Of a stretch of DNA of 64,000 nt, positions 1 to 64,000 are shown in pieces; position 1 is the stretch's first letter, and each line of letters starts with the position of its first letter. Under the pieces are notes generated by a model, which was not told where the DNA came from, ran no database searches, and worked only from the letters and a program-made list of their open reading frames with translations. The position numbers were made by a program, and so were the translations under genes. This DNA is from Bacteroidaceae bacterium. Its GTDB lineage: Bacteria; Bacteroidota; Bacteroidia; Bacteroidales; Bacteroidaceae. Where the stretch lies: the NCBI GenBank assembly GCA_017546635.1, contig JAFYSC010000049.1, positions 12,442 to 76,441 of the forward strand, read 5' to 3'.

Positions 1-1
1 A

Positions 2-556
2 CTGCCCAAGCTCCTTGCCGACAAGTACTTCTGCAACTTCTCGCTCTTCCAGAGCCTTCCCGACAGTTGGGGTATAGACCAGTTCTTCCCCATTATGCCC
101 ATACACCGTCTGGGAGAGCGCCCCGACCGCAGCTGTACCATACAGGATATGACCTGCGACAGCGACGGCAAGATTACCGACTTCATACACTACAGCAGCA
201 AAGCCGATACACTGCAGGTACACAAGGTAAAATCGAACGAATCGTACTATCTGGGAGTATTCCTTGTTGGAGCCTACCAGGAGATTCTCGGAGATATGCA
301 CAACCTCTTCGGCGACACAAATGCAGTGCACATAAGCGTAGACGAGAAGGGATACCACATTGAGAAGATTATCGACGGTGAGGCTGTTGCCGACGTGCTC
401 GACTACGTACAATACGACGCACGCAAGCTCGTCCGCACTGTTGAGCGTTGGGTGACAGGCGCTGTAAAGGAGGGCCGAATAAGCCTCGACGAAGGAAAGG
501 AATTCCTCTCGAACTACCGTTCGGGACTATACGGATACACATATCTCGACTATTGA
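2..556 (+). CDS. speA: biosynthetic arginine decarboxylase, C-terminal part (5' end lies outside the window)
   Basis: The frame is open from the window edge. The translation (FSLFQSLPDSWGIDQFFPIMPIHRL...MTCDSDGKI...YYLGVFLVGAYQEILGDMHNLFGD) matches conserved SpeA C-terminal blocks. The TGA stop at 554-556 overlaps the argB ATG (ATGA). Confidence 0.9.
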   Translation: MPKLLADKYFCNFSLFQSLPDSWGIDQFFPIMPIHRLGERPDRSCTIQDMTCDSDGKITDFIHYSSKADTLQVHKVKSNESYYLGVFLVGAYQEILGDMHNLFGDTNAVHISVDEKGYHIEKIIDGEAVADVLDYVQYDARKLVRTVERWVTGAVKEGRISLDEGKEFLSNYRSGLYGYTYLDY

Positions 557-1329
557 TGAAACAGAAAATCACAGTAATAAAGGTAGGCGGCAAGATTGTC
601 GAGGAGAAGGAGAGCCTCGAGAGTCTTCTCGACCGTTTCGCTTCAATCGAAGGCAACAGGATACTCATACACGGTGGCGGACGCTCGGCAACCCGCATAG
701 CCGAGGCGCTGGGCATTGAGAGCCGTATGGTAAACGGCCGCCGCATCACCGACAGCGAGACACTCAAAGTTGTCACAATGGTCTACGGAGGACTCGTGAA
801 CAAGAATATAGTGGCAGGGCTGCAGGCACGCAACGTGAATGCGCTGGGACTGACAGGTGCCGACTGCAACGTAATGCGCGCCCATAAGCGTACGAGCGAA
901 GATATCGACTGGGGCTTTGTGGGCGACGTGGACAGTGCCGACGGAGCAATGCTTGCCAAGCTTATAGGCGAAGGCATTGTACCCATTATGGCACCACTCA
1001 CACACGATGGCAAAGGCAACCTTCTCAACACCAATGCCGACACCATTGCAGCCGAGACAGCAAAGGCCCTAGCCCCCTATTTCGACGTGACGCTCACCTA
1101 CTGCTTCGAGCACCCTGGAGTAATGCGCAACCCCGACGACCCCGCAAGCCTCATAGCCCGCATCGACAGCGGGAGCTACAAGGCACTGCTTGACGACGGC
1201 ACAATAAGCGGAGGTATGATTCCCAAGATTGACAACGCGTTCAATGCCCTCGAAGGCGGAGTGTCGAGGGTGATAATCACACGGGCCGATGCGATAGACG
1301 GCAACTCGGGCACACACATCGTAGCTTGA
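556..1329 (+). CDS. argB: acetylglutamate kinase
   Basis: MKQKITVIKVGGKIVE...ILIHGGGRSATRIAEALGIE...VNGRRITD is typical of the amino-acid kinase family (ArgB). I chose the internal ATG at 556 rather than the track start at 448, which would overlap speA. Confidence 0.9.
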   Translation: MKQKITVIKVGGKIVEEKESLESLLDRFASIEGNRILIHGGGRSATRIAEALGIESRMVNGRRITDSETLKVVTMVYGGLVNKNIVAGLQARNVNALGLTGADCNVMRAHKRTSEDIDWGFVGDVDSADGAMLAKLIGEGIVPIMAPLTHDGKGNLLNTNADTIAAETAKALAPYFDVTLTYCFEHPGVMRNPDDPASLIARIDSGSYKALLDDGTISGGMIPKIDNAFNALEGGVSRVIITRADAIDGNSGTHIVA

Positions 1330-1331
1330 CA

Positions 1332-2036
1332 ATGGAGAAAAGGGAAATATCGCACCCGCTGATAGGGAAGATAATCGTAACCTATAATGAACGTGCACGC
1401 AAGATAATAATGCGTGCACGTTTCGATGCTATATATATAACTGTACCGCCATATACACCCGACAAGGAACTGGAGAGAGTTCTTGCTGAGTATGGCGAAA
1501 GGCTTAAGCGCGACCAGGAGAAAATTCCACAGGAAAGGATAGACTGCAATTTCAGAATAGAGACACAGCACCTGAGGCTTCACCTTGAAAAGACTACGGT
1601 TGCAGGGATAGTGATAAAGGGCAAAAACGGCGTATACACCCTATTTTACGGTCCTGAGACCGACTTTGGATGCAAGGATACACAGCAGACCCTACGCAGG
1701 GGAATAACAGCAGCCGTACAGCACCGCGCAAAGGAGATACTGCCCCAGCGCCTGCAACAGCTATCCGGACAGCACAACCTGCACTGCAAGAGGATAACGG
1801 TGCGCAACACCAGCACACATTGGGGCAGTTGCAGCAGCAGCGGCACAATAAGCCTGAACTTGCACCTCATACTGTTGCCACAGCATCTCATAGACTATGT
1901 AATCCTGCACGAACTGTGCCACACTGTAGAGATGAACCACAGCCCGCGCTTCTGGGCACTGCTCGACGAGCTCTGCGGCACAGACTCCAAGAGACTGCGA
2001 GCAGAACTGAAGTCCTACAAAGGCAATATCCTATAA
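1332..2036 (+). CDS. YgjP/DUF45-type (SprT-like) metal-dependent hydrolase
   Basis: Has the HExxH zinc motif in its usual context (VILHELCHTVEMNHSPRFWALLDE) and the size typical of the family. ATG at 1332; the track start at 1326 is TTG. Confidence 0.8.
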   Translation: MEKREISHPLIGKIIVTYNERARKIIMRARFDAIYITVPPYTPDKELERVLAEYGERLKRDQEKIPQERIDCNFRIETQHLRLHLEKTTVAGIVIKGKNGVYTLFYGPETDFGCKDTQQTLRRGITAAVQHRAKEILPQRLQQLSGQHNLHCKRITVRNTSTHWGSCSSSGTISLNLHLILLPQHLIDYVILHELCHTVEMNHSPRFWALLDELCGTDSKRLRAELKSYKGNIL

Positions 2037-2052
2037 AAGGGTAAAGGGAGAG

Positions 2053-2781
2053 TTATTTGACAGTGAGACGTGCCAGATAATCGTAATGCTCACCGTCGGC
2101 ACAACGTTCACAATTGAAGCCAGCCTCATTGGCATATAGGGAAAGAGTCTCGAAATCGATATACAGCCAATCGAATGAAGCGCCCTTCACCCCTTTGTAA
2201 CGCAACTCAAAATCGACCTCACCATAATATCCTGCAGCAAGGTTCACGGTAAACGAACCGTCCTCCTCCTCAAAAAGATAGCGCAAGTCCGAAGAGTCGA
2301 GCAGCAGTTGTCCTCCGGGAGCAAGCAGACGCTTTGCACAGCGGAAGAACTCGGGCAAGCGCTCCACCTTACCTACAATACCTATTCCGTTCATTGCCAT
2401 AAGTACAGTATCGAACTTCTCGACAAAAGTCTCGTCAAAGAAATTGACTAGAGCGGCATCTACACCCCGCTCACGCATCACCTGCACCGAGAGTTCCGAG
2501 ATATCAATGGCCTTTACGCCCAATCCGCGCTCCATAAGCACCAGCGAATGGCATCCCGAGCCTGCACCAACGTCGAGCACACGTCCGCGGGACAACTCCA
2601 TCATCCGCTGCTCAAGAGGCGGCATCTCCCCGAAAGTACGGAAGAGAGTTGAAACGGGTATCTCATCCTCGTAGAACATAGAGGAGAGCACACGCAGTTT
2701 AGCCGCCTTACCTGTAGAGTGATAATCGGCAATGGCACGTCCCATAGGGTCGCGCTTGGGTTCTATTGTTCTGTTTTCCAT
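2053..2781 (-). CDS. class I SAM-dependent methyltransferase
   Basis: SAM-binding motif I (VLDVGAGSGCHSLVLMERG) followed by an acidic loop (KAIDISE). Confidence 0.8.
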   Translation of the reverse strand: MENRTIEPKRDPMGRAIADYHSTGKAAKLRVLSSMFYEDEIPVSTLFRTFGEMPPLEQRMMELSRGRVLDVGAGSGCHSLVLMERGLGVKAIDISELSVQVMRERGVDAALVNFFDETFVEKFDTVLMAMNGIGIVGKVERLPEFFRCAKRLLAPGGQLLLDSSDLRYLFEEEDGSFTVNLAAGYYGEVDFELRYKGVKGASFDWLYIDFETLSLYANEAGFNCERCADGEHYDYLARLTVK

Positions 2782-2792
2782 TCTGTATATCT

Positions 2793-2825
2793 AAAAAAGG
2801 TGGAAATTACAGTTATTCCACCTTT
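2793..2825 (-). terminator. rho-independent terminator downstream of the GT9 gene
   Basis: 10-bp perfect stem (AAAGGTGGAA 2796-2805 / TTCCACCTTT 2816-2825) with a 10-nt loop. On the minus strand it is followed directly by a T-run (forward A-run 2793-2798). Confidence 0.6.
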
Positions 2826-2846
2826 GTATTTACGCATTGAATCCTA

Positions 2847-3887
2847 TTATTTCAATTTGGCCATTATCCGGTCGACAATATGCTGCGGCTGTATATCCAT
2901 ACAACGGTAATCGCCGAATTTACAAGGCTTGTCGCCAAAAATGGAACAGGGGCGGCAGTCCAACGGCAACTGTATGCAATCCTCCTCTTTCTGTCCCCAG
3001 CCCAAAAAGCCTGCGAGCGGCGATGTTGCTCCCCAAACAGAGAGCACGGGGGTGTTCACGAGCGATGCCACGTGCATATTTGCCGAGTCCATCGACAGCA
3101 TCAGGTCGAGATTGCTTATCAGTCGGAGCTCGCCTGCAAAATTGCTCTTTCCGATAAAGGATATTACATTCTTGAAATCGCGGCACCAGCCGTCGACAAC
3201 AAGAGCCTCCTGCTCTCCATTACCGAAACATATCACCTTGACACCCTGCTGAGAGAGTTTCTCCACAACCTTGCGCATAAGTTCAATGGGATATATCTTG
3301 CCTTTATGACGGGCAAAAGGAGCAATTCCTACCCATTTGTCGGTGCCCTTCACCGGAAGCAATGACGAGAAGTCGTCAATGGCAGCCTTTCCATCAAACA
3401 GCGAGCTGAAATCGACAGTAAACGGCAATCCCAGACGTACAAAGACATCGGCATATCTACTGAATGTAGTCTCTAGCGGTTCCTTGCTCTTTCCCTGTGT
3501 CAAGCGCCACTTCTGTACACGTCCCTTCATAATACGCTCTGTACGTACTCCATCGAGCGCAAAGAACACACGCAGGATTTTGGTACGCAGCACATCGTGC
3601 AGGTCGGCAAAGAGTTCGGGGCTGAACTCTCCATTCAGTTCGCTGTAAAGCCTGCGCAGCCCCATAACACCCTTATACTCGTCGGGATTGACACCCTTGA
3701 AGATAAGATTTTGGGGTTTGTCGATAAAGAGTTGCCCGAAGCGCACACGGCTCACAAAAACAAAGCGGTACTGCGGGCAGCACCTTGCAACAGAATAGAG
3801 CACCGGGATAGTCATTGCCACGTCCCCCACAGCCGAGAAACGCGTCACGACAACCGTAGGCTGGCTGTTATTTTTTTCCACCGCCAT
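2847..3887 (-). CDS. glycosyltransferase family 9 (heptosyltransferase-like)
   Basis: The N-terminus (VVVTRFSAVGDVAMTIPVLYS) and the C-terminal GKSNFAGELRLISNLDLMLSMDSANMHVASL block are typical of the GT9 fold. Confidence 0.8.
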   Translation of the reverse strand: MAVEKNNSQPTVVVTRFSAVGDVAMTIPVLYSVARCCPQYRFVFVSRVRFGQLFIDKPQNLIFKGVNPDEYKGVMGLRRLYSELNGEFSPELFADLHDVLRTKILRVFFALDGVRTERIMKGRVQKWRLTQGKSKEPLETTFSRYADVFVRLGLPFTVDFSSLFDGKAAIDDFSSLLPVKGTDKWVGIAPFARHKGKIYPIELMRKVVEKLSQQGVKVICFGNGEQEALVVDGWCRDFKNVISFIGKSNFAGELRLISNLDLMLSMDSANMHVASLVNTPVLSVWGATSPLAGFLGWGQKEEDCIQLPLDCRPCSIFGDKPCKFGDYRCMDIQPQHIVDRIMAKLK

Positions 3888-4512
3888 ACAATACAGGATT
3901 CAACGAGGGGTCGTTGTACATTTTCATCTGCCGGTACACCTTCATATATTTGCGTCCGGCAGCAATATCGTCGAGCAGCTGGCCGATAGATGTTGTCATA
4001 TCCTTATACTGTTCGTTCAGTATATCGAGCTTCTGCTGACACTTTGCACGGTGCTCCTCACTCACGTCGGTGCGCCCAACCTCCTCTTTCATATGGTATA
4101 TCTTGAGAGAGAGGATTGAGTAACGGTCGACAGCCCACGCTGGGCTCTCGGTATTGATTGTCGCATCCTCATCGGGGGTTACATCCTTGTACAGGTCGAG
4201 GAAATAGCTGTCTATAAGCTCGACAAGGTCCGTACGGTCCTGATTGGACTTGTCAATGCGGCGCTTCAGGACAAGAGCCTCGGCCGGATCAATCTCGGGG
4301 TCGCGTATGATATCCTCGAAATGCCACTGGACAGTATCTATCCAGCACTTCAGGTAGAGGTAATACTCGATACTCTTTACAGGATAGGGATTGTTTATGG
4401 GAGTATCAACATTGTCGGTCTTATGATAATCGGCAATAGCCTCGTTGAATATAGGCCAACTGATCTCGGTAAATGCTTTCATCGTATTATAGAATATAGT
4501 ATTATTCGGCAA
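3868..4512 (-). CDS. hypothetical protein, DUF4254-like (family name from memory)
   Basis: Clean ORF overlapping the GT9 start by 20 nt. It contains the block WHFEDIIRDPEIDP...KRRIDKSNQDRTDLVE, which I associate with the DUF4254 family found next to GT9 genes in Bacteroidota. The start could be the ATG at 4482 instead. Confidence 0.6.
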   Translation of the reverse strand: MPNNTIFYNTMKAFTEISWPIFNEAIADYHKTDNVDTPINNPYPVKSIEYYLYLKCWIDTVQWHFEDIIRDPEIDPAEALVLKRRIDKSNQDRTDLVELIDSYFLDLYKDVTPDEDATINTESPAWAVDRYSILSLKIYHMKEEVGRTDVSEEHRAKCQQKLDILNEQYKDMTTSIGQLLDDIAAGRKYMKVYRQMKMYNDPSLNPVLYGGGKK

Positions 4513-4601
4513 ATCTAATTAAACTTTACGATATTGGCAAAAGTTTAGATAAAAAGTAGCTATATTTACATCGGTTATATACATTAAACAATGAAATCAT
4601 A

Positions 4602-5651
4602 ATGAGAATTGTCGTAGACGAAAAAATCCCATATTTATGCGAGGCCCTTGAACAGATGGGCCATACGGTGGAAGCATTGCCCGGGTGCGCCATAAGCAAC
4701 AGCGACCTGCTGACAGCCGACGCGCTCTTCGTGCGCACACGCACACTCTGCAATGCAGCCCTATTGGACAACACCGCCGTACGCTTCATAGGCACGGCAA
4801 CCATCGGGCACGACCATATCGACAAGGAGTATTGCCGGCAGAAAGGCATTGTGTGGACAAATGCCCCCGGCTGCAACGCCGACGCCGTGCTCCAGTATGT
4901 ACAGTCGGTCATATACTGCTGGGCAAGGAGCAACAGCATAGAGAACCTCCAGGGACTCACACTGGGAATTGTGGGCGTGGGACAGATAGGCTCACGCGTA
5001 GAGCGCTGGGCACGCAAGGCCGGTCTCACAGTCCTGCTCAACGACCCTCCACGTGCAGCACGCGGCGAGGAGGGCTTTGTCGCCCTCGAAAAGATAGCCC
5101 AGGAGTGCGACATCATCACCTTCCACACGACACTCAACAAGAGCGGCGACTACCCGAGCTACCATCTTGCCGGCACCGCATTTATGGACAATCTGCACAA
5201 GTGCAAGCTGCTGATAAACGCCTCTCGCGGCCCTGTCGTCGACAACAGTGCCCTGCTGCAGGCAATCGAGAGCAACAGGACAGCATCTGTCGCGCTCGAC
5301 GTATGGGAGAACGAGCCGCTGCTGAACCCCAAGCTCTTGGAAAAAGCATATATCGCAACCCCGCACATTGCCGGTTACTCGGCCGAGGGAAAAATGAATG
5401 CCAGCCGTATGATGGTCGAGGCATTTGCAGCATTCTGCAATTACAAGGAGGCACTCCCCATTATGAGACTGCCCGCTCCACAGCATAGTGAGATAAGTGC
5501 AGACAGCCTACCCGATGCCCTTCTCGCCATATATAACCCAATGGATGACACCCGGTTACTGAAAACATCGCCTCATAAATTCGAGGAGTTGCGCAACAAT
5601 TACAACCTTAGGCGCGAGCCCTCGGCATACGAGATAAGAACAGAGGAATAG
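4602..5651 (+). CDS. pdxB: 4-phosphoerythronate dehydrogenase
   Basis: MRIVVDEKIPYL N-terminus, a D-2-hydroxyacid dehydrogenase NAD-binding motif (GIVGVGQIGSRV), and a PdxB-type C-terminal dimerisation region. Confidence 0.85.
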   Translation: MRIVVDEKIPYLCEALEQMGHTVEALPGCAISNSDLLTADALFVRTRTLCNAALLDNTAVRFIGTATIGHDHIDKEYCRQKGIVWTNAPGCNADAVLQYVQSVIYCWARSNSIENLQGLTLGIVGVGQIGSRVERWARKAGLTVLLNDPPRAARGEEGFVALEKIAQECDIITFHTTLNKSGDYPSYHLAGTAFMDNLHKCKLLINASRGPVVDNSALLQAIESNRTASVALDVWENEPLLNPKLLEKAYIATPHIAGYSAEGKMNASRMMVEAFAAFCNYKEALPIMRLPAPQHSEISADSLPDALLAIYNPMDDTRLLKTSPHKFEELRNNYNLRREPSAYEIRTEE

Positions 5652-5733
5652 AGGCAAGAAGGCATTAATACAGCACATTTTGCACAAACTACGCAAATTG
5701 TGCAAGGAAAATTCGCATTTTTCGCCGAAATTC

Positions 5734-5764
5734 TTTGCAGTTTCTAATTTTTATAATACTTTTG
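5734..5764 (+). promoter_or_regulatory. Bacteroides-type promoter for acpP-fabF-rnc
   Basis: TTTG at 5734-5737 and TACTTTTG (TAnnTTTG) at 5757-5764, spaced 19 nt apart and about 40 nt upstream of the acpP ATG. Confidence 0.6.
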
Positions 5765-5802
5765 TCGCAGTAAACAATTTATAATTCTTAAAATATACAA
5801 CT

Positions 5803-6045
5803 ATGTCAGAAATTGAAACAAGAGTAAAGCAGATTATCGTTGAGAAGTTCGGAGTTTCTGAGTCACAGGTTACTCCCGAGGCTAGTTTTACAAACGACCT
5901 TAGCGCAGACTCACTTGACAGAGTAGAGCTCATTATGGAAATTGAGGACGAGTTCGGTATCTCAATCCCCGAGGAGCAGGCTGAGAACATCGCAACTGTA
6001 GGCGATGCCATTAAGTTCGTAGAGAAAGCTGTAGCTGAGAAGTAA
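5803..6045 (+). CDS. acpP: acyl carrier protein
   Basis: 80 aa with the phosphopantetheine attachment motif [21 protein letters not shown]. Confidence 0.95.
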
Positions 6046-6084
6046 TCAGCTCTCTCATATAATAAATCTAACTATTCTAACTTG

Positions 6085-7344
6085 ATGAAATCCAGAAGAG
6101 TAGTTGTAACAGGTCTTGGTGCTATTTGTCCGGTAGGCAACGACATCCCAACAATTTGGAACAACATTGCCAACGGTATAAGTGGAGCAGGACCTATTAC
6201 TTATTTTGACACCACCCTTTTCAAGACCAAGTTTGCTTGCGAAGTGAAGAACTTCGATTCCAAAGTAAATATGGGTCGCGACGCACGTAAATTCGACTCA
6301 GACACACACTACGGAATAGACTCGGCAATACAGGCCATCAACGACAGCAAGCTCGACTTTGAAAAAGAGGACTGCAACCGCATTGGTGTAGTATTTGGCG
6401 AGGGAATAGGCGGCATACGCTCTCTCGAGGAGGAGCTTGGAACATATTTCCGCAACTTCGAGAAAGGCCCCCGTTTCTCTCCGTTCCTCATCACCAAGAT
6501 GATATCGGACATGACAACCGGCGAGATATCAATCCGCTATGGCCTTAAAGGTCCCAACTATGTTACGACATCGGCTTGTGCGTCATCGTCAAATGCGATT
6601 ATTGACGCATACGACCAGATACGTCTCAACAGGGCCGACGTTATGGTTGCCGGAGGTTCCGAGGCCGCAGTATGCTCATCGTGTGTAGGAGGCTTCAATG
6701 CAATGCACGCGCTATCGACACGCAACGACAGCCCCGAGACTGCATCACGTCCCTTCAGCAAGAGCCGCGACGGTTTTGTCATTGGAGAAGGTGCAGCCTG
6801 CCTTATACTCGAGGAGTATGAGCACGCGGTAGCACGTGGAGCGAAGATATATGCCGAAATCATCGGCGCAGGGCTTACAGCCGATGCCCACCATATGACA
6901 GCCCCCCACCCCGAGGGAGAGGGAGCACTGCGGGTAATGCAGAATGCAATTGAGGAGGCAGATATCAAGCCCGAGGATGTAGACTACATAAACGTTCACG
7001 GAACATCGACATACGCTGGTGACATTGCAGAGACAAAGGCTATAAAGAGACTGTTTGCCGACCACGCATACGAGCTTAACATAAGCTCTACCAAGTCTAT
7101 GACAGGCCACCTGCTTGGTGCAGCCGGAGCCCTTGAAGCGGTGATAACAGTACTTTCGATAGAGAACAGCCTGGTACCTCCTACGATAAACTTCACCGAG
7201 GGTGACGAAGATCCCGAGATTGACTACAACCTCAACTTTACCTTCAACAAGGCACAAGAAAGGAATATAAAGGTTGCATTATCGAATACATTCGGTTTTG
7301 GAGGACACAACACTTGTATAGCATTCAAGAAAATTGAAAATTAA
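6085..7344 (+). CDS. fabF: beta-ketoacyl-ACP synthase II
   Basis: RRVVVTGLG...TTSACASSSNAI (active-site Cys)...HGTST...GHLLGAAG...NTFGFGGHN. ATG at 6085; the track start at 6082 is TTG. Confidence 0.95.
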   Translation: MKSRRVVVTGLGAICPVGNDIPTIWNNIANGISGAGPITYFDTTLFKTKFACEVKNFDSKVNMGRDARKFDSDTHYGIDSAIQAINDSKLDFEKEDCNRIGVVFGEGIGGIRSLEEELGTYFRNFEKGPRFSPFLITKMISDMTTGEISIRYGLKGPNYVTTSACASSSNAIIDAYDQIRLNRADVMVAGGSEAAVCSSCVGGFNAMHALSTRNDSPETASRPFSKSRDGFVIGEGAACLILEEYEHAVARGAKIYAEIIGAGLTADAHHMTAPHPEGEGALRVMQNAIEEADIKPEDVDYINVHGTSTYAGDIAETKAIKRLFADHAYELNISSTKSMTGHLLGAAGALEAVITVLSIENSLVPPTINFTEGDEDPEIDYNLNFTFNKAQERNIKVALSNTFGFGGHNTCIAFKKIEN

Positions 7345-8080
7345 GAAGGATATACAAAAACTGATAGATAGAGTAAGGCTTCTGTTCTACAAAGAAAAGG
7401 AGTCTTACTCTTTATTGTACAATCTTTTAGGATTCATACCCAACGACATTGCCCCCTACAGGACTGCATTTACCCACAGTTCCCAGACATCGGGCAACAA
7501 GAAGAAGTTTGCCTGCAACGAAAGGCTCGAGTTCTTGGGCGACGCCATACTCGGCTCAGTGACAGCCGACTACCTGTACAACAGATTCAAGAAAGAGCGC
7601 GAAGGTTTCCTCTCGAAGTCGCGCAGCAGACTTGTATGCCGCGAGAGCCTGAACGACATCGCCATAAAAATAGGACTCGACAATCTTATAGCCTCATCGG
7701 CAATAGGCAACCAGCACAACAGCTACATATACGGCAATGCATTCGAAGCGCTCATAGGCGCCATATATATTGACAAGGGATATTCACATTGCCATAAATT
7801 CCTGATAGAGAGGGTTTTTCCCACAATACCCAACATCGATGTAATCATAAAGGCCGACACGAACTACAAAAGCCGCCTAATAGAATGGTCGCAGAAGAAA
7901 CGTTGCGAAGTTGTATTCAACCTCGTAGGCGAAGAACAGCGCGACAACAGCTCACACTTCGTCAGCGAAGTCATCATTGACGGTGTATTGTACGGCATCG
8001 GAGAGGGTTTCTCAAAGAGAGAGAGCCAGCAACACGCAGCCGAAGAGGCACTGAAGAAGATAGAGGGAGAGAACTCCTGA
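7334..8080 (+). CDS. rnc: ribonuclease III
   Basis: RNase III signature ERLEFLGDAIL, then NAFEALIGAIYID and a C-terminal dsRBD (SQQHAAEEALKK). There is no in-frame ATG near the N-terminus, so the start appears to be TTG at 7334, overlapping the fabF end by 11 nt. Confidence 0.9.
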   Translation: MKIKKDIQKLIDRVRLLFYKEKESYSLLYNLLGFIPNDIAPYRTAFTHSSQTSGNKKKFACNERLEFLGDAILGSVTADYLYNRFKKEREGFLSKSRSRLVCRESLNDIAIKIGLDNLIASSAIGNQHNSYIYGNAFEALIGAIYIDKGYSHCHKFLIERVFPTIPNIDVIIKADTNYKSRLIEWSQKKRCEVVFNLVGEEQRDNSSHFVSEVIIDGVLYGIGEGFSKRESQQHAAEEALKKIEGENS

Positions 8081-8103
8081 CCCCACCCTACCCCAGAGCG
8101 ACA

Positions 8104-9672
8104 TCACACCTTTTTCAGATGGTCTACATTATAATGCAGTCCACAGCTTTCCTTGCGCTCTATAGCCTGACGCATAATGAGATAGCCCACATTGATTATA
8201 TTTCTCAGCTCACACAGTTCCTTGCTTATAACACTGCGCTTGAACAGTTCCTCGGTCTCTTCGTAAAGAAGGTCGAGGCGGTTCCAGGCACGGCGCAGGC
8301 GAAGGTCGGTACGCACGATACCCACGTATGTGCTCATAATCTGGCACACCTCCTTTGCATCCTGTGATATGAGCACCATCTCCTCGTTCATCTTTGTGCC
8401 TTCGTCGTTCCAGTCGGGTATCTGCTCGTTGTACTCGTAGTTCCCGAACACTTCGAGAGAATGCTTGGCTGCCGCATCGGCATATACCACGGCCTCTATG
8501 AGCGAGTTGCTTGCAAGGCGGTTGCCGCCGTGCAGTCCTGTACACGAGCACTCTCCCACTGCATATAGCCTGTGTATGCTAGACGCGGCATTGAGGTCGA
8601 CCTTTATTCCTCCACACAGATAATGGGCGGCTGGTGCCACGGGAATATAGTCCTTTGTAATGTCAATGCCCAACGAGAGGCATTTCTCGTATATATTGGG
8701 GAAGTGTTTCTTTGTCTCTTCGGGGTCCTTGTGTGTGACGTCGAGGTACACGTGTTCATCGCCGCGGAGCTTCATCTCGTTGTCAATGGCGCGTGCCACA
8801 ATATCGCGCGGTGCAAGCGACAGACGTTCGTCGTATTTATGCATAAACTCCTTGCCGTCCATTGTGCGCAGCACACCGCCGTAGCCGCGCATAGCCTCGG
8901 TGATGAGGAACGAGGGGCGGTCGCCCGGGTTGTAGAGTGCGGTGGGGTGGAACTGTACGAATTCCATATCCTTCACCGTTCCCTTTGCACGATAGACCAT
9001 TGCAATGCCGTCGCCACTGGCTACAAGAGGATTGGTGGTAGTCTTGTACACCGCACCGCAACCACCGGTTGCCATAAGCGTCACTTTGCTAAGGAATGTA
9101 TCCACCCTGTTTGTTGCAATGTCGAGCACATATGCTCCGTAGCACTCTATGTCGGGTGTCTGACGGGTCACGTTTACTCCCAAATGGTGCTGCGTGAGTA
9201 TCTCTATTGCAAAATTTTTGTCGAAAATGTGGATATTGGGATGTTTGCGCACTGCGCGGATGAGCGATTCCTGTATCTCGGCTCCCGTATTGTCGGCGTG
9301 GTGGAGTATGCGGAACTCCGAGTGGCCGCCTTCGCGGTGAAGGTCGAATTCTCCTTTCTCGTTCTTGTCGAACTCCACTCCCCAGTCTATGAGCTGCTGT
9401 ATCTGTGAGGGAGCCTCACGCACCACCTTTTCAACTGCCGCACGGTCGCTTATGTAGTCGCCGGCAATCATCGTATCTTCGATGTGCTTCTCGAAGTTGT
9501 CTACCAGCAGGTTGGTAACCGATGCTATACCTCCTTGTGCAAAATAGGTATTGGCATCCTCAAGTGTCGATTTACATACAAGGGCAACTGTTCCCTTGTG
9601 CGCCACCTTTAGGGCGAAGCTCATTCCGGCAATACCGGAACCGATAACCAAAAAGTCGAATTTCCTGACCAT
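8104..9672 (-). CDS. nadB: L-aspartate oxidase
   Basis: FAD-binding N-terminus (FDFLVIGSGIAGMS), HPTAL and GGLHGGNRLASNSLIE blocks, and a length of about 520 aa. Confidence 0.95.
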   Translation of the reverse strand: MVRKFDFLVIGSGIAGMSFALKVAHKGTVALVCKSTLEDANTYFAQGGIASVTNLLVDNFEKHIEDTMIAGDYISDRAAVEKVVREAPSQIQQLIDWGVEFDKNEKGEFDLHREGGHSEFRILHHADNTGAEIQESLIRAVRKHPNIHIFDKNFAIEILTQHHLGVNVTRQTPDIECYGAYVLDIATNRVDTFLSKVTLMATGGCGAVYKTTTNPLVASGDGIAMVYRAKGTVKDMEFVQFHPTALYNPGDRPSFLITEAMRGYGGVLRTMDGKEFMHKYDERLSLAPRDIVARAIDNEMKLRGDEHVYLDVTHKDPEETKKHFPNIYEKCLSLGIDITKDYIPVAPAAHYLCGGIKVDLNAASSIHRLYAVGECSCTGLHGGNRLASNSLIEAVVYADAAAKHSLEVFGNYEYNEQIPDWNDEGTKMNEEMVLISQDAKEVCQIMSTYVGIVRTDLRLRRAWNRLDLLYEETEELFKRSVISKELCELRNIINVGYLIMRQAIERKESCGLHYNVDHLKKV

Positions 9673-9804
9673 ATAAATGCTCTCTTGCGAGATTTTTTGT
9701 TTATGCGCCGCTAAGTTACAAAAAATGCGAAGAAAAAAACTTTTCGCAGGTTTTTTTCAGCAAAATATCGTTAGTTTTGTGCTGTTTTTGCCCCTTCATA
9801 TACG

Positions 9805-11160
9805 ATGATAAAAAAATTTCAGCTATTTATATTGTTCAGTCTGTGTCTGCATTTGTCGGTAGCGCAGTCGCTGAACGGCAGACTCGATGCCTTGCTGGGT
9901 GATGAATTCCTGCACGACAGCGATGCGTCGGTGGCGGTGTACGACCTTACCGCCGATTCGCTTCTGTATGCACACAGGGAGCACAAGCGCTGCCGCCCCG
10001 CATCGGTGGCAAAGGTTGTCACAGTGGCTGCCGCTCTCACCAGGCTCGGCAGCGGCTATACGCTCGACACGCATCTATACAGCAACGAAAACAATCTTTA
10101 TGTAAAAGGGACAATGGACCCTCTTTTCGACGAGGAGGATATGCTCTCTATGGCCCAGTCTGTACCTGCGGGAACGGTTATTGACACCCTTTTTGCCGAT
10201 TGTTCCTTTTGCGACTCATTGTATTGGGGCCCCGGCTGGGCGTGGGACGATAACCCGTACGGATTCCAGCCTTATATCTCGCCGCTGTTGCTTTGCGGCG
10301 GAGCTGTCGGGGTAACTGTAACCCCTACCGAGAAAGGCGCTGCACCGCGTTACAGCTGTACGCCGCAATCTTCCTTCTATACGGTTGTAAACGAGGCGCA
10401 GTGCAGCAATAAGGAGTTGGACAAGCTCACTATCCTACGCGATTGGCTCAACGACAGCAACACTATCCGCATACGCGGAAATTGTACAAGAGAAACTACC
10501 GAAAGACTCAATATGTACAAGTCGGCCGACTTTTTTATGGCTGTACTTGTCGAGAAACTGACAGCACAGGGTGTGGAGGTAAAGAACATTGCTTTTGGAA
10601 CTGTGCCCGACAGTGCCCTGTGCATACACTCTACCGCAAGGCTTATAGAAGATGTTGTTTCCGAAGCTCTTTTGGAGAGCGACAATATCTGTGCCGAGGC
10701 TCTTCTCTATCATCTGGCTGCAACAAAGGGCGGCTCTGCTTTTTCTATGGAGCAGGGGTGCGGGGTTGTAGATTACTTTATGCAGGAGAATATGGGCTGT
10801 AACGGTGGATATTCCCTCTACGACGGTTCGGGGCTCTCTCCCTATAACCATATATCAGCTACTGCGGTGCTCTCTATATTGCGCTACATTTATGACAACT
10901 CCGACATTTACGGTGTTGTTTACCCACGCCTGCCACTGTCGGGTGTGTCGGGTACAATGAAACACCGTACAAAGGGTACTGCTGCATACAAAAAGGTTCG
11001 TGCAAAGACGGGAACAGTTACTGGCGTATGCACCCTTGCCGGCTACGCAACGGCAAAGGACGGGCATACCCTTGCCTTTGTGCTTATGAACAGCGGCGCA
11101 GAAAGTGCGCGTAAGGCGCGTGAGTGGCAAGACAAGGTGTGCGACGCACTTTGCAGATAG
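9805..11160 (+). CDS. dacB: D-alanyl-D-alanine carboxypeptidase/endopeptidase (PBP4, S13 family)
   Basis: Signal peptide, an SxxK motif (PASVAKVVT), a KTG motif (RAKTGTVTGV), and a GVSGTMKHR block. Confidence 0.85.
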   Translation: MIKKFQLFILFSLCLHLSVAQSLNGRLDALLGDEFLHDSDASVAVYDLTADSLLYAHREHKRCRPASVAKVVTVAAALTRLGSGYTLDTHLYSNENNLYVKGTMDPLFDEEDMLSMAQSVPAGTVIDTLFADCSFCDSLYWGPGWAWDDNPYGFQPYISPLLLCGGAVGVTVTPTEKGAAPRYSCTPQSSFYTVVNEAQCSNKELDKLTILRDWLNDSNTIRIRGNCTRETTERLNMYKSADFFMAVLVEKLTAQGVEVKNIAFGTVPDSALCIHSTARLIEDVVSEALLESDNICAEALLYHLAATKGGSAFSMEQGCGVVDYFMQENMGCNGGYSLYDGSGLSPYNHISATAVLSILRYIYDNSDIYGVVYPRLPLSGVSGTMKHRTKGTAAYKKVRAKTGTVTGVCTLAGYATAKDGHTLAFVLMNSGAESARKAREWQDKVCDALCR

Positions 11161-11170
11161 TAAGTAACTT

Positions 11171-11201
11171 TTTGTAGGAATACTTTTTTTATGTATTTTT
11201 G
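11171..11201 (+). promoter_or_regulatory. Bacteroides-type promoter pointing into the island (hairpin RNA and HTH copy 1)
   Basis: TTTG at 11171-11174 and TATTTTTG (TAnnTTTG) at 11194-11201, with exactly 19 nt between them. It lies ~150 nt upstream of the hairpin and ~300 nt upstream of the HTH ATG. Confidence 0.5.
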
Positions 11202-11353
11202 TATTTGATTATGGGACTGTGTTGCCGTATATTGAAAATGGGCAAATGTAATGTTCAATATAAAGAAATAGATGTGATTTTTAATAACTATTCGATGATA
11301 ATGTAAAGATAAACTCGAAATATCAATTATAGCGGACTATAAACTTTTCTCTT

Positions 11354-11468
11354 AACCTGAAAACCGCCAATTTGAAGCCACAGAGAATAAGTTCAGATTG
11401 TTCACACCTTGTGGTGTGGGCTGTTTGTGCTTATTCGTGGCGAAGGTTACTTGGCGGTACCTCAGGTT
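11354..11468 (+). other. 115-nt extended imperfect hairpin (candidate structured RNA or 5' leader element)
   Basis: The hand-folded stems are as follows. 11354-60/11462-68 (7 bp). 11364-70/11451-57 (7 bp). 11377-81/11437-41 (5 bp). 11385-91/11430-36 (7 bp). 11394-11408/11413-27 (14 of 15 positions paired). The loop is UUGU. Four of the pairs are G-U and form only in a plus-strand transcript. Confidence 0.4.
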
Positions 11469-11490
11469 TAGGATAAGTGATAATAACAGC

Positions 11491-11701
11491 CTATACCACT
11501 TTTATTATGATACATATTGGAGAGCTTATAAGGAAGCGAATGCAGGAAATAGAAAGGACACCGAGCTGGCTGGCAAGAAAGATAAACTGCGACAGGACAA
11601 ACATTTACAAGATATTTCAACGTCCAAGCATAGATACCGCGCTTCTGTCCCGAATCTCAAAAGCATTGGACCACGATTTTTTTGCCGACCTTTCGGACGA
11701 G
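11491..11701 (+). repeat. direct repeat copy 1 (211 bp; partner at 19608-19818)
   Basis: By hand alignment it has 12 mismatches over 211 nt (~94% identity). It covers 16 nt of upstream sequence plus the first 65 codons of the HTH gene. Confidence 0.9.
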
Positions 11702-11734
11702 CAAAGCAGCGATTGTGACAAACAGGCTACATAA
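11507..11734 (+). CDS. small helix-turn-helix (XRE-like) DNA-binding protein, copy 1
   Basis: MIHIGELIRKRMQEIERTPSWLARKINCDRTNIYKIFQRPSIDTALLSRISKALDHDFF is a classic HTH_3-like layout. ATG at 11507 aligns with the start of copy 2; the track start at 11477 is GTG. Confidence 0.8.
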   Translation: MIHIGELIRKRMQEIERTPSWLARKINCDRTNIYKIFQRPSIDTALLSRISKALDHDFFADLSDEQSSDCDKQAT

Positions 11735-11758
11735 GTGTGATTGAAACTCACACTTTTT
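11733..11758 (+). terminator. weak intrinsic terminator after HTH copy 1
   Basis: Stem AAGTGTGA (11733-40) / TCACACTT (11748-55) with a 7-nt loop, running into TTTTT (11754-58). Confidence 0.35.
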
Positions 11759-11846
11759 GCAGCCTGTTTGTTCTTTTATAAACTTCCTTTGCAAAAAGAA
11801 TCAATAATTAACAAATTAGACTCGCAAACAAAGAAAACACTTGCGT

Positions 11847-13718
11847 ATGGTATCTAAACGTATTTTTCTATTCATTTTGTTAGCAATTATTTTGCAAACA
11901 AATATTTGCTTTGCTCAAATTACAAAAGAGGAAAGAGGAGACTCTTTCAAATGGGTTATGGTGACAAACAAAAGTAATGGCGAGAGAGGTGTTGAGACTC
12001 CCACTGGAAAAGTTATTGTTCCTATGGGAAAGTACATGATAACTTATCAGGAGTTGAATGGTGGCTTCTTTCAGTTACAAGAAAATGGGATACAGGCTGC
12101 ATATTCAACAGAAGGAAAAATATTAATTCCTTTTACGCGAGGCTATGATCGTATTGTAAGACATGGTAATTATTATGGTGTTCGGAAAAACGGTTTAGAA
12201 GGAGCCTGTGATGATGATGGCTACGAGATTGTCGCGCCTAAATATGCAGGTCTGTTTTACTCAAGCATAGATGGTTTTAACTCAATTGCAGATGGCGAGT
12301 ATGTCCCTTTAGGCATAACTAAAGATGCTAATGGTCTGTTTTCCGGTGTTGACTATTCCTTGAAATCTGTTAGCTTAGCACAAACATCTGTAGGTGCGCC
12401 AACGAAAAATATCTCAACATCAGCTTCGTCCTCCCAAGATCAATCATTTGGAGCCGGTTCTTCAACCATAACGTATAATGCATCAGGCACTACTTACAAA
12501 GATCAATACAGACGCAGTTCTCTATGCCTTATCCTTCTTACGCATCGTGATAAAAAGTATGCCGCTGCGATGGAACGAGTATTCAGGAACTTCCCTCTTC
12601 CAGCACGATATAACGAACATAACATAAGCGACATTCGTGTCATCAGCGTACAAGGAAAACAATCAAAAAGTGATATAGACCGACTTTTAAGTAGCAACAA
12701 TATTGCTCAAAAGATCGTGGCCAGGTGGTTTAACAGGAATGCTTATACAGGTCGCATGAACATGGACTTAATTCATGAACGTGGCGGCTATGGCGCTTTT
12801 TATGCAGACTATCTGCGTTCACAGAGCAATGTGCGTGGAACTGCTATGCTTCGTGATGAAGGTATTGAGTTGCTGCAGAGTACTTTTGTTCTTGTATGTG
12901 ATATGGACTATATCGACAAGAAGAAGGGTGCGTTTTGGGCCGCATTAGGAACGGGTATTTTAACTATCGGTGCAGCAACTATGTCCACTATAAACCAACA
13001 GCAGGCATACAACGCATACTATCAAGGTAATTATAATGAGGCGAGACGAAAGCAAAATGCAGCCAATCAGTGGAATGTAGGCGCAAGCCTTGGCGCAGCA
13101 GCAACAACTGTAGTTGCAGACATCGGTGGTTTTCGGGTAAAGATGAATGCATATCTTTACAAACTACGCTGGGATGACAGTATGACTCAGACGATGTATC
13201 GTGACTATTGGTGTGACAATCAGACATCTTATTCGGAAGCCAAAGAAAAAAAAATCAAATTCGACAACGCATTATTTACCCTTGACTATGTAGGAGAATA
13301 TAAGGCAAAAAGTTCTAAAACAATTCTCAGAAGTTGGAATAATGAAGATCAGGTGATTCTCGACGTATGCCAGCGATGCGTCAACAAGGGGATGAAGGAA
13401 TTGGCAAAGACTTTTCCTATTTTCAAGCCGCGTACTCCTTTTTACTTTGAAGGTAGTACGGTTTACTCACATATAGGAACTAAAGAAGAAGTGTCGTATG
13501 GGAAGAAGTATGAAATTGTACAGCCATATAAAGACAGTAGTGGTCAAATATGCTACAAACGTGTGGGAACAGCAGAAGCAGGCACACCTTGGAATAACAG
13601 AGAAATAAGGTTCGACCAATATTTTGACAATGGAGCGAAAGGAACAATATTCTATTGTAAAAAGAAAAAGGCATCTGTAGACTTGCATATGCCTGGATTA
13701 CAGTTAAGAGAACTATAA
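11847..13718 (+). CDS. island protein 1: secreted multidomain protein (N-terminal WG-type beta repeats, Ser-rich linker, unknown central and C-terminal domains)
   Basis: Signal peptide (MVSKRIFLFILLAIILQTNICFA/Q). Repeated G-x-(I/V)-(I/L)-(I/V)-P...Y motifs (GKVIVPMGKY, GKILIPFTRGY, GYEIVAPKY) resemble WG/KWG beta-propeller-like repeats. The linker is TSASSSQDQSFGAGSST. ATG at 11847. Confidence 0.8.
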   Translation: MVSKRIFLFILLAIILQTNICFAQITKEERGDSFKWVMVTNKSNGERGVETPTGKVIVPMGKYMITYQELNGGFFQLQENGIQAAYSTEGKILIPFTRGYDRIVRHGNYYGVRKNGLEGACDDDGYEIVAPKYAGLFYSSIDGFNSIADGEYVPLGITKDANGLFSGVDYSLKSVSLAQTSVGAPTKNISTSASSSQDQSFGAGSSTITYNASGTTYKDQYRRSSLCLILLTHRDKKYAAAMERVFRNFPLPARYNEHNISDIRVISVQGKQSKSDIDRLLSSNNIAQKIVARWFNRNAYTGRMNMDLIHERGGYGAFYADYLRSQSNVRGTAMLRDEGIELLQSTFVLVCDMDYIDKKKGAFWAALGTGILTIGAATMSTINQQQAYNAYYQGNYNEARRKQNAANQWNVGASLGAAATTVVADIGGFRVKMNAYLYKLRWDDSMTQTMYRDYWCDNQTSYSEAKEKKIKFDNALFTLDYVGEYKAKSSKTILRSWNNEDQVILDVCQRCVNKGMKELAKTFPIFKPRTPFYFEGSTVYSHIGTKEEVSYGKKYEIVQPYKDSSGQICYKRVGTAEAGTPWNNREIRFDQYFDNGAKGTIFYCKKKKASVDLHMPGLQLREL

Positions 13719-13734
13719 CAAAAATAATACGACT

Positions 13735-14205
13735 ATGATTAAAAGACTATTATTCTTAATGATGCTGTGCATGAGCATAGCGGTTGTAAAAGGCCAGGAC
13801 TTCTCCGTAATGAGCGATGGACAAGGACACAATGGCGAGTATATTGTGATTGTTGTTGTCAGCACGAAGAAGAACCCTGCCAAAGAAGCAGAGAACCTGG
13901 TGAAGGAGTATGCTGTTCGTGGCGTGATGTTCCGTGGTGTTGCACCCTACAAGGAGCATCCAGGCCAAAAGCCTCTGATTAGTGATCCCGCTGTAGAGCA
14001 GGTTAAGGGAAAGGAACTCCAGGCATTCTGGCGCGAAAAATTATACCTTAACTATGCCATACTCCAGCCGCAGTCGTTATCTGTGATGAAAAACAAGCAG
14101 ACAAAAATGTATGAAACGACCGCTCGTCTCACCATCAATAAAGAGCTGCTTATCAAATGGCTTGAAGATAACGGAATTATTCAAGGTTTTTCTAATCTGT
14201 GGTAG
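13735..14205 (+). CDS. island protein 2: small secreted protein (paralogue of island protein 4)
   Basis: Signal peptide (MIKRLLFLMMLCMSIAVVKG/Q), 156 aa, tightly packed in the operon, and shares a motif pattern with island protein 4. Confidence 0.75.
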   Translation: MIKRLLFLMMLCMSIAVVKGQDFSVMSDGQGHNGEYIVIVVVSTKKNPAKEAENLVKEYAVRGVMFRGVAPYKEHPGQKPLISDPAVEQVKGKELQAFWREKLYLNYAILQPQSLSVMKNKQTKMYETTARLTINKELLIKWLEDNGIIQGFSNLW

Positions 14206-14207
14206 TT

Positions 14208-14777
14208 ATGAAAAAAACAGCAATACTTTGCCTTGCACTTGTTGCCTCTGCAACTGCATTCTCGCAAGAACGGGTCATAAGAATGTCTGAAGCGCCATCA
14301 AAGACCTATAATATAGCAGAAGAGGACGGCGGGTCATTTTGGTGTGCTATTGAAGCCGGTGGTGGCTCAACAGCAATGGAATACAAAAAGAATGTTGCCA
14401 TGCTTAGTACTACATACACAGGAGGTTACCGCTTCAATCAATACCTGAAAGTGGGTGCCGGCTTGGGGGTAATTTATTATCCCAATAGCAACAATGTCCG
14501 TGACACAAAGTATCATCTGGCAATGCCTCTTTTCTTGAATGTTCGTGGAAATATACTTTCCGAAGAAATCAGATATACGGTTCCTTATTGGTCGGTTAAT
14601 GTAGGAATGGCTATTCCTGATGGATTCTTTCTCACCCCTACAGTTGGACTTCGTATTGGCGAGAAACGAAATGCTTTTTTAGTTGGTATTAGTTACACAT
14701 TCCGTCATTTTAAGGCTTATTCTGACTATACAGAGAACTATAGTGGAGCATTATTAAAACTTGGTTATGAATTCTAA
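14208..14777 (+). CDS. island protein 3: small outer-membrane beta-barrel protein
   Basis: Signal peptide (ALVASATAFS/Q), alternating hydrophobic beta-strand pattern rich in G/Y, and C-terminal LLKLGYEF ending in Phe (OMP beta-signal). ATG at 14208. Confidence 0.75.
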   Translation: MKKTAILCLALVASATAFSQERVIRMSEAPSKTYNIAEEDGGSFWCAIEAGGGSTAMEYKKNVAMLSTTYTGGYRFNQYLKVGAGLGVIYYPNSNNVRDTKYHLAMPLFLNVRGNILSEEIRYTVPYWSVNVGMAIPDGFFLTPTVGLRIGEKRNAFLVGISYTFRHFKAYSDYTENYSGALLKLGYEF

Positions 14778-14789
14778 TTTAGCAAAAAT

Positions 14790-15275
14790 ATGACAAAAAA
14801 ATTATGGATGCTGGCTGTTATGGCAATCATACTGCTCATTAGTTGCCAAAGCAAGGACGTTGTTACGCCTGCTTTTCACAGTTATACGACAGAATGTTTG
14901 GGTAAAAGTATGGATGGAAGCCAGACTTTGAGAGTATGGGCTTCTGGCCGGAATAAAAAAGATGCCATAGAACAGGCCAAGAAGAAGGCTGTCTATGATG
15001 TAGTGTTCACTGGCATTCAGGCAGGAAGTGGCGAATGTAATGCCTACCCCATAGTGGACGAAGCTAATGCACGGAAGAAATATGAGGACTATTTCGACCT
15101 ATTCTTTACTGATGGTGGTGCTTATTCGCAATATGTGTCTATCACTAACCAGAATAAATCGGCAATTCAAAGATACCAAGGGAATGGGACTCAGACTCTT
15201 GGCATCATCGTAACGGTTAATCGTTCAGCCTTGCGCCAGCGATTTGTGAGTGATAACATTATCGTAAAACAATAA
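14790..15275 (+). CDS. island protein 4: small lipoprotein (paralogue of island protein 2)
   Basis: Lipobox LLISC followed by QSKD. The shared core with protein 2 is ...KKDAIEQAKKKAVYDVVFTGI versus ...PAKEAENLVKEYAVRGVMFRGV. The shared tail is IIVTVNRSALRQRFVSDNII versus ARLTINKELLIKWLEDNGII. Confidence 0.75.
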   Translation: MTKKLWMLAVMAIILLISCQSKDVVTPAFHSYTTECLGKSMDGSQTLRVWASGRNKKDAIEQAKKKAVYDVVFTGIQAGSGECNAYPIVDEANARKKYEDYFDLFFTDGGAYSQYVSITNQNKSAIQRYQGNGTQTLGIIVTVNRSALRQRFVSDNIIVKQ

Positions 15276-15290
15276 AGATTTGGTAATAAT

Positions 15291-16238
15291 ATGAAACGGC
15301 TATTTATTTTATGTGCTGCTATGTTTACAATAGTTAGTAGCAGTGTTGCCCAAAAGTCGATGACTCCTCCCCACGTAATGGTGGTGCCAGACTTGATTTA
15401 TTGCAAAGCCCACGGCTTCACGCTACAATTCAACAATAATGGACATACAGAGACGATTCCTGACTATGAAAGAGCGTTATCTGAAGACCCGTCGCTCCAC
15501 GCTGTCCTAACACAGATTGCTCAGCTTATAACGGACCGCAGCAGCGATATTGTAATTGTGGATATTATTGAAGCCATAAACAATGCAAAAGCGGATGCGG
15601 CAATGGCCGCTGCTAATGCAGGGGATGAGTCTGAGAGTGTAGATGAAGCCATTATTCGTAATTCTGAGGCAGATATTATTGTGAGATTACAGTTTGACCT
15701 TGTTAAGAATGGGCCGGAATATCGTGTTTCGTATGTACTTAATGGAACTGATGCATATACCAGCAGAAACTTTGCGCCGGTTTCCGGTATGGGAAAACCC
15801 TCTACATCCGCAAACCCTGTTGTTCTTCTTCGCGAGGCTGCAGCCGAAAATATGGATGCATTCCTTGCAAAGATGCTCTCCTATTATCAGGGTATGCTGA
15901 CCAAAGGTCGTATGGTTGCTTTCGAAATCAAGACCACCTCAACAGCGACCGTAAACATGAATAGCAAAGTAGGACAATACACACTACGGGAACAGATTGA
16001 AGATTTTCTCTACGACAATTCTGTAGACGGTAACGGACTCGAAAGAGTACAAAGTGGCAATACGTTCTTGCGTTATCAGGGTGTATATATTCCGCTTACA
16101 GCAACCATTCGTGATAGACAACGCAAACAAGGAGCTAAAGATATTGCTCAGAAACTTGTAAACTATTTGGAATCCAACGGAGTTGATGCGGAATACAAAA
16201 TTCGCGGTTTAGGTAAGGTTAACATATATATCAAATAA
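15291..16238 (+). CDS. island protein 5: secreted protein of unknown function (possibly DUF6175-like, from memory)
   Basis: Signal peptide ending SSVAQ. The mature N-terminus PPHVMVVPD resembles that of island protein 6. No catalytic motifs recognised. Confidence 0.75.
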   Translation: MKRLFILCAAMFTIVSSSVAQKSMTPPHVMVVPDLIYCKAHGFTLQFNNNGHTETIPDYERALSEDPSLHAVLTQIAQLITDRSSDIVIVDIIEAINNAKADAAMAAANAGDESESVDEAIIRNSEADIIVRLQFDLVKNGPEYRVSYVLNGTDAYTSRNFAPVSGMGKPSTSANPVVLLREAAAENMDAFLAKMLSYYQGMLTKGRMVAFEIKTTSTATVNMNSKVGQYTLREQIEDFLYDNSVDGNGLERVQSGNTFLRYQGVYIPLTATIRDRQRKQGAKDIAQKLVNYLESNGVDAEYKIRGLGKVNIYIK

Positions 16239-16250
16239 GGAGGGACTGCT

Positions 16251-17186
16251 ATGAAGAAATCTATATTTTCCATGGCGATGTTTGTATGTGTCGCGTTGGG
16301 CATAAATGCTCAAAACGATTGTGTCATACCTATGATGGTGCTAGTTCCAGAGCAAGTTGATACACTTGCCCCAATGGCCCAAACAAAGTTAGAATCAAAG
16401 ATGCGGCAGATAGTAACCTTGAATGGAATGGAAGGCGGAACTTCTTTCTCTAACTTCTGTATTGTCGCAAACTTGGTGGAAGGCTCAAAGGAAGTGACGA
16501 GTGGCTTACGTCCGATGGTGACTGTCACTACCGATTTAGAAATGTTTGTCGGCAACAACTATACAGGTGAGAAATTTGCATCCACGGTCATCACTTTGAA
16601 TGGTGCAGGGCGCAATGAGTCAAAAGCATACGGGGCTGCTTTTGGAAGTATAACTACAGGGAATGCACAGATACAAAAGTTTCTGAAAGATGCCAAACTC
16701 AAGGTCAATCAATATTATGAGACTCAGGTGCCAAACATCATCACCCAGGCACGTGGATTCGCCATCCGTCGTGACTTTGAAGAAGCTCTTTGCCTGCTGA
16801 CATCCGTGCCCACATGCTGCAGTAAGTATCCAGAAGTGGAACAGTGTATGCTTGAGATTTATCAGCAGTATGTTGATTACGATTGTGCTGTAAAGGTAAA
16901 TAAGGCTCGTGCTATTTGGAATGCAAGTCAAGATAAAGAGGGTGCAGCTCTCGCTGGTGCTTACCTTGCTTCTATCGATCCTGCTTCCTCGTGCAGGGAC
17001 GATGCGCTATCGCTGGCAGAGTCAATTCGCGCCCGTATCGGTGATGATTGGGAGTTTTCCAAGGAACTGATGCGCGACTCCGTTATGCTGGAAAAGACTA
17101 AGATTGAAGCTATCAGAGCTATTGGAGTGGCATTTGGCCAGAATCAGAAAGCATTAACGGTAAAGGAGAATTGGTTTGTAAGATAA
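16251..17186 (+). CDS. island protein 6: secreted protein of unknown function with a Cys-rich helical C-terminal half
   Basis: Signal peptide ending GINAQ. The mature N-terminus is CVIPMMVLVPE. The C-terminal half is helical and TPR-like with several Cys (TSVPTCCSKYPEVEQC, YDC, SSC). Confidence 0.75.
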   Translation: MKKSIFSMAMFVCVALGINAQNDCVIPMMVLVPEQVDTLAPMAQTKLESKMRQIVTLNGMEGGTSFSNFCIVANLVEGSKEVTSGLRPMVTVTTDLEMFVGNNYTGEKFASTVITLNGAGRNESKAYGAAFGSITTGNAQIQKFLKDAKLKVNQYYETQVPNIITQARGFAIRRDFEEALCLLTSVPTCCSKYPEVEQCMLEIYQQYVDYDCAVKVNKARAIWNASQDKEGAALAGAYLASIDPASSCRDDALSLAESIRARIGDDWEFSKELMRDSVMLEKTKIEAIRAIGVAFGQNQKALTVKENWFVR

Positions 17187-17670
17187 AAATGGGGATCCTC
17201 CTGTGTATGGTGGCAGCTTTTCCACTTTCTACTATTGGTTAGGGTCGTAACGATGTTTTCAATGGTACACGGCAAAAAGTTGGAGGCGGCAATGCGTCTG
17301 CCTTCAACCAAAACTGCGTGAATAACTTCAACGACTACTGCCAGAAACTGAATGCCTGACGTTTTCTTGTCTTGGAACCTCTCTGCAGGTGCGAAAACCA
17401 CAAGGCGGAGACTTTAGCTTGTCAGGAACAAATGAAAATGCCGTAGCATATGCATGGGAAAGACTATGCGACCCTCGCTTCTGCGGTTTGCTTTACAGAT
17501 TACGCTAGTGTTGACTACATTCAAGTAAATTATAATAGATATGTGGTTTGTGCCCCCACATATGTAGGTATCCAATATGGATAACAAGACTGCTAAAATC
17601 ATAGTACTGCAATAAGGATGAGGTTATAACTCACAAAATAGTTTATTCCAACGAAATAGATGATAAAGTT

Positions 17671-18525
17671 ATGATAAAACAAATTGTAAAAACTAAGTTG
17701 GCTTTTGCCTTATCGGTGTTTTGGCTATTGTGCCAGAACATATGTGCCCATCCATCAGAACCAGCAACGAGTAATAGCATAATTCCCAAGCCTGTTTGTA
17801 GTTTCTACGAGATACCTTTTGACACCTTGAGGAATGAAGAGCAAAAAAGAATTAAGGCAACAAAGAGAAGGGAAGAAGCGAAACAGCAGCAAGAGACACA
17901 AGAGACAGAAATGATAACTGCTAAAGAAAAAGAAAAATTTGACCAGATAAACAACTCTCTGACAATCTACCAGAATTCAGCAGTTAAAGAGGGAAAGCAT
18001 GAATCTTCTGTGGGAAACGACAGGGCTGTTGTTTTTGGAATTCGTGCCGGAGTCAATCTTGCTTCATTAGATCTTAATAGTGGAGTCAGTGGCAAATGTA
18101 GCATGGTTACATCCTTTCATGCAGGTTTGAATTTGGATATAAGGCTGATAGATCAAATACATCTTAATACCTCTTTGCTCTTTTCTCAGAAAGGTTACAA
18201 ATATAAAAACAATTGGGATAGTCAGCGTGAGGAAACTGCTAAGGCACAGTTTTTCATGCTCCCAGTTCAACTATCCTTACGACCTGGTCCCCTACAGATT
18301 AATGCCGGACCTTATGTTGAATATGGATTTGGAGGCAAAATCGATTACGGATTGCGTGGATGGGAGCATGACACTTTCGATTATTATGAAGCATTTAATT
18401 ATGGAATAGCAGTAGGAGTGGGGGTTAATCTTGGCAAACACTTCTATCTGGGGGCTAACTATGAAATGGGATTGTCCGACTATGCAAACCGCAATATTGC
18501 CATTAGTCTTGGGGTTAATTTCTAA
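17671..18525 (+). CDS. island protein 7: outer-membrane beta-barrel (porin-family-like) with a charged N-terminal extension
   Basis: Signal peptide. A K/E/Q-rich segment follows (EQKRIKATKRREEAKQQQETQETE). Then come beta-barrel-like strands (FGIRAGVNLASL, FHAGLNLDI, YGIAVGVGVNLG) and a C-terminal ISLGVNF ending in Phe. Confidence 0.75.
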   Translation: MIKQIVKTKLAFALSVFWLLCQNICAHPSEPATSNSIIPKPVCSFYEIPFDTLRNEEQKRIKATKRREEAKQQQETQETEMITAKEKEKFDQINNSLTIYQNSAVKEGKHESSVGNDRAVVFGIRAGVNLASLDLNSGVSGKCSMVTSFHAGLNLDIRLIDQIHLNTSLLFSQKGYKYKNNWDSQREETAKAQFFMLPVQLSLRPGPLQINAGPYVEYGFGGKIDYGLRGWEHDTFDYYEAFNYGIAVGVGVNLGKHFYLGANYEMGLSDYANRNIAISLGVNF

Positions 18526-18542
18526 CAAAAGAAACGCGTGAT

Positions 18543-19580
18543 ATGAAAGCAAAATATTTTATATTTGTAATTGTTGGTTGTTTGGGAACACTGTTTACAT
18601 CATGTAGTGAATCATGGCCTTATTCAGAAGAAGAGTATAAAAAAGTACGGCTTTGGGGCGATCCTTCCTACATTGCTTTAGATGAAGATGAATTTACCGG
18701 GGAATTCTATGTTCATAGCTCAGACAGTTGGGATATATATGATTATCCTTCGTGGATAAACTTGTCAAAGTATTATGGATATGGCTTTGGCTATGTGAAT
18801 TTTACGGTAGATGAAAATTATAGTAGTTCAACGCGGTACGGCTATGTTAAAATAAGGACAAATGAAGGATTTAGAAAAGAGGCAGAAGTACAGATTGCTC
18901 AACCTCCCACTGTTCAATTTGAGGCATCGATGAATATAACAAATTATTCAGCCTCAGGTGATTGGTGGTATTTGGAAGTGAAGGCAGGATCCTCTCAAAG
19001 CTGGACTATATCAAAATCTAACTCATGGGTTCATTTGGGAAGTAGCTATAGCTCATCGTACACATATAGTGGAAAAGGTAATGAGAGTGTAAAAATATAC
19101 GTAGATGCAAACAGTTCTTTTTACTCACGAAGTAGCAAATTAACTGTTAAGTGCGGAACAAAGACCAAGTCTATTACTATCACACAAGACGGAAATCCAG
19201 ATAAAGCTCCATTTGTGATTAATTCTGTAGAGGTGGGCAACATTGCAACAGACGGTAGTATCATAAACGATTTTGGTTCCAAAATATATTCTTATCAAAC
19301 AAAATATCTAAAACCTAAATTATATATCAAAGTTAATACCCCTGGCACATACACATTATATGTTAAACTATATGATGCAAGCGGAAAGTTGAGAACCGGC
19401 GCAAACTCTCCTTCAGGGTATTCATATAGCACAACAGGAACTTTGTATAGCAACACAACCTGGTGGAAACTTAATGGATGGGGTAATGATAGAGCAGGTT
19501 ATTGGGGGGCCGGCCAATATAGATGGGAATTCTGGTATAGTGGTGAGAAGATAGGTGAAAAGTCCTTTACAATATATTGA
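18543..19580 (+). CDS. island protein 8: lipoprotein with two BACON-like beta-sandwich repeats and a C-terminal beta-rich domain
   Basis: Lipobox LFTSC followed by SES...EEE, resembling the Bacteroidota surface-export signal. Two repeats have the pattern W-I/V-x-L...Y...V...N...R...I-T-I-T-Q (SWINLSK...YVKIRT...VQIAQP and SWVHLGS...KLTVKCG...ITITQDG). Confidence 0.7.
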   Translation: MKAKYFIFVIVGCLGTLFTSCSESWPYSEEEYKKVRLWGDPSYIALDEDEFTGEFYVHSSDSWDIYDYPSWINLSKYYGYGFGYVNFTVDENYSSSTRYGYVKIRTNEGFRKEAEVQIAQPPTVQFEASMNITNYSASGDWWYLEVKAGSSQSWTISKSNSWVHLGSSYSSSYTYSGKGNESVKIYVDANSSFYSRSSKLTVKCGTKTKSITITQDGNPDKAPFVINSVEVGNIATDGSIINDFGSKIYSYQTKYLKPKLYIKVNTPGTYTLYVKLYDASGKLRTGANSPSGYSYSTTGTLYSNTTWWKLNGWGNDRAGYWGAGQYRWEFWYSGEKIGEKSFTIY

Positions 19581-19607
19581 TGCATACATAGGGGCTGACT
19601 AATAAGT

Positions 19608-19818
19608 CTATACAACTTTTATTATGATACATATTGGAGAGCTCATAAGGAAGCGAATGCAGGAAATAGAAAGGACACCGAGCTGGCTTGCAAGAAAGAT
19701 AAACTGCGACAGGACAAACATTTACAAGATATTTCAACGTCCACGCATAGATACCGCGCTTCTGTCCCGAATTTCTAAAGCGTTGGACCACGATTTTTTT
19801 GCAGATTTGTCTGACGAG
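19608..19818 (+). repeat. direct repeat copy 2 (partner at 11491-11701)
   Basis: See copy 1. The first 150 nt of the CDS differ at only 3 positions. Confidence 0.9.
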
Positions 19819-19833
19819 TATGAGCAGGCGTGA
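19624..19833 (+). CDS. small helix-turn-helix (XRE-like) DNA-binding protein, copy 2
   Basis: 69 aa. Identical to copy 1 over 65 aa except S45R, then a divergent tail (YEQA versus QSSDCDKQAT). Confidence 0.8.
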   Translation: MIHIGELIRKRMQEIERTPSWLARKINCDRTNIYKIFQRPRIDTALLSRISKALDHDFFADLSDEYEQA

Positions 19834-19940
19834 AAAAACAGCAACAGGAGCGTGAATTAAATCCACGGCGATTGTAGTTCTAAAAAGTGTAAATAAGTTT
19901 TTCTTTGTAAAAACATTTATAAACACAAAAGCACAGAATT

Positions 19941-20492
19941 ATGAAAAGATTGGTTTTTTCACTGCTTTCAGTGATGTTGTTCGCGCTTGCGCAAGCACAG
20001 GTGTCGAATAGCGTTGATGGCGCAAGTGCAGGTAATACTACTGTGGTAAAAGGCGATGCCGCAGCCGACTTCTTTGTTGGCTGGTCTGATGAAGCGGAAG
20101 TTTTTAGTTTCAGAATGGGAGGTGACCTGAAGAATGGTAAGTTAGGCTATTTTACTTATGGAGGGGATGTGGGCACTGGAGATGTATCTTTTTGTAATTA
20201 TTTTTTAGGATATGGTATTAAGAAAAGATACTATATGAATGATTCGTTTTTAATTCAGGCTGCGGTGTGGCCTTATGCAGGTTTCTCTTGGGTAACTGTT
20301 GACCTTGAGGACGAATACGACTTTTTATATGGTATCTCGGCACAGATTGAGGCTGGTATAAAGATTTTTACTTCTAAGAAGGGAAATGATTTTTATCTCA
20401 CAATTGGTTATAATATGGCTGCTCCTGAATTTAAAATGGAGAATGTTGTGGAGAATGGAACTTGGCAGATCGGTGTGACTATGAGATTCTAA
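19941..20492 (+). CDS. island protein 9: small outer-membrane beta-barrel protein
   Basis: Signal peptide (MLFALAQA/Q), G/Y/F-rich alternating strands, and C-terminal WQIGVTMRF ending in Phe. Confidence 0.75.
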   Translation: MKRLVFSLLSVMLFALAQAQVSNSVDGASAGNTTVVKGDAAADFFVGWSDEAEVFSFRMGGDLKNGKLGYFTYGGDVGTGDVSFCNYFLGYGIKKRYYMNDSFLIQAAVWPYAGFSWVTVDLEDEYDFLYGISAQIEAGIKIFTSKKGNDFYLTIGYNMAAPEFKMENVVENGTWQIGVTMRF

Positions 20493-20523
20493 GTTAGGAT
20501 TAACAAAGTGTTGATGCTATATT

Positions 20524-20566
20524 AAAAAAGTATTGCCAATGTCTACGGCATTGGCAATACTTTTTT
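20524..20566. terminator. bidirectional rho-independent terminator between island protein 9 (+) and queG (-)
   Basis: Perfect 12-bp stem (GTATTGCCAATG 20530-41 / CATTGGCAATAC 20549-60) with a 7-nt loop, flanked by A6 (20524-29) and T6 (20561-66). Confidence 0.8.
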
Positions 20567-20656
20567 AATGTTTCTGTGTATAGAGTAAATGGTGGTTTAT
20601 TTGTGAAATTTTAATGGTAATACTGTCTGTTAACTGTAATATTCTTCAGTAGTCGA

Positions 20657-21574
20657 TTATTTAAGGCTATTGATATTCCTCATCAGCTGTCCATATCCGC
20701 AACGCTCTACGGCCGAGTTGCCGAACAGCTCTTTGTAACGCTCCTCGGTAAGCCCTTTCCAATCGCTCTCATCCATTGCAAGCAATGCGGCAGATGGAGT
20801 GAACTCTGTTACCTGTGTCGGTGTGGCAAACCTGTTGTGCGGGCACCATTTTTGGCAACGGTCGCAGCCGTAGAAGCAGTTTCCCATCTTTTCACCTATA
20901 TTTTCGGGCAATTCACCCCTGTGTTCTATTGTAAGATAAGAGAGACATAGGCGTGCATCGAATCCCTCGGCTGTGAGGGCATTTGTGGGGCAGGCATCTA
21001 TGCATTCACTGCACTCGCCGCAGCGGTTACCCTCGAGAGGGGTGTCATATTCGAGCTCTGCATCTATAAGCAGCTCGCCCAGGAAGAAATGTGTGCCTGC
21101 ATTGGGAATTATGAGCTGATGGTTCTTGCCTATCCACCCTATGCCTGCGCGTGTGGCCCAATAGCGCTCCAACAGCGGTGCTGTGTCGCAAAAGGGGCGT
21201 CCGCTGACTTTCACCTTGCCGTTTATTGCCTGCAACAGCATAAAAAGGCGGTCCTTGACGGCCTTGTGGTAGTCTCTTCCCAGCGCGTAGCGCGACAGGT
21301 GCAGCCTCTCCTCTTCGACGTTGCCAGGGAAATAGTTCAGTGCCACACAAATTATGCTGCGGCAACCGGGGAACAGCAGTGTGGGGTCGGTGCGCTTGTC
21401 GCAGTTGCGCTCAAGATAGCCCATTGTACCGTGCCGTCCTTCGCCCACCCACTTCTTGAGGTATCCTACAGTCCTAAGGTCAACAGGAGCAGCCTGGGCA
21501 ATGCCGCAAACTGTAAAGCCGAGGCGTAGTGCCTCGGCTTTTATGAATAGTGTGAGTTCTTTCTTGTCCATCAT
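20657..21574 (-). CDS. queG: tRNA epoxyqueuosine(34) reductase
   Basis: Two 4Fe-4S ferredoxin motifs (CGECSECIDACPTNAL and CDRCQKWCPHN) and a QueG-type N-terminal cobalamin-binding domain. Confidence 0.9.
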   Translation of the reverse strand: MMDKKELTLFIKAEALRLGFTVCGIAQAAPVDLRTVGYLKKWVGEGRHGTMGYLERNCDKRTDPTLLFPGCRSIICVALNYFPGNVEEERLHLSRYALGRDYHKAVKDRLFMLLQAINGKVKVSGRPFCDTAPLLERYWATRAGIGWIGKNHQLIIPNAGTHFFLGELLIDAELEYDTPLEGNRCGECSECIDACPTNALTAEGFDARLCLSYLTIEHRGELPENIGEKMGNCFYGCDRCQKWCPHNRFATPTQVTEFTPSAALLAMDESDWKGLTEERYKELFGNSAVERCGYGQLMRNINSLK

Positions 21575-22182
21575 TCGAAGGTCTTGAATGTGTATCCTTG
21601 CTCCAGCAGCCAGTCGAGCGAGCGCGGCAGTGCGTAGCGCAGGTTGCTCTCGCTGCGGATTGAATCGTGGAAGGTTATTATGGAGCCGTTGCGTGTGTAG
21701 CGCTTTACATTGGCAAGTACATCCTCGCCGTAGAGCCTGAAGCTATAGTCGCGCGTCACAAGGTCCCACATTACAAACTGGTAGCGTTTGCTCAATTCGC
21801 GGTACTGCGCGTTGCGCAAGAAGCCGTGCGGCGGACGGAACAGGTTACTGTGTATGAACGCATCGGCCTGGTCTACATTATCGACATACTTCCTTGTCGA
21901 TGTAAACAGTCCCTTCAAGTGGTTGTACGTGTGGTTACCTACACGGTGCCCCTCCTCTACCACCTGCATAAACTCCTGCGGGAACTTATGCACGTTGTCT
22001 CCTACCATAAAGAACGTAGCCTTTATGCCATAGCGTCCCAACAGTTCCACCACCCAAGGGGTTATGACGGGTATAGGCCCGTCGTCAAAGGTCAGATATA
22101 CCGTCTTCTCGTTGGGATTCATACGCCACAGCGCCTTTGGGTAGAGGTTGCGGAAAAACGCGGGTACTTGCTCTATGAACAT
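21571..22182 (-). CDS. polysaccharide deacetylase (NodB homology domain) family protein
   Basis: LTFDDGP motif, then ATFFMVG and GNHTYNH His motifs. 4-nt overlap with queG. Confidence 0.85.
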   Translation of the reverse strand: MFIEQVPAFFRNLYPKALWRMNPNEKTVYLTFDDGPIPVITPWVVELLGRYGIKATFFMVGDNVHKFPQEFMQVVEEGHRVGNHTYNHLKGLFTSTRKYVDNVDQADAFIHSNLFRPPHGFLRNAQYRELSKRYQFVMWDLVTRDYSFRLYGEDVLANVKRYTRNGSIITFHDSIRSESNLRYALPRSLDWLLEQGYTFKTFE

Positions 22183-22188
22183 TGTCCG

Positions 22189-25100
22189 TTACAGTTTTAT
22201 ACGTCGGGAAATCAATTCGTAATGACGGCCGAACTCCTCGGCATATTTCAGATACAGGCCCTTATACTCCTCTCCGCCCTTCTCGAGCAGCTTTGCAATT
22301 TCCTGTAGGTAACGGACGTGCATAAAGAGATTGTTGACCGACATATTATAGTGTCTGCCGCTGAGACTGTTGTACCAGTTGAGATACTCAATCTGTGTAT
22401 CGGCAAAAGGCTCTATTATCGCACGTGCCTTCTCATACTCACCCAAGTTCATATATGTCTCGCCCATATCCATTGCGCTGAAATACTCGTGGGGAACAAG
22501 TGAAGAGGGAAGTTCCTCCTCGGTACGGTCGAGCACGGCAAGGGCCTGCTCATATTTACCTTCGGCATACAGCTGTACGGCCAACGACGAGAGCAGACGA
22601 CGGTGAGTAAGCACCATACGGTTGATAGTCTCGTCTACATAGTAGTCGGGATTCTCCTTCAACCCGCCGAACTTGAAACGGTCCATAACATTGTGATAGA
22701 AGCGCTCGGTGTCGGCAACGGTATTTCCGTATTCGTCGTTGTATCCGAGTTTCTTCCAGTTGAAGGGTGTGATGCGGTAGGCAAGTCCCTCCTGTACAAA
22801 GAAGTCGCTGATACTGCCCAGATAGTTGTCGCCACCCACAGTCATCGACATATAGAGAGGGCGTTCCCAATTGGTCTGTGCCAACATTTCGAGCAGCATA
22901 AGGTCCTGTCCGCGGTAGAGGCGATTGCGTCCCTTGAGCGAGATTTCCATATACTCGGGCATTGAGTCCCTATACTCCTCGGGGATTATCATTCCCGAGC
23001 GTACGACTGCATCACGGTCTATCTTTATATAGACTACATCAGTGGGTATGAAGTGGAAACGGTCGTCCTTGTTGCACACCCAATACTTCATAATGTTCTT
23101 TACCTCGAAAGGATTCTCGCCCCATCGTTGCTTGCTCTCCTCGGGATGCAGGCGGTAGAGCTCGAGAATCTTCTCCTTGAACTCGGGTACAATGTCAACA
23201 GCCTCGTTGGTAGAACCCGCATAGTTGATACGTTCCCACGAAATAGGAATTGAGGGAGAGTCGTATGCGGGACGGCGCATCTGGTCGATATACCAGTCGG
23301 TCTGCAGGTACGACAGGTTGCACACGCGCGAGTCGGTGCGCTCGCCCTCGACCTCCTGATTGTACCACAGGGGGAATGTATCGTTGTCGCCACAGGTGAA
23401 TATGACGGGATTACCATCCTCGGGCATAGTGTTCAGATAGTTCTGGCCAAAGTCGCGGCAGGCATAGCGTCCGCTGCGGTTGTGGTCGTCCCAAGTCTGC
23501 GACAGCATCTGGACGGGCACCAACAGACAAGCAGCAGTAACTATACCGCTTGTTGCAACGTTCTTCTTTTTGATGAAGTCGGCTATTGCGGCAACACCCA
23601 TTCCAATCCATATTGCAAAAGCATAGAACGAACCTGCATATGCGTAGTCGCGTTCACGGGGCTGCAGCGGTGTCTGGTTCAGGTAGAGGACAATGGCAAT
23701 ACCAGTCATAAAGAACAGCAGGAATACAACCCACAGCTGCTGCTTGCCCTCCTTGCCTCTCTTCGATTGCCATATTATACCGAGTATTCCGAGTATCAGA
23801 GGCAGTGCAAAGAATACGTTGCGGCCCTTGTTCTCCTTGAGTACCTTGGGCAGGAGCTTCTGGTTGCCCACCATAAGGTTGTCGATAAAGGGAATACCTG
23901 TTATCCAGTTTCCGTTCTCTATGCCTCCGTGGCTCTGGATGTCATTCTGTCGTCCCACGAAATTCCACATAAAGTAACGGATGTACATATGGTTGAGCTG
24001 GTAGTTGAAGAAGAACTTTATATTCTCCCATTGTGTGGGCATAGTCACAGTGACTGTCTCGCCGCCGCGATTATAGCGCACTTTCTTGCCTTTAATCTCG
24101 CCTACCCACTCCTCGTACAGGTTGACCTTCTGAGGGCCGTATTGCGAATGCTCCTTGCTGTACATACGCGGCAAGAGCATATTCTGTGCATATACAAGCT
24201 TTGTCTTGTATCCACGGAGCTCGTACGAGTCTTTTTCGCCAGGATGCGCCTTCTCCTTTGGTGCATATTCGGGAGCACCCTCCTTGAGTACGGGGCGCAG
24301 ATACTCGCCGTCGCTCTTGTATTCAACCTCGGAGCTGTAAGCCTGTCCGTAGAAAAGCGGACGGTCGCCGTATTGCTCACGGCCCAGATAAGCACCAAGT
24401 TCGAAGATATCCTCGGGTGAGTTCTGGTCCATAGGAGTGTTGGCAGCCGAACGTATCACGATGAGCGCATACGACGAATAGCCGATCATAATCACCAGCA
24501 TACAGAGCAGCGAGGTATTGAGCATCCTCAGGTTTACGATATACTTCTCGCCACTTTTGTAGAATAGCGCAAAGAAAAGTCCTGCAAGCACAGCAAATCC
24601 GATAATGAGGCTCATTGCACCGTGTCCATAGAAGGGTATGCCAAGCAATGCAACCGATGCGATGAAGGCTATTGCCAGGTTCTTGCGGTTGCAGCCCTTT
24701 TCGCTTTCAAATACACCCCATACTATTGCTCCAAAGAGAAGTATCAGGTATACGATAAGTCCCGTATTGAAGGGGAGTCCGAATACATTTACAAACAGCA
24801 GTTCGAACCATCCTCCAACCTTTACTACACCGGGAACAATGCCGTAAAGTACAGCGGCAACAAGCACTCCCGAAAGCAAAAGCGCCCCAATAGAGCCTTT
24901 TATTGTAGCATTGGGCTTTTTCTTGAAGTAGACAACAAGGACTATGGCAGGAATACAGAGCAGGTTGAGCAGATGGACACCGATAGAGAGTCCTACAAGA
25001 TAGGCTATGAGGACAAGCCAACGGTCGCTATGGGGCGCGTCGGCCTGCTCCTCCCACTTGAGGATGAGCCAGAAAACCACAGCTGTAAAGAGCGACGAAT

Positions 25101-25542
25101 AGCCATAAACCTCGCCTTCAACAGCGCTGAACCAGTATGTATCGCTCCAAGTATATGCAAGTGCACCCACAAGGCCTGAGCCGATTATTGTGATGATGTT
25201 TGCATTTGTCATCTGCTCGGGCTTGGGAGCTATGAGCTTGCGTGTAAGGTGAGTAATGCTCCAGAAGAGGAACAGAATGCCTCCGGCACTCAGCAGTGCC
25301 GACATTATGTTCACCATAAGTGCAACCTTGTCGGGCGATGCGAACGACGAGAAGAGGTTGGCTGTGAGCATAAAGAAAGGTGCACCGGGCGGGTGACCTA
25401 CCTCAAGCTTATTGCCTGAGAGGATAAACTCGGGACAATCCCAAAAACTTGCTGTAGGCTCAACTGTCAGGCAGTATGTCACTGCCGCAATCACGAATGT
25501 GAGCCATCCGAACAGGTTGTTCAATGTTTGAAAACGCTTCAT
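22189..25542 (-). CDS. DUF2723 domain-containing giant membrane protein (GT-C-fold, PMT/TMEM260-like glycosyltransferase)
   Basis: 1117 aa. The N-terminus TVEPTASFWDCPEFILSGNKLEVGHPPGAPFFML is the DUF2723 hallmark. More than 10 predicted TM segments and a C-terminal TPR-like soluble domain. Confidence 0.85.
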   Translation of the reverse strand: MKRFQTLNNLFGWLTFVIAAVTYCLTVEPTASFWDCPEFILSGNKLEVGHPPGAPFFMLTANLFSSFASPDKVALMVNIMSALLSAGGILFLFWSITHLTRKLIAPKPEQMTNANIITIIGSGLVGALAYTWSDTYWFSAVEGEVYGYSSLFTAVVFWLILKWEEQADAPHSDRWLVLIAYLVGLSIGVHLLNLLCIPAIVLVVYFKKKPNATIKGSIGALLLSGVLVAAVLYGIVPGVVKVGGWFELLFVNVFGLPFNTGLIVYLILLFGAIVWGVFESEKGCNRKNLAIAFIASVALLGIPFYGHGAMSLIIGFAVLAGLFFALFYKSGEKYIVNLRMLNTSLLCMLVIMIGYSSYALIVIRSAANTPMDQNSPEDIFELGAYLGREQYGDRPLFYGQAYSSEVEYKSDGEYLRPVLKEGAPEYAPKEKAHPGEKDSYELRGYKTKLVYAQNMLLPRMYSKEHSQYGPQKVNLYEEWVGEIKGKKVRYNRGGETVTVTMPTQWENIKFFFNYQLNHMYIRYFMWNFVGRQNDIQSHGGIENGNWITGIPFIDNLMVGNQKLLPKVLKENKGRNVFFALPLILGILGIIWQSKRGKEGKQQLWVVFLLFFMTGIAIVLYLNQTPLQPRERDYAYAGSFYAFAIWIGMGVAAIADFIKKKNVATSGIVTAACLLVPVQMLSQTWDDHNRSGRYACRDFGQNYLNTMPEDGNPVIFTCGDNDTFPLWYNQEVEGERTDSRVCNLSYLQTDWYIDQMRRPAYDSPSIPISWERINYAGSTNEAVDIVPEFKEKILELYRLHPEESKQRWGENPFEVKNIMKYWVCNKDDRFHFIPTDVVYIKIDRDAVVRSGMIIPEEYRDSMPEYMEISLKGRNRLYRGQDLMLLEMLAQTNWERPLYMSMTVGGDNYLGSISDFFVQEGLAYRITPFNWKKLGYNDEYGNTVADTERFYHNVMDRFKFGGLKENPDYYVDETINRMVLTHRRLLSSLAVQLYAEGKYEQALAVLDRTEEELPSSLVPHEYFSAMDMGETYMNLGEYEKARAIIEPFADTQIEYLNWYNSLSGRHYNMSVNNLFMHVRYLQEIAKLLEKGGEEYKGLYLKYAEEFGRHYELISRRIKL

Positions 25543-25682
25543 TTATTATGTTTTTTGTTTATTTCCGCTTTTTGAAGAGAATATCGCATTCTCAACTGTA
25601 ACGCACGAGGCAAGCACAATGCAAGCAGTTAAGGCTTAACAGCATAAGCAATGCACCCCACTAAACCTCGCGTACAAGAATG

Positions 25683-25714
25683 CAAAGTTACCTATTCATT
25701 GGGAAAAGAGCAAA
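25683..25714 (-). promoter_or_regulatory. Bacteroides-type promoter for the DUF2723-deacetylase-queG operon
   Basis: On the minus strand, TAACTTTG is forward 25683-25690 and TTTG is forward 25711-25714, with a 20-nt spacer. It lies ~140 nt upstream of the start at 25542. Confidence 0.4.
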
Positions 25715-25812
25715 ATATTATCTACTTAATTGATTAAATAGTGTTAATACAGGAGTCTGTTTTTTCCAAATTTATTGACACCAGGAACCGCACACAATGT
25801 TTACAGCAAGTC

Positions 25813-26448
25813 TTATCCAATTATAAGCTCATCGGACGACAATTTTGGCACATAATGTACTCCGTCACAGCGATAATAATCGCGGGAGCCGTTGGCCGAT
25901 ATTTCTACAAGTTCTATCTTCTCGGCACTCTTTCCAATGGCAAGCACCATAAGCGGCTCATACTGCAGTGAGAGCTCCTCGACAATCTTCTCCTTATCGA
26001 ACGACATAATGCACAAACCATTGAGTCCCATCTCCACAGCCTGCAGAAGCATACTCTGCACCGATATTCCCAAGTCGATATAGAGACTCGGACGAGGCTC
26101 AACCACACTGCACACAACAATAAAAGCATTGGGCTCGCAACCCTCTTGCGGCAGATGCAGGTGCGGCAACGCAGCACCCATCCTTATGTGCGGCAGCACC
26201 CTGTGGGCCTCATCGGCCGTCACCATACGGAAACGCAACTGCTGGGCATTGCGCGCCGACGCAATTCTGCCGTTAACGGAAATTATGCGGCGCAGCTGGT
26301 CCTTACGGACAATGAAAGAGGCATCGTAACCGCGTGTGCTGCGATTTTTCAGAAGCAGTGACTGCAAATTGTTCTTCACCTTGCCTGTGACCGCCGCAGC
26401 AGCCGAAGCGTGCTGCTCCATTTTCTTTTCCAGATAATTGTCTGCCAT
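25813..26448 (-). CDS. nitroreductase family protein
   Basis: MADNYLEKKMEQH N-terminus and LKNRSTRGYD block. I chose ATG at 26448 because the longer track ORF (to 26541) runs into the tRNA gene. Confidence 0.8.
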   Translation of the reverse strand: MADNYLEKKMEQHASAAAAVTGKVKNNLQSLLLKNRSTRGYDASFIVRKDQLRRIISVNGRIASARNAQQLRFRMVTADEAHRVLPHIRMGAALPHLHLPQEGCEPNAFIVVCSVVEPRPSLYIDLGISVQSMLLQAVEMGLNGLCIMSFDKEKIVEELSLQYEPLMVLAIGKSAEKIELVEISANGSRDYYRCDGVHYVPKLSSDELIIG

Positions 26449-26510
26449 AACTCTATGCTTCAGTAAAAGGGTGTAAAAAAATAAGTCTCCGATTTCTCGG
26501 AGACTTACTG

Positions 26511-26582
26511 AGGTACCTGGCGGATTCGAACCGCCGTACACGGTTTTGCAGACCGCTGACTAAGCCACTCATCCAAGGTACC
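26511..26582 (-). tRNA. tRNA-Cys (anticodon GCA)
   Basis: Hand-folded cloverleaf. The acceptor stem is GGTACCT/AGGTACC. The anticodon stem-loop is GCGGT-CTGCAAA-ACCGT. The T-arm is GGCGG-TTCGAAT-CCGCC. The discriminator is U73, as expected for tRNA-Cys. CCA is not encoded. Confidence 0.9.
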
Positions 26583-26611
26583 AAAAAGCACTTTGTGCCG
26601 TTTTGCGATTG

Positions 26612-26642
26612 CAAAGGTAGATACAATTTTCCTAAAAACAAA
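26612..26642 (-). promoter_or_regulatory. Bacteroides-type promoter for tRNA-Cys
   Basis: On the minus strand, TACCTTTG is forward 26612-26619 and TTTG is forward 26639-26642, with a 19-nt spacer. It lies ~30 nt upstream of the mature tRNA 5' end. Confidence 0.6.
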
Positions 26643-26719
26643 AAAGAAACGATATTTTTTTCGACAAAAAACAAAAATTCCAACATAATAACCTATCTTA
26701 GCACCAAACAATCGCCATA

Positions 26720-28039
26720 ATGAGAAGAAAAATTGCACAATACATCGAGAAGAACAGTCTACTGCACCCCGACGGCAAAGTAATTGTTGCACTGAGCGGT
26801 GGAGCCGACTCGGTGGCACTGCTCATAATACTGCACTCTCTCGGCTACCGGTGCAGCGCTGTACATTGCAATTTCCATCTACGCGGCGAAGAGAGTATGC
26901 GCGACGAGAATTTCGTCCGCGACCTATGCAAGCACCTTGACATCGGGCTCAAGGTTGCCGATTTTGACACCAACGGATATGCACGGGAAAAGAAAATCTC
27001 AATAGAGATGGCAGCACGCGAGCTGCGCTACAATCTTTTCGAAGAAGAGCGCAGGCTGCAGCAGGCCGGCGCAATAGCCGTTGCCCATCACCGCGACGAC
27101 TGCGCCGAGACGCTGCTGCTCAACCTCATACGCGGCACAGGGATAAGAGGACTGCACGGCATACGTCCGCGCAACGGGTACATAATACGTCCTATGCTGT
27201 GCGTGGGAAGGAAGGATATAATCAATTTTCTGGAAAGCACGGGAGAGGCATATGTGACCGACAGCAGCAACCTCGCAACCGACTACACACGCAACAAGAT
27301 ACGCCTTGAGCTGTTGCCTATGATGCAGGAGATTAACCCCTCGATACAACAGACACTCTACGAGACAGCGGTGCGCCTTGCACAGACTGAGAGCATTTAC
27401 GATGCGGCAATCGGAGAGGGAATAGAAAGAGTACTGCAAGGCAACAGGATTAACATACACAAGCTGCAACAGGAACCGTCGCCGCACACACTCTTGCACG
27501 AGATACTCTCGCCTATGGGCTTCAACGGAGCACAATGCGATGACATTGCAAACAGCCTCGACAAGGAGAGTGGACGCACATTCACAAGCAACAGCCATAT
27601 TGTGGTAAAGGACAGGGAAGAACTCATAATCGAGAGCAACAGCATACCTGCCACAGTAGAACTGGCACTACCCGACAACGGCTGCTTGACAATTGAAGCA
27701 TACGGCACACTAATGACAGAAACTGCCCTTTTCAACGGGGAAATTCCCAAGTCGCGCAACTGCGCAAGCATAGACTTCGAGCGCATCACCCTGCCACTGA
27801 CAGTGCGCAGCATACGCAACGGTGACCGCTTTGCACCATTCGGAATGCGCGGCACGAAACTTGTAAGCGACTATCTCACCGATGCCAAGCGGAGCATCAT
27901 AGAAAAGCAGCGGCAACTTGTCGTAACCGATGCAAGCGGAGCAATAGTGTGGCTTGTTGGAGAGCGTCCAGCAGCCCCCTACTGCGTAACGGGAAAGACA
28001 AAAAAAATCCTCCGCCTTACGTGGCAGAGGATTGTGTAA
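26720..28039 (+). CDS. tilS: tRNA(Ile)-lysidine synthetase
   Basis: PP-loop motif VALSGGADSVALL, followed by HCNFHLRGEES and VAHHRDD blocks. Confidence 0.9.
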   Translation: MRRKIAQYIEKNSLLHPDGKVIVALSGGADSVALLIILHSLGYRCSAVHCNFHLRGEESMRDENFVRDLCKHLDIGLKVADFDTNGYAREKKISIEMAARELRYNLFEEERRLQQAGAIAVAHHRDDCAETLLLNLIRGTGIRGLHGIRPRNGYIIRPMLCVGRKDIINFLESTGEAYVTDSSNLATDYTRNKIRLELLPMMQEINPSIQQTLYETAVRLAQTESIYDAAIGEGIERVLQGNRINIHKLQQEPSPHTLLHEILSPMGFNGAQCDDIANSLDKESGRTFTSNSHIVVKDREELIIESNSIPATVELALPDNGCLTIEAYGTLMTETALFNGEIPKSRNCASIDFERITLPLTVRSIRNGDRFAPFGMRGTKLVSDYLTDAKRSIIEKQRQLVVTDASGAIVWLVGERPAAPYCVTGKTKKILRLTWQRIV

Positions 28040-28045
28040 TCATTC

Positions 28046-29743
28046 TCACGGCATCGCTTCTATCTCCTGCAGGCGCACATCGGCATCAAAATGCCCGAGC
28101 TCCTTCGCACGCTGCATATTTGCCTTTGCCGCAGCCTTGTCACCCTTGACCATATAACAGCGCGCTGTCATATAATAGGCATCGGGGCTGTCACTTGAAA
28201 TCTCGGCAGCACGCAAAAGAGCCGAAAGGGCCTCATCAAGCAACTTGACCTTGTAGCACAAACGGCCCTTCTCTATCAGGTAGAGCAGTTCATCGGGTTG
28301 CAGGTATAGCGCCATTTCAATATCGTCGATAGCCTGCTGATACATCTTTGCCTCGAACTCGGCCTGTTCGCGGCTATAATAGAAATTGGCATTGAGCAGC
28401 CCCTCACGCAGGGTTGCATAGGCATTGTAGTCGACAACGGCCTCACGGTAACGCTTTGCACGCTGCTTGAGCATTGCACGGTGTATAATGTATGGCGCTA
28501 CAGACGCATCTGCACCGAATGTATTGACAGCACTATCCATATAGACAATAGCTTCATCCCACTCCTCAAGTGCCTCCTTACAGCGCGATGCAGCCAGAAA
28601 GACATACGCACCTCCCAAATTTGTCTGCGACAAGGCCCGATAGCACTCAAATGAAGATACATAGTCACCTTTAGCATAAAGCAACTCGGCCTTATGCTGT
28701 ATGTAAAGCGGTTCCTGCTTTATATCCACAGCTTTTGTAATATGCACAATGGCACTGTCGAGCAACTGCTGCTGCTCATCGTTGCCCGTTGCACGGGAAA
28801 GAATAGTAGCGTACACTTTTGAGATATTGTAATGTACGTCATCGGGCTTGTCGGAGAGTTTGAGCGCCCTGTTCCATTCGCGGCGTGCCTCATCAAAGGC
28901 GCTGTCGGCAAGGGCTAGGTACTCGGCACGCAACAGAGAACCCTCGTAGCTGCCGGGATAGAGCTCACGGTACTCGTCGAGGGGCAGCAGGTATCTATCG
29001 CGTTTCTCCGTATATGCGTATCCCTGAAGAAGATAGAGCGTAGTAAGCGCCTCTTTTTGCGATGCAGGCAACGCAACAGGGATATCAGTCTTACGGAACA
29101 CTTCACTGCCGTATGTCAGCGAGGTAGTAGCAAGCCCAGTAGCAAGCGTTGCACCCACAGCATAGCTGTTTACCGTATCACCGGGAGTCGTAGGCTGCAT
29201 AAGCGCTACAAGTTCACCGTTCCCATTGACCAGCGGCGCCGACAAATAGCGGTCCTGCATAGAGAAAGAGAAGGTATAATAGGGTACCCCGCCAACCTTG
29301 CTCACAGCGGCAATTTTCAGAGTCTCCACTGCTCCGCTCTTCTTTGCACCGTATGTCACAAGATAAAGCGTCTCGCCCTCGGCCGCAACTGCGGTTGCCA
29401 GCCGAAGCGACTGCTGTTTCCTGTCACTATCCGTACGCAATTTAATGCAGTCGTAAATATCGTTTGCACCAATGATGCGCTGCACACTGCGCGAAATACC
29501 GTCGGGAGTTATCGCAACGGCACTATCGGCATCCAAGAAAAGCGAATAGGAGGCAAGCAGCTCGCCCGCCCCCGAGTAGACACCCGTTCCGTTGCGCAAT
29601 AATTTGCCATCCCTATAGGCCAGAACTGTTGCAACAGCCTTTTTAGCCGCACCAACCTTCTTCGGCTCTTTTGCCGCCGAAGCGCCAAGCGCGAACAGAA
29701 AAGAGAAGAAGAACAGCGTTATCTTCCTTATGCTCATTGACAA
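28046..29743 (-). CDS. secreted tetratricopeptide-repeat protein
   Basis: Signal peptide (FFFSFLFALGASAA). The C-terminal ~330 aa contain multiple TPR-like repeats (A..Y...A......A). The N-terminal beta-rich domain has no recognisable catalytic triad. Confidence 0.7.
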   Translation of the reverse strand: MSMSIRKITLFFFSFLFALGASAAKEPKKVGAAKKAVATVLAYRDGKLLRNGTGVYSGAGELLASYSLFLDADSAVAITPDGISRSVQRIIGANDIYDCIKLRTDSDRKQQSLRLATAVAAEGETLYLVTYGAKKSGAVETLKIAAVSKVGGVPYYTFSFSMQDRYLSAPLVNGNGELVALMQPTTPGDTVNSYAVGATLATGLATTSLTYGSEVFRKTDIPVALPASQKEALTTLYLLQGYAYTEKRDRYLLPLDEYRELYPGSYEGSLLRAEYLALADSAFDEARREWNRALKLSDKPDDVHYNISKVYATILSRATGNDEQQQLLDSAIVHITKAVDIKQEPLYIQHKAELLYAKGDYVSSFECYRALSQTNLGGAYVFLAASRCKEALEEWDEAIVYMDSAVNTFGADASVAPYIIHRAMLKQRAKRYREAVVDYNAYATLREGLLNANFYYSREQAEFEAKMYQQAIDDIEMALYLQPDELLYLIEKGRLCYKVKLLDEALSALLRAAEISSDSPDAYYMTARCYMVKGDKAAAKANMQRAKELGHFDADVRLQEIEAMP

Positions 29744-29771
29744 AGTATTATTGTTTTGTTTTCAAAGAGAG

Positions 29772-30518
29772 TTACTCTTGAGGATGACGCTGACGTACAG
29801 CCTCATAGAGAATCACACCTGTTGCCACCGACACGTTGAGCGATTCGATATTTCCGAACTGGGGAATCGACACCCAATCGTCGCACAAACGCAGGTGCTC
29901 CACCGGAATTCCCGTATCCTCGGCACCCATCACAACGCACACAGGCTCGGTGTAGTTGGCAGCTGTATAGCTCTTTGTTCCTTTTTCTGTAGCACATACG
30001 ATGCGTATTCCGCTCTCCTTGAGATAGCGCAATGTCTCTGTAATATTCTTCTCGCGACATACGGGAAGAGTATGCAATGCACCGGCAGAAGTCTTTACAG
30101 CGTCGGCATTCACGGTCACACTATTGTGCGCGGGCAGAATAATGGCATCTACTCCAGCACAGTCGCAGGTACGTGCTATTGAGCCGAAATTGCGGACATC
30201 GGTAATTCCGTCGAGCAATACAAGGAAAGGCACTTTTCCCTCTTCGTAGAGCGTGGGCACGAGCGAATCGACGTGGGCATACTCCACTGCCGAAATAAAG
30301 GCAATCACACCCTGGTGGTTCTTGCGTGTTATACGGTTGAGTTTCTCTACCGGCACACGAACCACAGGAATGGTACGTCCCTTAAGCGCCGAGAAAAGCT
30401 CACGCGAGAGCTCGCTCTGAATATCGCGCTTCACAAGTATCTTGTCAATCTCCTTACCGGCCTCGAGTGCCTCCAATACGGCGCGTACACCGAATATCAT
30501 TTCATTTGCGTTAACCAT
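29772..30518 (-). CDS. rlmB: 23S rRNA (guanosine-2'-O)-methyltransferase, SpoU/TrmH family
   Basis: N-terminal SpoU substrate-binding domain (IFGVRAVLEAL). The SpoU motifs are VLLDGITDVRNFGSIART, VMGAEDTG and IPQFGNIESLNVSVATGVILYE. Confidence 0.85.
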   Translation of the reverse strand: MVNANEMIFGVRAVLEALEAGKEIDKILVKRDIQSELSRELFSALKGRTIPVVRVPVEKLNRITRKNHQGVIAFISAVEYAHVDSLVPTLYEEGKVPFLVLLDGITDVRNFGSIARTCDCAGVDAIILPAHNSVTVNADAVKTSAGALHTLPVCREKNITETLRYLKESGIRIVCATEKGTKSYTAANYTEPVCVVMGAEDTGIPVEHLRLCDDWVSIPQFGNIESLNVSVATGVILYEAVRQRHPQE

Positions 30519-30537
30519 AATATTTTCTTTTTGATTT

Positions 30538-32199
30538 TTATTTCGTCAATAACATACGGGCATTGTCCATTGCCGCTTCGGTAAGCACCTCGCCGCTCAT
30601 CATCTGCGCAATCTCACGCACACGTTCTTCGCCCCTCAATTCTATAATGTCTGTCCTTGTTCCTCTGTCGCTCTCCTCCTTGTACACCTTGTAGTGCGAT
30701 GTTCCGAGCGCAGCCACCTGAGGAAGATGGGTAATGCTTATAACCTGCCGCGAAGCAGTTCCCATCTGCTGCATCAAGCGTCCCATCCTTTCGGCAAGCA
30801 CACCCGAGATACCCGTGTCAATCTCATCGAATATCAGAGTGGGCTGTTGTTTGTTATCGGCTATCAGCGACTTCAAGGCAAGCATCACACGCGACATCTC
30901 TCCACCCGATGCAACATCGGCAAGGGGTTGCAGCGGTGTACTGCTGTTTGCCGAAAAGAGGAAGGTCACAGCATCGGCTCCCGAGGGTGTAAACTCGCTA
31001 CACTCCTCGAAAGCAACCTCGAAGCGGATTAGCGGCATTCCCAGCGTCACGAGTATCTCTATTATCCTGCTCTGCAGGCTCAGCGCAGCCTCTTTGCGCA
31101 CAGCCGTCAGGCGTGCAGCGGCATCGGCAACCTTTGCATACAGTTTCTTGCACTCCTTTTCCATTGCAGCGACATTCTCGTCGGCATTTGTTATATTGTC
31201 GAGGTGGACGCTCCACTCCCCTGCAAGTTGCAGAAGTTCGGCAACCGACGAGACGCGGTGCTTCTTCTCAAGGTCATATATGGCCGAGAGACGCCTGTCT
31301 ACGGCCTCCAGCCTATCGGGCGAGAATGTCACCCTGTCGGCACGCTGCTGCAGCTCGCTGCAACAATCCTTCAGTTCGATATAATTCGTATCGAGACGCT
31401 CGGCAAGCTCCCCGGCTCCCTGATAATGCGCCGCCACACGCGAGAGCGCCGAGACCGCATCGCGCAAAGAACGCAACAGGCTGTGCCCATCGTCACCGTC
31501 AAGGATATTTGCAGCAGTGCAGAGTGCAGCCTGGATATCCTCGGCGTGCGACAACTCCTGCTGCTCCTGTTCAAGTTCCTCCTGTTCACCGTCGCGCAAC
31601 GAAAGACGCTCTATCTCATCGAGTTGGAAACGAAGGAACTCCTCGTCCCTGCTGCTTTTTGCAATCTCGTCCTTCAGCTTGGCGAGTTCTCTTTTCAGCT
31701 TCACGTATGCCGAATACGACACCTCATACTCCTCCATAGGAAGTTCTACTGCAAGAGTGTCGAGCACCCCCAACTGGAAATCCTTGTCACCTAGCAGCAG
31801 ATTCTGGTGCTGCGAGTGTATATCAATCAGTCTGCTTCCAAGTTCTTTCAGCTGAGCAACCGAGACAGGAGTATCATTTATGAATGCGCGGCTGCGTCCT
31901 GTTGCCGCCACCTCGCGGCGCACGATACAGCACTCCTCGTCGTAGTCGAGGTCATTCTCCTCGAAGAAACCGCGCAGAGGAAAGGCGCTAAGGTCAAAAT
32001 GTCCTTCAATGACACAACGTGACGCACCCTCGCGCACCGCCTTTGCATCGGAGCGCTGGCCAAGCAGCATCGAGACAGCACCCAGGAGCACCGACTTTCC
32101 GGTTCCCGTCTCTCCCGTTATCACCGAAAATCCCGAGGAAAAATCGACCTGCAGATGCTCTATAAGAGCAAAATTATTTATATCTAATGATTTGAGCAT
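30538..32199 (-). CDS. recN: DNA repair protein RecN
   Basis: Walker A (ITGETGTGKS), a long coiled-coil middle, an SGGE signature (ASGGEMSRVMLALK), and Walker B (LIFDEIDTGISG). Confidence 0.95.
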   Translation of the reverse strand: MLKSLDINNFALIEHLQVDFSSGFSVITGETGTGKSVLLGAVSMLLGQRSDAKAVREGASRCVIEGHFDLSAFPLRGFFEENDLDYDEECCIVRREVAATGRSRAFINDTPVSVAQLKELGSRLIDIHSQHQNLLLGDKDFQLGVLDTLAVELPMEEYEVSYSAYVKLKRELAKLKDEIAKSSRDEEFLRFQLDEIERLSLRDGEQEELEQEQQELSHAEDIQAALCTAANILDGDDGHSLLRSLRDAVSALSRVAAHYQGAGELAERLDTNYIELKDCCSELQQRADRVTFSPDRLEAVDRRLSAIYDLEKKHRVSSVAELLQLAGEWSVHLDNITNADENVAAMEKECKKLYAKVADAAARLTAVRKEAALSLQSRIIEILVTLGMPLIRFEVAFEECSEFTPSGADAVTFLFSANSSTPLQPLADVASGGEMSRVMLALKSLIADNKQQPTLIFDEIDTGISGVLAERMGRLMQQMGTASRQVISITHLPQVAALGTSHYKVYKEESDRGTRTDIIELRGEERVREIAQMMSGEVLTEAAMDNARMLLTK

Positions 32200-32208
32200 A
32201 TTTTATTG

Positions 32209-34293
32209 TCATAATGCACTCTTCTCAATCTTATCCCACGCATCCATCAGCGAGGGGTTAATCTCGGAGAGTATTTTTACAACTGCCTTCTTCTCTTCGG
32301 CTCCTCCCTTTTTCGAGTATATGTTCACAAGTTCATCCTGCTTGTACTCTGTGAAGAGCTTTGTCACATATGCAAGAGGGCGGTTGTCATACGCCTCCTT
32401 GAGCATATCCATACACGATGTTACCATTTTACGGCCGCCATCGGCATTCTTGAACATAGTATCGAGCCCCAAACGGTGATACCTGTACACAAGGCGGCGC
32501 AACGGCTCCATCGCTCCGTTCATATAATCGTCTATCACAGTATAGCGGTTATTCTCATTGCTGCCGGCCCTCCAGCCACTGTCACCGAGAGTCTGTGCAT
32601 TGCCTGCTATATTCTGTGCCTTGTTCAGATATTCGCTGCCCGCAAGCTCGCCCATCGAATCGAAGTCCATTCCTATTATCAGATAGGCATAGAAGGCTAT
32701 TACCGCAGTAAGGTTATTGTCTAGGTTATCCTCGTTGAAATCGAGACGGTCATAGGGCTGATATGTAAAGCGTATGCCTTTATCCTCATACTTGAACAGC
32801 ACCGATGAATATGTAGCCCCGAAGACAGGACGCGTAGCCTGCACCATAAGAGTACACACGAACGAGCCGTCGTCGGAGTAGCTGTCTACCAGAAAAGTAA
32901 AATTACAGGCTATGCGCTCGTACTCCTCAAACTCATACTGTGTCCACTTGCGGTTGTTTATGAACTCGGCAAGAGCATCCTTCAGAACCGTAAAGACCTC
33001 GGTATTTGTTCCCTGTATCTTGTCGGCATTCAGCGTTACAGTAGCATTGAGTTCCTGCGCACCGGCAAATGACGGCAAGAACATAAAAAGGCACACAAGC
33101 AGCAGTTTGGAAAGATGCGCCACAATGTCGCGAGCAACATCGGCCTTGCTCTTCAGCGGATAATCGGTCCTGCTCTCATTGTCAATTATTGTAACCTTAT
33201 TTGTATCCACAGCAAATCCCGCTCCCTCATCCTGCAACGAATTGAGTACGATGAAATCGAGGTTTTTCTTCTGCAACTTGAGGCGCGCATTAGCCTCGGC
33301 ATTGTCGGTTTCGAGGGCAAACCCTGCCAACAATTGCCCGGGACGCTTGCTTTTTCCGAGCGTAGCTGCAATATCGGGGTTGGGCTTGAGCTCAATGCTC
33401 ATATTGTCGGCTGTACGCTTTATCTTTTGCGTTGCCTGCTCCGCAGGACGGTAATCGGCAACAGCAGCACTCAATACAGCAGCGTCACAATGCGGGAATT
33501 CACCAGTAGCGGCAGCGCACATCTCCTGCGCCGACTCCACATTTATGCGTCTTATTGAAGGGTGCGGTGTATCCAATGCAACAGGACCAGCAACAAGGGT
33601 AACCTCGGCTCCCTGCAGGGCACACTCACGTGCAATGGCAAAACCCATCTTTCCCGACGAGTAGTTGCCAATGAAACGTACCGGGTCTATCTTCTCGTAG
33701 GTAGGACCCGCTGTTACCAGCACCCTCTTGCCCTTAAGGGGACTATCGGCTAAAAAAAAATCTTTGAGTTTCTCTACAATTATATGTGGCTCCTCCATAC
33801 GTCCCTTGCCGCTCAGATGGCTCGCAAGTTCGCCTGCTGCAGGCTCAATTATATGATTGCCATATGAACGCAGAATATCGAGATTGCGCTGTGTCGAAGG
33901 ATGGGCGAACATATCGAGGTCCATTGCCGGAGCAATGAACACAGGAGCCTTCATCGACAGATAGGTTGTCACAAGCATATTGTCGGCCACGCCTCCTGCC
34001 ATCTTTCCCATTGTAGCAGCTGTTGCAGGCGCAACAATCATTGCATCGGCCCATAGACCAAGCTCCACGTGACTGTTCCACGTTCCGTCGGCCGAGTGGA
34101 AGAACTCACTCACCACACCTCTACCCGACAGTGTAGCCAGCGTAAGGGGAGTAATGAACTCCTTGGCCGAAGGGGTCATCACCACCTGTACCTCGGCACC
34201 CTCTTTTACAAGCAGACGGACGAGCAGGGCAGCCTTATAGGCAGCAATACTGCCTGTCACTCCCAATACTATTTTTTTTCCTTGCAGTTGCAT
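32209..34293 (-). CDS. coaBC: single ORF fusing CoaBC to a DUF4835-family domain
   Basis: aa 1-396 is CoaBC, the phosphopantothenoylcysteine decarboxylase / phosphopantothenate-cysteine ligase (KIVLGVTGSIAAYK, VTAGPTYEKIDPVRFIGNYSSGKMG). aa 397-411 is LLLVCLFMFLPSFAG, which looks like a signal peptide or TM segment. aa 412-694 begins QELNATVTLNADKIQGTNTEVF and is typical of DUF4835. There is no stop codon between the parts. Confidence 0.8.
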   Translation of the reverse strand: MQLQGKKIVLGVTGSIAAYKAALLVRLLVKEGAEVQVVMTPSAKEFITPLTLATLSGRGVVSEFFHSADGTWNSHVELGLWADAMIVAPATAATMGKMAGGVADNMLVTTYLSMKAPVFIAPAMDLDMFAHPSTQRNLDILRSYGNHIIEPAAGELASHLSGKGRMEEPHIIVEKLKDFFLADSPLKGKRVLVTAGPTYEKIDPVRFIGNYSSGKMGFAIARECALQGAEVTLVAGPVALDTPHPSIRRINVESAQEMCAAATGEFPHCDAAVLSAAVADYRPAEQATQKIKRTADNMSIELKPNPDIAATLGKSKRPGQLLAGFALETDNAEANARLKLQKKNLDFIVLNSLQDEGAGFAVDTNKVTIIDNESRTDYPLKSKADVARDIVAHLSKLLLVCLFMFLPSFAGAQELNATVTLNADKIQGTNTEVFTVLKDALAEFINNRKWTQYEFEEYERIACNFTFLVDSYSDDGSFVCTLMVQATRPVFGATYSSVLFKYEDKGIRFTYQPYDRLDFNEDNLDNNLTAVIAFYAYLIIGMDFDSMGELAGSEYLNKAQNIAGNAQTLGDSGWRAGSNENNRYTVIDDYMNGAMEPLRRLVYRYHRLGLDTMFKNADGGRKMVTSCMDMLKEAYDNRPLAYVTKLFTEYKQDELVNIYSKKGGAEEKKAVVKILSEINPSLMDAWDKIEKSAL

Positions 34294-34312
34294 AAATGCC
34301 TTTAATGTAAAT

Positions 34313-35095
34313 TTATTTCTTTGCGGTGCGCAGTTTTATACGCGTAAGCACCTGCTTTGTGTTAAGCGGGAAATCGCCGTTCATCATCCACGCATAATAC
34401 CCCGAGTCGCGCAACAGCACTGTCTCCACCTTTTCGCCCTTGTACTTTCCGAAGTTGAACACCTCGTTTCCTGCATCATCGAATACAATGCGGCCTGCAA
34501 AGTCGGCATTGCGTGTGAAAGACGAGAACTGCGAGAGGAATTCCATATCATTCACAAGCACATCGGGATAGCGGTCGAGCTGTGCCTGCAGAATCTCGTA
34601 TGTCGCGCGTGTATCGGCAAGAGCACTGTGAGCATTCACAAGCTCCGCCCCGCAGTAGAACTTATACGCCGCCGACAGGGTACGCTGTTCGAGCTTGTGG
34701 TAAATCACCTGCACGTCTATCGCACGGTGACGTGTGAGGTCTATATCAACCTGTGCACGCAGGAACTCCTCGGCAAGCATAGGAAGGTCGAAGCGGTTGG
34801 AGTTGAAGCCTGCAAGGTCGCAGCCTGTAAAGTCGTTGGCAATCTCCTTTGCCACCTCCTTGAATGTGGGACAATCGGCAACATCGGCATCATATATGCC
34901 GTGTACCGCCGACGCCTGCTCCGGAATGTGCATCCCAGGGTTTATGCGCATAGTGCGCGACACCTCATTGCCGTTGGGCCACACTTTTATATAGCATATT
35001 TCCACAATCCTGTCTTTCGAGACATCCACACCTGTAGTCTCCAGGTCGAAGAATATTATGGGATTCTTTAGGTTAAGTTTCATATTATCATCCAA
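34313..35095 (-). CDS. 3'-5' exonuclease (DnaQ/epsilon-like)
   Basis: Exo I motif IIFFDLETTG, Exo II FNSNRFDLPML, and Exo III HSALADTRAT. Confidence 0.85.
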   Translation of the reverse strand: MDDNMKLNLKNPIIFFDLETTGVDVSKDRIVEICYIKVWPNGNEVSRTMRINPGMHIPEQASAVHGIYDADVADCPTFKEVAKEIANDFTGCDLAGFNSNRFDLPMLAEEFLRAQVDIDLTRHRAIDVQVIYHKLEQRTLSAAYKFYCGAELVNAHSALADTRATYEILQAQLDRYPDVLVNDMEFLSQFSSFTRNADFAGRIVFDDAGNEVFNFGKYKGEKVETVLLRDSGYYAWMMNGDFPLNTKQVLTRIKLRTAKK

Positions 35096-35165
35096 TTATA
35101 CGAGGATGTGTCAAAATTATTGTTTCGGCACATCCTCTTTTAATATTTTTTATGTCTACAAATTT

Positions 35166-36293
35166 TTAGTCGGCAATCATCACCGGCAACAGGAGCATAA
35201 GAAGTTCCTGTTTGTCAACCTGCTCGGCAGGCACAATCACTCCTGCACGCGAGGGGTCGGCAAGTTCGATGATTACATCCTGGCCGGGGATATTATTGAG
35301 CATATCGATGAGCAACGACGCACGGAAGCCAATGTTCATAGGAACGCCGTCGTAGCTGCAGTTGATACTCTCCTCGGCCGAGGTTGAAAAATCGGTATTC
35401 TGTGCCGAGATAATAATCTTGCCAGCCTCGATATGGAGTTTGATAAGGCTCACAGCCTGCATCGAGAAGATAGCCACACGACGCAATGTACCGATAAGGG
35501 CTGCACGGTCGACAGTCACCTTGTGGGGGTTATTCTGGGGAATTACAGCGTTGTAGTTGGGATAACGGCCATCGAGCAGACGGCAGACAAGCTCATACTC
35601 GCCCATTGTAAATGTCGCGAAACGGCCATCGAACTCCACTGCTATGTCCTCCTGCTCATCCTTCACAAGCAGGTTCTTCAACAAGGTTGCAGGCTTTTTG
35701 GGAAGTATGAAAGCCGACTTCTCGGCACCCTGCACCGAGTAATCGCGGCAACGTGCGAGCTTATGTCCGTCCGATGCCACAAAAGTGACATTCTCGGGAG
35801 TAAAATCGAAATAGATACCGCACATAACAGGACGGTACACATCGTCGGCCGTAGCAAAGAGAGAACAAGATATTCCGTTTGCCAACACCTGGTTGGGAAT
35901 AGAAATCTTAACCGCGCCCTCGCCAAGCACAGGCGCAACAGGATACTCGTTGGCATTCTGTCCCACCATACTGAACTTTCCGTTAAGGTAGTATATAGTA
36001 AGCTCCAGTGTCTCTTTGTTGACCTCAAAGCGCAAGGGTTGCTCGGCAATCTCCTTAAGCGAGTCGATGAGAATCTTCGACGAGATGGCAAAAGTAAAAT
36101 CCTCGGAGCTCTCTATCACCTCGAACGAAGTATTCAGAGTATTGTCGGGGTCCGACGCTGTCAGCGTAAGCTTTGTTCCACGAAGTTCAAACAGGAAACA
36201 ATCCAACGCAGGGATAGTATTCTTTGAATTTATCACTCGGCAAATAGTCTGCAAGCGTGACAATAGAAGCGAGCTTGATACGGTAAAGTTCAT
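35166..36293 (-). CDS. dnaN: DNA polymerase III beta sliding clamp
   Basis: MNFTVSSSLLLSRLQTICRVINSKNTIPALDCFLFEL is a typical DnaN N-terminus, with the three-domain length of 375 aa. ATG at 36293 chosen over the track start at 36341. Confidence 0.9.
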   Translation of the reverse strand: MNFTVSSSLLLSRLQTICRVINSKNTIPALDCFLFELRGTKLTLTASDPDNTLNTSFEVIESSEDFTFAISSKILIDSLKEIAEQPLRFEVNKETLELTIYYLNGKFSMVGQNANEYPVAPVLGEGAVKISIPNQVLANGISCSLFATADDVYRPVMCGIYFDFTPENVTFVASDGHKLARCRDYSVQGAEKSAFILPKKPATLLKNLLVKDEQEDIAVEFDGRFATFTMGEYELVCRLLDGRYPNYNAVIPQNNPHKVTVDRAALIGTLRRVAIFSMQAVSLIKLHIEAGKIIISAQNTDFSTSAEESINCSYDGVPMNIGFRASLLIDMLNNIPGQDVIIELADPSRAGVIVPAEQVDKQELLMLLLPVMIAD

Positions 36294-36496
36294 ATGTATA
36301 TTGTATTTTAAATTATTTTTTCGACATTCATTTGGACACATGTGCGTGCGCTATGTAAACTTTGCGAAGATAGCACAATTCAAGCGCAATACAAAGAAAG
36401 GAGATAATTTTGTTAAATAAAAAAAGTGCAAAAAAGATGTTTTTTCGAATAAATGAACTATTTTCGCCCAATAATTCGAATTGAAAATTTAGATTA

Positions 36497-36871
36497 ATGG
36501 AAATTACAGGAAAAATCATCGCTGTGCTCCCCGAGAGAGGCGGCACTTCAAAGACAGGCAACGAGTGGAAAATGCAGGAATATGTGCTTGAGACTCACGA
36601 GCAATACCCCAAGAAGATATGCTTCAACGTATTTGGTGCAGACAAGATAGCACAATTCAACATACAGGCAGGAGAGGAACTCACCGTGTCTTTCGACATC
36701 AACGCCCGCGAGTATCAGGGCCGCTGGTACAACGACATCCGCGCCTGGAAAGTAGAGCGTGGCGATGCTGCATCGACTATGCCCCCCGTAAACGCGCCCC
36801 AAATCAACGCGACCACGGTTAAAGCCCCTGACTTCAACAAACAGGACGAGGCCGACGACCTCCCCTTCTAA
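36497..36871 (+). CDS. DUF3127 domain-containing protein
   Basis: MEITGKIIAVLPERGGTSKTGNEWKMQEYVLETHEQYPKKICFNVFG matches my memory of the conserved Bacteroidota DUF3127 N-terminus. Confidence 0.8.
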   Translation: MEITGKIIAVLPERGGTSKTGNEWKMQEYVLETHEQYPKKICFNVFGADKIAQFNIQAGEELTVSFDINAREYQGRWYNDIRAWKVERGDAASTMPPVNAPQINATTVKAPDFNKQDEADDLPF

Positions 36872-36896
36872 CGATGCAGGCAATTGATATACAAAT

Positions 36897-36938
36897 AAAA
36901 AGAACGTAGCGTACTGCGGGACGCTACGTTCTTTTTTA
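36897..36938. terminator. bidirectional rho-independent terminator between DUF3127 (+) and rho (-)
   Basis: Perfect 12-bp stem (AGAACGTAGCGT 36901-12 / ACGCTACGTTCT 36921-32) with an 8-nt loop, flanked by A4 (36897-900) and T6 (36933-38). Confidence 0.8.
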
Positions 36939-36958
36939 TTATCTTACCGACTAAAGAT

Positions 36959-38962
36959 TCAAGAGTTCATACTCATCAGGAACTCCTCGTTATCCTTTGT
37001 CTTTTCGAGTCTGTCCTTAACGAATTCCATTGCCTCGAGCGATGTCATATCTGCAAGATATTTGCGCAGAATCCACATACGGTCGAGCGTTGTCTTGTCG
37101 TGGAGCAGGTCATCGCGTCGTGTACTTGAAGCAACGATATTGACAGCAGGGAATAGACGTTTGTTCGACAATGTACGGTCGAGCTGAAGCTCCATATTGC
37201 CAGTACCCTTGAACTCCTCGAAGATAACCTCGTCCATCTTTGAGCCGGTATCAATGAGCGCTGTTGCAATTATTGTGAGCGAACCGCCATTCTCTATGTT
37301 TCGTGCAGCACCGAAGAAGCGCTTGGGCTTATGGAGGGCATTCGCATCGACACCTCCCGAGAGCACCTTGCCCGATGCGGGCGACACTGTGTTATAAGCA
37401 CGTGCAAGACGGGTAATAGAATCGAGGAAAATCACCACATCGTGACCGCACTCCACCATTCTCTTCGCACGCTCAAGCACAATGCCGGCAATCTTCACGT
37501 GACGCTCGGCAGGCTCGTCGAAGGTAGAGGCAATAACCTCGGCATTCACCGAACGCGCCATATCCGTAACCTCCTCGGGACGCTCGTCAATGAGGAGCAT
37601 AATCATATAAGCCTCGGGATGATTGGCTGCTATTGCATTCGCTATATCCTTTAGCAGCATAGTCTTACCTGTCTTCGGCTGCGCGACGATAAGTCCACGC
37701 TGACCTTTTCCTATGGGCGAGAACATATCTACCACACGGGCCGAGAGATTGTCGTAACTGCCGCCGCACAGCGTAAATTTCTCCTCGGGGAAGAGAGGTG
37801 TAAGGTTATCGAACGACACACGGTCGCGCACAAGTTCGGGAGCAAGACCGTTTATCCTATTCACCTTTACAAGAGGGAAATACTTTTCTCCCGCCCCCGC
37901 AGGACGGATTATACCCTCGACAACATCACCGGTCTTGAGTCCGTAAAGCCTTATCTGGTTCTGCGAGACATAGACATCGTCGGGCGATGCAAGATAGTTG
38001 TAATCGGACGAACGCAAGAAGCCATAATTGTCGGGCATAGTCTCGAGCACACCCTCGACGTGCAGGATATCGGCAAAATCGTAATGGGCAGGCTGCTCCT
38101 TCTTGCCCTTCGGCTGCTGAGGCTGCTGGGGCTGCTCATTCTGTTCCTTCTTTTCCGAAGCATCTTTTTGCTCGGCAACCTCCTGGCGGTTCTGTTCATT
38201 GCGCTGGCGACGGCGTTCCGCACGTGCCTCACCGCGCTGCTTGTCGAATTTTCCGATAAGCTCGGCAGGAACCTCAGCCGCTGTCGCCGACAACTCCTCG
38301 ATAGGCACAAAGCCCTCGCCCGAATCTTCGGCAGGCGCCCCTGCACTTTCTGCGACAGGCGCATCATCCTGAGCCGATTCACCGCCCTTTGCCTGCACCT
38401 CATTTTCGGTTGCTTTTTCTTTTGACTTGGGTTTGCGACCGCGTTTCTTAGGAGCAGGAGACACTGCCGCCCCGGCAGCCTCATCGCCTTCTGCAACAAC
38501 AGCCTGCGCCTGCTCTTCAGCTACAGCCTCTACTGCTTTTTCCAACGCCTTATCCTTAGCTTTTGACTTGCGGCCGCGTTTCTTGGGAGCAAGCGCCTCA
38601 TTGGCCTCTACAGCAGACTCCGCCTGAACCGACACAGCAACTGTCTCTTTGGCCTCGACAGCCTCACGAGCCTTAGGCTTTGGTTCCTCTATTTTCTCTG
38701 CAACATCCCCGCTGGCAGTATATACCCTTGTAGCACCTTCGGCCTGGGTACGGTTGCGACGATGGTTGCGCCTGTTCATTCTGTTCTCCTCCTTTACAAC
38801 TGCAGGAGCACCTGTCTGGCTACGCTGTAGCGCCTGACCGTCGAGGATACGATAGATAAGGGTATCACGCTCCAGAGAGCCGACACCTTTTATACCAAGT
38901 TCACTGGCAATTGACTGCAATTCGTGCAGTTCCTTGCCTCTCAATTGTTCTATATGATACAT
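36959..38962 (-). CDS. rho: transcription termination factor Rho with a large N-terminal insertion
   Basis: The Rho_N helix bundle is [17 protein letters not shown] ~245-aa low-complexity insert follows. The CSD-like RNA-binding domain is [15 protein letters not shown]. Walker A is PKTGKT. The C-terminus is typical of Rho. Confidence 0.95.
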
Positions 38963-39323
38963 AGATTAGACAATGTGGACACACCATTATGCCAGGCACA
39001 ATCCACAACGAAAAAAAATAAATTAGTGATTAAATTCCGGATGGAACATTGGTGTATATATTACGTTTATCAGATAGCATATTTGCAATCCAACGTTCCT
39101 TTTGTAAAAGTCGCCACAAAAATAACAAAATAGTTTCGAAAAAGTATCAGTGTTTTACATTTTTTTAAGTCAACAGAAGGCAAATTATTATAATTTCACG
39201 CACTGCAACAGACAAAAACCATCGGGAAAGATGCCATCACAACTAAAAAGCCAATGCGAAAAGGGCTCAATTCTACATTTTTTCGTATCTTGCGCAAGAT
39301 AACCAAATATAAAACCGATAAAA

Positions 39324-40727
39324 ATGAAAAGACTTTTTCTGCAAATCACACTGGCACTCTTGTCTGCCACCGTATTATCGGAACAAGCGGCAGCCCAAGA
39401 ACAACCCGAGGAGATGTTCACATATTTCAGCAACTCGCTCAATGGAGGAGAGTGCACATACGAAGTACGTAAAGCCATCACAAACGGACAGATAGCACAA
39501 TTCCGCGCACAGGTATGGGAAACGTGGAAAGCAGCAGTCACAAGCCACAAAGAAGAGAAGCTCATTCCCGTTGAATGGATGGGCTACAAGAAGACAGGCA
39601 GCTGGACACTGCCCGCCGAACTGGAACCCAACGCCATTATGCCCTACTACTTTGGAATAAACAGCAATACGGCCGAGGAGATAGAAGAAGGCAAGAAATA
39701 CCCGATGTTCCTCTATATGCACGGCTCTGGCAGCAAGCACCAGGAGTGGGCAACAGGATTCATCCTCGCACAACAGATGTTCTATGCACCTGCGGTATAT
39801 ATGGTTCCGCAAATCCCTAACGGATACGGCGAATATTACCGTTGGGCAATACAATCGAAGCAATGGGCGTGGGAGAAACTGCTGCGTCTGGCAATGGCAG
39901 AAGAGAGAATCGACCCCAACAGAATATTCTTCTTCGGTATATCCGAGGGAGGATACGGCAGCCAGCGACTTGCATCGTTCTATGCCGACTACCTTGCAGG
40001 AGCAGGACCTATGGCAGGCGGTGAGCCCCTGAAGAATGCCCCTATGGAAAATGTTGCCAACATCGCCTTCTCGCTGCGCACAGGAGCTCTCGACCAGATG
40101 TTCCTCAGGAACAGAATGACACAGGAGGCACTCAACGTTGCCGACAAGCTTGCATCGGAACACCCCGGATACTACAGGCACTACATAGACATAATCCCCG
40201 ACTACGGCCACAGCATCGACTATCGCCCCACCACCCACTGGTTGGCGCAGTTCACCCGCAACCCCCACCCCAAATATGTATACTGGGAAAGGTACGATAT
40301 GTACGGACGCTACCGCAACACCTTCTACAACATAAAGGTAAACGAGGAATCGGCCGACAACAGCGAGCAGCGCACCTGCTACATAATGGACATCGACAAC
40401 AACACCATCAATATCGATGTAAAGAACGCGACATACAAGACCACATACACAGCCGGCGGCATTGAATTCCTTTTTGAAAAAGAGTACACCGATGCAAAGA
40501 AAGGCAACATAACAATCTATCTAAACGAGGAGCTCTTCGACCTCGAGAAGCCCATTAAGGTCATCCTCAACGGAAAGAAGATTTTCAAGGGAAAGGTCAA
40601 GAGCGACCTTGCCACAATGGTCGAGAGCTGCGCTCTCTTCTACGACCCGGAGCGCATATTCCCCGCCGCAATAGAGATTGACATTGCCAACAGAAGCGCC
40701 AAACCCTTATCGGACAAGAAAAGATAA
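39324..40727 (+). CDS. secreted alpha/beta-hydrolase (esterase/peptidase-like)
   Basis: Signal peptide (ALLSATVLSEQAAA), a nucleophile elbow GISEGGYG (GxSxG), YMHGSGSK upstream, and a C-terminal beta-rich domain. Confidence 0.7.
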   Translation: MKRLFLQITLALLSATVLSEQAAAQEQPEEMFTYFSNSLNGGECTYEVRKAITNGQIAQFRAQVWETWKAAVTSHKEEKLIPVEWMGYKKTGSWTLPAELEPNAIMPYYFGINSNTAEEIEEGKKYPMFLYMHGSGSKHQEWATGFILAQQMFYAPAVYMVPQIPNGYGEYYRWAIQSKQWAWEKLLRLAMAEERIDPNRIFFFGISEGGYGSQRLASFYADYLAGAGPMAGGEPLKNAPMENVANIAFSLRTGALDQMFLRNRMTQEALNVADKLASEHPGYYRHYIDIIPDYGHSIDYRPTTHWLAQFTRNPHPKYVYWERYDMYGRYRNTFYNIKVNEESADNSEQRTCYIMDIDNNTINIDVKNATYKTTYTAGGIEFLFEKEYTDAKKGNITIYLNEELFDLEKPIKVILNGKKIFKGKVKSDLATMVESCALFYDPERIFPAAIEIDIANRSAKPLSDKKR

Positions 40728-40767
40728 GAGCAAAGGAACAGACTGCCGACAAGCCGGCACGACATCG

Positions 40768-40813
40768 ACAGAACGATGGTGACCCTTTTACTTTTGGGTC
40801 ACCATCGTTCTGT
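40768..40813 (+). terminator. 18-bp perfect hairpin downstream of the hydrolase gene (terminator-like, no clean T-run)
   Basis: ACAGAACGATGGTGACCC (40768-85) / GGGTCACCATCGTTCTGT (40796-813) with the loop TTTTACTTTT. Confidence 0.5.
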
Positions 40814-41096
40814 CAAGTTTGAATAAAAGAGATTTTCCACTCAGCCTCACTTTATTTTCCCACCTGCGCACCATTATCAGCCGCGCACAGGAGAGACAGA
40901 AAAGCGAAAATCCAAAAACATCAATCATCGGCAAAGAATTTAAAATGTTTTATCATATTCACCGCCGTTCTTTCAAAAAATAATTGTATTTTCGCATCTT
41001 AATGTTTATGAGGCACAAAAGTTCCTTTTTTACACGGACAGACTGAAGAACCGCATACAAAAGAACAACCCCGCCTCTTTTTACAAGCACACAGCA

Positions 41097-42050
41097 ATGA
41101 AAGTAATAGATTATATAAACTCCACCGAAAAAACGGCTTTTTCATTCGAGGTACTGCCACCCGTCAAGGGAACAGGCACGACCAACCTGTTCAACTCCAT
41201 CGACCGCCTGATGCAGTTCGACCCCAAATACATAAATATAACCACTCACCACAGTGAGAGCATTTATCTGGATATGGGCAACGGAATGTTCAAGCGCTCC
41301 AGAATACGCCGCCGCCCCGGCACCGTTGCCGTAGCCACAGCAATACACCACCGCTATGGTGTACCTGTAGTGCCACATATACTGTGCAACGGCTTTACAT
41401 TGGAAGAGACGGAGTATGTGCTCATTGACTTGCAGCTATCGGGCATCACCGATGTCCTTGTGTTGCGTGGCGACAAGGTAAAAGAGGATGCGAACTTCGT
41501 CCCGACACAAGGTGGACACAAGCACGCGATAGAGCTGCAGAGACAGATCAACCGCTTCAACGAGGGATATTTCATTGACGGCACACAGATGAAGGAGCGT
41601 GGCACACGATTCTCTTACGGTGTTGCCTGCTATCCCGAGAAGCACGAGGAGGCCCCCAACCTCGACAGTGACATCGCCTGGCTCAAGCAGAAGGTTGACG
41701 AAGGTGCCGAGTATGCCGTTACACAAATGTTCTTTGACAACAAGAAATATTTCGGGTTTGTGAAAAAGGCACGCGAAGCGGGTATAGATGTCCCCATAAT
41801 ACCGGGAATAAAGCCCATACACCGCCTGTCGCAGATGAACATACTTCCAAAGACATTCCGCGTCGACCTTCCCGAAGAACTTGTAGCCGAACTTCTAAAG
41901 TGCAAGGACGATGAGGCGGCAACGGCCGTAGGACGCGAATGGTGTATATCCCAATGCCGCGAACTTATGGCAAACGGCGTACCGAGCATACACTTCTACA
42001 CTATGAACGCCGTAGACAGTGTGTGCAAGATAGCAAGTGCAATATATTGA
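41097..42050 (+). CDS. metF: methylenetetrahydrofolate reductase
   Basis: FSFEVLPP...NITTH...VPHILC...VLVLRGD...CYPEKH...VTQMFFD are MetF family blocks. Confidence 0.9.
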   Translation: MKVIDYINSTEKTAFSFEVLPPVKGTGTTNLFNSIDRLMQFDPKYINITTHHSESIYLDMGNGMFKRSRIRRRPGTVAVATAIHHRYGVPVVPHILCNGFTLEETEYVLIDLQLSGITDVLVLRGDKVKEDANFVPTQGGHKHAIELQRQINRFNEGYFIDGTQMKERGTRFSYGVACYPEKHEEAPNLDSDIAWLKQKVDEGAEYAVTQMFFDNKKYFGFVKKAREAGIDVPIIPGIKPIHRLSQMNILPKTFRVDLPEELVAELLKCKDDEAATAVGREWCISQCRELMANGVPSIHFYTMNAVDSVCKIASAIY

Positions 42051-42063
42051 CATTTGAGCAACC

Positions 42064-43200
42064 ATGTATTTCTCGGACATAATAGGACAAGAGAGCGCAA
42101 AGGAGCAGATGAGGCGGTTCGTCGACGAGAACCGCCTGGCACACGCTCTCCTCATCACCGGACCGCGAGGCAACGGCAAGCTGCCGTTGGCCGCAGCATT
42201 GGCCCACTATCTGCTTTGCAGCAACAGGAAGAACGGCGAGGCGTGCGGCGTATGCCCAACCTGCGTAAAAGTGAACAAGCTGGTACACAGCGACCTGCAC
42301 TTTGTCTTTCCTGTACTCAAAAAGAAGAACTGCAGTTCGGACAGCTCACCCATAAGCGACGATTACATCCCGGAATGGCGAGAACTTTTCCTGAAGAACC
42401 CCTATTTCACATATAACGACTGGTTGCAGAAGATACGTGTCGAGAACCAGCAACCGATGATATACGAGCGTGAGAGCGGCGAGATACTGCAGAAACTCTC
42501 TATGCAGTCGCGCGAAGGAGGATGGAAGATTGTCATTATGTGGCTGCCCGAAAAGATGAAGGAGGTGGGTTCCAACAAACTTCTCAAGATTATAGAAGAG
42601 CCTCCAAAGGATACCCTCTTCATACTTGTATCCGAGGAACCCGAGAAAATTATACCCACAATCCTGAGCCGTACCCAACGCATAGATGTACCGCGACTCA
42701 GCGATGCGGAAATCATACAGGCGTTGCAGACACGCTATTCGCTAACCCCTGACGATGCCGCACTGATAGCAAGGCTGAGCGCCGGCAATTGGGAAAAAGC
42801 CGAGGAGCAGCTGCGCATTGACAGCGACAAGGAGCAGTACCTGGAGCTTTTCGCCCAACTGATGCGCGTAGCCTATGCACGTAACATACGCGAGATGAAA
42901 AAATGGAGCGAGCAGGTGGCCGCACTCGGCAGGGAACGGCAGAAACACCTTCTGGAGTATTGCCAGAGAATGATACGCGAGAATTTCATAATGAACTTCA
43001 AGCGCGATGAAATGCTCACGCTATCGACTGCCGAGCGCAATTTCTCGGTGCGTTTCTCGCCGTTTGTAAACGAGCGCAACATATTCGGCATAATGGAGGA
43101 ACTGAGCGAGGCCCAGCGCCATATAGAACAGAATGTAAATGCAAAAATGGTCTTCTTCGATATGTCATTGAGGATGATTGTTTGGATAAAGAACAGATAA
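42064..43200 (+). CDS. holB: DNA polymerase III delta' subunit
   Basis: LAHALLITGPRGNGKLPLA (degenerate P-loop), a zinc module (CGVCPTCVK), and an SRTQR sensor motif. Confidence 0.8.
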   Translation: MYFSDIIGQESAKEQMRRFVDENRLAHALLITGPRGNGKLPLAAALAHYLLCSNRKNGEACGVCPTCVKVNKLVHSDLHFVFPVLKKKNCSSDSSPISDDYIPEWRELFLKNPYFTYNDWLQKIRVENQQPMIYERESGEILQKLSMQSREGGWKIVIMWLPEKMKEVGSNKLLKIIEEPPKDTLFILVSEEPEKIIPTILSRTQRIDVPRLSDAEIIQALQTRYSLTPDDAALIARLSAGNWEKAEEQLRIDSDKEQYLELFAQLMRVAYARNIREMKKWSEQVAALGRERQKHLLEYCQRMIRENFIMNFKRDEMLTLSTAERNFSVRFSPFVNERNIFGIMEELSEAQRHIEQNVNAKMVFFDMSLRMIVWIKNR

Positions 43201-43204
43201 TATT

Positions 43205-44473
43205 ATGGATAATTGCAAACATAAGGACAGCAACAATTGTGCCGGCATCTGCTGCAGCGGATGCAGCAGGATGGACGCACCACTCCACACATTCGACTGG
43301 TTGGCAGGCATCCCCGGCAACTACGAAGATACAGACATTGTAGAGGTACAATTCAAGAACACCCGCAAGGGATACTACCGCAACAGCAACGGCATTCCCC
43401 TGAAAAAGGGTGACATTGTAGCAGTCGAGGCAAATCCCGGACACGACATCGGCACAGTAACACTTACAGGCCGTCTTGTGTTTCTCCAGTTGAAAAAGAC
43501 ACGTCTGACGCCCGAATCGGAATTCAAGCGCATATACCGCAAGGCCAAGCCCGTGGATATGGAAAAGTTCGAGGAGGCAAAAGCACGCGAGCACGAGACT
43601 ATGATACGCTCACGCCAGATTGCCAAGGACCTTGAGCTCGATATGAAGATTGGCGACGTAGAGTACCAGGGCGACGGGCTCAAGGCCATTTTCTATTACA
43701 TCGCCGACAACCGTGTCGACTTCAGACAATTGATAAAGGTGCTTGCCGAAGCTTTCAGGATAAAGATTGAGATGAAGCAGATTGGAGCACGTCAGGAAGC
43801 CGGACGCATCGGCGGCATAGGCCCTTGCGGCAGGGAGCTATGCTGCGCTACATTTACCACGAGCTTCGTATCGGTATCTACCACCGCAGCACGATTCCAG
43901 GACATTTCCCTTAACCCGCAAAAGCTTGCAGGACAGTGCGCCAAGCTCAAATGCTGCCTCAACTACGAGGTTGACGCCTATGTGGAAGCATCGAGAAGAA
44001 TGCCCTCACGCGACATAGAGCTTGAGACAAGGGACAACATCTATTTCTTCTTCAAGGCCGATATTCTGAACGGTCAGCTTACATACTCGACCGACAAGCA
44101 TATAGCAGCAAACCTTGTCACAATTTCGGTAAAGCGTGCAATTGCCGTGATAGAGATGAACAAACGTGGAGAGCGCCCCGAGACACTGTCGGGCAGCGAA
44201 CAGGAAGAGAGACGTTCATTCGACCTTCTTGAACAGGAGAACATCAACCGTTTCGACAATACAGGAAAGAAGAAACGCCGTAAAGGCAAAGGAGGACAGC
44301 AGCAGGTCAACACATCCCCCAAAGAAGTCCAGCAGGAACAGCCGCAAGCCGAAGGCAACAGCACCGGCACTCCACGTCCCGAGCGCCGCAACAACCACAA
44401 GAGACCCAAGAACAGACGTAACAACAATGCCAATACGGGCAAAGATGACAAGAACGGCAAACAAGGCGAGTAG
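43205..44473 (+). CDS. PSP1 domain protein (RicT/YaaT-like) with a basic low-complexity C-terminal tail
   Basis: PSP1 core (VEVQFKNTRKGYY...GDIVAVEANPGHDIGTV...LKAIFYYIADNRVDFRQLIKVLA). N-terminal Cys cluster CAGICCSGCS. The C-terminal tail is KKRRKGKGGQQQ...RRNNHKRPKNRRNNN. Confidence 0.85.
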   Translation: MDNCKHKDSNNCAGICCSGCSRMDAPLHTFDWLAGIPGNYEDTDIVEVQFKNTRKGYYRNSNGIPLKKGDIVAVEANPGHDIGTVTLTGRLVFLQLKKTRLTPESEFKRIYRKAKPVDMEKFEEAKAREHETMIRSRQIAKDLELDMKIGDVEYQGDGLKAIFYYIADNRVDFRQLIKVLAEAFRIKIEMKQIGARQEAGRIGGIGPCGRELCCATFTTSFVSVSTTAARFQDISLNPQKLAGQCAKLKCCLNYEVDAYVEASRRMPSRDIELETRDNIYFFFKADILNGQLTYSTDKHIAANLVTISVKRAIAVIEMNKRGERPETLSGSEQEERRSFDLLEQENINRFDNTGKKKRRKGKGGQQQVNTSPKEVQQEQPQAEGNSTGTPRPERRNNHKRPKNRRNNNANTGKDDKNGKQGE

Positions 44474-44921
44474 CCTGATACTGTTGCTTCTCCTATGTGC
44501 GTGCGACAACACGCTGTACCACAAATTCCACGATATAGAAGACGGATGGAGCAGCAGCGACACGCTCACATACACAATATGCGACCCTCTTGCGGGGTCG
44601 CATATCTGCGATGCGTATATAGAGTTGCGTACAACCGCCGACTACCCCTACCGCAAACTATGGTTGAGAGCTGAGACGGACAACGCACACGGCAGCATAA
44701 GGACGACCGACACCATCTGCTGCGAGATATTCGACAGCATAGGCATACACAACGGCTCCACTGCAGGACTGCTATATCAGACAAGACATAGACTGCCACA
44801 GATAGAACTGAGCCCGACAGACACTGTCACAATAGAGATAACCCACATAATGGACGGGAATGTGAGCGGAGTGCGCAGCGTAGGTGTCAAAGCCGAACGT
44901 TGCGGTCGGCATCTACCCTGA
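44445..44921 (+). CDS. gldH: gliding-motility lipoprotein GldH-like
   Basis: Lipoprotein signal (LILLLLLCAC/DN), about 158 aa, in the conserved position after holB-PSP1. The start is ATG at 44445 (or 44427) and overlaps the PSP1 3' end. The track start at 44166 was rejected. Confidence 0.65.
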   Translation: MTRTANKASSLILLLLLCACDNTLYHKFHDIEDGWSSSDTLTYTICDPLAGSHICDAYIELRTTADYPYRKLWLRAETDNAHGSIRTTDTICCEIFDSIGIHNGSTAGLLYQTRHRLPQIELSPTDTVTIEITHIMDGNVSGVRSVGVKAERCGRHLP

Positions 44922-46356
44922 GGAAACTGAAAAGCAGGATAGAGAATCCCAGGAACGACGAGCCGCCATAACTGAAGAACGGCAACGGTATTCCAATCAC
45001 AGGCATTATTCCCAGCACCATTCCCACATTAATGGTAAAATGGAAGAAGAATATTGCTGCAAGGGAGTATCCGTAGACACGTCCGAAGCGGTCGTTCTGC
45101 CGTTCGGCAAGATACATAAGCCTCAACACGAACGCAGCAAACACCAGAATAACGGCAACAGAGCCGGCAAAACCCTGCTCCTCGCCAATGGTACAGAAGA
45201 TAAAGTCGGTATCCTGCTCAGGGACATACTTGAGTTTTGTCTGTGTGCCGTTGAGGAATCCCTTACCCGTTACCCCACCCGAACCAATGGCTATCTTGGA
45301 CTGATGGACATTATACCCGGCTCCGGCAAGGTCTTCCTTGAGTCCCAGAAGGACCTCTATTCGGGTTCTCTGATGCTCCTTGAGCACATTGTGCATCACA
45401 TAGTCGCACGACGCGTAGAAGGCAAGCGAGCCTACTATGAAAAGCACCACCCACAGGTTATCCTTCTCCTTTTCGAGGCGTACGCGCAGCAGCAGATATA
45501 TTACGTTGAATGCAACAAGCAGATACTGCACTATAATGATATTGAACGATATCAGATATATTGCAATCCAATAGCAACCCAATGTTCCCACTACATTTAC
45601 TACAAAAAGCACAAGGGCACTCTTGTCGTACTTGCACCAGAACTTTACCATAGCAAGCGAGAAGAGCTGTATTAGCACAAGTACCGCATAGTGCCCCACA
45701 GAGACATCCAGCGACTCGAAATGCACTTCGCCGAACCTTATTCCCACAATGAAATAGACTATTGCGCTGACTGCTGTCAGGAGTACAAGACCCGTCATTC
45801 CCTCGCGGTACAGCACAATGAAGAACGAGAGGTATACAAGAGCGCTTCCCGTCTCACGTTGTCCCACAATCACCAGCATAGGCAGCATGAACAGAACCAG
45901 ACTGCCTATAAGGTCGCCTTTCTTCTGCAGCGAAAAGCCGTGACGGCTCATAAAGCTTGCCAATGCAAGCGTGGTAGCGAATTTCATGAACTCGGCAGGC
46001 TGGAGACTGAACGAACTTCCGAGACTTATCCACGAGCGCGAGCCCTTGATATCGCGTGCAATGAATATTGTCACAATGCACAGCAGGGTAAAGAATATAT
46101 ATATTATGAACGACCAGTCCTTATATATGCGCTTGTCGAAACAGAGCAGTATGATTCCTGTAAAGAATGACACTCCCATCCACATAGCCTGTTTGCCAGT
46201 TCGCTCACCGAGGCTCAGGAATTCAAGAAAATCGCTCTCTATATAGCTGTAGCTGGCACCGCAGATGGCAAACCATCCCATAATGCCCAGCGACAGATAG
46301 AGCGCTATTGTCACCCAATCTATTTTGTGCAGTATGTTACCTCTCTCCCTCTCCAT
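44887..46356 (-). CDS. rodA: peptidoglycan glycosyltransferase RodA (FtsW/RodA/SpoVE family)
   Basis: Polytopic membrane protein with the SEDS blocks PAEFMKF, VPEQDTDFIF and GIPLPFFSYGGSS. Confidence 0.9.
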   Translation of the reverse strand: MERERGNILHKIDWVTIALYLSLGIMGWFAICGASYSYIESDFLEFLSLGERTGKQAMWMGVSFFTGIILLCFDKRIYKDWSFIIYIFFTLLCIVTIFIARDIKGSRSWISLGSSFSLQPAEFMKFATTLALASFMSRHGFSLQKKGDLIGSLVLFMLPMLVIVGQRETGSALVYLSFFIVLYREGMTGLVLLTAVSAIVYFIVGIRFGEVHFESLDVSVGHYAVLVLIQLFSLAMVKFWCKYDKSALVLFVVNVVGTLGCYWIAIYLISFNIIIVQYLLVAFNVIYLLLRVRLEKEKDNLWVVLFIVGSLAFYASCDYVMHNVLKEHQRTRIEVLLGLKEDLAGAGYNVHQSKIAIGSGGVTGKGFLNGTQTKLKYVPEQDTDFIFCTIGEEQGFAGSVAVILVFAAFVLRLMYLAERQNDRFGRVYGYSLAAIFFFHFTINVGMVLGIMPVIGIPLPFFSYGGSSFLGFSILLFSFLRVDADRNVRL

Positions 46357-48184
46357 AATATATTATCCTGTCCTGTATCTCCTTTGCTTTTTTAAGACTC
46401 TCATCGGAGAGCGTGTCATTAAGGTATTTCTCCATTATAAGCTTACCTATGGGCACTCCGTAGGTAGCGCCGAAGCCTCCGTTCTCGACGTATACGGCCA
46501 CAGATATCTTGGGGTCGTCCATTGGTGCGAAACCGATGAATGCCGAGTGGTCCTTGCCCTTATTCTCGGCAGTTCCAGTCTTTCCGCACACCTCGATTCC
46601 CGGAATGGCCGCTCCTCGACAGGTACCGTCTGTCACAGCCTGACGCATACCTTTCACAACATCCTCATAAGCAGCCCTGCCCGCCTTTGTCGGGCGGTGC
46701 TCGCGGTAGATGCCAGGCAAGGTGTCGCCCTCGATACTGCTTACAAGATGCGGAGTGACGAATGTTCCCCTATTGGCAATAGTAGCGCAGAGGTTGGCTA
46801 TCTGCAGGGGGGTGAGCGTCACCTCGCCCTGTCCAATGGCAATACTGATTACCGTCACAGCATTCCAATAGTTGCCGTAGTGACGTGAGTAGTATTTTGA
46901 GTTAGGTATCATTCCTCGTGCCTCGCCCGGAATGTCTATACCCAACTTGTATCCGAAGCCCATTGAGACCATATAGTCGCGCCACACATCCATTGCCTCC
47001 TGTGCACCCTTGTACTTGCCCGAAGAGAACATTCGCACAAGCCCCCAACAGAAATAGGCATTGCACGATGTTGCAATTGCCGGGTATAGCGGCAGGGGCG
47101 AGCCGTGGGCGTGGCATCCGAGCTTGAACTTATTGTAGCGGAAGCCTTTTGAGCAGTGGAAATTGGTCTCGTGTGTTATTACGCCCTCCTGCAGGAATGT
47201 CAGTGCCTGAGAAGTCTTGAATGTAGAGCCGGGAGGATATGTTCCCATCACGGCGCGGTTCATAAGAGGCTTGCGCTTGTCCTGCGACAGCTGCTCATGG
47301 TTCTCGCCTCGCTGACGGCCTACCAGCAGACGCGGGTCGTACGATGGTGACGACACCATACACAGAATCTCTCCTGTAGAGGGTTCTATCGCTACAATAC
47401 TGCCGATTTTATTCTGCAGCAGCCGCTCTCCGAGTTCCTGCAGTTCAATGTCAATGCCAAGTGTAAGGTTCTTTCCCGGGACAGGCAGCGTATCGTATGC
47501 ACCGTCGCGGTAGTTGCCCTGTATACGTCCGTATGCATCGCGGAGCAGCATCTCGGTGCCCTTCTCGCCGCGCAGCACCTCTTCGTATGATGCCTCCAAT
47601 CCCTGCGTGCCTATATAGTCGCCACGTGTGTAGTAAGGGTCGCTGTCGATCTTCTTCTGCGATACCTCGCCAATGTCGCCGAACAGCACTCCCGCAGCTC
47701 CGTGAGTATATTGGCGTATAGAACGCTTGCGCACATAAAATCCCGGGAAACGGTAGAGTTTCTCGTTGAAGGGTGCAAACTCCTCGGCCGAGAGACGTGT
47801 CATAAACGACTGTTCGGTATAGGACGAATAGCCGCGGCTTTTGCGTATGAGTGCCATACGTTTCTCAAAATCGTCGCGGGTGATACCGAGGGCGCTGCAC
47901 AGTTCAAGCGTATCGGTCTTTTTTATCTCTCGGGGAATGAACGTTATGTCGTATGCGGGTTGGTTATATACCAGAAGCCTGCCCTTGCGGTCGTACATAA
48001 GTCCGCGGGCCGGATAGACAGTCTTTTTATAGAAAGCGTTGCTGTCGGCCTTATCCTTGTACTCCTCGTTGAGTATCTGAAGATTGAAAAGGCGCACGAT
48101 ATATACAGCTACCACAAGAAGGACAATGCCTCCGAGCACATATTTGCGTTTTTCGTACTTGAATTCGTTGTATGCGTTACTCAT
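46337..48184 (-). CDS. mrdA: penicillin-binding protein 2 (elongasome transpeptidase)
   Basis: N-terminal TM anchor, an SxxK motif (GSTFK), an SxN motif (SCN), and KTG (GKTGTAE). Confidence 0.9.
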   Translation of the reverse strand: MSNAYNEFKYEKRKYVLGGIVLLVVAVYIVRLFNLQILNEEYKDKADSNAFYKKTVYPARGLMYDRKGRLLVYNQPAYDITFIPREIKKTDTLELCSALGITRDDFEKRMALIRKSRGYSSYTEQSFMTRLSAEEFAPFNEKLYRFPGFYVRKRSIRQYTHGAAGVLFGDIGEVSQKKIDSDPYYTRGDYIGTQGLEASYEEVLRGEKGTEMLLRDAYGRIQGNYRDGAYDTLPVPGKNLTLGIDIELQELGERLLQNKIGSIVAIEPSTGEILCMVSSPSYDPRLLVGRQRGENHEQLSQDKRKPLMNRAVMGTYPPGSTFKTSQALTFLQEGVITHETNFHCSKGFRYNKFKLGCHAHGSPLPLYPAIATSCNAYFCWGLVRMFSSGKYKGAQEAMDVWRDYMVSMGFGYKLGIDIPGEARGMIPNSKYYSRHYGNYWNAVTVISIAIGQGEVTLTPLQIANLCATIANRGTFVTPHLVSSIEGDTLPGIYREHRPTKAGRAAYEDVVKGMRQAVTDGTCRGAAIPGIEVCGKTGTAENKGKDHSAFIGFAPMDDPKISVAVYVENGGFGATYGVPIGKLIMEKYLNDTLSDESLKKAKEIQDRIIYYGEGER

Positions 48185-48190
48185 AGCCTC

Positions 48191-48691
48191 TTATTTACGT
48201 GTAAAGAACTCGGCAACGATTATGAAAAGCATTGTGAGCAGCGTGCTCAGTGACGCTCCTATGAGCAGCGGCAACGGATAGTGTACAGTAAAGAGCTCAA
48301 GCAGATAGAGCACGATATAAAAGAGCAGCACGCAGACAGACGAGTAACTGATGTAGCGTCCGGCCTTTATTGACTTCACGCCTGGCACAAGGTCGTCGGC
48401 AAAGCCTTTGGGGATAAAACGCTCCAACACCATATTACGGACAAAAGCCAATGCACAGGTTGCGGCAGCGTGTATTCCGGGGGTGTTTCCAAAGACATCT
48501 ATCACAAGTCCCATAAGAAAGCCCCATACCAGCAGTTCGTTCCTTGATGTATGACGCGGCAGCTTGAGCAGGAATATGAGCGCTATGCAGGCTGTCGCAT
48601 AACCGAAGAGATGTATATGCGCAAATATCAGAACCTGCACCAGAGTGAACAGTACAAAGTCGCGCAGTCTTATGAGGTAGATGGCTGTCAT
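48191..48691 (-). CDS. mreD: rod shape-determining protein MreD
   Basis: Small polytopic membrane protein located between mreC and mrdA. Confidence 0.8.
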   Translation of the reverse strand: MTAIYLIRLRDFVLFTLVQVLIFAHIHLFGYATACIALIFLLKLPRHTSRNELLVWGFLMGLVIDVFGNTPGIHAAATCALAFVRNMVLERFIPKGFADDLVPGVKSIKAGRYISYSSVCVLLFYIVLYLLELFTVHYPLPLLIGASLSTLLTMLFIIVAEFFTRK

Positions 48692-49536
48692 TCTTTTGTG
48701 ATTTTTCTTTCAAGTTCCTTCTGTTCCTCGTAGCCATCCTTAGCCACAATGAACACCGATGATAGAGTCGAGAAGTTGACGAACAACTCCACGCGAGCAA
48801 GATAGAACATTCCGTCGGCCGAGTCCTCAATCTTGTCAATCACGCCTATGGGTATCTCCTCGGGGAATATGGCCGAGTGTCCGCTAGTGACGACCGTATC
48901 GCCCTTTGCTATGCGTGTGTGGCGCGGAAGGTCTACAAGATGCGAATAGCGTGTATCCTTGCCGTCCCACTGCAGTATGCTAGATGTATTGTCGCCACGC
49001 ACCTTGCAGCTGGTGCGGCTCTTGCTGTTGAGCAGGGGCAGTACAAGCGAGTAGTGCGTTGAACTCTGATAGATGATGCCCACCACTCCTTTGCTGTTGA
49101 ATACTCCCATCTCGCTCTTGATGCCGTCGTGAGCACCCTTGTTTATCACATAGAAGTTGTTTCCGGCTCCACTGTTGCCGCTTACGATTGCAGCCGTGTG
49201 GAAGTTGTATCCTGCACCTATCTGCTGTACGACTGAGTCGGTGAACAGCGCCTCGCGGCTCTTCAGTTCGGCAATCCGGTTGCGCAGCAAGGCATTCTCT
49301 TCTACAAGCTCCCTGTTGTGTGCAAGCAAGGACTCATTCTCGTCTTGCAGTCCGAAGTAGGTATCTACATTGGCAATAGCCGAATACAATCCCCCTACAG
49401 CACCGTTGGCAGCAGTAAAAAAAGTCGCACCCTGATAGTTGTTGAAACGTACAATAAGCATAAAACTGATTCCTTCCAATAGAATGAAAAGGAACCAGTG
49501 ATTATGCTTTATAAGGAAGTTAAGTATCGTTTGCAC
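48688..49536 (-). CDS. mreC: rod shape-determining protein MreC
   Basis: N-terminal TM segment, a coiled coil (ENALLRNRIAELK), and beta-barrel domains (GDTVVTSG). It follows mreB. Confidence 0.85.
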   Translation of the reverse strand: MQTILNFLIKHNHWFLFILLEGISFMLIVRFNNYQGATFFTAANGAVGGLYSAIANVDTYFGLQDENESLLAHNRELVEENALLRNRIAELKSREALFTDSVVQQIGAGYNFHTAAIVSGNSGAGNNFYVINKGAHDGIKSEMGVFNSKGVVGIIYQSSTHYSLVLPLLNSKSRTSCKVRGDNTSSILQWDGKDTRYSHLVDLPRHTRIAKGDTVVTSGHSAIFPEEIPIGVIDKIEDSADGMFYLARVELFVNFSTLSSVFIVAKDGYEEQKELERKITKE

Positions 49537-49552
49537 TCTCTTTAACCTTTGT

Positions 49553-50572
49553 TTATCGCATCAAGAAGGGATAGTTGAGGTTTGTCAGTGCAAGCGCTGT
49601 ACCCTTTGCCACACAGTAGAGAGGATTCTCGGCAATGTGGAAGGGAATGTTGATTTTGTCGGACAGACGCTTGTCGAGTCCGCGAAGAAGAGCACCTCCA
49701 CCGGCAAGGTAGATACCGTTGTGTACAATGTCGGCATACAGTTCGGGAGGAGTAGCCTCAAGAGCACTGATGATGGCATTCTCTATCTTGACGATAGACT
49801 TGTCGATACAGTGCGCAATCTCCTGATAGCATACGGGAACCTCCATAGGCATTGCCGTTATCTTGTTAGGACCGTGTACTATGTAATCCTGAGGTGCATT
49901 CTCACCAAGCTCGGTAAGTGCCGAACCTACGTGTATCTTGATACGCTCCGCCATACGCTCGCTGACGCGGACATTGTGCTGGCGGCCCATATACTCCTGG
50001 ATGTCGGCTGTAAAGTCGTCACCCGCAATTCGCAGCGAACCGTTCGACACGATGCCTCCGAGTGATATAACGGCAATCTCGGTAGAACCGCCACCTATAT
50101 CTACGACCATATTGCCTTCGGGGGCTGTAACGTCGAGTCCGATACCCAATGCCGATGCCATAGGCTCGTAGATGAGATATACGTCACGACCGCCTGCGTG
50201 CTCTGCCGAGTCACGGACGGCACGGAGCTCAACCTCGGTCGAGCCGTAGGGAACGCCTATCACCATACGCAACGAGGGAGTGAAGAGCTTGCTGCCCATA
50301 TTCACCTTCTCGATGAGTCCGCGCATCATCTGCTCGCAAGCGTTGAAGTCGGCAATCACACCGTCGCGCAGGGGGCGTATTGTCTGTATGTTGGGGTTGG
50401 TCTTCTCGTGCATCTGCTTGGCACGCTCACCAACGGCAATCATCTTTTTTGTGCTGTTGTCAATGGCTACTACAGAGGGCTCGTCTACCACAATCTTACC
50501 GTTGTAGGTGATGATGGTATTCGCGGTTCCCAAGTCAATGGCAACATCCTGTGTGAATGAAAAAAGTCCCAT
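49553..50572 (-). CDS. mreB: rod shape-determining protein MreB
   Basis: MGLFSFTQDVAIDLGTANT...VVDIGGGSTEIAVISLGG are the actin-like ATPase motifs. ATG at 50572 chosen over the track start at 50635. Confidence 0.95.
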   Translation of the reverse strand: MGLFSFTQDVAIDLGTANTIITYNGKIVVDEPSVVAIDNSTKKMIAVGERAKQMHEKTNPNIQTIRPLRDGVIADFNACEQMMRGLIEKVNMGSKLFTPSLRMVIGVPYGSTEVELRAVRDSAEHAGGRDVYLIYEPMASALGIGLDVTAPEGNMVVDIGGGSTEIAVISLGGIVSNGSLRIAGDDFTADIQEYMGRQHNVRVSERMAERIKIHVGSALTELGENAPQDYIVHGPNKITAMPMEVPVCYQEIAHCIDKSIVKIENAIISALEATPPELYADIVHNGIYLAGGGALLRGLDKRLSDKINIPFHIAENPLYCVAKGTALALTNLNYPFLMR

Positions 50573-50645
50573 TTTTGTAGAAACTGTCTTTTGCTGTTTA
50601 ATAAAAATGAGCAGAGGGATACCTGTCGCAGGCACCCCGTGCTTT

Positions 50646-52169
50646 TTAGTGCTTAAAGTGGCGGAATCCGGTTGTCACCATTGAAACGCCGTTAGCGTCG
50701 CAATAGTCTACCGACTCCTTGTCCCTTATCGAGCCACCCGGATGGATAACTGCGGTAACGCCTGCTTCGTGTGCAATCTGCACGCAGTCGGGGAAGGGGA
50801 AGAACGCGTCGCTTGCCATTACTGCGCCCTGCAGAGAGAAACCGAACGAGCCGGCCTTCTCGATAGCGTGTCTGAGCGAGTCTACACGTGATGTCTGACC
50901 TACGCCGCTTGCAATGAGCTGCTTGCCCTTTGCAAGTACAATGGCGTTGCTCTTGCTGTGCTTTACAATCTTGTTCGCAAAGAGCATATCCTCTACCTCC
51001 TGGGCTGTAGGCTGAGCCTGTGATACAGTGCTCAACTCCTCGACGCTCTCAACCTTTGCATCACGGTCCTGTACAAGCACACCGTTGAGCACGCTGCGGA
51101 ATGTACGGGCGGGCATCTCGTTGCACTTGTGAACAAGTATAATGCGGTTCTTCTTCTGCTTGAGGACCTCGAGTGCATCCTCGTCGTATGAAGGAGCGAT
51201 GATTACCTCAAAGAAAATTTCGTTGATAGCCTCGGCTGTCGCCTTGTCTATAGCAGCATTAGCAATGAGCACACCACCGAATGCCGATACGGGGTCGCCT
51301 GCAAGAGCATCCTTCCAAGCCTCGAGGATTGTAGGACGTGAAGCAAGGCCGCAAGCATTGTTGTGCTTGAGGATAGCGAATGTTGTATCGCCGGCAAAAT
51401 CGGCAATGAGTTCCACTGCTGCGTGGATGTCAAGAAGGTTGTTGTACGAAATCTCCTTACCGTGTATCTGGTCGAAGATTTTGTTGAAGTCGCCGTAGAA
51501 GGCACCCTTCTGATGGGGGTTCTCACCGTAGCGCAGGCTCATAGGAGAATCCTGTGCGCAACGGAATGCGCTCTGCTCCTCACCTGTAAAGTAGTTGAAG
51601 ATAGCCGAATCGTAAGACGATGACACAGCAAACGCCTCACGCGCAAAGAAACGACGCTCCTCGAGTGTTGTCTGCGCACCGTTGCTCTTGAGAATATCGA
51701 GCAGGGGCTGGTACTGGCCCTTGCTGGCAACAATCACCACGTCGTTGAAGTTCTTTGCAGCACCACGTATGAGCGAAATACCGCCTATATCGATTTTCTC
51801 GATGATATCGGCCTCGCAAGCACCCGATGCAACAGTCTGCTCAAAGGGATAAAGGTCCACAATAACCAAGTCAATCTCGGGAATCTCATACTCGGCCATC
51901 TGTTGCTGGTCCTTCTCAAGTTCGCGACGGCCCAAGATACCACCGAACACTTTGGGATGAAGGGTCTTTACACGACCGCCCAAGATAGAAGGATAACCAG
52001 TAAGGCTCTCTACCGCAGTACAAGGAATATCAAGAGACTCGATAAACTGCTGTGTACCTCCGGTTGAAATGAGTTTCACACCCTCGGCGTGAAGCAATTT
52101 GATAATTTCATCCAATCCGTCCTTGTGAAAGACAGACACTAAAGCCGATTTAATTCTTTTTGTTGACAT
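50646..52169 (-). CDS. purH: bifunctional AICAR transformylase / IMP cyclohydrolase
   Basis: ALVSVFHKDGL...STGGT...VKTLHPKVFGGIL...LKHNNACG...VIHPGGSIRD are PurH blocks. Confidence 0.95.
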   Translation of the reverse strand: MSTKRIKSALVSVFHKDGLDEIIKLLHAEGVKLISTGGTQQFIESLDIPCTAVESLTGYPSILGGRVKTLHPKVFGGILGRRELEKDQQQMAEYEIPEIDLVIVDLYPFEQTVASGACEADIIEKIDIGGISLIRGAAKNFNDVVIVASKGQYQPLLDILKSNGAQTTLEERRFFAREAFAVSSSYDSAIFNYFTGEEQSAFRCAQDSPMSLRYGENPHQKGAFYGDFNKIFDQIHGKEISYNNLLDIHAAVELIADFAGDTTFAILKHNNACGLASRPTILEAWKDALAGDPVSAFGGVLIANAAIDKATAEAINEIFFEVIIAPSYDEDALEVLKQKKNRIILVHKCNEMPARTFRSVLNGVLVQDRDAKVESVEELSTVSQAQPTAQEVEDMLFANKIVKHSKSNAIVLAKGKQLIASGVGQTSRVDSLRHAIEKAGSFGFSLQGAVMASDAFFPFPDCVQIAHEAGVTAVIHPGGSIRDKESVDYCDANGVSMVTTGFRHFKH

Positions 52170-52493
52170 AGCTATATTAATTTTAATTTACATATTCAAG
52201 AAGAAACGCATATTGCGCTAATACACAATAAATTATGACAACAGACCAAAAATACGTCATAATTCTTTGCGAAGTTAGCTTTTTTCCTCCGATTTCGCAC
52301 TATAAAACAGATGCTATTTTAAAATAAAAAACATTTCCAACAAGCCCGTCAGCAGCTATAAAAAACGCATATTTAACTCTTATTTATACAAAAAGAGAAT
52401 TTCTATTTTCAGAATTTGTTTTTTTCATTTTTTTACCATAGTTTTATAGCCGTGAGATACAAGATATAGTTGTAACCTATAAAAGAATGCCTT

Positions 52494-52676
52494 ATGACTG
52501 TATGGATAATAATTGCAGGTGTGCTAGTTTTTGCCTTTTTGTATAAGGTTATTAAAGGCATTATCAAAATCCGTCGTAAGGGAAGTGAAGACTACTACAT
52601 CCCGGTAATGAAAACGAGGAAAAAGAGGAAGGACTTCTTCAGACGGTTCAAGTATCTTGAGGGGCTGGGCGACTGA
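52494..52676 (+). CDS. possible small single-pass membrane protein (unsupported beyond the ORF itself)
   Basis: 60 aa with an N-terminal hydrophobic helix (VWIIIAGVLVFAFLY) and a very basic tail. It sits in an otherwise ORF-free AT-rich gap. No homology recognised. Confidence 0.3.
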   Translation: MTVWIIIAGVLVFAFLYKVIKGIIKIRRKGSEDYYIPVMKTRKKRKDFFRRFKYLEGLGD

Positions 52677-52712
52677 CCTGCCCCTCATTTGTATCCGACT
52701 AGAGAACAAAGG

Positions 52713-54242
52713 TCATTCACTATCTCTCTTTATGAATTCTATCGCCTTGAAACGGTCAATCTGCAATACGAATGTATGCGGATTCTTCTCGTGTATTATG
52801 GGGCGGAATATCTCGGGATGGCGTTGCGTGCAAGGAAGCAGATATTCGAATGTGGCCGGATAGCCGAGCTGGTCTATAACCACATATCCAACCTTCTTGT
52901 CGACAAGATCCCTTATAAGCGCTTTCTCGTCGCTTGTCTCCAGGAAATATTTGCCCCTCAACCCCGAATGAAGATAGAAAAGTTCGGGCTTACGTGTTGC
53001 CACAATGGCATTCCTGTCGTATTGGCGTAGAGCCTGCCCCACAAGGAAAAAATTCTTGAGATTGTCGGGGGTATCCATCTTGCCATACACGTATAATCCC
53101 CAAATTGTATGCTTGTTGTTTATCTCAATGGTCTTGAAAATTGGAAAAATTGGAAGGAACAGCAGTGCCAGAAGCCACGGAGTGAGCTCCTTGCCTGTGA
53201 GGCGTTTGCAGCATAGTGTTCCAATCTTCCATATCCCCGTCATAAATGCCGCAGTAAGCAACGGAAGCACTATCACAATATAACGGTAGCGGCTTGGGGT
53301 GTCTATTAGCGACACGACGAGCAATGTACCTGCGAGCGCAAGCAGTATCGGCAGACGCAGCCTCTTCATTGCCCACGCTCCGTAAATAATGAGCACCAGC
53401 CACACTGCGGCAATGAGCCACGTCTGAGCGTCGGGTACAGCGTCGTAGTCAATGTCCATGAAGGGAATGATACTCTCGGGTATCGCCTGCGACACGAGCA
53501 TCTTGAGCGTGTCGGCAATCTTTGCAGGCTCTATCTGTTCAATGTAGCGCGACTGTCCCAGGCCCAGCAGGGCGTTGCGTATTGCCCAGGGGGCGTAACC
53601 CACTGTGAATGCCGCAGCAACCGCCATTGCCGAGCGCCACCTCTTTGCAAGCAAAAATGTAACAGCAAAGGCGGCAATGAGCGCCATACACTGAGTACGT
53701 ATGTAAAAGGAAAAGACAAGGGCTGCCAGAAAGCAGTAGAACAGCGGGGAGCGCCACTGCTCCCGCTCCTCTTGCGGCATACGCATATAGAGCCAAAGAA
53801 CAAGCATTATGCAGCAGATGCACGACGCCTCGCTCATCATTATTGTCGAGAATTCGAGTATATGCGGCGTCACAATCACCGCAGAGCATATGAGGAACGA
53901 CAATGAACGCTTCAATCCAGCCCCTGTGAGTATAAAAAAGAGCAGCACGACACCCGCTCCCAAGAACACAAGGTTCAATACCTTCTGCGCTATAATGCTG
54001 CTTGTAAAGAGACGCAACGGAGCCATCAGCAGCGGGTACCCGGGAGGGAAATTGTTGGTGGGTTCACCGAACATATCGGCATATCCGCGTCCCGCAGCCA
54101 AAGAGGTCGCATTGGCATAGTAGTAGCAGTTGTCGCCGTTAAAATCGGGCTTTGGGTTGAATACAAAAGAGAACACCGTGACTGCCACCACAAGCAGGGC
54201 GGCGAGCCACGGCAGGTCCTGTAATTTATTGTTCTTTGTCAT
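52713..54242 (-). CDS. ArnT/PMT-like GT-C-fold membrane glycosyltransferase (GT39/GT83-like)
   Basis: About 11 TM segments. The first loop has the GDNCYYYANATSLAAGRGY...PPGYPLL pattern typical of ArnT-like enzymes. C-terminal soluble domain. Confidence 0.7.
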   Translation of the reverse strand: MTKNNKLQDLPWLAALLVVAVTVFSFVFNPKPDFNGDNCYYYANATSLAAGRGYADMFGEPTNNFPPGYPLLMAPLRLFTSSIIAQKVLNLVFLGAGVVLLFFILTGAGLKRSLSFLICSAVIVTPHILEFSTIMMSEASCICCIMLVLWLYMRMPQEEREQWRSPLFYCFLAALVFSFYIRTQCMALIAAFAVTFLLAKRWRSAMAVAAAFTVGYAPWAIRNALLGLGQSRYIEQIEPAKIADTLKMLVSQAIPESIIPFMDIDYDAVPDAQTWLIAAVWLVLIIYGAWAMKRLRLPILLALAGTLLVVSLIDTPSRYRYIVIVLPLLTAAFMTGIWKIGTLCCKRLTGKELTPWLLALLFLPIFPIFKTIEINNKHTIWGLYVYGKMDTPDNLKNFFLVGQALRQYDRNAIVATRKPELFYLHSGLRGKYFLETSDEKALIRDLVDKKVGYVVIDQLGYPATFEYLLPCTQRHPEIFRPIIHEKNPHTFVLQIDRFKAIEFIKRDSE

Positions 54243-54293
54243 TTTCTTTGAAAAACGAGGCTGACAGTTCTTTCGGCCAGCCTCTTTATCTTT

Positions 54294-55685
54294 TTACTTG
54301 TTGTGCTCAGCCTCAATCTCCTCGGGCGACATAGGCTTGTATTTGCCCAAGCGGCGTGCACCGCCATCGAATACAAGGTAATCCTCCTCGTTACGTATAC
54401 CGCCGAAGCTCTTCCACTGCTCGAGCTTGTCGTAGCAGATAAAGTCGGTGAACTGCTTCTCGGCACGCCATTTGTCAATGAGGTCGGGGATAAAGTATAT
54501 TCCCGGTTCTACAGTGAATACAAAGCCCGGTTCAAGGGCTTTTGCAAGGCGCAGCGACTTCCAGCCAAAGAGTGTGCTCTTGGTGCGTCCCTCCTCGTAT
54601 CCCACGTGGACCTCGCCGAAATTCTCCATATCGTGTACGTCGAGTCCCATCATATGGCCCAGTCCGTGGGGCATAAACATACAGGCTGCACCTGCAACGG
54701 CAGCCTCGGCGGGGTCGCCCTTCATAAGTCCAAGGTCCACCATTCCTTTGGCAATCTCGGTGAGCACAATGCGGTGAACCTCGCGGTATTCAATGCCGGG
54801 TTTGATGGCGCCGAGCGCTGCAAGGTGTCCGCGGCGCAGAATGTTGCACACCTCGCGCTGCTGTGTGGTGAAGCTCTTTCCTACGGGCATTGTGGTGGTG
54901 AGGTCGCCTGCATAGTGCATTGCGTTCTCGCAGCCCGAGTCGAGCAGGAACATCTGTCCCTCCTTGAGCGGGGTTGTTCCATAGGCGTGGTTGTGCAGTG
55001 TCTGTCCGTTTATTGTGGCAATGATGGGGAACGACAGCCCAAAATTGTGCTTTGCAGCCTCGGCCTGTACTATTGCAGCAATCTCGGCCTCGGTTGTTCC
55101 GGGACGTACGGCGCGCATAGCAGCACAGTGCATATCCACCGACACGTTTACGGCCTCTTCAATCTGTGCAATTTCCTCGTCGCTCTTGTAGTTACGCTGG
55201 CTCACTACGGCTTTGATGAACTTTACCGATGCTGCCGCATCCTGTGCCGAGGGGTGCAGGCCCAACAGCTCCTGCAGCCACACGCGGTGCTCTCCGCGGT
55301 AAGGAGGCAAGAAGTGTACCTCCTGTCCTTTTGCCTGTGCATTCTTTATGTATGTTGCAAGCTCCGCCATAGGGCGTGTAAGGGTGATGCCCACGCGCTC
55401 GCTCTTCTCCTTGATGGTGGGCTGTACGCCTGTCCACACAATGTCGTCGATGGTGAGCTCGTTTCCAAAGATAATCTCCTTGTCCTCGTCGATGTCTATT
55501 ATCGCAGCGAGACCCTCATAGTCCGATGCGAAATAGTAGAGGAATGTGGAGTCCTGGCGGAAATGATAGGTGTTGTCGGCATAGTTCATACCTGTGAGGT
55601 TGTTGCCCAGGAACAGCAGCAGGCCGCTGCCCATCTTCTCCTTAAGCGCCTTGCGGCGTGCAATATAAGTCTCTTTTGCAAACAT
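54294..55685 (-). CDS. pepP: Xaa-Pro aminopeptidase (M24B)
   Basis: AMP_N-type N-terminal domain. The M24 metal-binding blocks are LLDSGCE...YAGDLTTT, HGLGHMMGLDVHD and FTVEPGIY. ATG at 55685 avoids overlap with the GT2 gene. Confidence 0.85.
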   Translation of the reverse strand: MFAKETYIARRKALKEKMGSGLLLFLGNNLTGMNYADNTYHFRQDSTFLYYFASDYEGLAAIIDIDEDKEIIFGNELTIDDIVWTGVQPTIKEKSERVGITLTRPMAELATYIKNAQAKGQEVHFLPPYRGEHRVWLQELLGLHPSAQDAAASVKFIKAVVSQRNYKSDEEIAQIEEAVNVSVDMHCAAMRAVRPGTTEAEIAAIVQAEAAKHNFGLSFPIIATINGQTLHNHAYGTTPLKEGQMFLLDSGCENAMHYAGDLTTTMPVGKSFTTQQREVCNILRRGHLAALGAIKPGIEYREVHRIVLTEIAKGMVDLGLMKGDPAEAAVAGAACMFMPHGLGHMMGLDVHDMENFGEVHVGYEEGRTKSTLFGWKSLRLAKALEPGFVFTVEPGIYFIPDLIDKWRAEKQFTDFICYDKLEQWKSFGGIRNEEDYLVFDGGARRLGKYKPMSPEEIEAEHNK

Positions 55686-55714
55686 TGTTTCGTTTATTTT
55701 AGGGTTAGTATTGT

Positions 55715-56458
55715 TTACTTTTTTATTACCGCTCTGAGCACGAACCACAGGTGGTGCACAACGGTCGACAGCACTCCATAGTGGCTGCACATTACCTTGA
55801 AGCGCTCTATCAGCGATGCCCTGTGGTTCTGCAAAGATAATCCATTTTGCAGATAATCAACCACCGTAAGCTCCACATTTACCATCTTTTTGGCTCTTTT
55901 CATCACATTTATACACCAGTCAACATCGGCCGAGAGGCGGTACCCGAGGTTGTACTCGGGGGCAATGCTGCGGCGTGCATAGAATGCCTGGTGACACACT
56001 AGCATTCCTTGCTTGAAACTTTTCCACGTCAGTCGGGCGGGGGCTTGCAGGCGGCGCATACGCACGAACTGCCTCTTGTCGTTCACCTCGGCAGTCTCGC
56101 CGTAAAGGACATCGGGCAGTTGTTCCTCGTGTGCAATTGCCGCAACGATTTTCTCCAGCGTGTCGGGCGAGTGGAAGGCGTCGCCTGCATTCAAAAAGCA
56201 CAGATAGTCGCCGGTGGCGAGCCTCATTCCCTTGTTCATCGCATCGTAGAGTCCTTTGTCGGGCTCCGATACAATGTGTGCAAAATTTATCCCGCTTGCC
56301 TTTGCAACGGCAACGGTGCTGTCTTTCGAGGCTCCGTCCACAAGGATATATTCGTAGTTCCTGTAGCTCTGTGCAAGCACGCTCTGCAGCGTTGGCCCAA
56401 TGACCGGCGCTGCGTTGAACGTGATTGTTATTATTGAGAATTTAGGTTGCAGGTTCAT
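55715..56458 (-). CDS. family 2 glycosyltransferase (WcaE-like short GT2)
   Basis: FSIITITFNAA...ILVDGASKDST...EPDKGLYDAMNKG...FLNAGD (DxD-type) blocks. Confidence 0.8.
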   Translation of the reverse strand: MNLQPKFSIITITFNAAPVIGPTLQSVLAQSYRNYEYILVDGASKDSTVAVAKASGINFAHIVSEPDKGLYDAMNKGMRLATGDYLCFLNAGDAFHSPDTLEKIVAAIAHEEQLPDVLYGETAEVNDKRQFVRMRRLQAPARLTWKSFKQGMLVCHQAFYARRSIAPEYNLGYRLSADVDWCINVMKRAKKMVNVELTVVDYLQNGLSLQNHRASLIERFKVMCSHYGVLSTVVHHLWFVLRAVIKK

Positions 56459-56461
56459 CGT

Positions 56462-58915
56462 TTACTCGCCCTTTCTTGTGCTACGGTAGATGATTGCTCC
56501 CACAAGCGCAGCTATTACCACACCCACCAGTATCGAGCCCCAGAGCGACCATTTTGCGGTGGTTATCATAAGCTCGTCGACGCAGCGGAACTCAATTGTG
56601 TGCTTGCCCGCGGGCAGGGGCAGCGCGCGCAGTATATAGTTGGCACGGATGGGCTTTACCTCTTTCCCGTCGATGAAGGCTTTCCACGTCTTATAGAACA
56701 CCTCGGAGAATACCGCCATCTGCGCGTTGGGCGAGTAGCTCTCGTAGAGTATGTTGCCGGGATTGCGGTATTCGGTCATACGTATGTACGCCGTGCTGTC
56801 GACGTAGTTGTCGTAGGCGCTTGCATCGCCCACTGCGCTCTGCCACTCCTTGTCGATAAAGGCCACCTCGTAGGGGATGAAGTCGGCAAGGGCATCTATC
56901 TCGTCATTGGGTGAATTAACCCACACAACCCTGTCTACCAGCCAGCAGTTGCCCATAGCCTCGGGGTTGCGCTGCACGATGTTGCGCTCCTCGCCTGGAA
57001 CAATCACATAGCGTACATTGAGCATATTGATTATGTTCATATTCAGTGAACGGCCGAAATAGCGGTCAATAATATCCTGGTAGCGGCGCATCTTGGCAGG
57101 GCTGTATCCGCCTACCGATTTATGGAAGTACGATGTGAACGACTCGTTGAATGTGCTCTTTGTGAGGTTAAGCACGCGGTAGTTGGGGTGCTTGTCCTGC
57201 AGAATCTGCAGGTCCTCGGCCGTAGGACGTATCTCGGTACTCTTTCTCTTGGGCATAAAGTCGTCGTGCGAAAGGAAGCGCTTGTCGACGGTCCACAGGT
57301 CGGCAAGGAAGAGTACGGCAAGAATCATTGCCGTATGGCTCGCCTTGAGGTTGTAGCGCAGATAGGCAAAAAGAAGCGCAAAGGCTGTTGCGATAAAGGC
57401 AAACGAGCGCCACGCATCAGAGGTGAGCATATTGGCCCTGTCCTCCTGCAATGCGCTTGTGAGAATCTCGGGAAGCTGTGCGTCGCTGCCTCCCTCAAAG
57501 CTGAACATTCCGCCGCCAAAGAGTGCAAGCACAAGGCAAATTCCGCCAGTCACTCCTCCTGCTATATACAGGCTCTTTGTGAGGCTGTCGATTGCAGCCT
57601 TGTCACCCTCTTTCTTGCATTCGATAATGCGCTTCACTGCCATAATGCCAAGTGCGACCATCGTTACCGATGCAATGACAAGTGCCATTGAGGGTGCGCG
57701 GAACTTACTGTATAGCGGTAAATTATAGAACAGGAATTCATTCACGGCAAGGAAATTCTTTCCCCACGACAGTACGAGCGAGAGCACTGTGGCTGCAAGC
57801 AACCACCATTTGTCCTTTCCTTTTACCACAAACAGTCCCAGCACGAACAGGAAGCATACTATTGCGCCTGCATATACGGGCCCCTCGGTGAAAGGCTGGT
57901 CGCCCCAATAGGTGGGTGCCGACGATGCAATCTGGCGCGCCTGTCCCGCTCCAATCTGCGGTGCAAGGGTACGGTAGAGCTCCGAGTCGGTTCCAAGGTC
58001 GTAGTGCGAGCCTGCGCCGTAGAGGTTGGGAACAAGCAATGTGAAACTCTCGCCCACGCCGTAGCTCCACTGGTAGGCATAGTCAATGTCGAGTCCCGAG
58101 CCGCTCTTGCCGTCGGCATTCTTGAGCACGGCACCTCCGCGCATAGTCTCCTTTGCATAGTCGGCCGAGGGGACAAGTTGTCCAACAGCAGGCAGAACCG
58201 CAAGCACCGCAACAACGATGAGTACTCCTGTTGCCTTGAGGTATTGGGCAAGCCACTTCTCGCGTATAGCATATATAAGGTAAACTATAGCAAGGATTAT
58301 AAGTACCAGCAAAAGATAGTAGCTTATCTGCTGGTGACTCCAATAGATGTTGAGTCCCGCAAAAATAAGCGTTACGAGCGCTCCCCACAGCAGTTTGCCA
58401 CGGTAACACAGCATTACACCTCCTATCACAGGCGCCATTGTCGCCATCACGAGGCTCTTGCTCATATGTCCTGCGCCTATGATGATAAAGTTATACGAGC
58501 ACAGCGTGTAGGCAATTGAGCCTGCAAGGCTGAGCCACGAGCGGCAGCCAATAGACAAGAGGAAGATGTAAAAACATACGAATGTAAGGAATATTGCTCC
58601 AATGTGACGGCGCGACACTCCGAACATACCAAGTGTTAGCACCTTGTCGGCAGCAGCGAATATATTCACAGGTTGTGGCGAGAAGGTGTAGTTCGAGGGC
58701 ATACCCGAGAACATTGCATTCGACCAATAGGCATAGTCGCCAGTCTGCTCGTGATAGTCACGTGCATCCTTACCCCAACCCTGCGAGCTTATCGCATCGC
58801 CCTGCATCAGGTCTTTACCCTGGAATACGGGCGAGAAGTATACCGCTGTGAGTATAAAAAAGATAAGCACTGCGGCTACGTGCGGGAGCCACTGTTTAGT
58901 CTCTATTTTCTTCAT
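56462..58915 (-). CDS. YfhO family membrane protein (GT-C-fold glycosyltransferase)
   Basis: 817 aa. The N-terminal loop is QGDAISSQGWGKDARDYHEQTGDYAYWSNAMFSGMP. More than 12 TM segments, a large C-terminal periplasmic domain and a final TM segment, which is the typical YfhO layout. Confidence 0.75.
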   Translation of the reverse strand: MKKIETKQWLPHVAAVLIFFILTAVYFSPVFQGKDLMQGDAISSQGWGKDARDYHEQTGDYAYWSNAMFSGMPSNYTFSPQPVNIFAAADKVLTLGMFGVSRRHIGAIFLTFVCFYIFLLSIGCRSWLSLAGSIAYTLCSYNFIIIGAGHMSKSLVMATMAPVIGGVMLCYRGKLLWGALVTLIFAGLNIYWSHQQISYYLLLVLIILAIVYLIYAIREKWLAQYLKATGVLIVVAVLAVLPAVGQLVPSADYAKETMRGGAVLKNADGKSGSGLDIDYAYQWSYGVGESFTLLVPNLYGAGSHYDLGTDSELYRTLAPQIGAGQARQIASSAPTYWGDQPFTEGPVYAGAIVCFLFVLGLFVVKGKDKWWLLAATVLSLVLSWGKNFLAVNEFLFYNLPLYSKFRAPSMALVIASVTMVALGIMAVKRIIECKKEGDKAAIDSLTKSLYIAGGVTGGICLVLALFGGGMFSFEGGSDAQLPEILTSALQEDRANMLTSDAWRSFAFIATAFALLFAYLRYNLKASHTAMILAVLFLADLWTVDKRFLSHDDFMPKRKSTEIRPTAEDLQILQDKHPNYRVLNLTKSTFNESFTSYFHKSVGGYSPAKMRRYQDIIDRYFGRSLNMNIINMLNVRYVIVPGEERNIVQRNPEAMGNCWLVDRVVWVNSPNDEIDALADFIPYEVAFIDKEWQSAVGDASAYDNYVDSTAYIRMTEYRNPGNILYESYSPNAQMAVFSEVFYKTWKAFIDGKEVKPIRANYILRALPLPAGKHTIEFRCVDELMITTAKWSLWGSILVGVVIAALVGAIIYRSTRKGE

Positions 58916-60138
58916 TTTCTATCTGATTTTTTGATTATTTCCTCTATGTATCCCAACAGGTTGTTCCTGTAGTTCTCCAATGTGTATTTCTCCTTTACGA
59001 GCCTGTGGGCGGCCCACGCCTTTGCCGACAGTTCCTCTACGGGCATTGCGGCAGCCTGCAGCAGAGCTGCTTCAAAAGCGTCGTATGCAACATCTTCAAC
59101 CTCAATTCCAACTCTCTCAAGGTCGAGTCCTGTACCACGGCTGTATATAGGCACAAGCGCTCCGTTACCCAGGATATTGAGCACCGACACTGCACCCCCC
59201 TCGCTTATCGAAGGGTTGAGCAACAGTGCACAACTGTTGAGCAGGTGTGCGAATTTCTCCGACTCAATATCTACAAAGCCGTGCACAATTATATTGGCCG
59301 CCTCCTTTATTTTGGGCGAGTAGTAACGCCAGAAGCCCTTCTCGTTGCTGCTGCTTCCGCAGATGTGCAGTGTATACTCCCTGTGGGTAAGGGCAAAGTC
59401 TATCGCAATGTCGAGTCCCTTGTGTATGAGCCCCATACTGCCGAACCACAGAATGTTGTTACGGAACTTTTCAAAATCCTTCTTTTCATCGGGCTTTATA
59501 GTGGGGAAATAGAATGCCGACAGTTGATGGTAACGCTCGGGGCGTGGGTCGTCGGCTGTGAACTGCTCAACAACAAAACTGTCGCCCAAACATACCACAG
59601 CGTCACTCAAACGCGCCTCGTAGTGGTTCATTCCTCCTCCCGGGACGTAACGGTTCGAGTCCAGCAACCACAGCCCGTGCCTTGCGTGGAACGAGGCGTT
59701 GCGGTTTGCAGTCACATCGAAATTATATCCCATCTGCGCTCCCACCGAGTAGAATATCCTCAGCGGTTCTTTGCCCTGTGTCGCCTGGAATGAGCCAAAG
59801 AAGGCATTGCCGTTTATTCCAAAGACAATGTCGTAGGGGGTGTAGTCTATCGCAGTGTTTGCCCTCGATGTGCAGTCGACGCGGTAGCCCAACTTATGGA
59901 AACACTCTGCTGCCGTGCGGCACTCGGTAAGGTTCGAGTGGTGTTTGGGAAGCTCCTTTGCCGCAAAGGCTTCGGGCAGGTGGCACAGGAGCACGCGCTT
60001 CTTATAATCCGACTTAAAGACATTCCTTATAAGTTTTTCATCGGACAGGAAGCGTTGCACCCAGCATACGAGTCTTGCAGCCAAGCGCCTTTTGGCAATG
60101 GGCAGTATGCGCTTTATTTCGCCGAGACTTATTTTCAT
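58912..60138 (-). CDS. glycosyltransferase (GT4/GT-B-like)
   Basis: The C-terminal block LLNPSISEGGAVSVLNILGNGALVPI resembles the GT4 E-x7-E region. 4-nt overlap with the yfhO-like start. Confidence 0.65.
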   Translation of the reverse strand: MKISLGEIKRILPIAKRRLAARLVCWVQRFLSDEKLIRNVFKSDYKKRVLLCHLPEAFAAKELPKHHSNLTECRTAAECFHKLGYRVDCTSRANTAIDYTPYDIVFGINGNAFFGSFQATQGKEPLRIFYSVGAQMGYNFDVTANRNASFHARHGLWLLDSNRYVPGGGMNHYEARLSDAVVCLGDSFVVEQFTADDPRPERYHQLSAFYFPTIKPDEKKDFEKFRNNILWFGSMGLIHKGLDIAIDFALTHREYTLHICGSSSNEKGFWRYYSPKIKEAANIIVHGFVDIESEKFAHLLNSCALLLNPSISEGGAVSVLNILGNGALVPIYSRGTGLDLERVGIEVEDVAYDAFEAALLQAAAMPVEELSAKAWAAHRLVKEKYTLENYRNNLLGYIEEIIKKSDRK

Positions 60139-60144
60139 TGTTTC

Positions 60145-61233
60145 TTATACTTTACGGTAAATATCACAGGTTTTCTGCACCATTTTCTCGAGTGAGAACT
60201 CTCTTACACGTTCCTTGCCTTTCTGCGCCAGCTCACGACGCAAGGTCTCGCTTGTGATTGTCTCGCGCAACGTATCGAGCATCGACTGTGCATCGCCCGG
60301 GTTAAAGTAGATGGCAGCGTCGCCTGCAACCTCGGGGAAACAGCTTGCATTGCTCAGACATACGGGGCAACCATTCGAGAAGGCCTCGAGAATAGGAATT
60401 CCGAATCCCTCGTAGTGCGACGGGAAGACAAAGCAGAGTGCGTGACGGTAGAGCGACGCCATCTGCTCGTCATTTGCCGAGATGTGATGCAGCCTGTCGG
60501 CAATGTTCCATCTTTCGAGGAATGCTTTCTCGGCAGGAGAAAAGGCATTGCCCGTGCATACAATCTTGAGTGTGGGGTCGGCTACAAGCAGCGGACGCAC
60601 CGCCGAGAGCCAGGGGAAGAAGTTCTTGTACCCCTTGCGCTCGCCCACATACAGTATGTAGCGGTCGAAGAGTTGCTCCGACGGCTGTGCAATGGGACGG
60701 TAGCCGTGGTGCACCACGCTTATCTTTGCGGGGTCGGTACCCAAGAGCTCCACTATGTCGCGCTTGGTATTCTCGCTGACAGCTATAATGTGGTCGGCCT
60801 CCTCGATAAGGCGTTTCTTGTGCGGGATTGTGCGGTCGTATATGAGCACGTCCTGTGGGTAGCGCTCAAAGGTCATATCGTGTATAGTGAGCACAAGTGC
60901 CTTTTGTCGTCTCTTTATTGTATCTACAAAATAGGGACTGTAGTATGTGGGATGAAAAATATCGTAGTCGTCGTATTTTATTGCCTTCCACGAATAGTGA
61001 AGGTTGGCAAGCTGGTAGAGCCTGCGTCGCCAACGGTAGTTGCGTGGATAGGAGAATGTCCTGTATTTCTTGCCGTATGTCACTGTCACATAGTGGTTCT
61101 CGCAGAATTCCATAGGTAACGAGGCGCCGAATTCATCTTGTGGCAAGTTGAATATGAGATCGGCAAAATAACGTGTTACTCCGCCGAAGCGCTGGAACGT
61201 GAACATCTGGTTGTCGTATAGTATCTTTTTCAT
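60145..61233 (-). CDS. family 4 (group 1) glycosyltransferase
   Basis: LYVGERKGYKN...FVFPSHYEGFGIPILEAFSNGCPVCLSNASCFPEVAGDAAIYF is a classic GT4 motif. The start may be 61245 instead. Confidence 0.85.
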   Translation of the reverse strand: MKKILYDNQMFTFQRFGGVTRYFADLIFNLPQDEFGASLPMEFCENHYVTVTYGKKYRTFSYPRNYRWRRRLYQLANLHYSWKAIKYDDYDIFHPTYYSPYFVDTIKRRQKALVLTIHDMTFERYPQDVLIYDRTIPHKKRLIEEADHIIAVSENTKRDIVELLGTDPAKISVVHHGYRPIAQPSEQLFDRYILYVGERKGYKNFFPWLSAVRPLLVADPTLKIVCTGNAFSPAEKAFLERWNIADRLHHISANDEQMASLYRHALCFVFPSHYEGFGIPILEAFSNGCPVCLSNASCFPEVAGDAAIYFNPGDAQSMLDTLRETITSETLRRELAQKGKERVREFSLEKMVQKTCDIYRKV

Positions 61234-61235
61234 CA

Positions 61236-62693
61236 CTATTTGCATTTACGTTTCAAAAGATAGTGTGCAGCCTCGGCCAGCTCCTTATTGCGCACTGCAA
61301 GCAGAGCGCCTGTATACAGGAGTGCCGCGGTTGCTATGCGCACTGCAAGCAGTGTGTATATGTCTGCTATCTGCATTGTTGCCCAGCAGGTGACAAGCAT
61401 CACCGCTGTCGCGAGCAGGGCAAAGGGAAGTGTATCGCGCAGGAACATTCCCATTGTGAGCGAAATTTCCTTGCCGGCAAAGTATCGCCACACGAAGAGC
61501 CACAGGGCGTTGAAAATGACGTATGCCGTCATCATTCCGTTTATTCCGAGCGGCGCCATAAAGACAAGCAACAGCAGTACAATGATGCCTTGCGCCATTG
61601 TTCCCCACATAAAGATTGCCGATTTTCCGCGGCTCACAAGCAGGTTGGTAAACATCGACTGTATGGGCATAAATGCTCCCCAGAGTGCCAGTATGCGCAA
61701 CATATATGCGCTCTCAATCCACTTGTCGGTTATTGCAATTACTATAACCTCGGGGGCCACGAGCGATAGTCCCAGCAGCAGCGGGAACGACACGAATGCA
61801 GTAAAGCGCAGCATCCGTCGGAAAATGTGCAGTTGCATCTTCTTGTCGTCGGCAACCTTTGCAAGCACGGGTTGCGCAAGTCCGTTCACCATTCCGTTTA
61901 CAGTATCGGCACCCATTGTCATCCACTCGGCAGCCTTTGTATAGTTACCGACATCGGCATTGCTGTAGAGCTTGTTGCCTCCCAGGATAAACGAGAATAT
62001 ATTCCAATTTACGCGAAGGAATATATTGGTTATGAGCAGGCGGTAACTGAAGGCAAACAGATAGCGCAAGGGAGAAAAATCCACTTTTATGCTCGGCCGC
62101 CACGGCGTATACCACCAGCAGACGATGCTGCGCACAAGTACATAAAGAATACTCTGTGTGGCTATTCCCCAGTAAGAATACCCGTTTACTGCCATTGCAA
62201 TTCCCACACTTCCCGATACTATTATGGAGAGTATTATGGATATCGATTTTTCGCGCACCTTGAGCTCGCGGAACAGGTAGGCCGAGGGAGCAATGCCGAA
62301 GCCTGCCACCACAAAGCCTATGAAAATGTAGCGCGAGAGCCACAACAGCGACGGTTCGTCAAAAAAGTCGACAATGAGCGGTGCTGCGGCAAAGAGTACC
62401 ACATACATAGCGAGCGATATTAGCACGTTGAACCAAAAGACAGCGTTGTAGTCGTCGTGTGTTACTTTCTTGCGGTTGGCTATCGCTGCCACAAAACCGC
62501 TGTCCTGTAACGTGCCCGCTATTGCCGAAAAGATAGCAAGCATCCCGATGGGCCCGAAATCCTCGGGCCCCAGGATGCGTGCAAGGAATATACCGAAAAA
62601 CAGGTTTAGCAGCTGGCAAAAGGCATTGCTCATTCCGCCCCAAAGGAATCCTTTGGCGACTGCACTCTTGAGATTATTGCCGTTGCTGCCCAT
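61236..62693 (-). CDS. Wzx-like oligosaccharide flippase (MOP/polysaccharide biosynthesis protein family)
   Basis: 485 aa with about 12-14 TM segments. N-terminus KGFLWGGMSNAFCQLLNLFFGIFLARILGPEDFG is typical of the PST/Wzx family. Confidence 0.8.
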   Translation of the reverse strand: MGSNGNNLKSAVAKGFLWGGMSNAFCQLLNLFFGIFLARILGPEDFGPIGMLAIFSAIAGTLQDSGFVAAIANRKKVTHDDYNAVFWFNVLISLAMYVVLFAAAPLIVDFFDEPSLLWLSRYIFIGFVVAGFGIAPSAYLFRELKVREKSISIILSIIVSGSVGIAMAVNGYSYWGIATQSILYVLVRSIVCWWYTPWRPSIKVDFSPLRYLFAFSYRLLITNIFLRVNWNIFSFILGGNKLYSNADVGNYTKAAEWMTMGADTVNGMVNGLAQPVLAKVADDKKMQLHIFRRMLRFTAFVSFPLLLGLSLVAPEVIVIAITDKWIESAYMLRILALWGAFMPIQSMFTNLLVSRGKSAIFMWGTMAQGIIVLLLLVFMAPLGINGMMTAYVIFNALWLFVWRYFAGKEISLTMGMFLRDTLPFALLATAVMLVTCWATMQIADIYTLLAVRIATAALLYTGALLAVRNKELAEAAHYLLKRKCK

Positions 62694-62699
62694 CGGTTG

Positions 62700-64000
62700 T
62701 TACTTTATTTCGCTACCGGGTTTTGCTGTAGGCTCAACAGTAAGCAAAGAGAGCTTGCCCTCGTTGTCCTCGGCACTCAGAATCATACCCTCGCTTACAA
62801 TGCCGCGCATTGTACGAGGGGGGAAGTTGGCGATAAAGCACACCTGCTTGCCCACAAGCTCCTCGGGCTTGAAGTGCTTTGCTATTCCCGAGAGAATGGT
62901 GCGTGTGCCTATGCCGTCGTCTATCTTGAACTGCAACAGCTTGTCGGCTTTGGGTACTTTGGTGCACTCGAGCACTGTGCCCACGCGAATGTCGAGCTTG
63001 AGGAAGTCGTCGAATGTACACTCGGGGCGTATGGGGTTTGCCTTGTAGTTTGCAGCCTCATTCTCTTTCTTTATGCGGTCGAGGCGGTCGAGCTGCGCCT
63101 GGATGGCGTCGTCCTCTATCTTCTCGAACAGGAGGCCAGTCTCGCCAAGTTCGTGACCCTCGGCAAGAAGGTCGGTGTGGCCCAGGTTCTCCCAACTGAA
63201 CTGGGGATAGTTGAGCATCTGGCGCAGTTTCTTGCTGCTGAAGGGGAGGAAGGGCTCAAAGGCTATAGCAAGATTGGCAACCAACTGGAGCGAGAGGTTG
63301 AGGATTGTTGCAACACGCTCAAGGTCGGTCTTGGCGAGTTTCCAGGGCTCGGTCTCGGCAAGATAACGGTTACCGATGCGTGCAAGGTTCATAGCCTCCT
63401 TCTGCGCCTCGCGGAATTTGAATTGGTCGAGGAGTTTCTCAACCTCGCTCTTCACGTTCACAAATTCCTCTATGATTGCGTTGTCGTAGTCGGTGAGTGT
63501 GCCCACTGCGGGTACTTTGCCGTCGAAATACTTCTTGGTGAGTACAAGTGCACGGTTCACAAAGTTTCCGTACACCGCAACAAGCTCGTTGTTATTGCGT
63601 GCCTGGAAGTCTTTCCAGGTAAAGTTATTGTCCTTTGTCTCGGGGGCATTTGCTGTGAGCACGTAACGCAGCACGTCCTGCTTGCCGGGGAAGTCCACAA
63701 GATATTCGTTGAGCCATACCGCCCAATTGCGCGAGGTTGATATCTTGTCATCCTCGAGATTGAGGAACTCGTTGCTGGGTACGTTGTCGGGAAGGACGTA
63801 GTCGCCGTGCGCCTTGAGCATTGTAGGGAACACAATGCAGTGGAACACAATGTTGTCCTTACCGATGAAATGCACAAGGCGTGTATCCTCGCTCTTCCAC
63901 CACTGCTCCCAGGTGTCGGGCAACAGCTCTTTTGTGTTGCTTATGTAACCGATGGGTGCGTCGAACCACACATAGAGCACCTTACCCTCGGCCCCCTCAA
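62700..64000 (-). CDS. metG: methionyl-tRNA synthetase, C-terminal ~430 aa (5' end lies outside the window)
   Basis: The frame stays open to the window edge (..[20 protein letters not shown]). It has an anticodon-binding domain and a C-terminal EMAP/Trbp111-like tRNA-binding domain ([26 protein letters not shown]). Confidence 0.95.

Follow-up and report, generated by a model that had tools for sequence, protein, structure and literature searches.

The 9.4-kb stretch between dacB and queG is a horizontally acquired insertion with two layers, in which a conserved, unnamed Bacteroidales cassette of exported envelope proteins lies nested inside a resident module of two genes, one for an XRE-type helix-turn-helix (HTH) protein and one for a small outer-membrane barrel. 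Because the predicted folds of its proteins resemble those of ring-forming outer-membrane proteins, the island points to an undescribed cell-surface machine, and our best reading, to which we assign a probability of roughly 45%, is that the cassette encodes a Sec-dependent, ATPase-free ring complex of the outer membrane that most likely serves as a gate or platform.

The window, i.e. the whole stretch of DNA analysed, comprises 64,000 nucleotides. A preliminary description made from the sequence alone had delineated an AT-rich, horizontally acquired island at 11161-20656, with nine larger, tightly spaced plus-strand genes between dacB and queG. The ORF layout (nine large and two small HTH genes, every one on the plus strand and closely packed) and the flanking genes (a dacB-like Peptidase_S13 gene and queG) agree with this picture. 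GC content in ten 1-kb windows over 11001-21000 was 0.378-0.435 (about 0.40), compared to 0.494-0.545 (about 0.51) in the flanks, and GC3 was 0.30-0.52 in island genes versus 0.57-0.70 in rnc, nadB, dacB, queG, pda and TMEM260. We set the boundaries of the inserted segment (9,384 bp, 11273-20656, plus strand, reaching the queG stop codon) from a near-identical relative without the island, in which the dacB and queG stop codons are 27 nt apart; the right end proposed earlier is thus retained, whereas the first 112 nt proved to be native. Comparison of this junction in close relatives, all of them metagenome-assembled genomes, uncovered empty-site alleles (L037 and L038), with dacB adjoining queG in eight further relatives, and nucleotide identity to the island-less L037 dropped from about 97% to about 82% approaching both junctions. 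These alleles, the composition shift and the divergence growing toward both junctions argue for horizontal acquisition. The island showed no tRNA, integrase or target duplication. The host is a gut or rumen Bacteroidales genome. The features of the region are as follows (window coordinates, strand):

11161-11272, no strand: native dacB-queG intergenic DNA outside the insertion, aligning with the 112-nt dacB-queG spacer of island-less L038
11507-11734, plus: HTH1, a 75-aa XRE/Cro-C1-type regulator of the resident locus (HTH_26, E 4e-4, 21 bits, missing the 22-bit cut-off)
11826-19580, plus: mobile cassette P1-P8, 7.75 kb, collinear with the intact L066 cassette and lying between the two HTH copies
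11841-13718, plus: P1, 625 aa (23-sequence alignment, AF2 model)
12921-13130, plus: P1 helical hairpin, aa 361-430, candidate membrane-inserting element (AF2 helices, hydropathy)
13735-14205, plus: P2, 156 aa, small exported protein, P4 paralogue by hhalign
14208-14777, plus: P3, about 189 aa, optional small outer-membrane barrel candidate (signal peptide, C-terminal ...GYEF)
14790-15275, plus: P4, 161 aa, lipoprotein (lipobox LISC), P2 paralogue by hhalign
15291-16238, plus: P5, 315 aa, DUF6175 (PF19672, E 4e-62)
16251-17186, plus: P6, 311 aa, exported, always after P5
17189-17612, plus: F4 pseudogene remnant (tblastn E 2e-15; blastn against L066)
17671-18525, plus: P7, 284 aa, accessory outer-membrane beta-barrel (OMP_b-brl_2, E 7.6e-16)
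18543-19580, plus: P8, 345 aa, BACON-domain lipoprotein (BACON, E 1.7e-16; lipobox FTSC, then SES)
19605-19833, plus: HTH2, 69 aa (gene 19624-19833; second HTH repeat copy at 19605-19818)
19941-20492, plus: P9, 183 aa, small exported protein with terminal Phe (signal features)
20524-20566, plus: strong intrinsic-terminator-like hairpin closing the island (20-bp stem, then T-run)

The two near-identical HTH genes noticed earlier share a 214-nt direct repeat (19605-19818 and 11488-11701, 94% identical), and a member of the HTH1 cluster carries the name XRE family regulator. The HTH1 orthologue and its downstream DNA (to window position 11818) are also present in the cassette-less L058, L060 and L063, where the dacB-queG site holds the HTH gene followed by a gene for a 170-aa protein that weakly matches OMP_b-brl; P9 occupies the position of this protein and has no BLAST similarity to it. 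Since the HTH gene is missing from the cassette in 26/26 other species, it is a property of the dacB-queG site and not of the cassette; the previous notion of a self-regulated set is not supported, and the island is not one unit.

By blastn, the window is collinear with L066 over 11826-19578, broken by three deletions only. The full order of the cassette is P1-P2-(P3)-P4-P5-P6-(F14/F7)-F4-(P7-P8), and its core, P1-P2-(P3)-P4-P5-P6, is kept in 26 GTDB species of Bacteroidales spanning Prevotellaceae/Bacteroidaceae, Paraprevotella and Muribaculaceae, at unrelated chromosomal sites and among unrelated neighbours. This co-occurrence in conserved order, together with dN/dS values of 0.03-0.09 for P2-P6 (covering the entire divergence, not just the period after the F4 deletion), supports the earlier view that these exported and outer-membrane proteins are functionally linked. 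A reading without any system, in which unrelated exported proteins happen to lie together where the DNA is AT-rich, could draw on the absence of a family assignment for most of the proteins and on P3, P7 and P9 being unrelated by sequence; however, the synteny survey effectively refutes it, the genes are under purifying selection, and they lie on one strand, tightly spaced or overlapping, and one strong terminator closes the series, so that we regard it as exceedingly improbable. In 9/9 large products a heuristic on N-terminal residues detected a K/R region and, after it, a hydrophobic core, in line with the Sec signal peptide or lipobox ascribed to each of them, and the cassette lacks genes for an ATPase or for any partner in the cytoplasm or inner membrane.

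The preliminary description had seen no enzyme in the island, which is correct for the intact genes, because the only enzyme-like gene of the cassette, F4, is a pseudogene here. Intact F4 is a transglutaminase-like protein of roughly 500 aa that occurs in 21/26 species and is absent from five cassettes; the family alignment has invariant Cys, His and Asp positions, and two homologues matched Transglut_core below the cut-off (E 0.002-0.005). The remnant retains aa 1-60, about 132-181 and 449-501, spread over three reading frames, and the Cys/His catalytic segment is deleted. Compared to L066, it carries internal deletions of 237 nt and 820 nt, and an upstream 235-aa gene is lost; altogether, the three deletions take out the F14-like gene together with the catalytic portion of F4. 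Without these two genes the cassette may be impaired in this genome, and it is conceivable that it is a decaying, non-functional passenger, inactivated by their loss, whose ORFs are intact as the loss is recent. We consider this quite unlikely: P1-P8 are full-length with intact signal peptides, F4-less cassettes in five other species imply that the cassette may function without F4, several independent metagenome assemblies contain this decayed allele, and dN/dS is low, albeit with the time span given above.

P5 is the most conserved cassette protein (60-85% identity across the 26 species), and its AF2 model (pLDDT 84.6, pTM 0.77) has two alpha/beta halves that a long helix connects. The model matches exactly the PqiC/PelC/CsgG/LptE/GNA1162 class (PMC13631591; Foldseek E 7e-4 to 5e-2, probability up to 0.99), including GNA1162 (6.8e-4), the PqiC-like XCC0632 (8.7e-4), CsgG (1.6e-3) and PelC (TMt 0.55-0.60), and LptE, FlgT and HpaA were also listed. 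This list is essentially the one published for PA3214, an octameric ring lipoprotein (PMC13631591, Table 1), although TM-scores in the Foldseek searches were low (query-normalised 0.18-0.29; best 0.60, to the 135-aa PelC). On the strength of the model we place P5 within this predicted alpha/beta fold class, whose members are outer-membrane lipoproteins with a ring- or plug-forming core and no ATPase of their own at the outer membrane. Like them, P5 reaches the periplasm and is encoded in an operon of envelope proteins, but it has no sequence-level similarity to them and is about twice as large, with its two halves and long helix, and the partners PelB, the MCE protein PqiB, LptD and CsgE/F/A/B are all missing from the loci. 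Whereas CsgG, PelC, PqiC, LptE and TraT are lipoproteins, P5 (which has a type-I signal peptide) and P1 are not. P6, downstream of P5 in all loci, combines an alpha/beta N-terminal part with a C-terminal half that is Cys-rich and of helical-repeat type, with a weak ARM/TPR-type repeat match in 9/20 family members and no match in the PDB.

P1 consists of a signal peptide, a variable N-terminal module (WG-repeat-like by eye), a low-complexity linker, a conserved core from aa 223 and a small C-terminal beta domain, and it has no sequence match in Pfam or the PDB. Its core family comprises 965 representatives at 50% identity, in which LysM, PEGA or Sel1 can be fused N-terminally. The core is predicted to adopt a FlgT/TraT-like alpha/beta fold (AF2 pLDDT 70, pTM 0.68), with the best Foldseek matches to FlgT/H-ring in the Vibrio flagellar LPHT ring (PDB 8z5n, 3w1e; E 2.9e-5 and 1e-4). 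FlgT, which P5 matches too, builds rings in the periplasm at the outer membrane; however, TM-scores were 0.18-0.29, FlgT lacks the hydrophobic hairpin of P1, and neither the island nor the 26 related loci contain flagellar genes. TraT, which mediates surface exclusion in F-like plasmids, combines an LptE-like core with a central pair of transmembrane helices and forms a decameric alpha-helical barrel in the outer membrane (PMC12658005, PMC11733297). P1 resembles it in its predicted alpha/beta core, which carries a hydrophobic helical hairpin at its centre, and in being encoded on horizontally mobile DNA, but the matches are weak (E 0.03-0.15, TM about 0.2-0.28), P1 is 2-3 times larger with extra N- and C-terminal domains, has no Pfam TraT match and belongs to a 6-8 gene set, and its hairpin tip is a polar extension of roughly 30 aa compared to a 4-residue loop in TraT. 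The P1 hairpin is moderately hydrophobic, its polar tip lying between two Ala/Gly/Ser-rich hydrophobic segments (A+G+S, 47%; median hydropathy 1.56 and 1.04, loop -1.6). The predicted hairpin geometry (model helices 147-180 and 184-213, pLDDT <50) is weakly supported, and the element could also be an inner-membrane anchor. The likeness of P5 to CsgG/PelC/PqiC/LptE and of P1 to FlgT/TraT is one of folds, and membership of these families is not supported.

That P1 and P5 would form rings we infer from the behaviour of these fold relatives only. Once exported by Sec, the cassette proteins would assemble into an outer-membrane-associated ring complex, in which the P1 core would oligomerise and insert its Ala/Gly-rich hairpin into the outer membrane as in TraT, so that the fast-evolving polar tip would come to lie on the opposite side. 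The variable module at the N-terminus, which is WG-like here and LysM in many relatives, might attach the protein to the cell wall or to a glycan. P5, perhaps with P6, would form a periplasmic ring beneath P1; the paralogues P2 and P4, of which P4 is a lipoprotein, may act as small adaptors and P3 as a small barrel partner, and F4 in intact cassettes may cleave or cross-link a component. Such a complex would be an energy-independent gate or platform, passing or displaying a Sec-exported protein across the outer membrane by the logic of curli or Pel.

The main alternative, which we hold to be unlikely, is that the same ring complex serves exclusion, as a TraT-like surface barrier that would keep out incoming conjugative DNA or prevent phages from adsorbing, and that would spread as a mobile accessory trait. 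The TraT-like core and hairpin (PMC11733297) would fit, as would the patchy distribution of the cassette over many chromosomal sites, its AT-richness relative to the host in about half of the loci, its gain by recombination here and the Abi_2 gene and IS66 adjoining it in L066. The P1 hairpin and linker also evolve fastest (39% aa identity to L066, versus 82% in the adjacent core), and P1 is mosaic relative to P2-P6. Yet PADLOC returned no match, neither the cassette nor the P1 fold was found in viral contigs and BFVD, cassette neighbours are mostly housekeeping genes rather than defence islands, and FlgT matches are stronger than those to TraT, which acts as a single lipoprotein and not within a conserved 6-8 gene set with an enzyme.

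At the system level the cassette matched no named system, as anticipated. The earlier dismissal of a curli-like architecture holds for family membership but not for folds, given the CsgG/PelC/PqiC/LptE-type model of P5 and the FlgT/TraT proximity of P1. The cassette could be a curli-analogous machinery dedicated to secreting and assembling a fibre or surface layer outside the cell, with one of its own exported proteins (P2/P4, or in relatives the WG-repeat proteins F7/F20) as substrate and F4 as maturation protease or cross-linker, a proposal that we judge improbable. As in csgBAC/csgDEFG, the set relies on Sec for every component and encodes no energy source, P5 has the predicted CsgG/PelC core fold, P2 and P4 are small exported accessories, the transglutaminase-like F4 of 21/26 species would fit the maturation role, and some cassettes in relatives include extra secreted WG-repeat proteins; an HTH gene at the head is a likeness in this window only, yet it belongs to the site. 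Against this, no curlin-type repeat, amyloid-like subunit or CsgE/F/G Pfam match was detected in the island, P5 lacks the lipobox and membrane hairpins of CsgG, F7 occurs in 5 loci only, and F4, an enzyme-like component without a counterpart in curli, can be dispensed with by at least five species and is decayed here while the other genes are intact.

Among the three paralogue sets proposed previously, only P2/P4 stood: their families aligned with 99.1% probability (hhalign, E 4.9e-19), identifying true paralogues. P2 and P4 have no Pfam or PDB matches, and the P2 family terminates in an invariant L-W. P5 and P6 reached a probability of only 53%, sharing the signal peptide and the first strand, and no sequence similarity was detectable among P3, P7 and P9. 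P3 is present at the loci of 14/26 species, and OMP_b-brl was matched by 5/18 members of a mixed set (13 of the P3 family, three of the P9 cluster and two 170-aa OMPs from L058/L063). The beta-barrel P7, which carries an N-terminal extension, and the BACON-like surface lipoprotein P8 were both described correctly before, and they travel as an accessory pair, with P7 homologues after F4 in L012 and L066 only and P8 likewise in these two loci.

A composition scan of the AT-rich island between dacB and queG gave a GC content of 0.378-0.435 in each 1-kb window from 11001 to 21000, compared to 0.494-0.531 in the three 1-kb windows before the island and 0.502-0.545 in the three after it. The GC3 of the island genes (0.30-0.52) is lower than that of rnc, nadB, dacB, queG, the polysaccharide deacetylase gene and the TMEM260-like gene (0.57-0.70). 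The island carries nine large (P1-P9) and two small (HTH1, HTH2) open reading frames (ORFs), all on the plus strand and overlapping or tightly spaced.

Island genes from the ORF list (positions within the window)
11507-11734, plus strand, HTH1, small ORF
11841-13718, plus strand, P1, large ORF
13735-14205, plus strand, P2, large ORF
14208-14777, plus strand, P3, large ORF
14790-15275, plus strand, P4, large ORF
15291-16238, plus strand, P5, large ORF
16251-17186, plus strand, P6, large ORF
17671-18525, plus strand, P7, large ORF
18543-19580, plus strand, P8, large ORF
19624-19833, plus strand, HTH2, small ORF
19941-20492, plus strand, P9, large ORF

Using our own heuristic for export signals and lipoboxes at N-termini, we found an N-region with K/R followed by a hydrophobic core in 9/9 large island products and a lipobox in P4 (LISC) and P8 (FTSC) only. 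HTH1 and HTH2 lie within a 214-nt direct repeat (94% identical). From the shift in GC and GC3, the single-strand, tight gene layout, the predicted export signals and the HTH repeat, we conclude that the descriptive core of the preliminary description is correct; its observations are largely confirmed, and its interpretation of the island as a horizontally acquired, self-regulated envelope module is partly supported. An Rfam scan over the island (E<=0.1) returned no match, and a sigma-70 promoter scan carries no meaning in Bacteroidales. A second AT-rich patch of the window (GC 0.386 for 52001-53000) corresponds to a ~540-nt gap without an ORF of >=90 aa (52170-52712), flanked by a purH-like gene (50646-52169, minus strand) and a gene for a 509-aa multi-pass membrane protein (52713-54242, minus strand).

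A metagenome scan with dacB yielded 21 loci. In the island-less contig L037, whose nadB, deacetylase and TMEM260 products are 99% identical to those of the window, only 27 nt separate the stop codons of dacB and queG; a second island-less contig (L038) has a dacB-queG spacer of 112 nt, which can be aligned to window 11161-11272, and dacB adjoins queG in eight further, more distant relatives. Based on the spacers of these two empty sites, the inserted DNA is 11273-20656 (9,384 bp), abutting the queG stop codon. At the nucleotide level, the window and L037 are ~97% identical a few kb off but 81-83% identical beside both junctions, the pattern expected if the island was gained here, or lost in L037, via homologous recombination of divergent flanks. 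Moreover, dacB (9805-11160) and queG (20657-21574) are ~90% identical to L037 at the amino acid level, far more diverged than genes a few kb away (97-99%), which suggests that the recombination tract bringing or removing the island reached into both. With empty-site relatives and a divergence that rises to both junctions, the proposal of horizontal acquisition holds. Neither a tRNA nor an integrase or transposase gene was found in the island, and its junctions lack a target duplication; insertion mediated by tRNA, integrase or att was therefore rejected, as was assignment to ICEs, prophages or integrase islands (no integrase/transposase, tRNA/att site or target-site duplication). A 26-nt direct repeat (11179 and 20556) was also rejected as an att site because its left copy falls outside the insertion, within native intergenic sequence, and the sole tRNA of the window (tRNA-Cys, 26510-26582, minus strand) lies 6 kb away from the island and bears no relation to it.

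Three contigs found via the 90%-identity HTH cluster (L058, L060 and L063) carry dacB, an HTH gene, a gene for a 170-aa OMP-barrel protein and queG, and nothing else. Homology between the window and L058 runs through HTH1 up to 11818, just short of the P1 start, and the closest intact cassette (L066) is collinear with window 11826-19578, exactly P1 to P8, in a different chromosomal context beside Abi_2 and IS66. Because such HTH + OMP alleles exist and collinearity with L066 ends at P1 and P8, the 7.75-kb cassette sits inside the resident locus with a copy of its HTH gene on either side, HTH2-P9 being the counterpart of the HTH + small-barrel module. In L066, the Abi_2 abortive-infection gene lies upstream (5282-5731) and IS66 TnpB plus the transposase downstream (16651-18268). 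As the HTH gene was absent from the cassette in 26/26 other species examined, it is a feature of the dacB-queG site and not of the cassette, and self-regulation of the module, as put forward in the preliminary description, was not borne out. The HTH protein scores 21 bits against HTH_26, just under the 22-bit cut-off (E 4e-4), NCBI lists a member of its 90% cluster as an XRE family transcriptional regulator, and a PHROGs search of the island gave weak HTH matches only.

Next, one genome per GTDB species was scanned with a P5 alignment, yielding 26 loci, all from metagenome-assembled Bacteroidales (Prevotellaceae/Bacteroidaceae, Paraprevotella and Muribaculaceae); a P5 scan of IMG/VR found none. 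As determined by tblastn and ORF clustering, the order P1, P2, (P3), P4, P5, P6 is common to all 26 loci, with P3 optional (14/26). P6 is followed in 21/26 by F4, encoding a ~500-aa, putatively transglutaminase-like protein; in some loci F7, a WG-repeat protein, or F14, small exported proteins, come before F4, and P7-P8 come after F4 in L012 and L066 only (order in L066: P1..P6-F14-F4-P7-P8). The neighbours of the cassette vary between genomes and are mostly housekeeping, each Pfam family being limited to at most 2 of 133 flanking proteins, and the cassette is poorer in GC than its flanks at about half of the loci. In comparisons of the window with L066 or L064, dN/dS is 0.03-0.09 for P2-P6, except for P3 versus L064 (0.24), and 0.15-0.24 for P7-P8. 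Since these ratios are low, the cassette genes are real and constrained, and the conserved P1-P6 order in 26 species together with the low dN/dS upholds the notion of a coherent envelope module. Two cassette contigs (L020 and L033) are titled 'Clostridium sp.' and 'Staphylococcus sp.' despite typical Bacteroidales neighbours and are probably mislabelled or chimeric MAGs. Directly upstream of P1, several cassettes (the Muribaculaceae-like L029-L031 and L033, plus L016 and L027) encode a coiled-coil adhesin lipoprotein of the Cbp1 family (NF052320, E 3e-52; for example L029:61-960).

The earlier statement that the island encodes no enzyme needs correction and is explained by decay of F4 in the window. 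The 485-nt gap between P6 and P7 gave tblastn matches to F4 residues 1-60, ~132-181 and 449-501 in three frames (best E 2e-15), and relative to L066 the window lacks an F14-like gene and two stretches of F4 (237 nt and 820 nt). Where F4 is intact, the proteins share an invariant CDCEDR...GH...D signature (C419/C421, H448, D475), and the segment with these Cys, His and Asp residues is deleted in the window; F4 is altogether missing in five other species. Two intact F4 homologues matched Transglut_core (PF01841) with E 0.005 and 0.002 at 17.6 and 18.9 bits, below the 23-bit cut-off, and NCBIfam gave nothing above cut-off for F4 or F7.

P1 has no sequence match in Pfam, NCBIfam or the PDB, and the P1-core family, with 965 representatives at 50% identity (E<=1e-3; 265 at E<=1e-30), is without any Pfam model. 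Alignment of relatives places the start of the conserved part at residue 223, preceded by a variable N-terminus that is LysM in many relatives and, across the wider family, PEGA, DUF2846, Sel1, MORN, META or UVR-type coiled coils. In the window the N-terminus resembles WG repeats on visual inspection and in BLASTP against a neighbouring WG-repeat protein, and we term it only 'WG-like' because Pfam gave no WG_beta_rep match and the BLASTP E was 0.03. The AlphaFold2 model of residues 215-625 (pLDDT 70.3, pTM 0.68) predicts a beta sheet of long strands together with helices, a helical hairpin as an insert (pLDDT <50) and, at the C-terminus, a small beta domain. Two segments rich in Ala, Gly and Ser (47% A+G+S; median 17-residue hydropathy 1.56 and 1.04) make up the hairpin, on either side of a polar tip (-1.6), and a similar small-residue-rich insert (median 65 aa) occurs throughout the wider family. 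Linker and hairpin evolve fastest (36-39% identity to L066 versus 82% for the adjacent core), and dS of P1 is saturated (window 11841-13718 versus L066:6522-8399), compared to 0.65-1.15 for the neighbouring P2-P6; P1 is mosaic and seems to have been swapped on its own, without the other cassette genes. In four species (L008:6561-8429, L020:6538-8403, L021:6516-8420 and L035:7236-9038) P1 has an extra ~190-aa C-terminal extension ending in Phe that looks like a fused outer-membrane barrel.

Foldseek searches of the PDB with the P1 model matched a Vibrio LPHT-ring chain (E 2.9e-5), FlgT (E 1e-4) and three TraT decamer entries (E 0.03-0.15), with TM-scores of only 0.18-0.28 throughout; a BFVD fold search for P1 found none. 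P5 belongs to DUF6175 (PF19672; 210 bits against a cut-off of 23, E 4e-62, full model covered), a family of unknown function for which literature searches with either name found no paper. Its model (pLDDT 84.6, pTM 0.77) matched GNA1162 (6.8e-4), XCC0632 (8.7e-4), CsgG (1.6e-3), HpaA, FlgT, PelC (TMt 0.55-0.60) and LptE. Towards the CsgG/PelC/PqiC/LptE class, E ranged from 7e-4 to 5e-2 at a probability of 0.9-0.99, with TMq only 0.24-0.29 and TMt <=0.60. Essentially the same list of fold matches has been published for the octameric ring lipoprotein PA3214, the authors of that work describing these fold relatives as having a single alpha/beta core in common and as forming outer-membrane rings or plugs (PMC13631591). 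TraT, too, has an LptE-like core, and its outer-membrane alpha-helical barrel is formed by a central pair of transmembrane helices (PMC12658005, PMC11733297).

In agreement with the preliminary description, the island fits no named system on those defining features that gave a clear result (CsgG, TraT, FlgT, PelC/PqiC/LptE, Sus, T9SS, integrase island and PADLOC), and the family memberships found are DUF6175, BACON and generic OMP barrel only. No island protein matched CsgG, CsgE, CsgF or a curlin repeat (E<=0.1), and whereas the CsgG/PelC/PqiC/LptE class carries an N-terminal lipobox cysteine, P5 begins with ...SSSVAQ|K and has no lipobox by our heuristic. Flagellar families, the context of FlgT, are absent from the island proteins and from the 133 flanking proteins of related loci. 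The island has no Plug, TonB_dep_Rec or SusD match, its sole PUL-like feature being BACON on P8. No island protein has a T9SS C-terminal sorting domain, and P7 scores 21.7 bits on PorP_SprF (cut-off 22.3) and fits the generic OMP_b-brl_2 far better. PADLOC anti-phage models gave 0 matches for 10 proteins.

The cassette is a mobile, conserved gene set whose products are all exported according to signals predicted by our heuristic; cytoplasmic and inner-membrane components are absent from it, as is any ATPase. P1 and P5 have predicted folds similar to ones whose known members form rings at the outer membrane, and in many relatives P1 bears a cell-wall-binding module. We propose that the cassette products may assemble into an outer-membrane ring complex, in which P1 would be tethered via its N-terminal module and insert its hairpin into the outer membrane, P5 and perhaps P6 would form a ring beneath P1, P4 and P2 would act as adaptors, P3 as a barrel partner, and F4 as a maturation or cross-linking enzyme. 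The predicted working resembles that of outer-membrane ring-lipoprotein machines most, while the composition matches none of them. As no energy source is encoded, the logic would be like that of curli/Pel export or of TraT-type exclusion. For the latter speak the TraT decamer matches of P1, but P1 has neither sequence similarity to the TraT family nor a lipobox; the beta-sheet core of its model, with the inserted low-confidence hairpin, may or may not correspond to the LptE-like core and two central membrane helices of TraT. We regard exclusion as an unlikely role and slightly favour above it, itself with considerable doubt, the passive passage or display of a Sec-exported protein. Altogether, we assign a probability of about 0.3 to the reading that the cassette encodes an undescribed, ATP-independent envelope machine, a gate or an exclusion device, widespread in gut and rumen Bacteroidales, in which a wall-tethered, non-lipoprotein P1 spans the outer membrane as an alpha-helical hairpin ring, with DUF6175 rings stacked beneath it and a transglutaminase-like enzyme responsible for maturation. 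The ring model is weakened by the low TM-scores of the fold matches, the low confidence of the predicted hairpin and the lack of a lipidation signal on P1 and P5.

To our knowledge, alpha-helical outer-membrane proteins are rare, the known examples being Wza and TraT, so that the P1 ring, if true, would be among very few such assemblies, and a large Bacteroidota family built on this principle would widen the rules of outer-membrane protein architecture. In the gut and rumen, where Bacteroidales are the dominant group, a mobile, strain-variable envelope cassette could influence phage susceptibility, conjugation, vesicle content or host recognition. The models and loci offer an initial entry point, through structure and gene context, to DUF6175 and to the unmodelled P1-core family (965 clusters), and the three natural alleles of one locus (empty, HTH + OMP and full cassette) lend themselves to straightforward comparative experiments.

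Among the island proteins, Pfam assignments were obtained for P5, P7 (generic OMP barrel), P8 (BACON) and, marginally, HTH only; NCBIfam gave nothing above cut-off, and PDB sequence-profile searches with the P1, F4, P6, P5, P2 and P4 families returned nothing at E <0.1. Of the paralogue sets proposed earlier, P2/P4 is supported by BLASTP (E 4e-4) and hhalign (probability 99.1%, E 4.9e-19), P5/P6 was rejected since only the signal peptide and first strand align, and for P3, P7 and P9 the terminal Phe stands but paralogy does not, as their sequences have no detectable mutual similarity. OMP_b-brl matches were found in 5/18 of a mixed set comprising P3, P9 and related small proteins. Kinship of P4 or P2 with P5 or P1 found no support in hhalign. 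All members of the P2 family (21/21) end in an invariant L-W with a conserved G-F before it (window 14188-14205), making this ending a candidate docking peptide or sorting signal.
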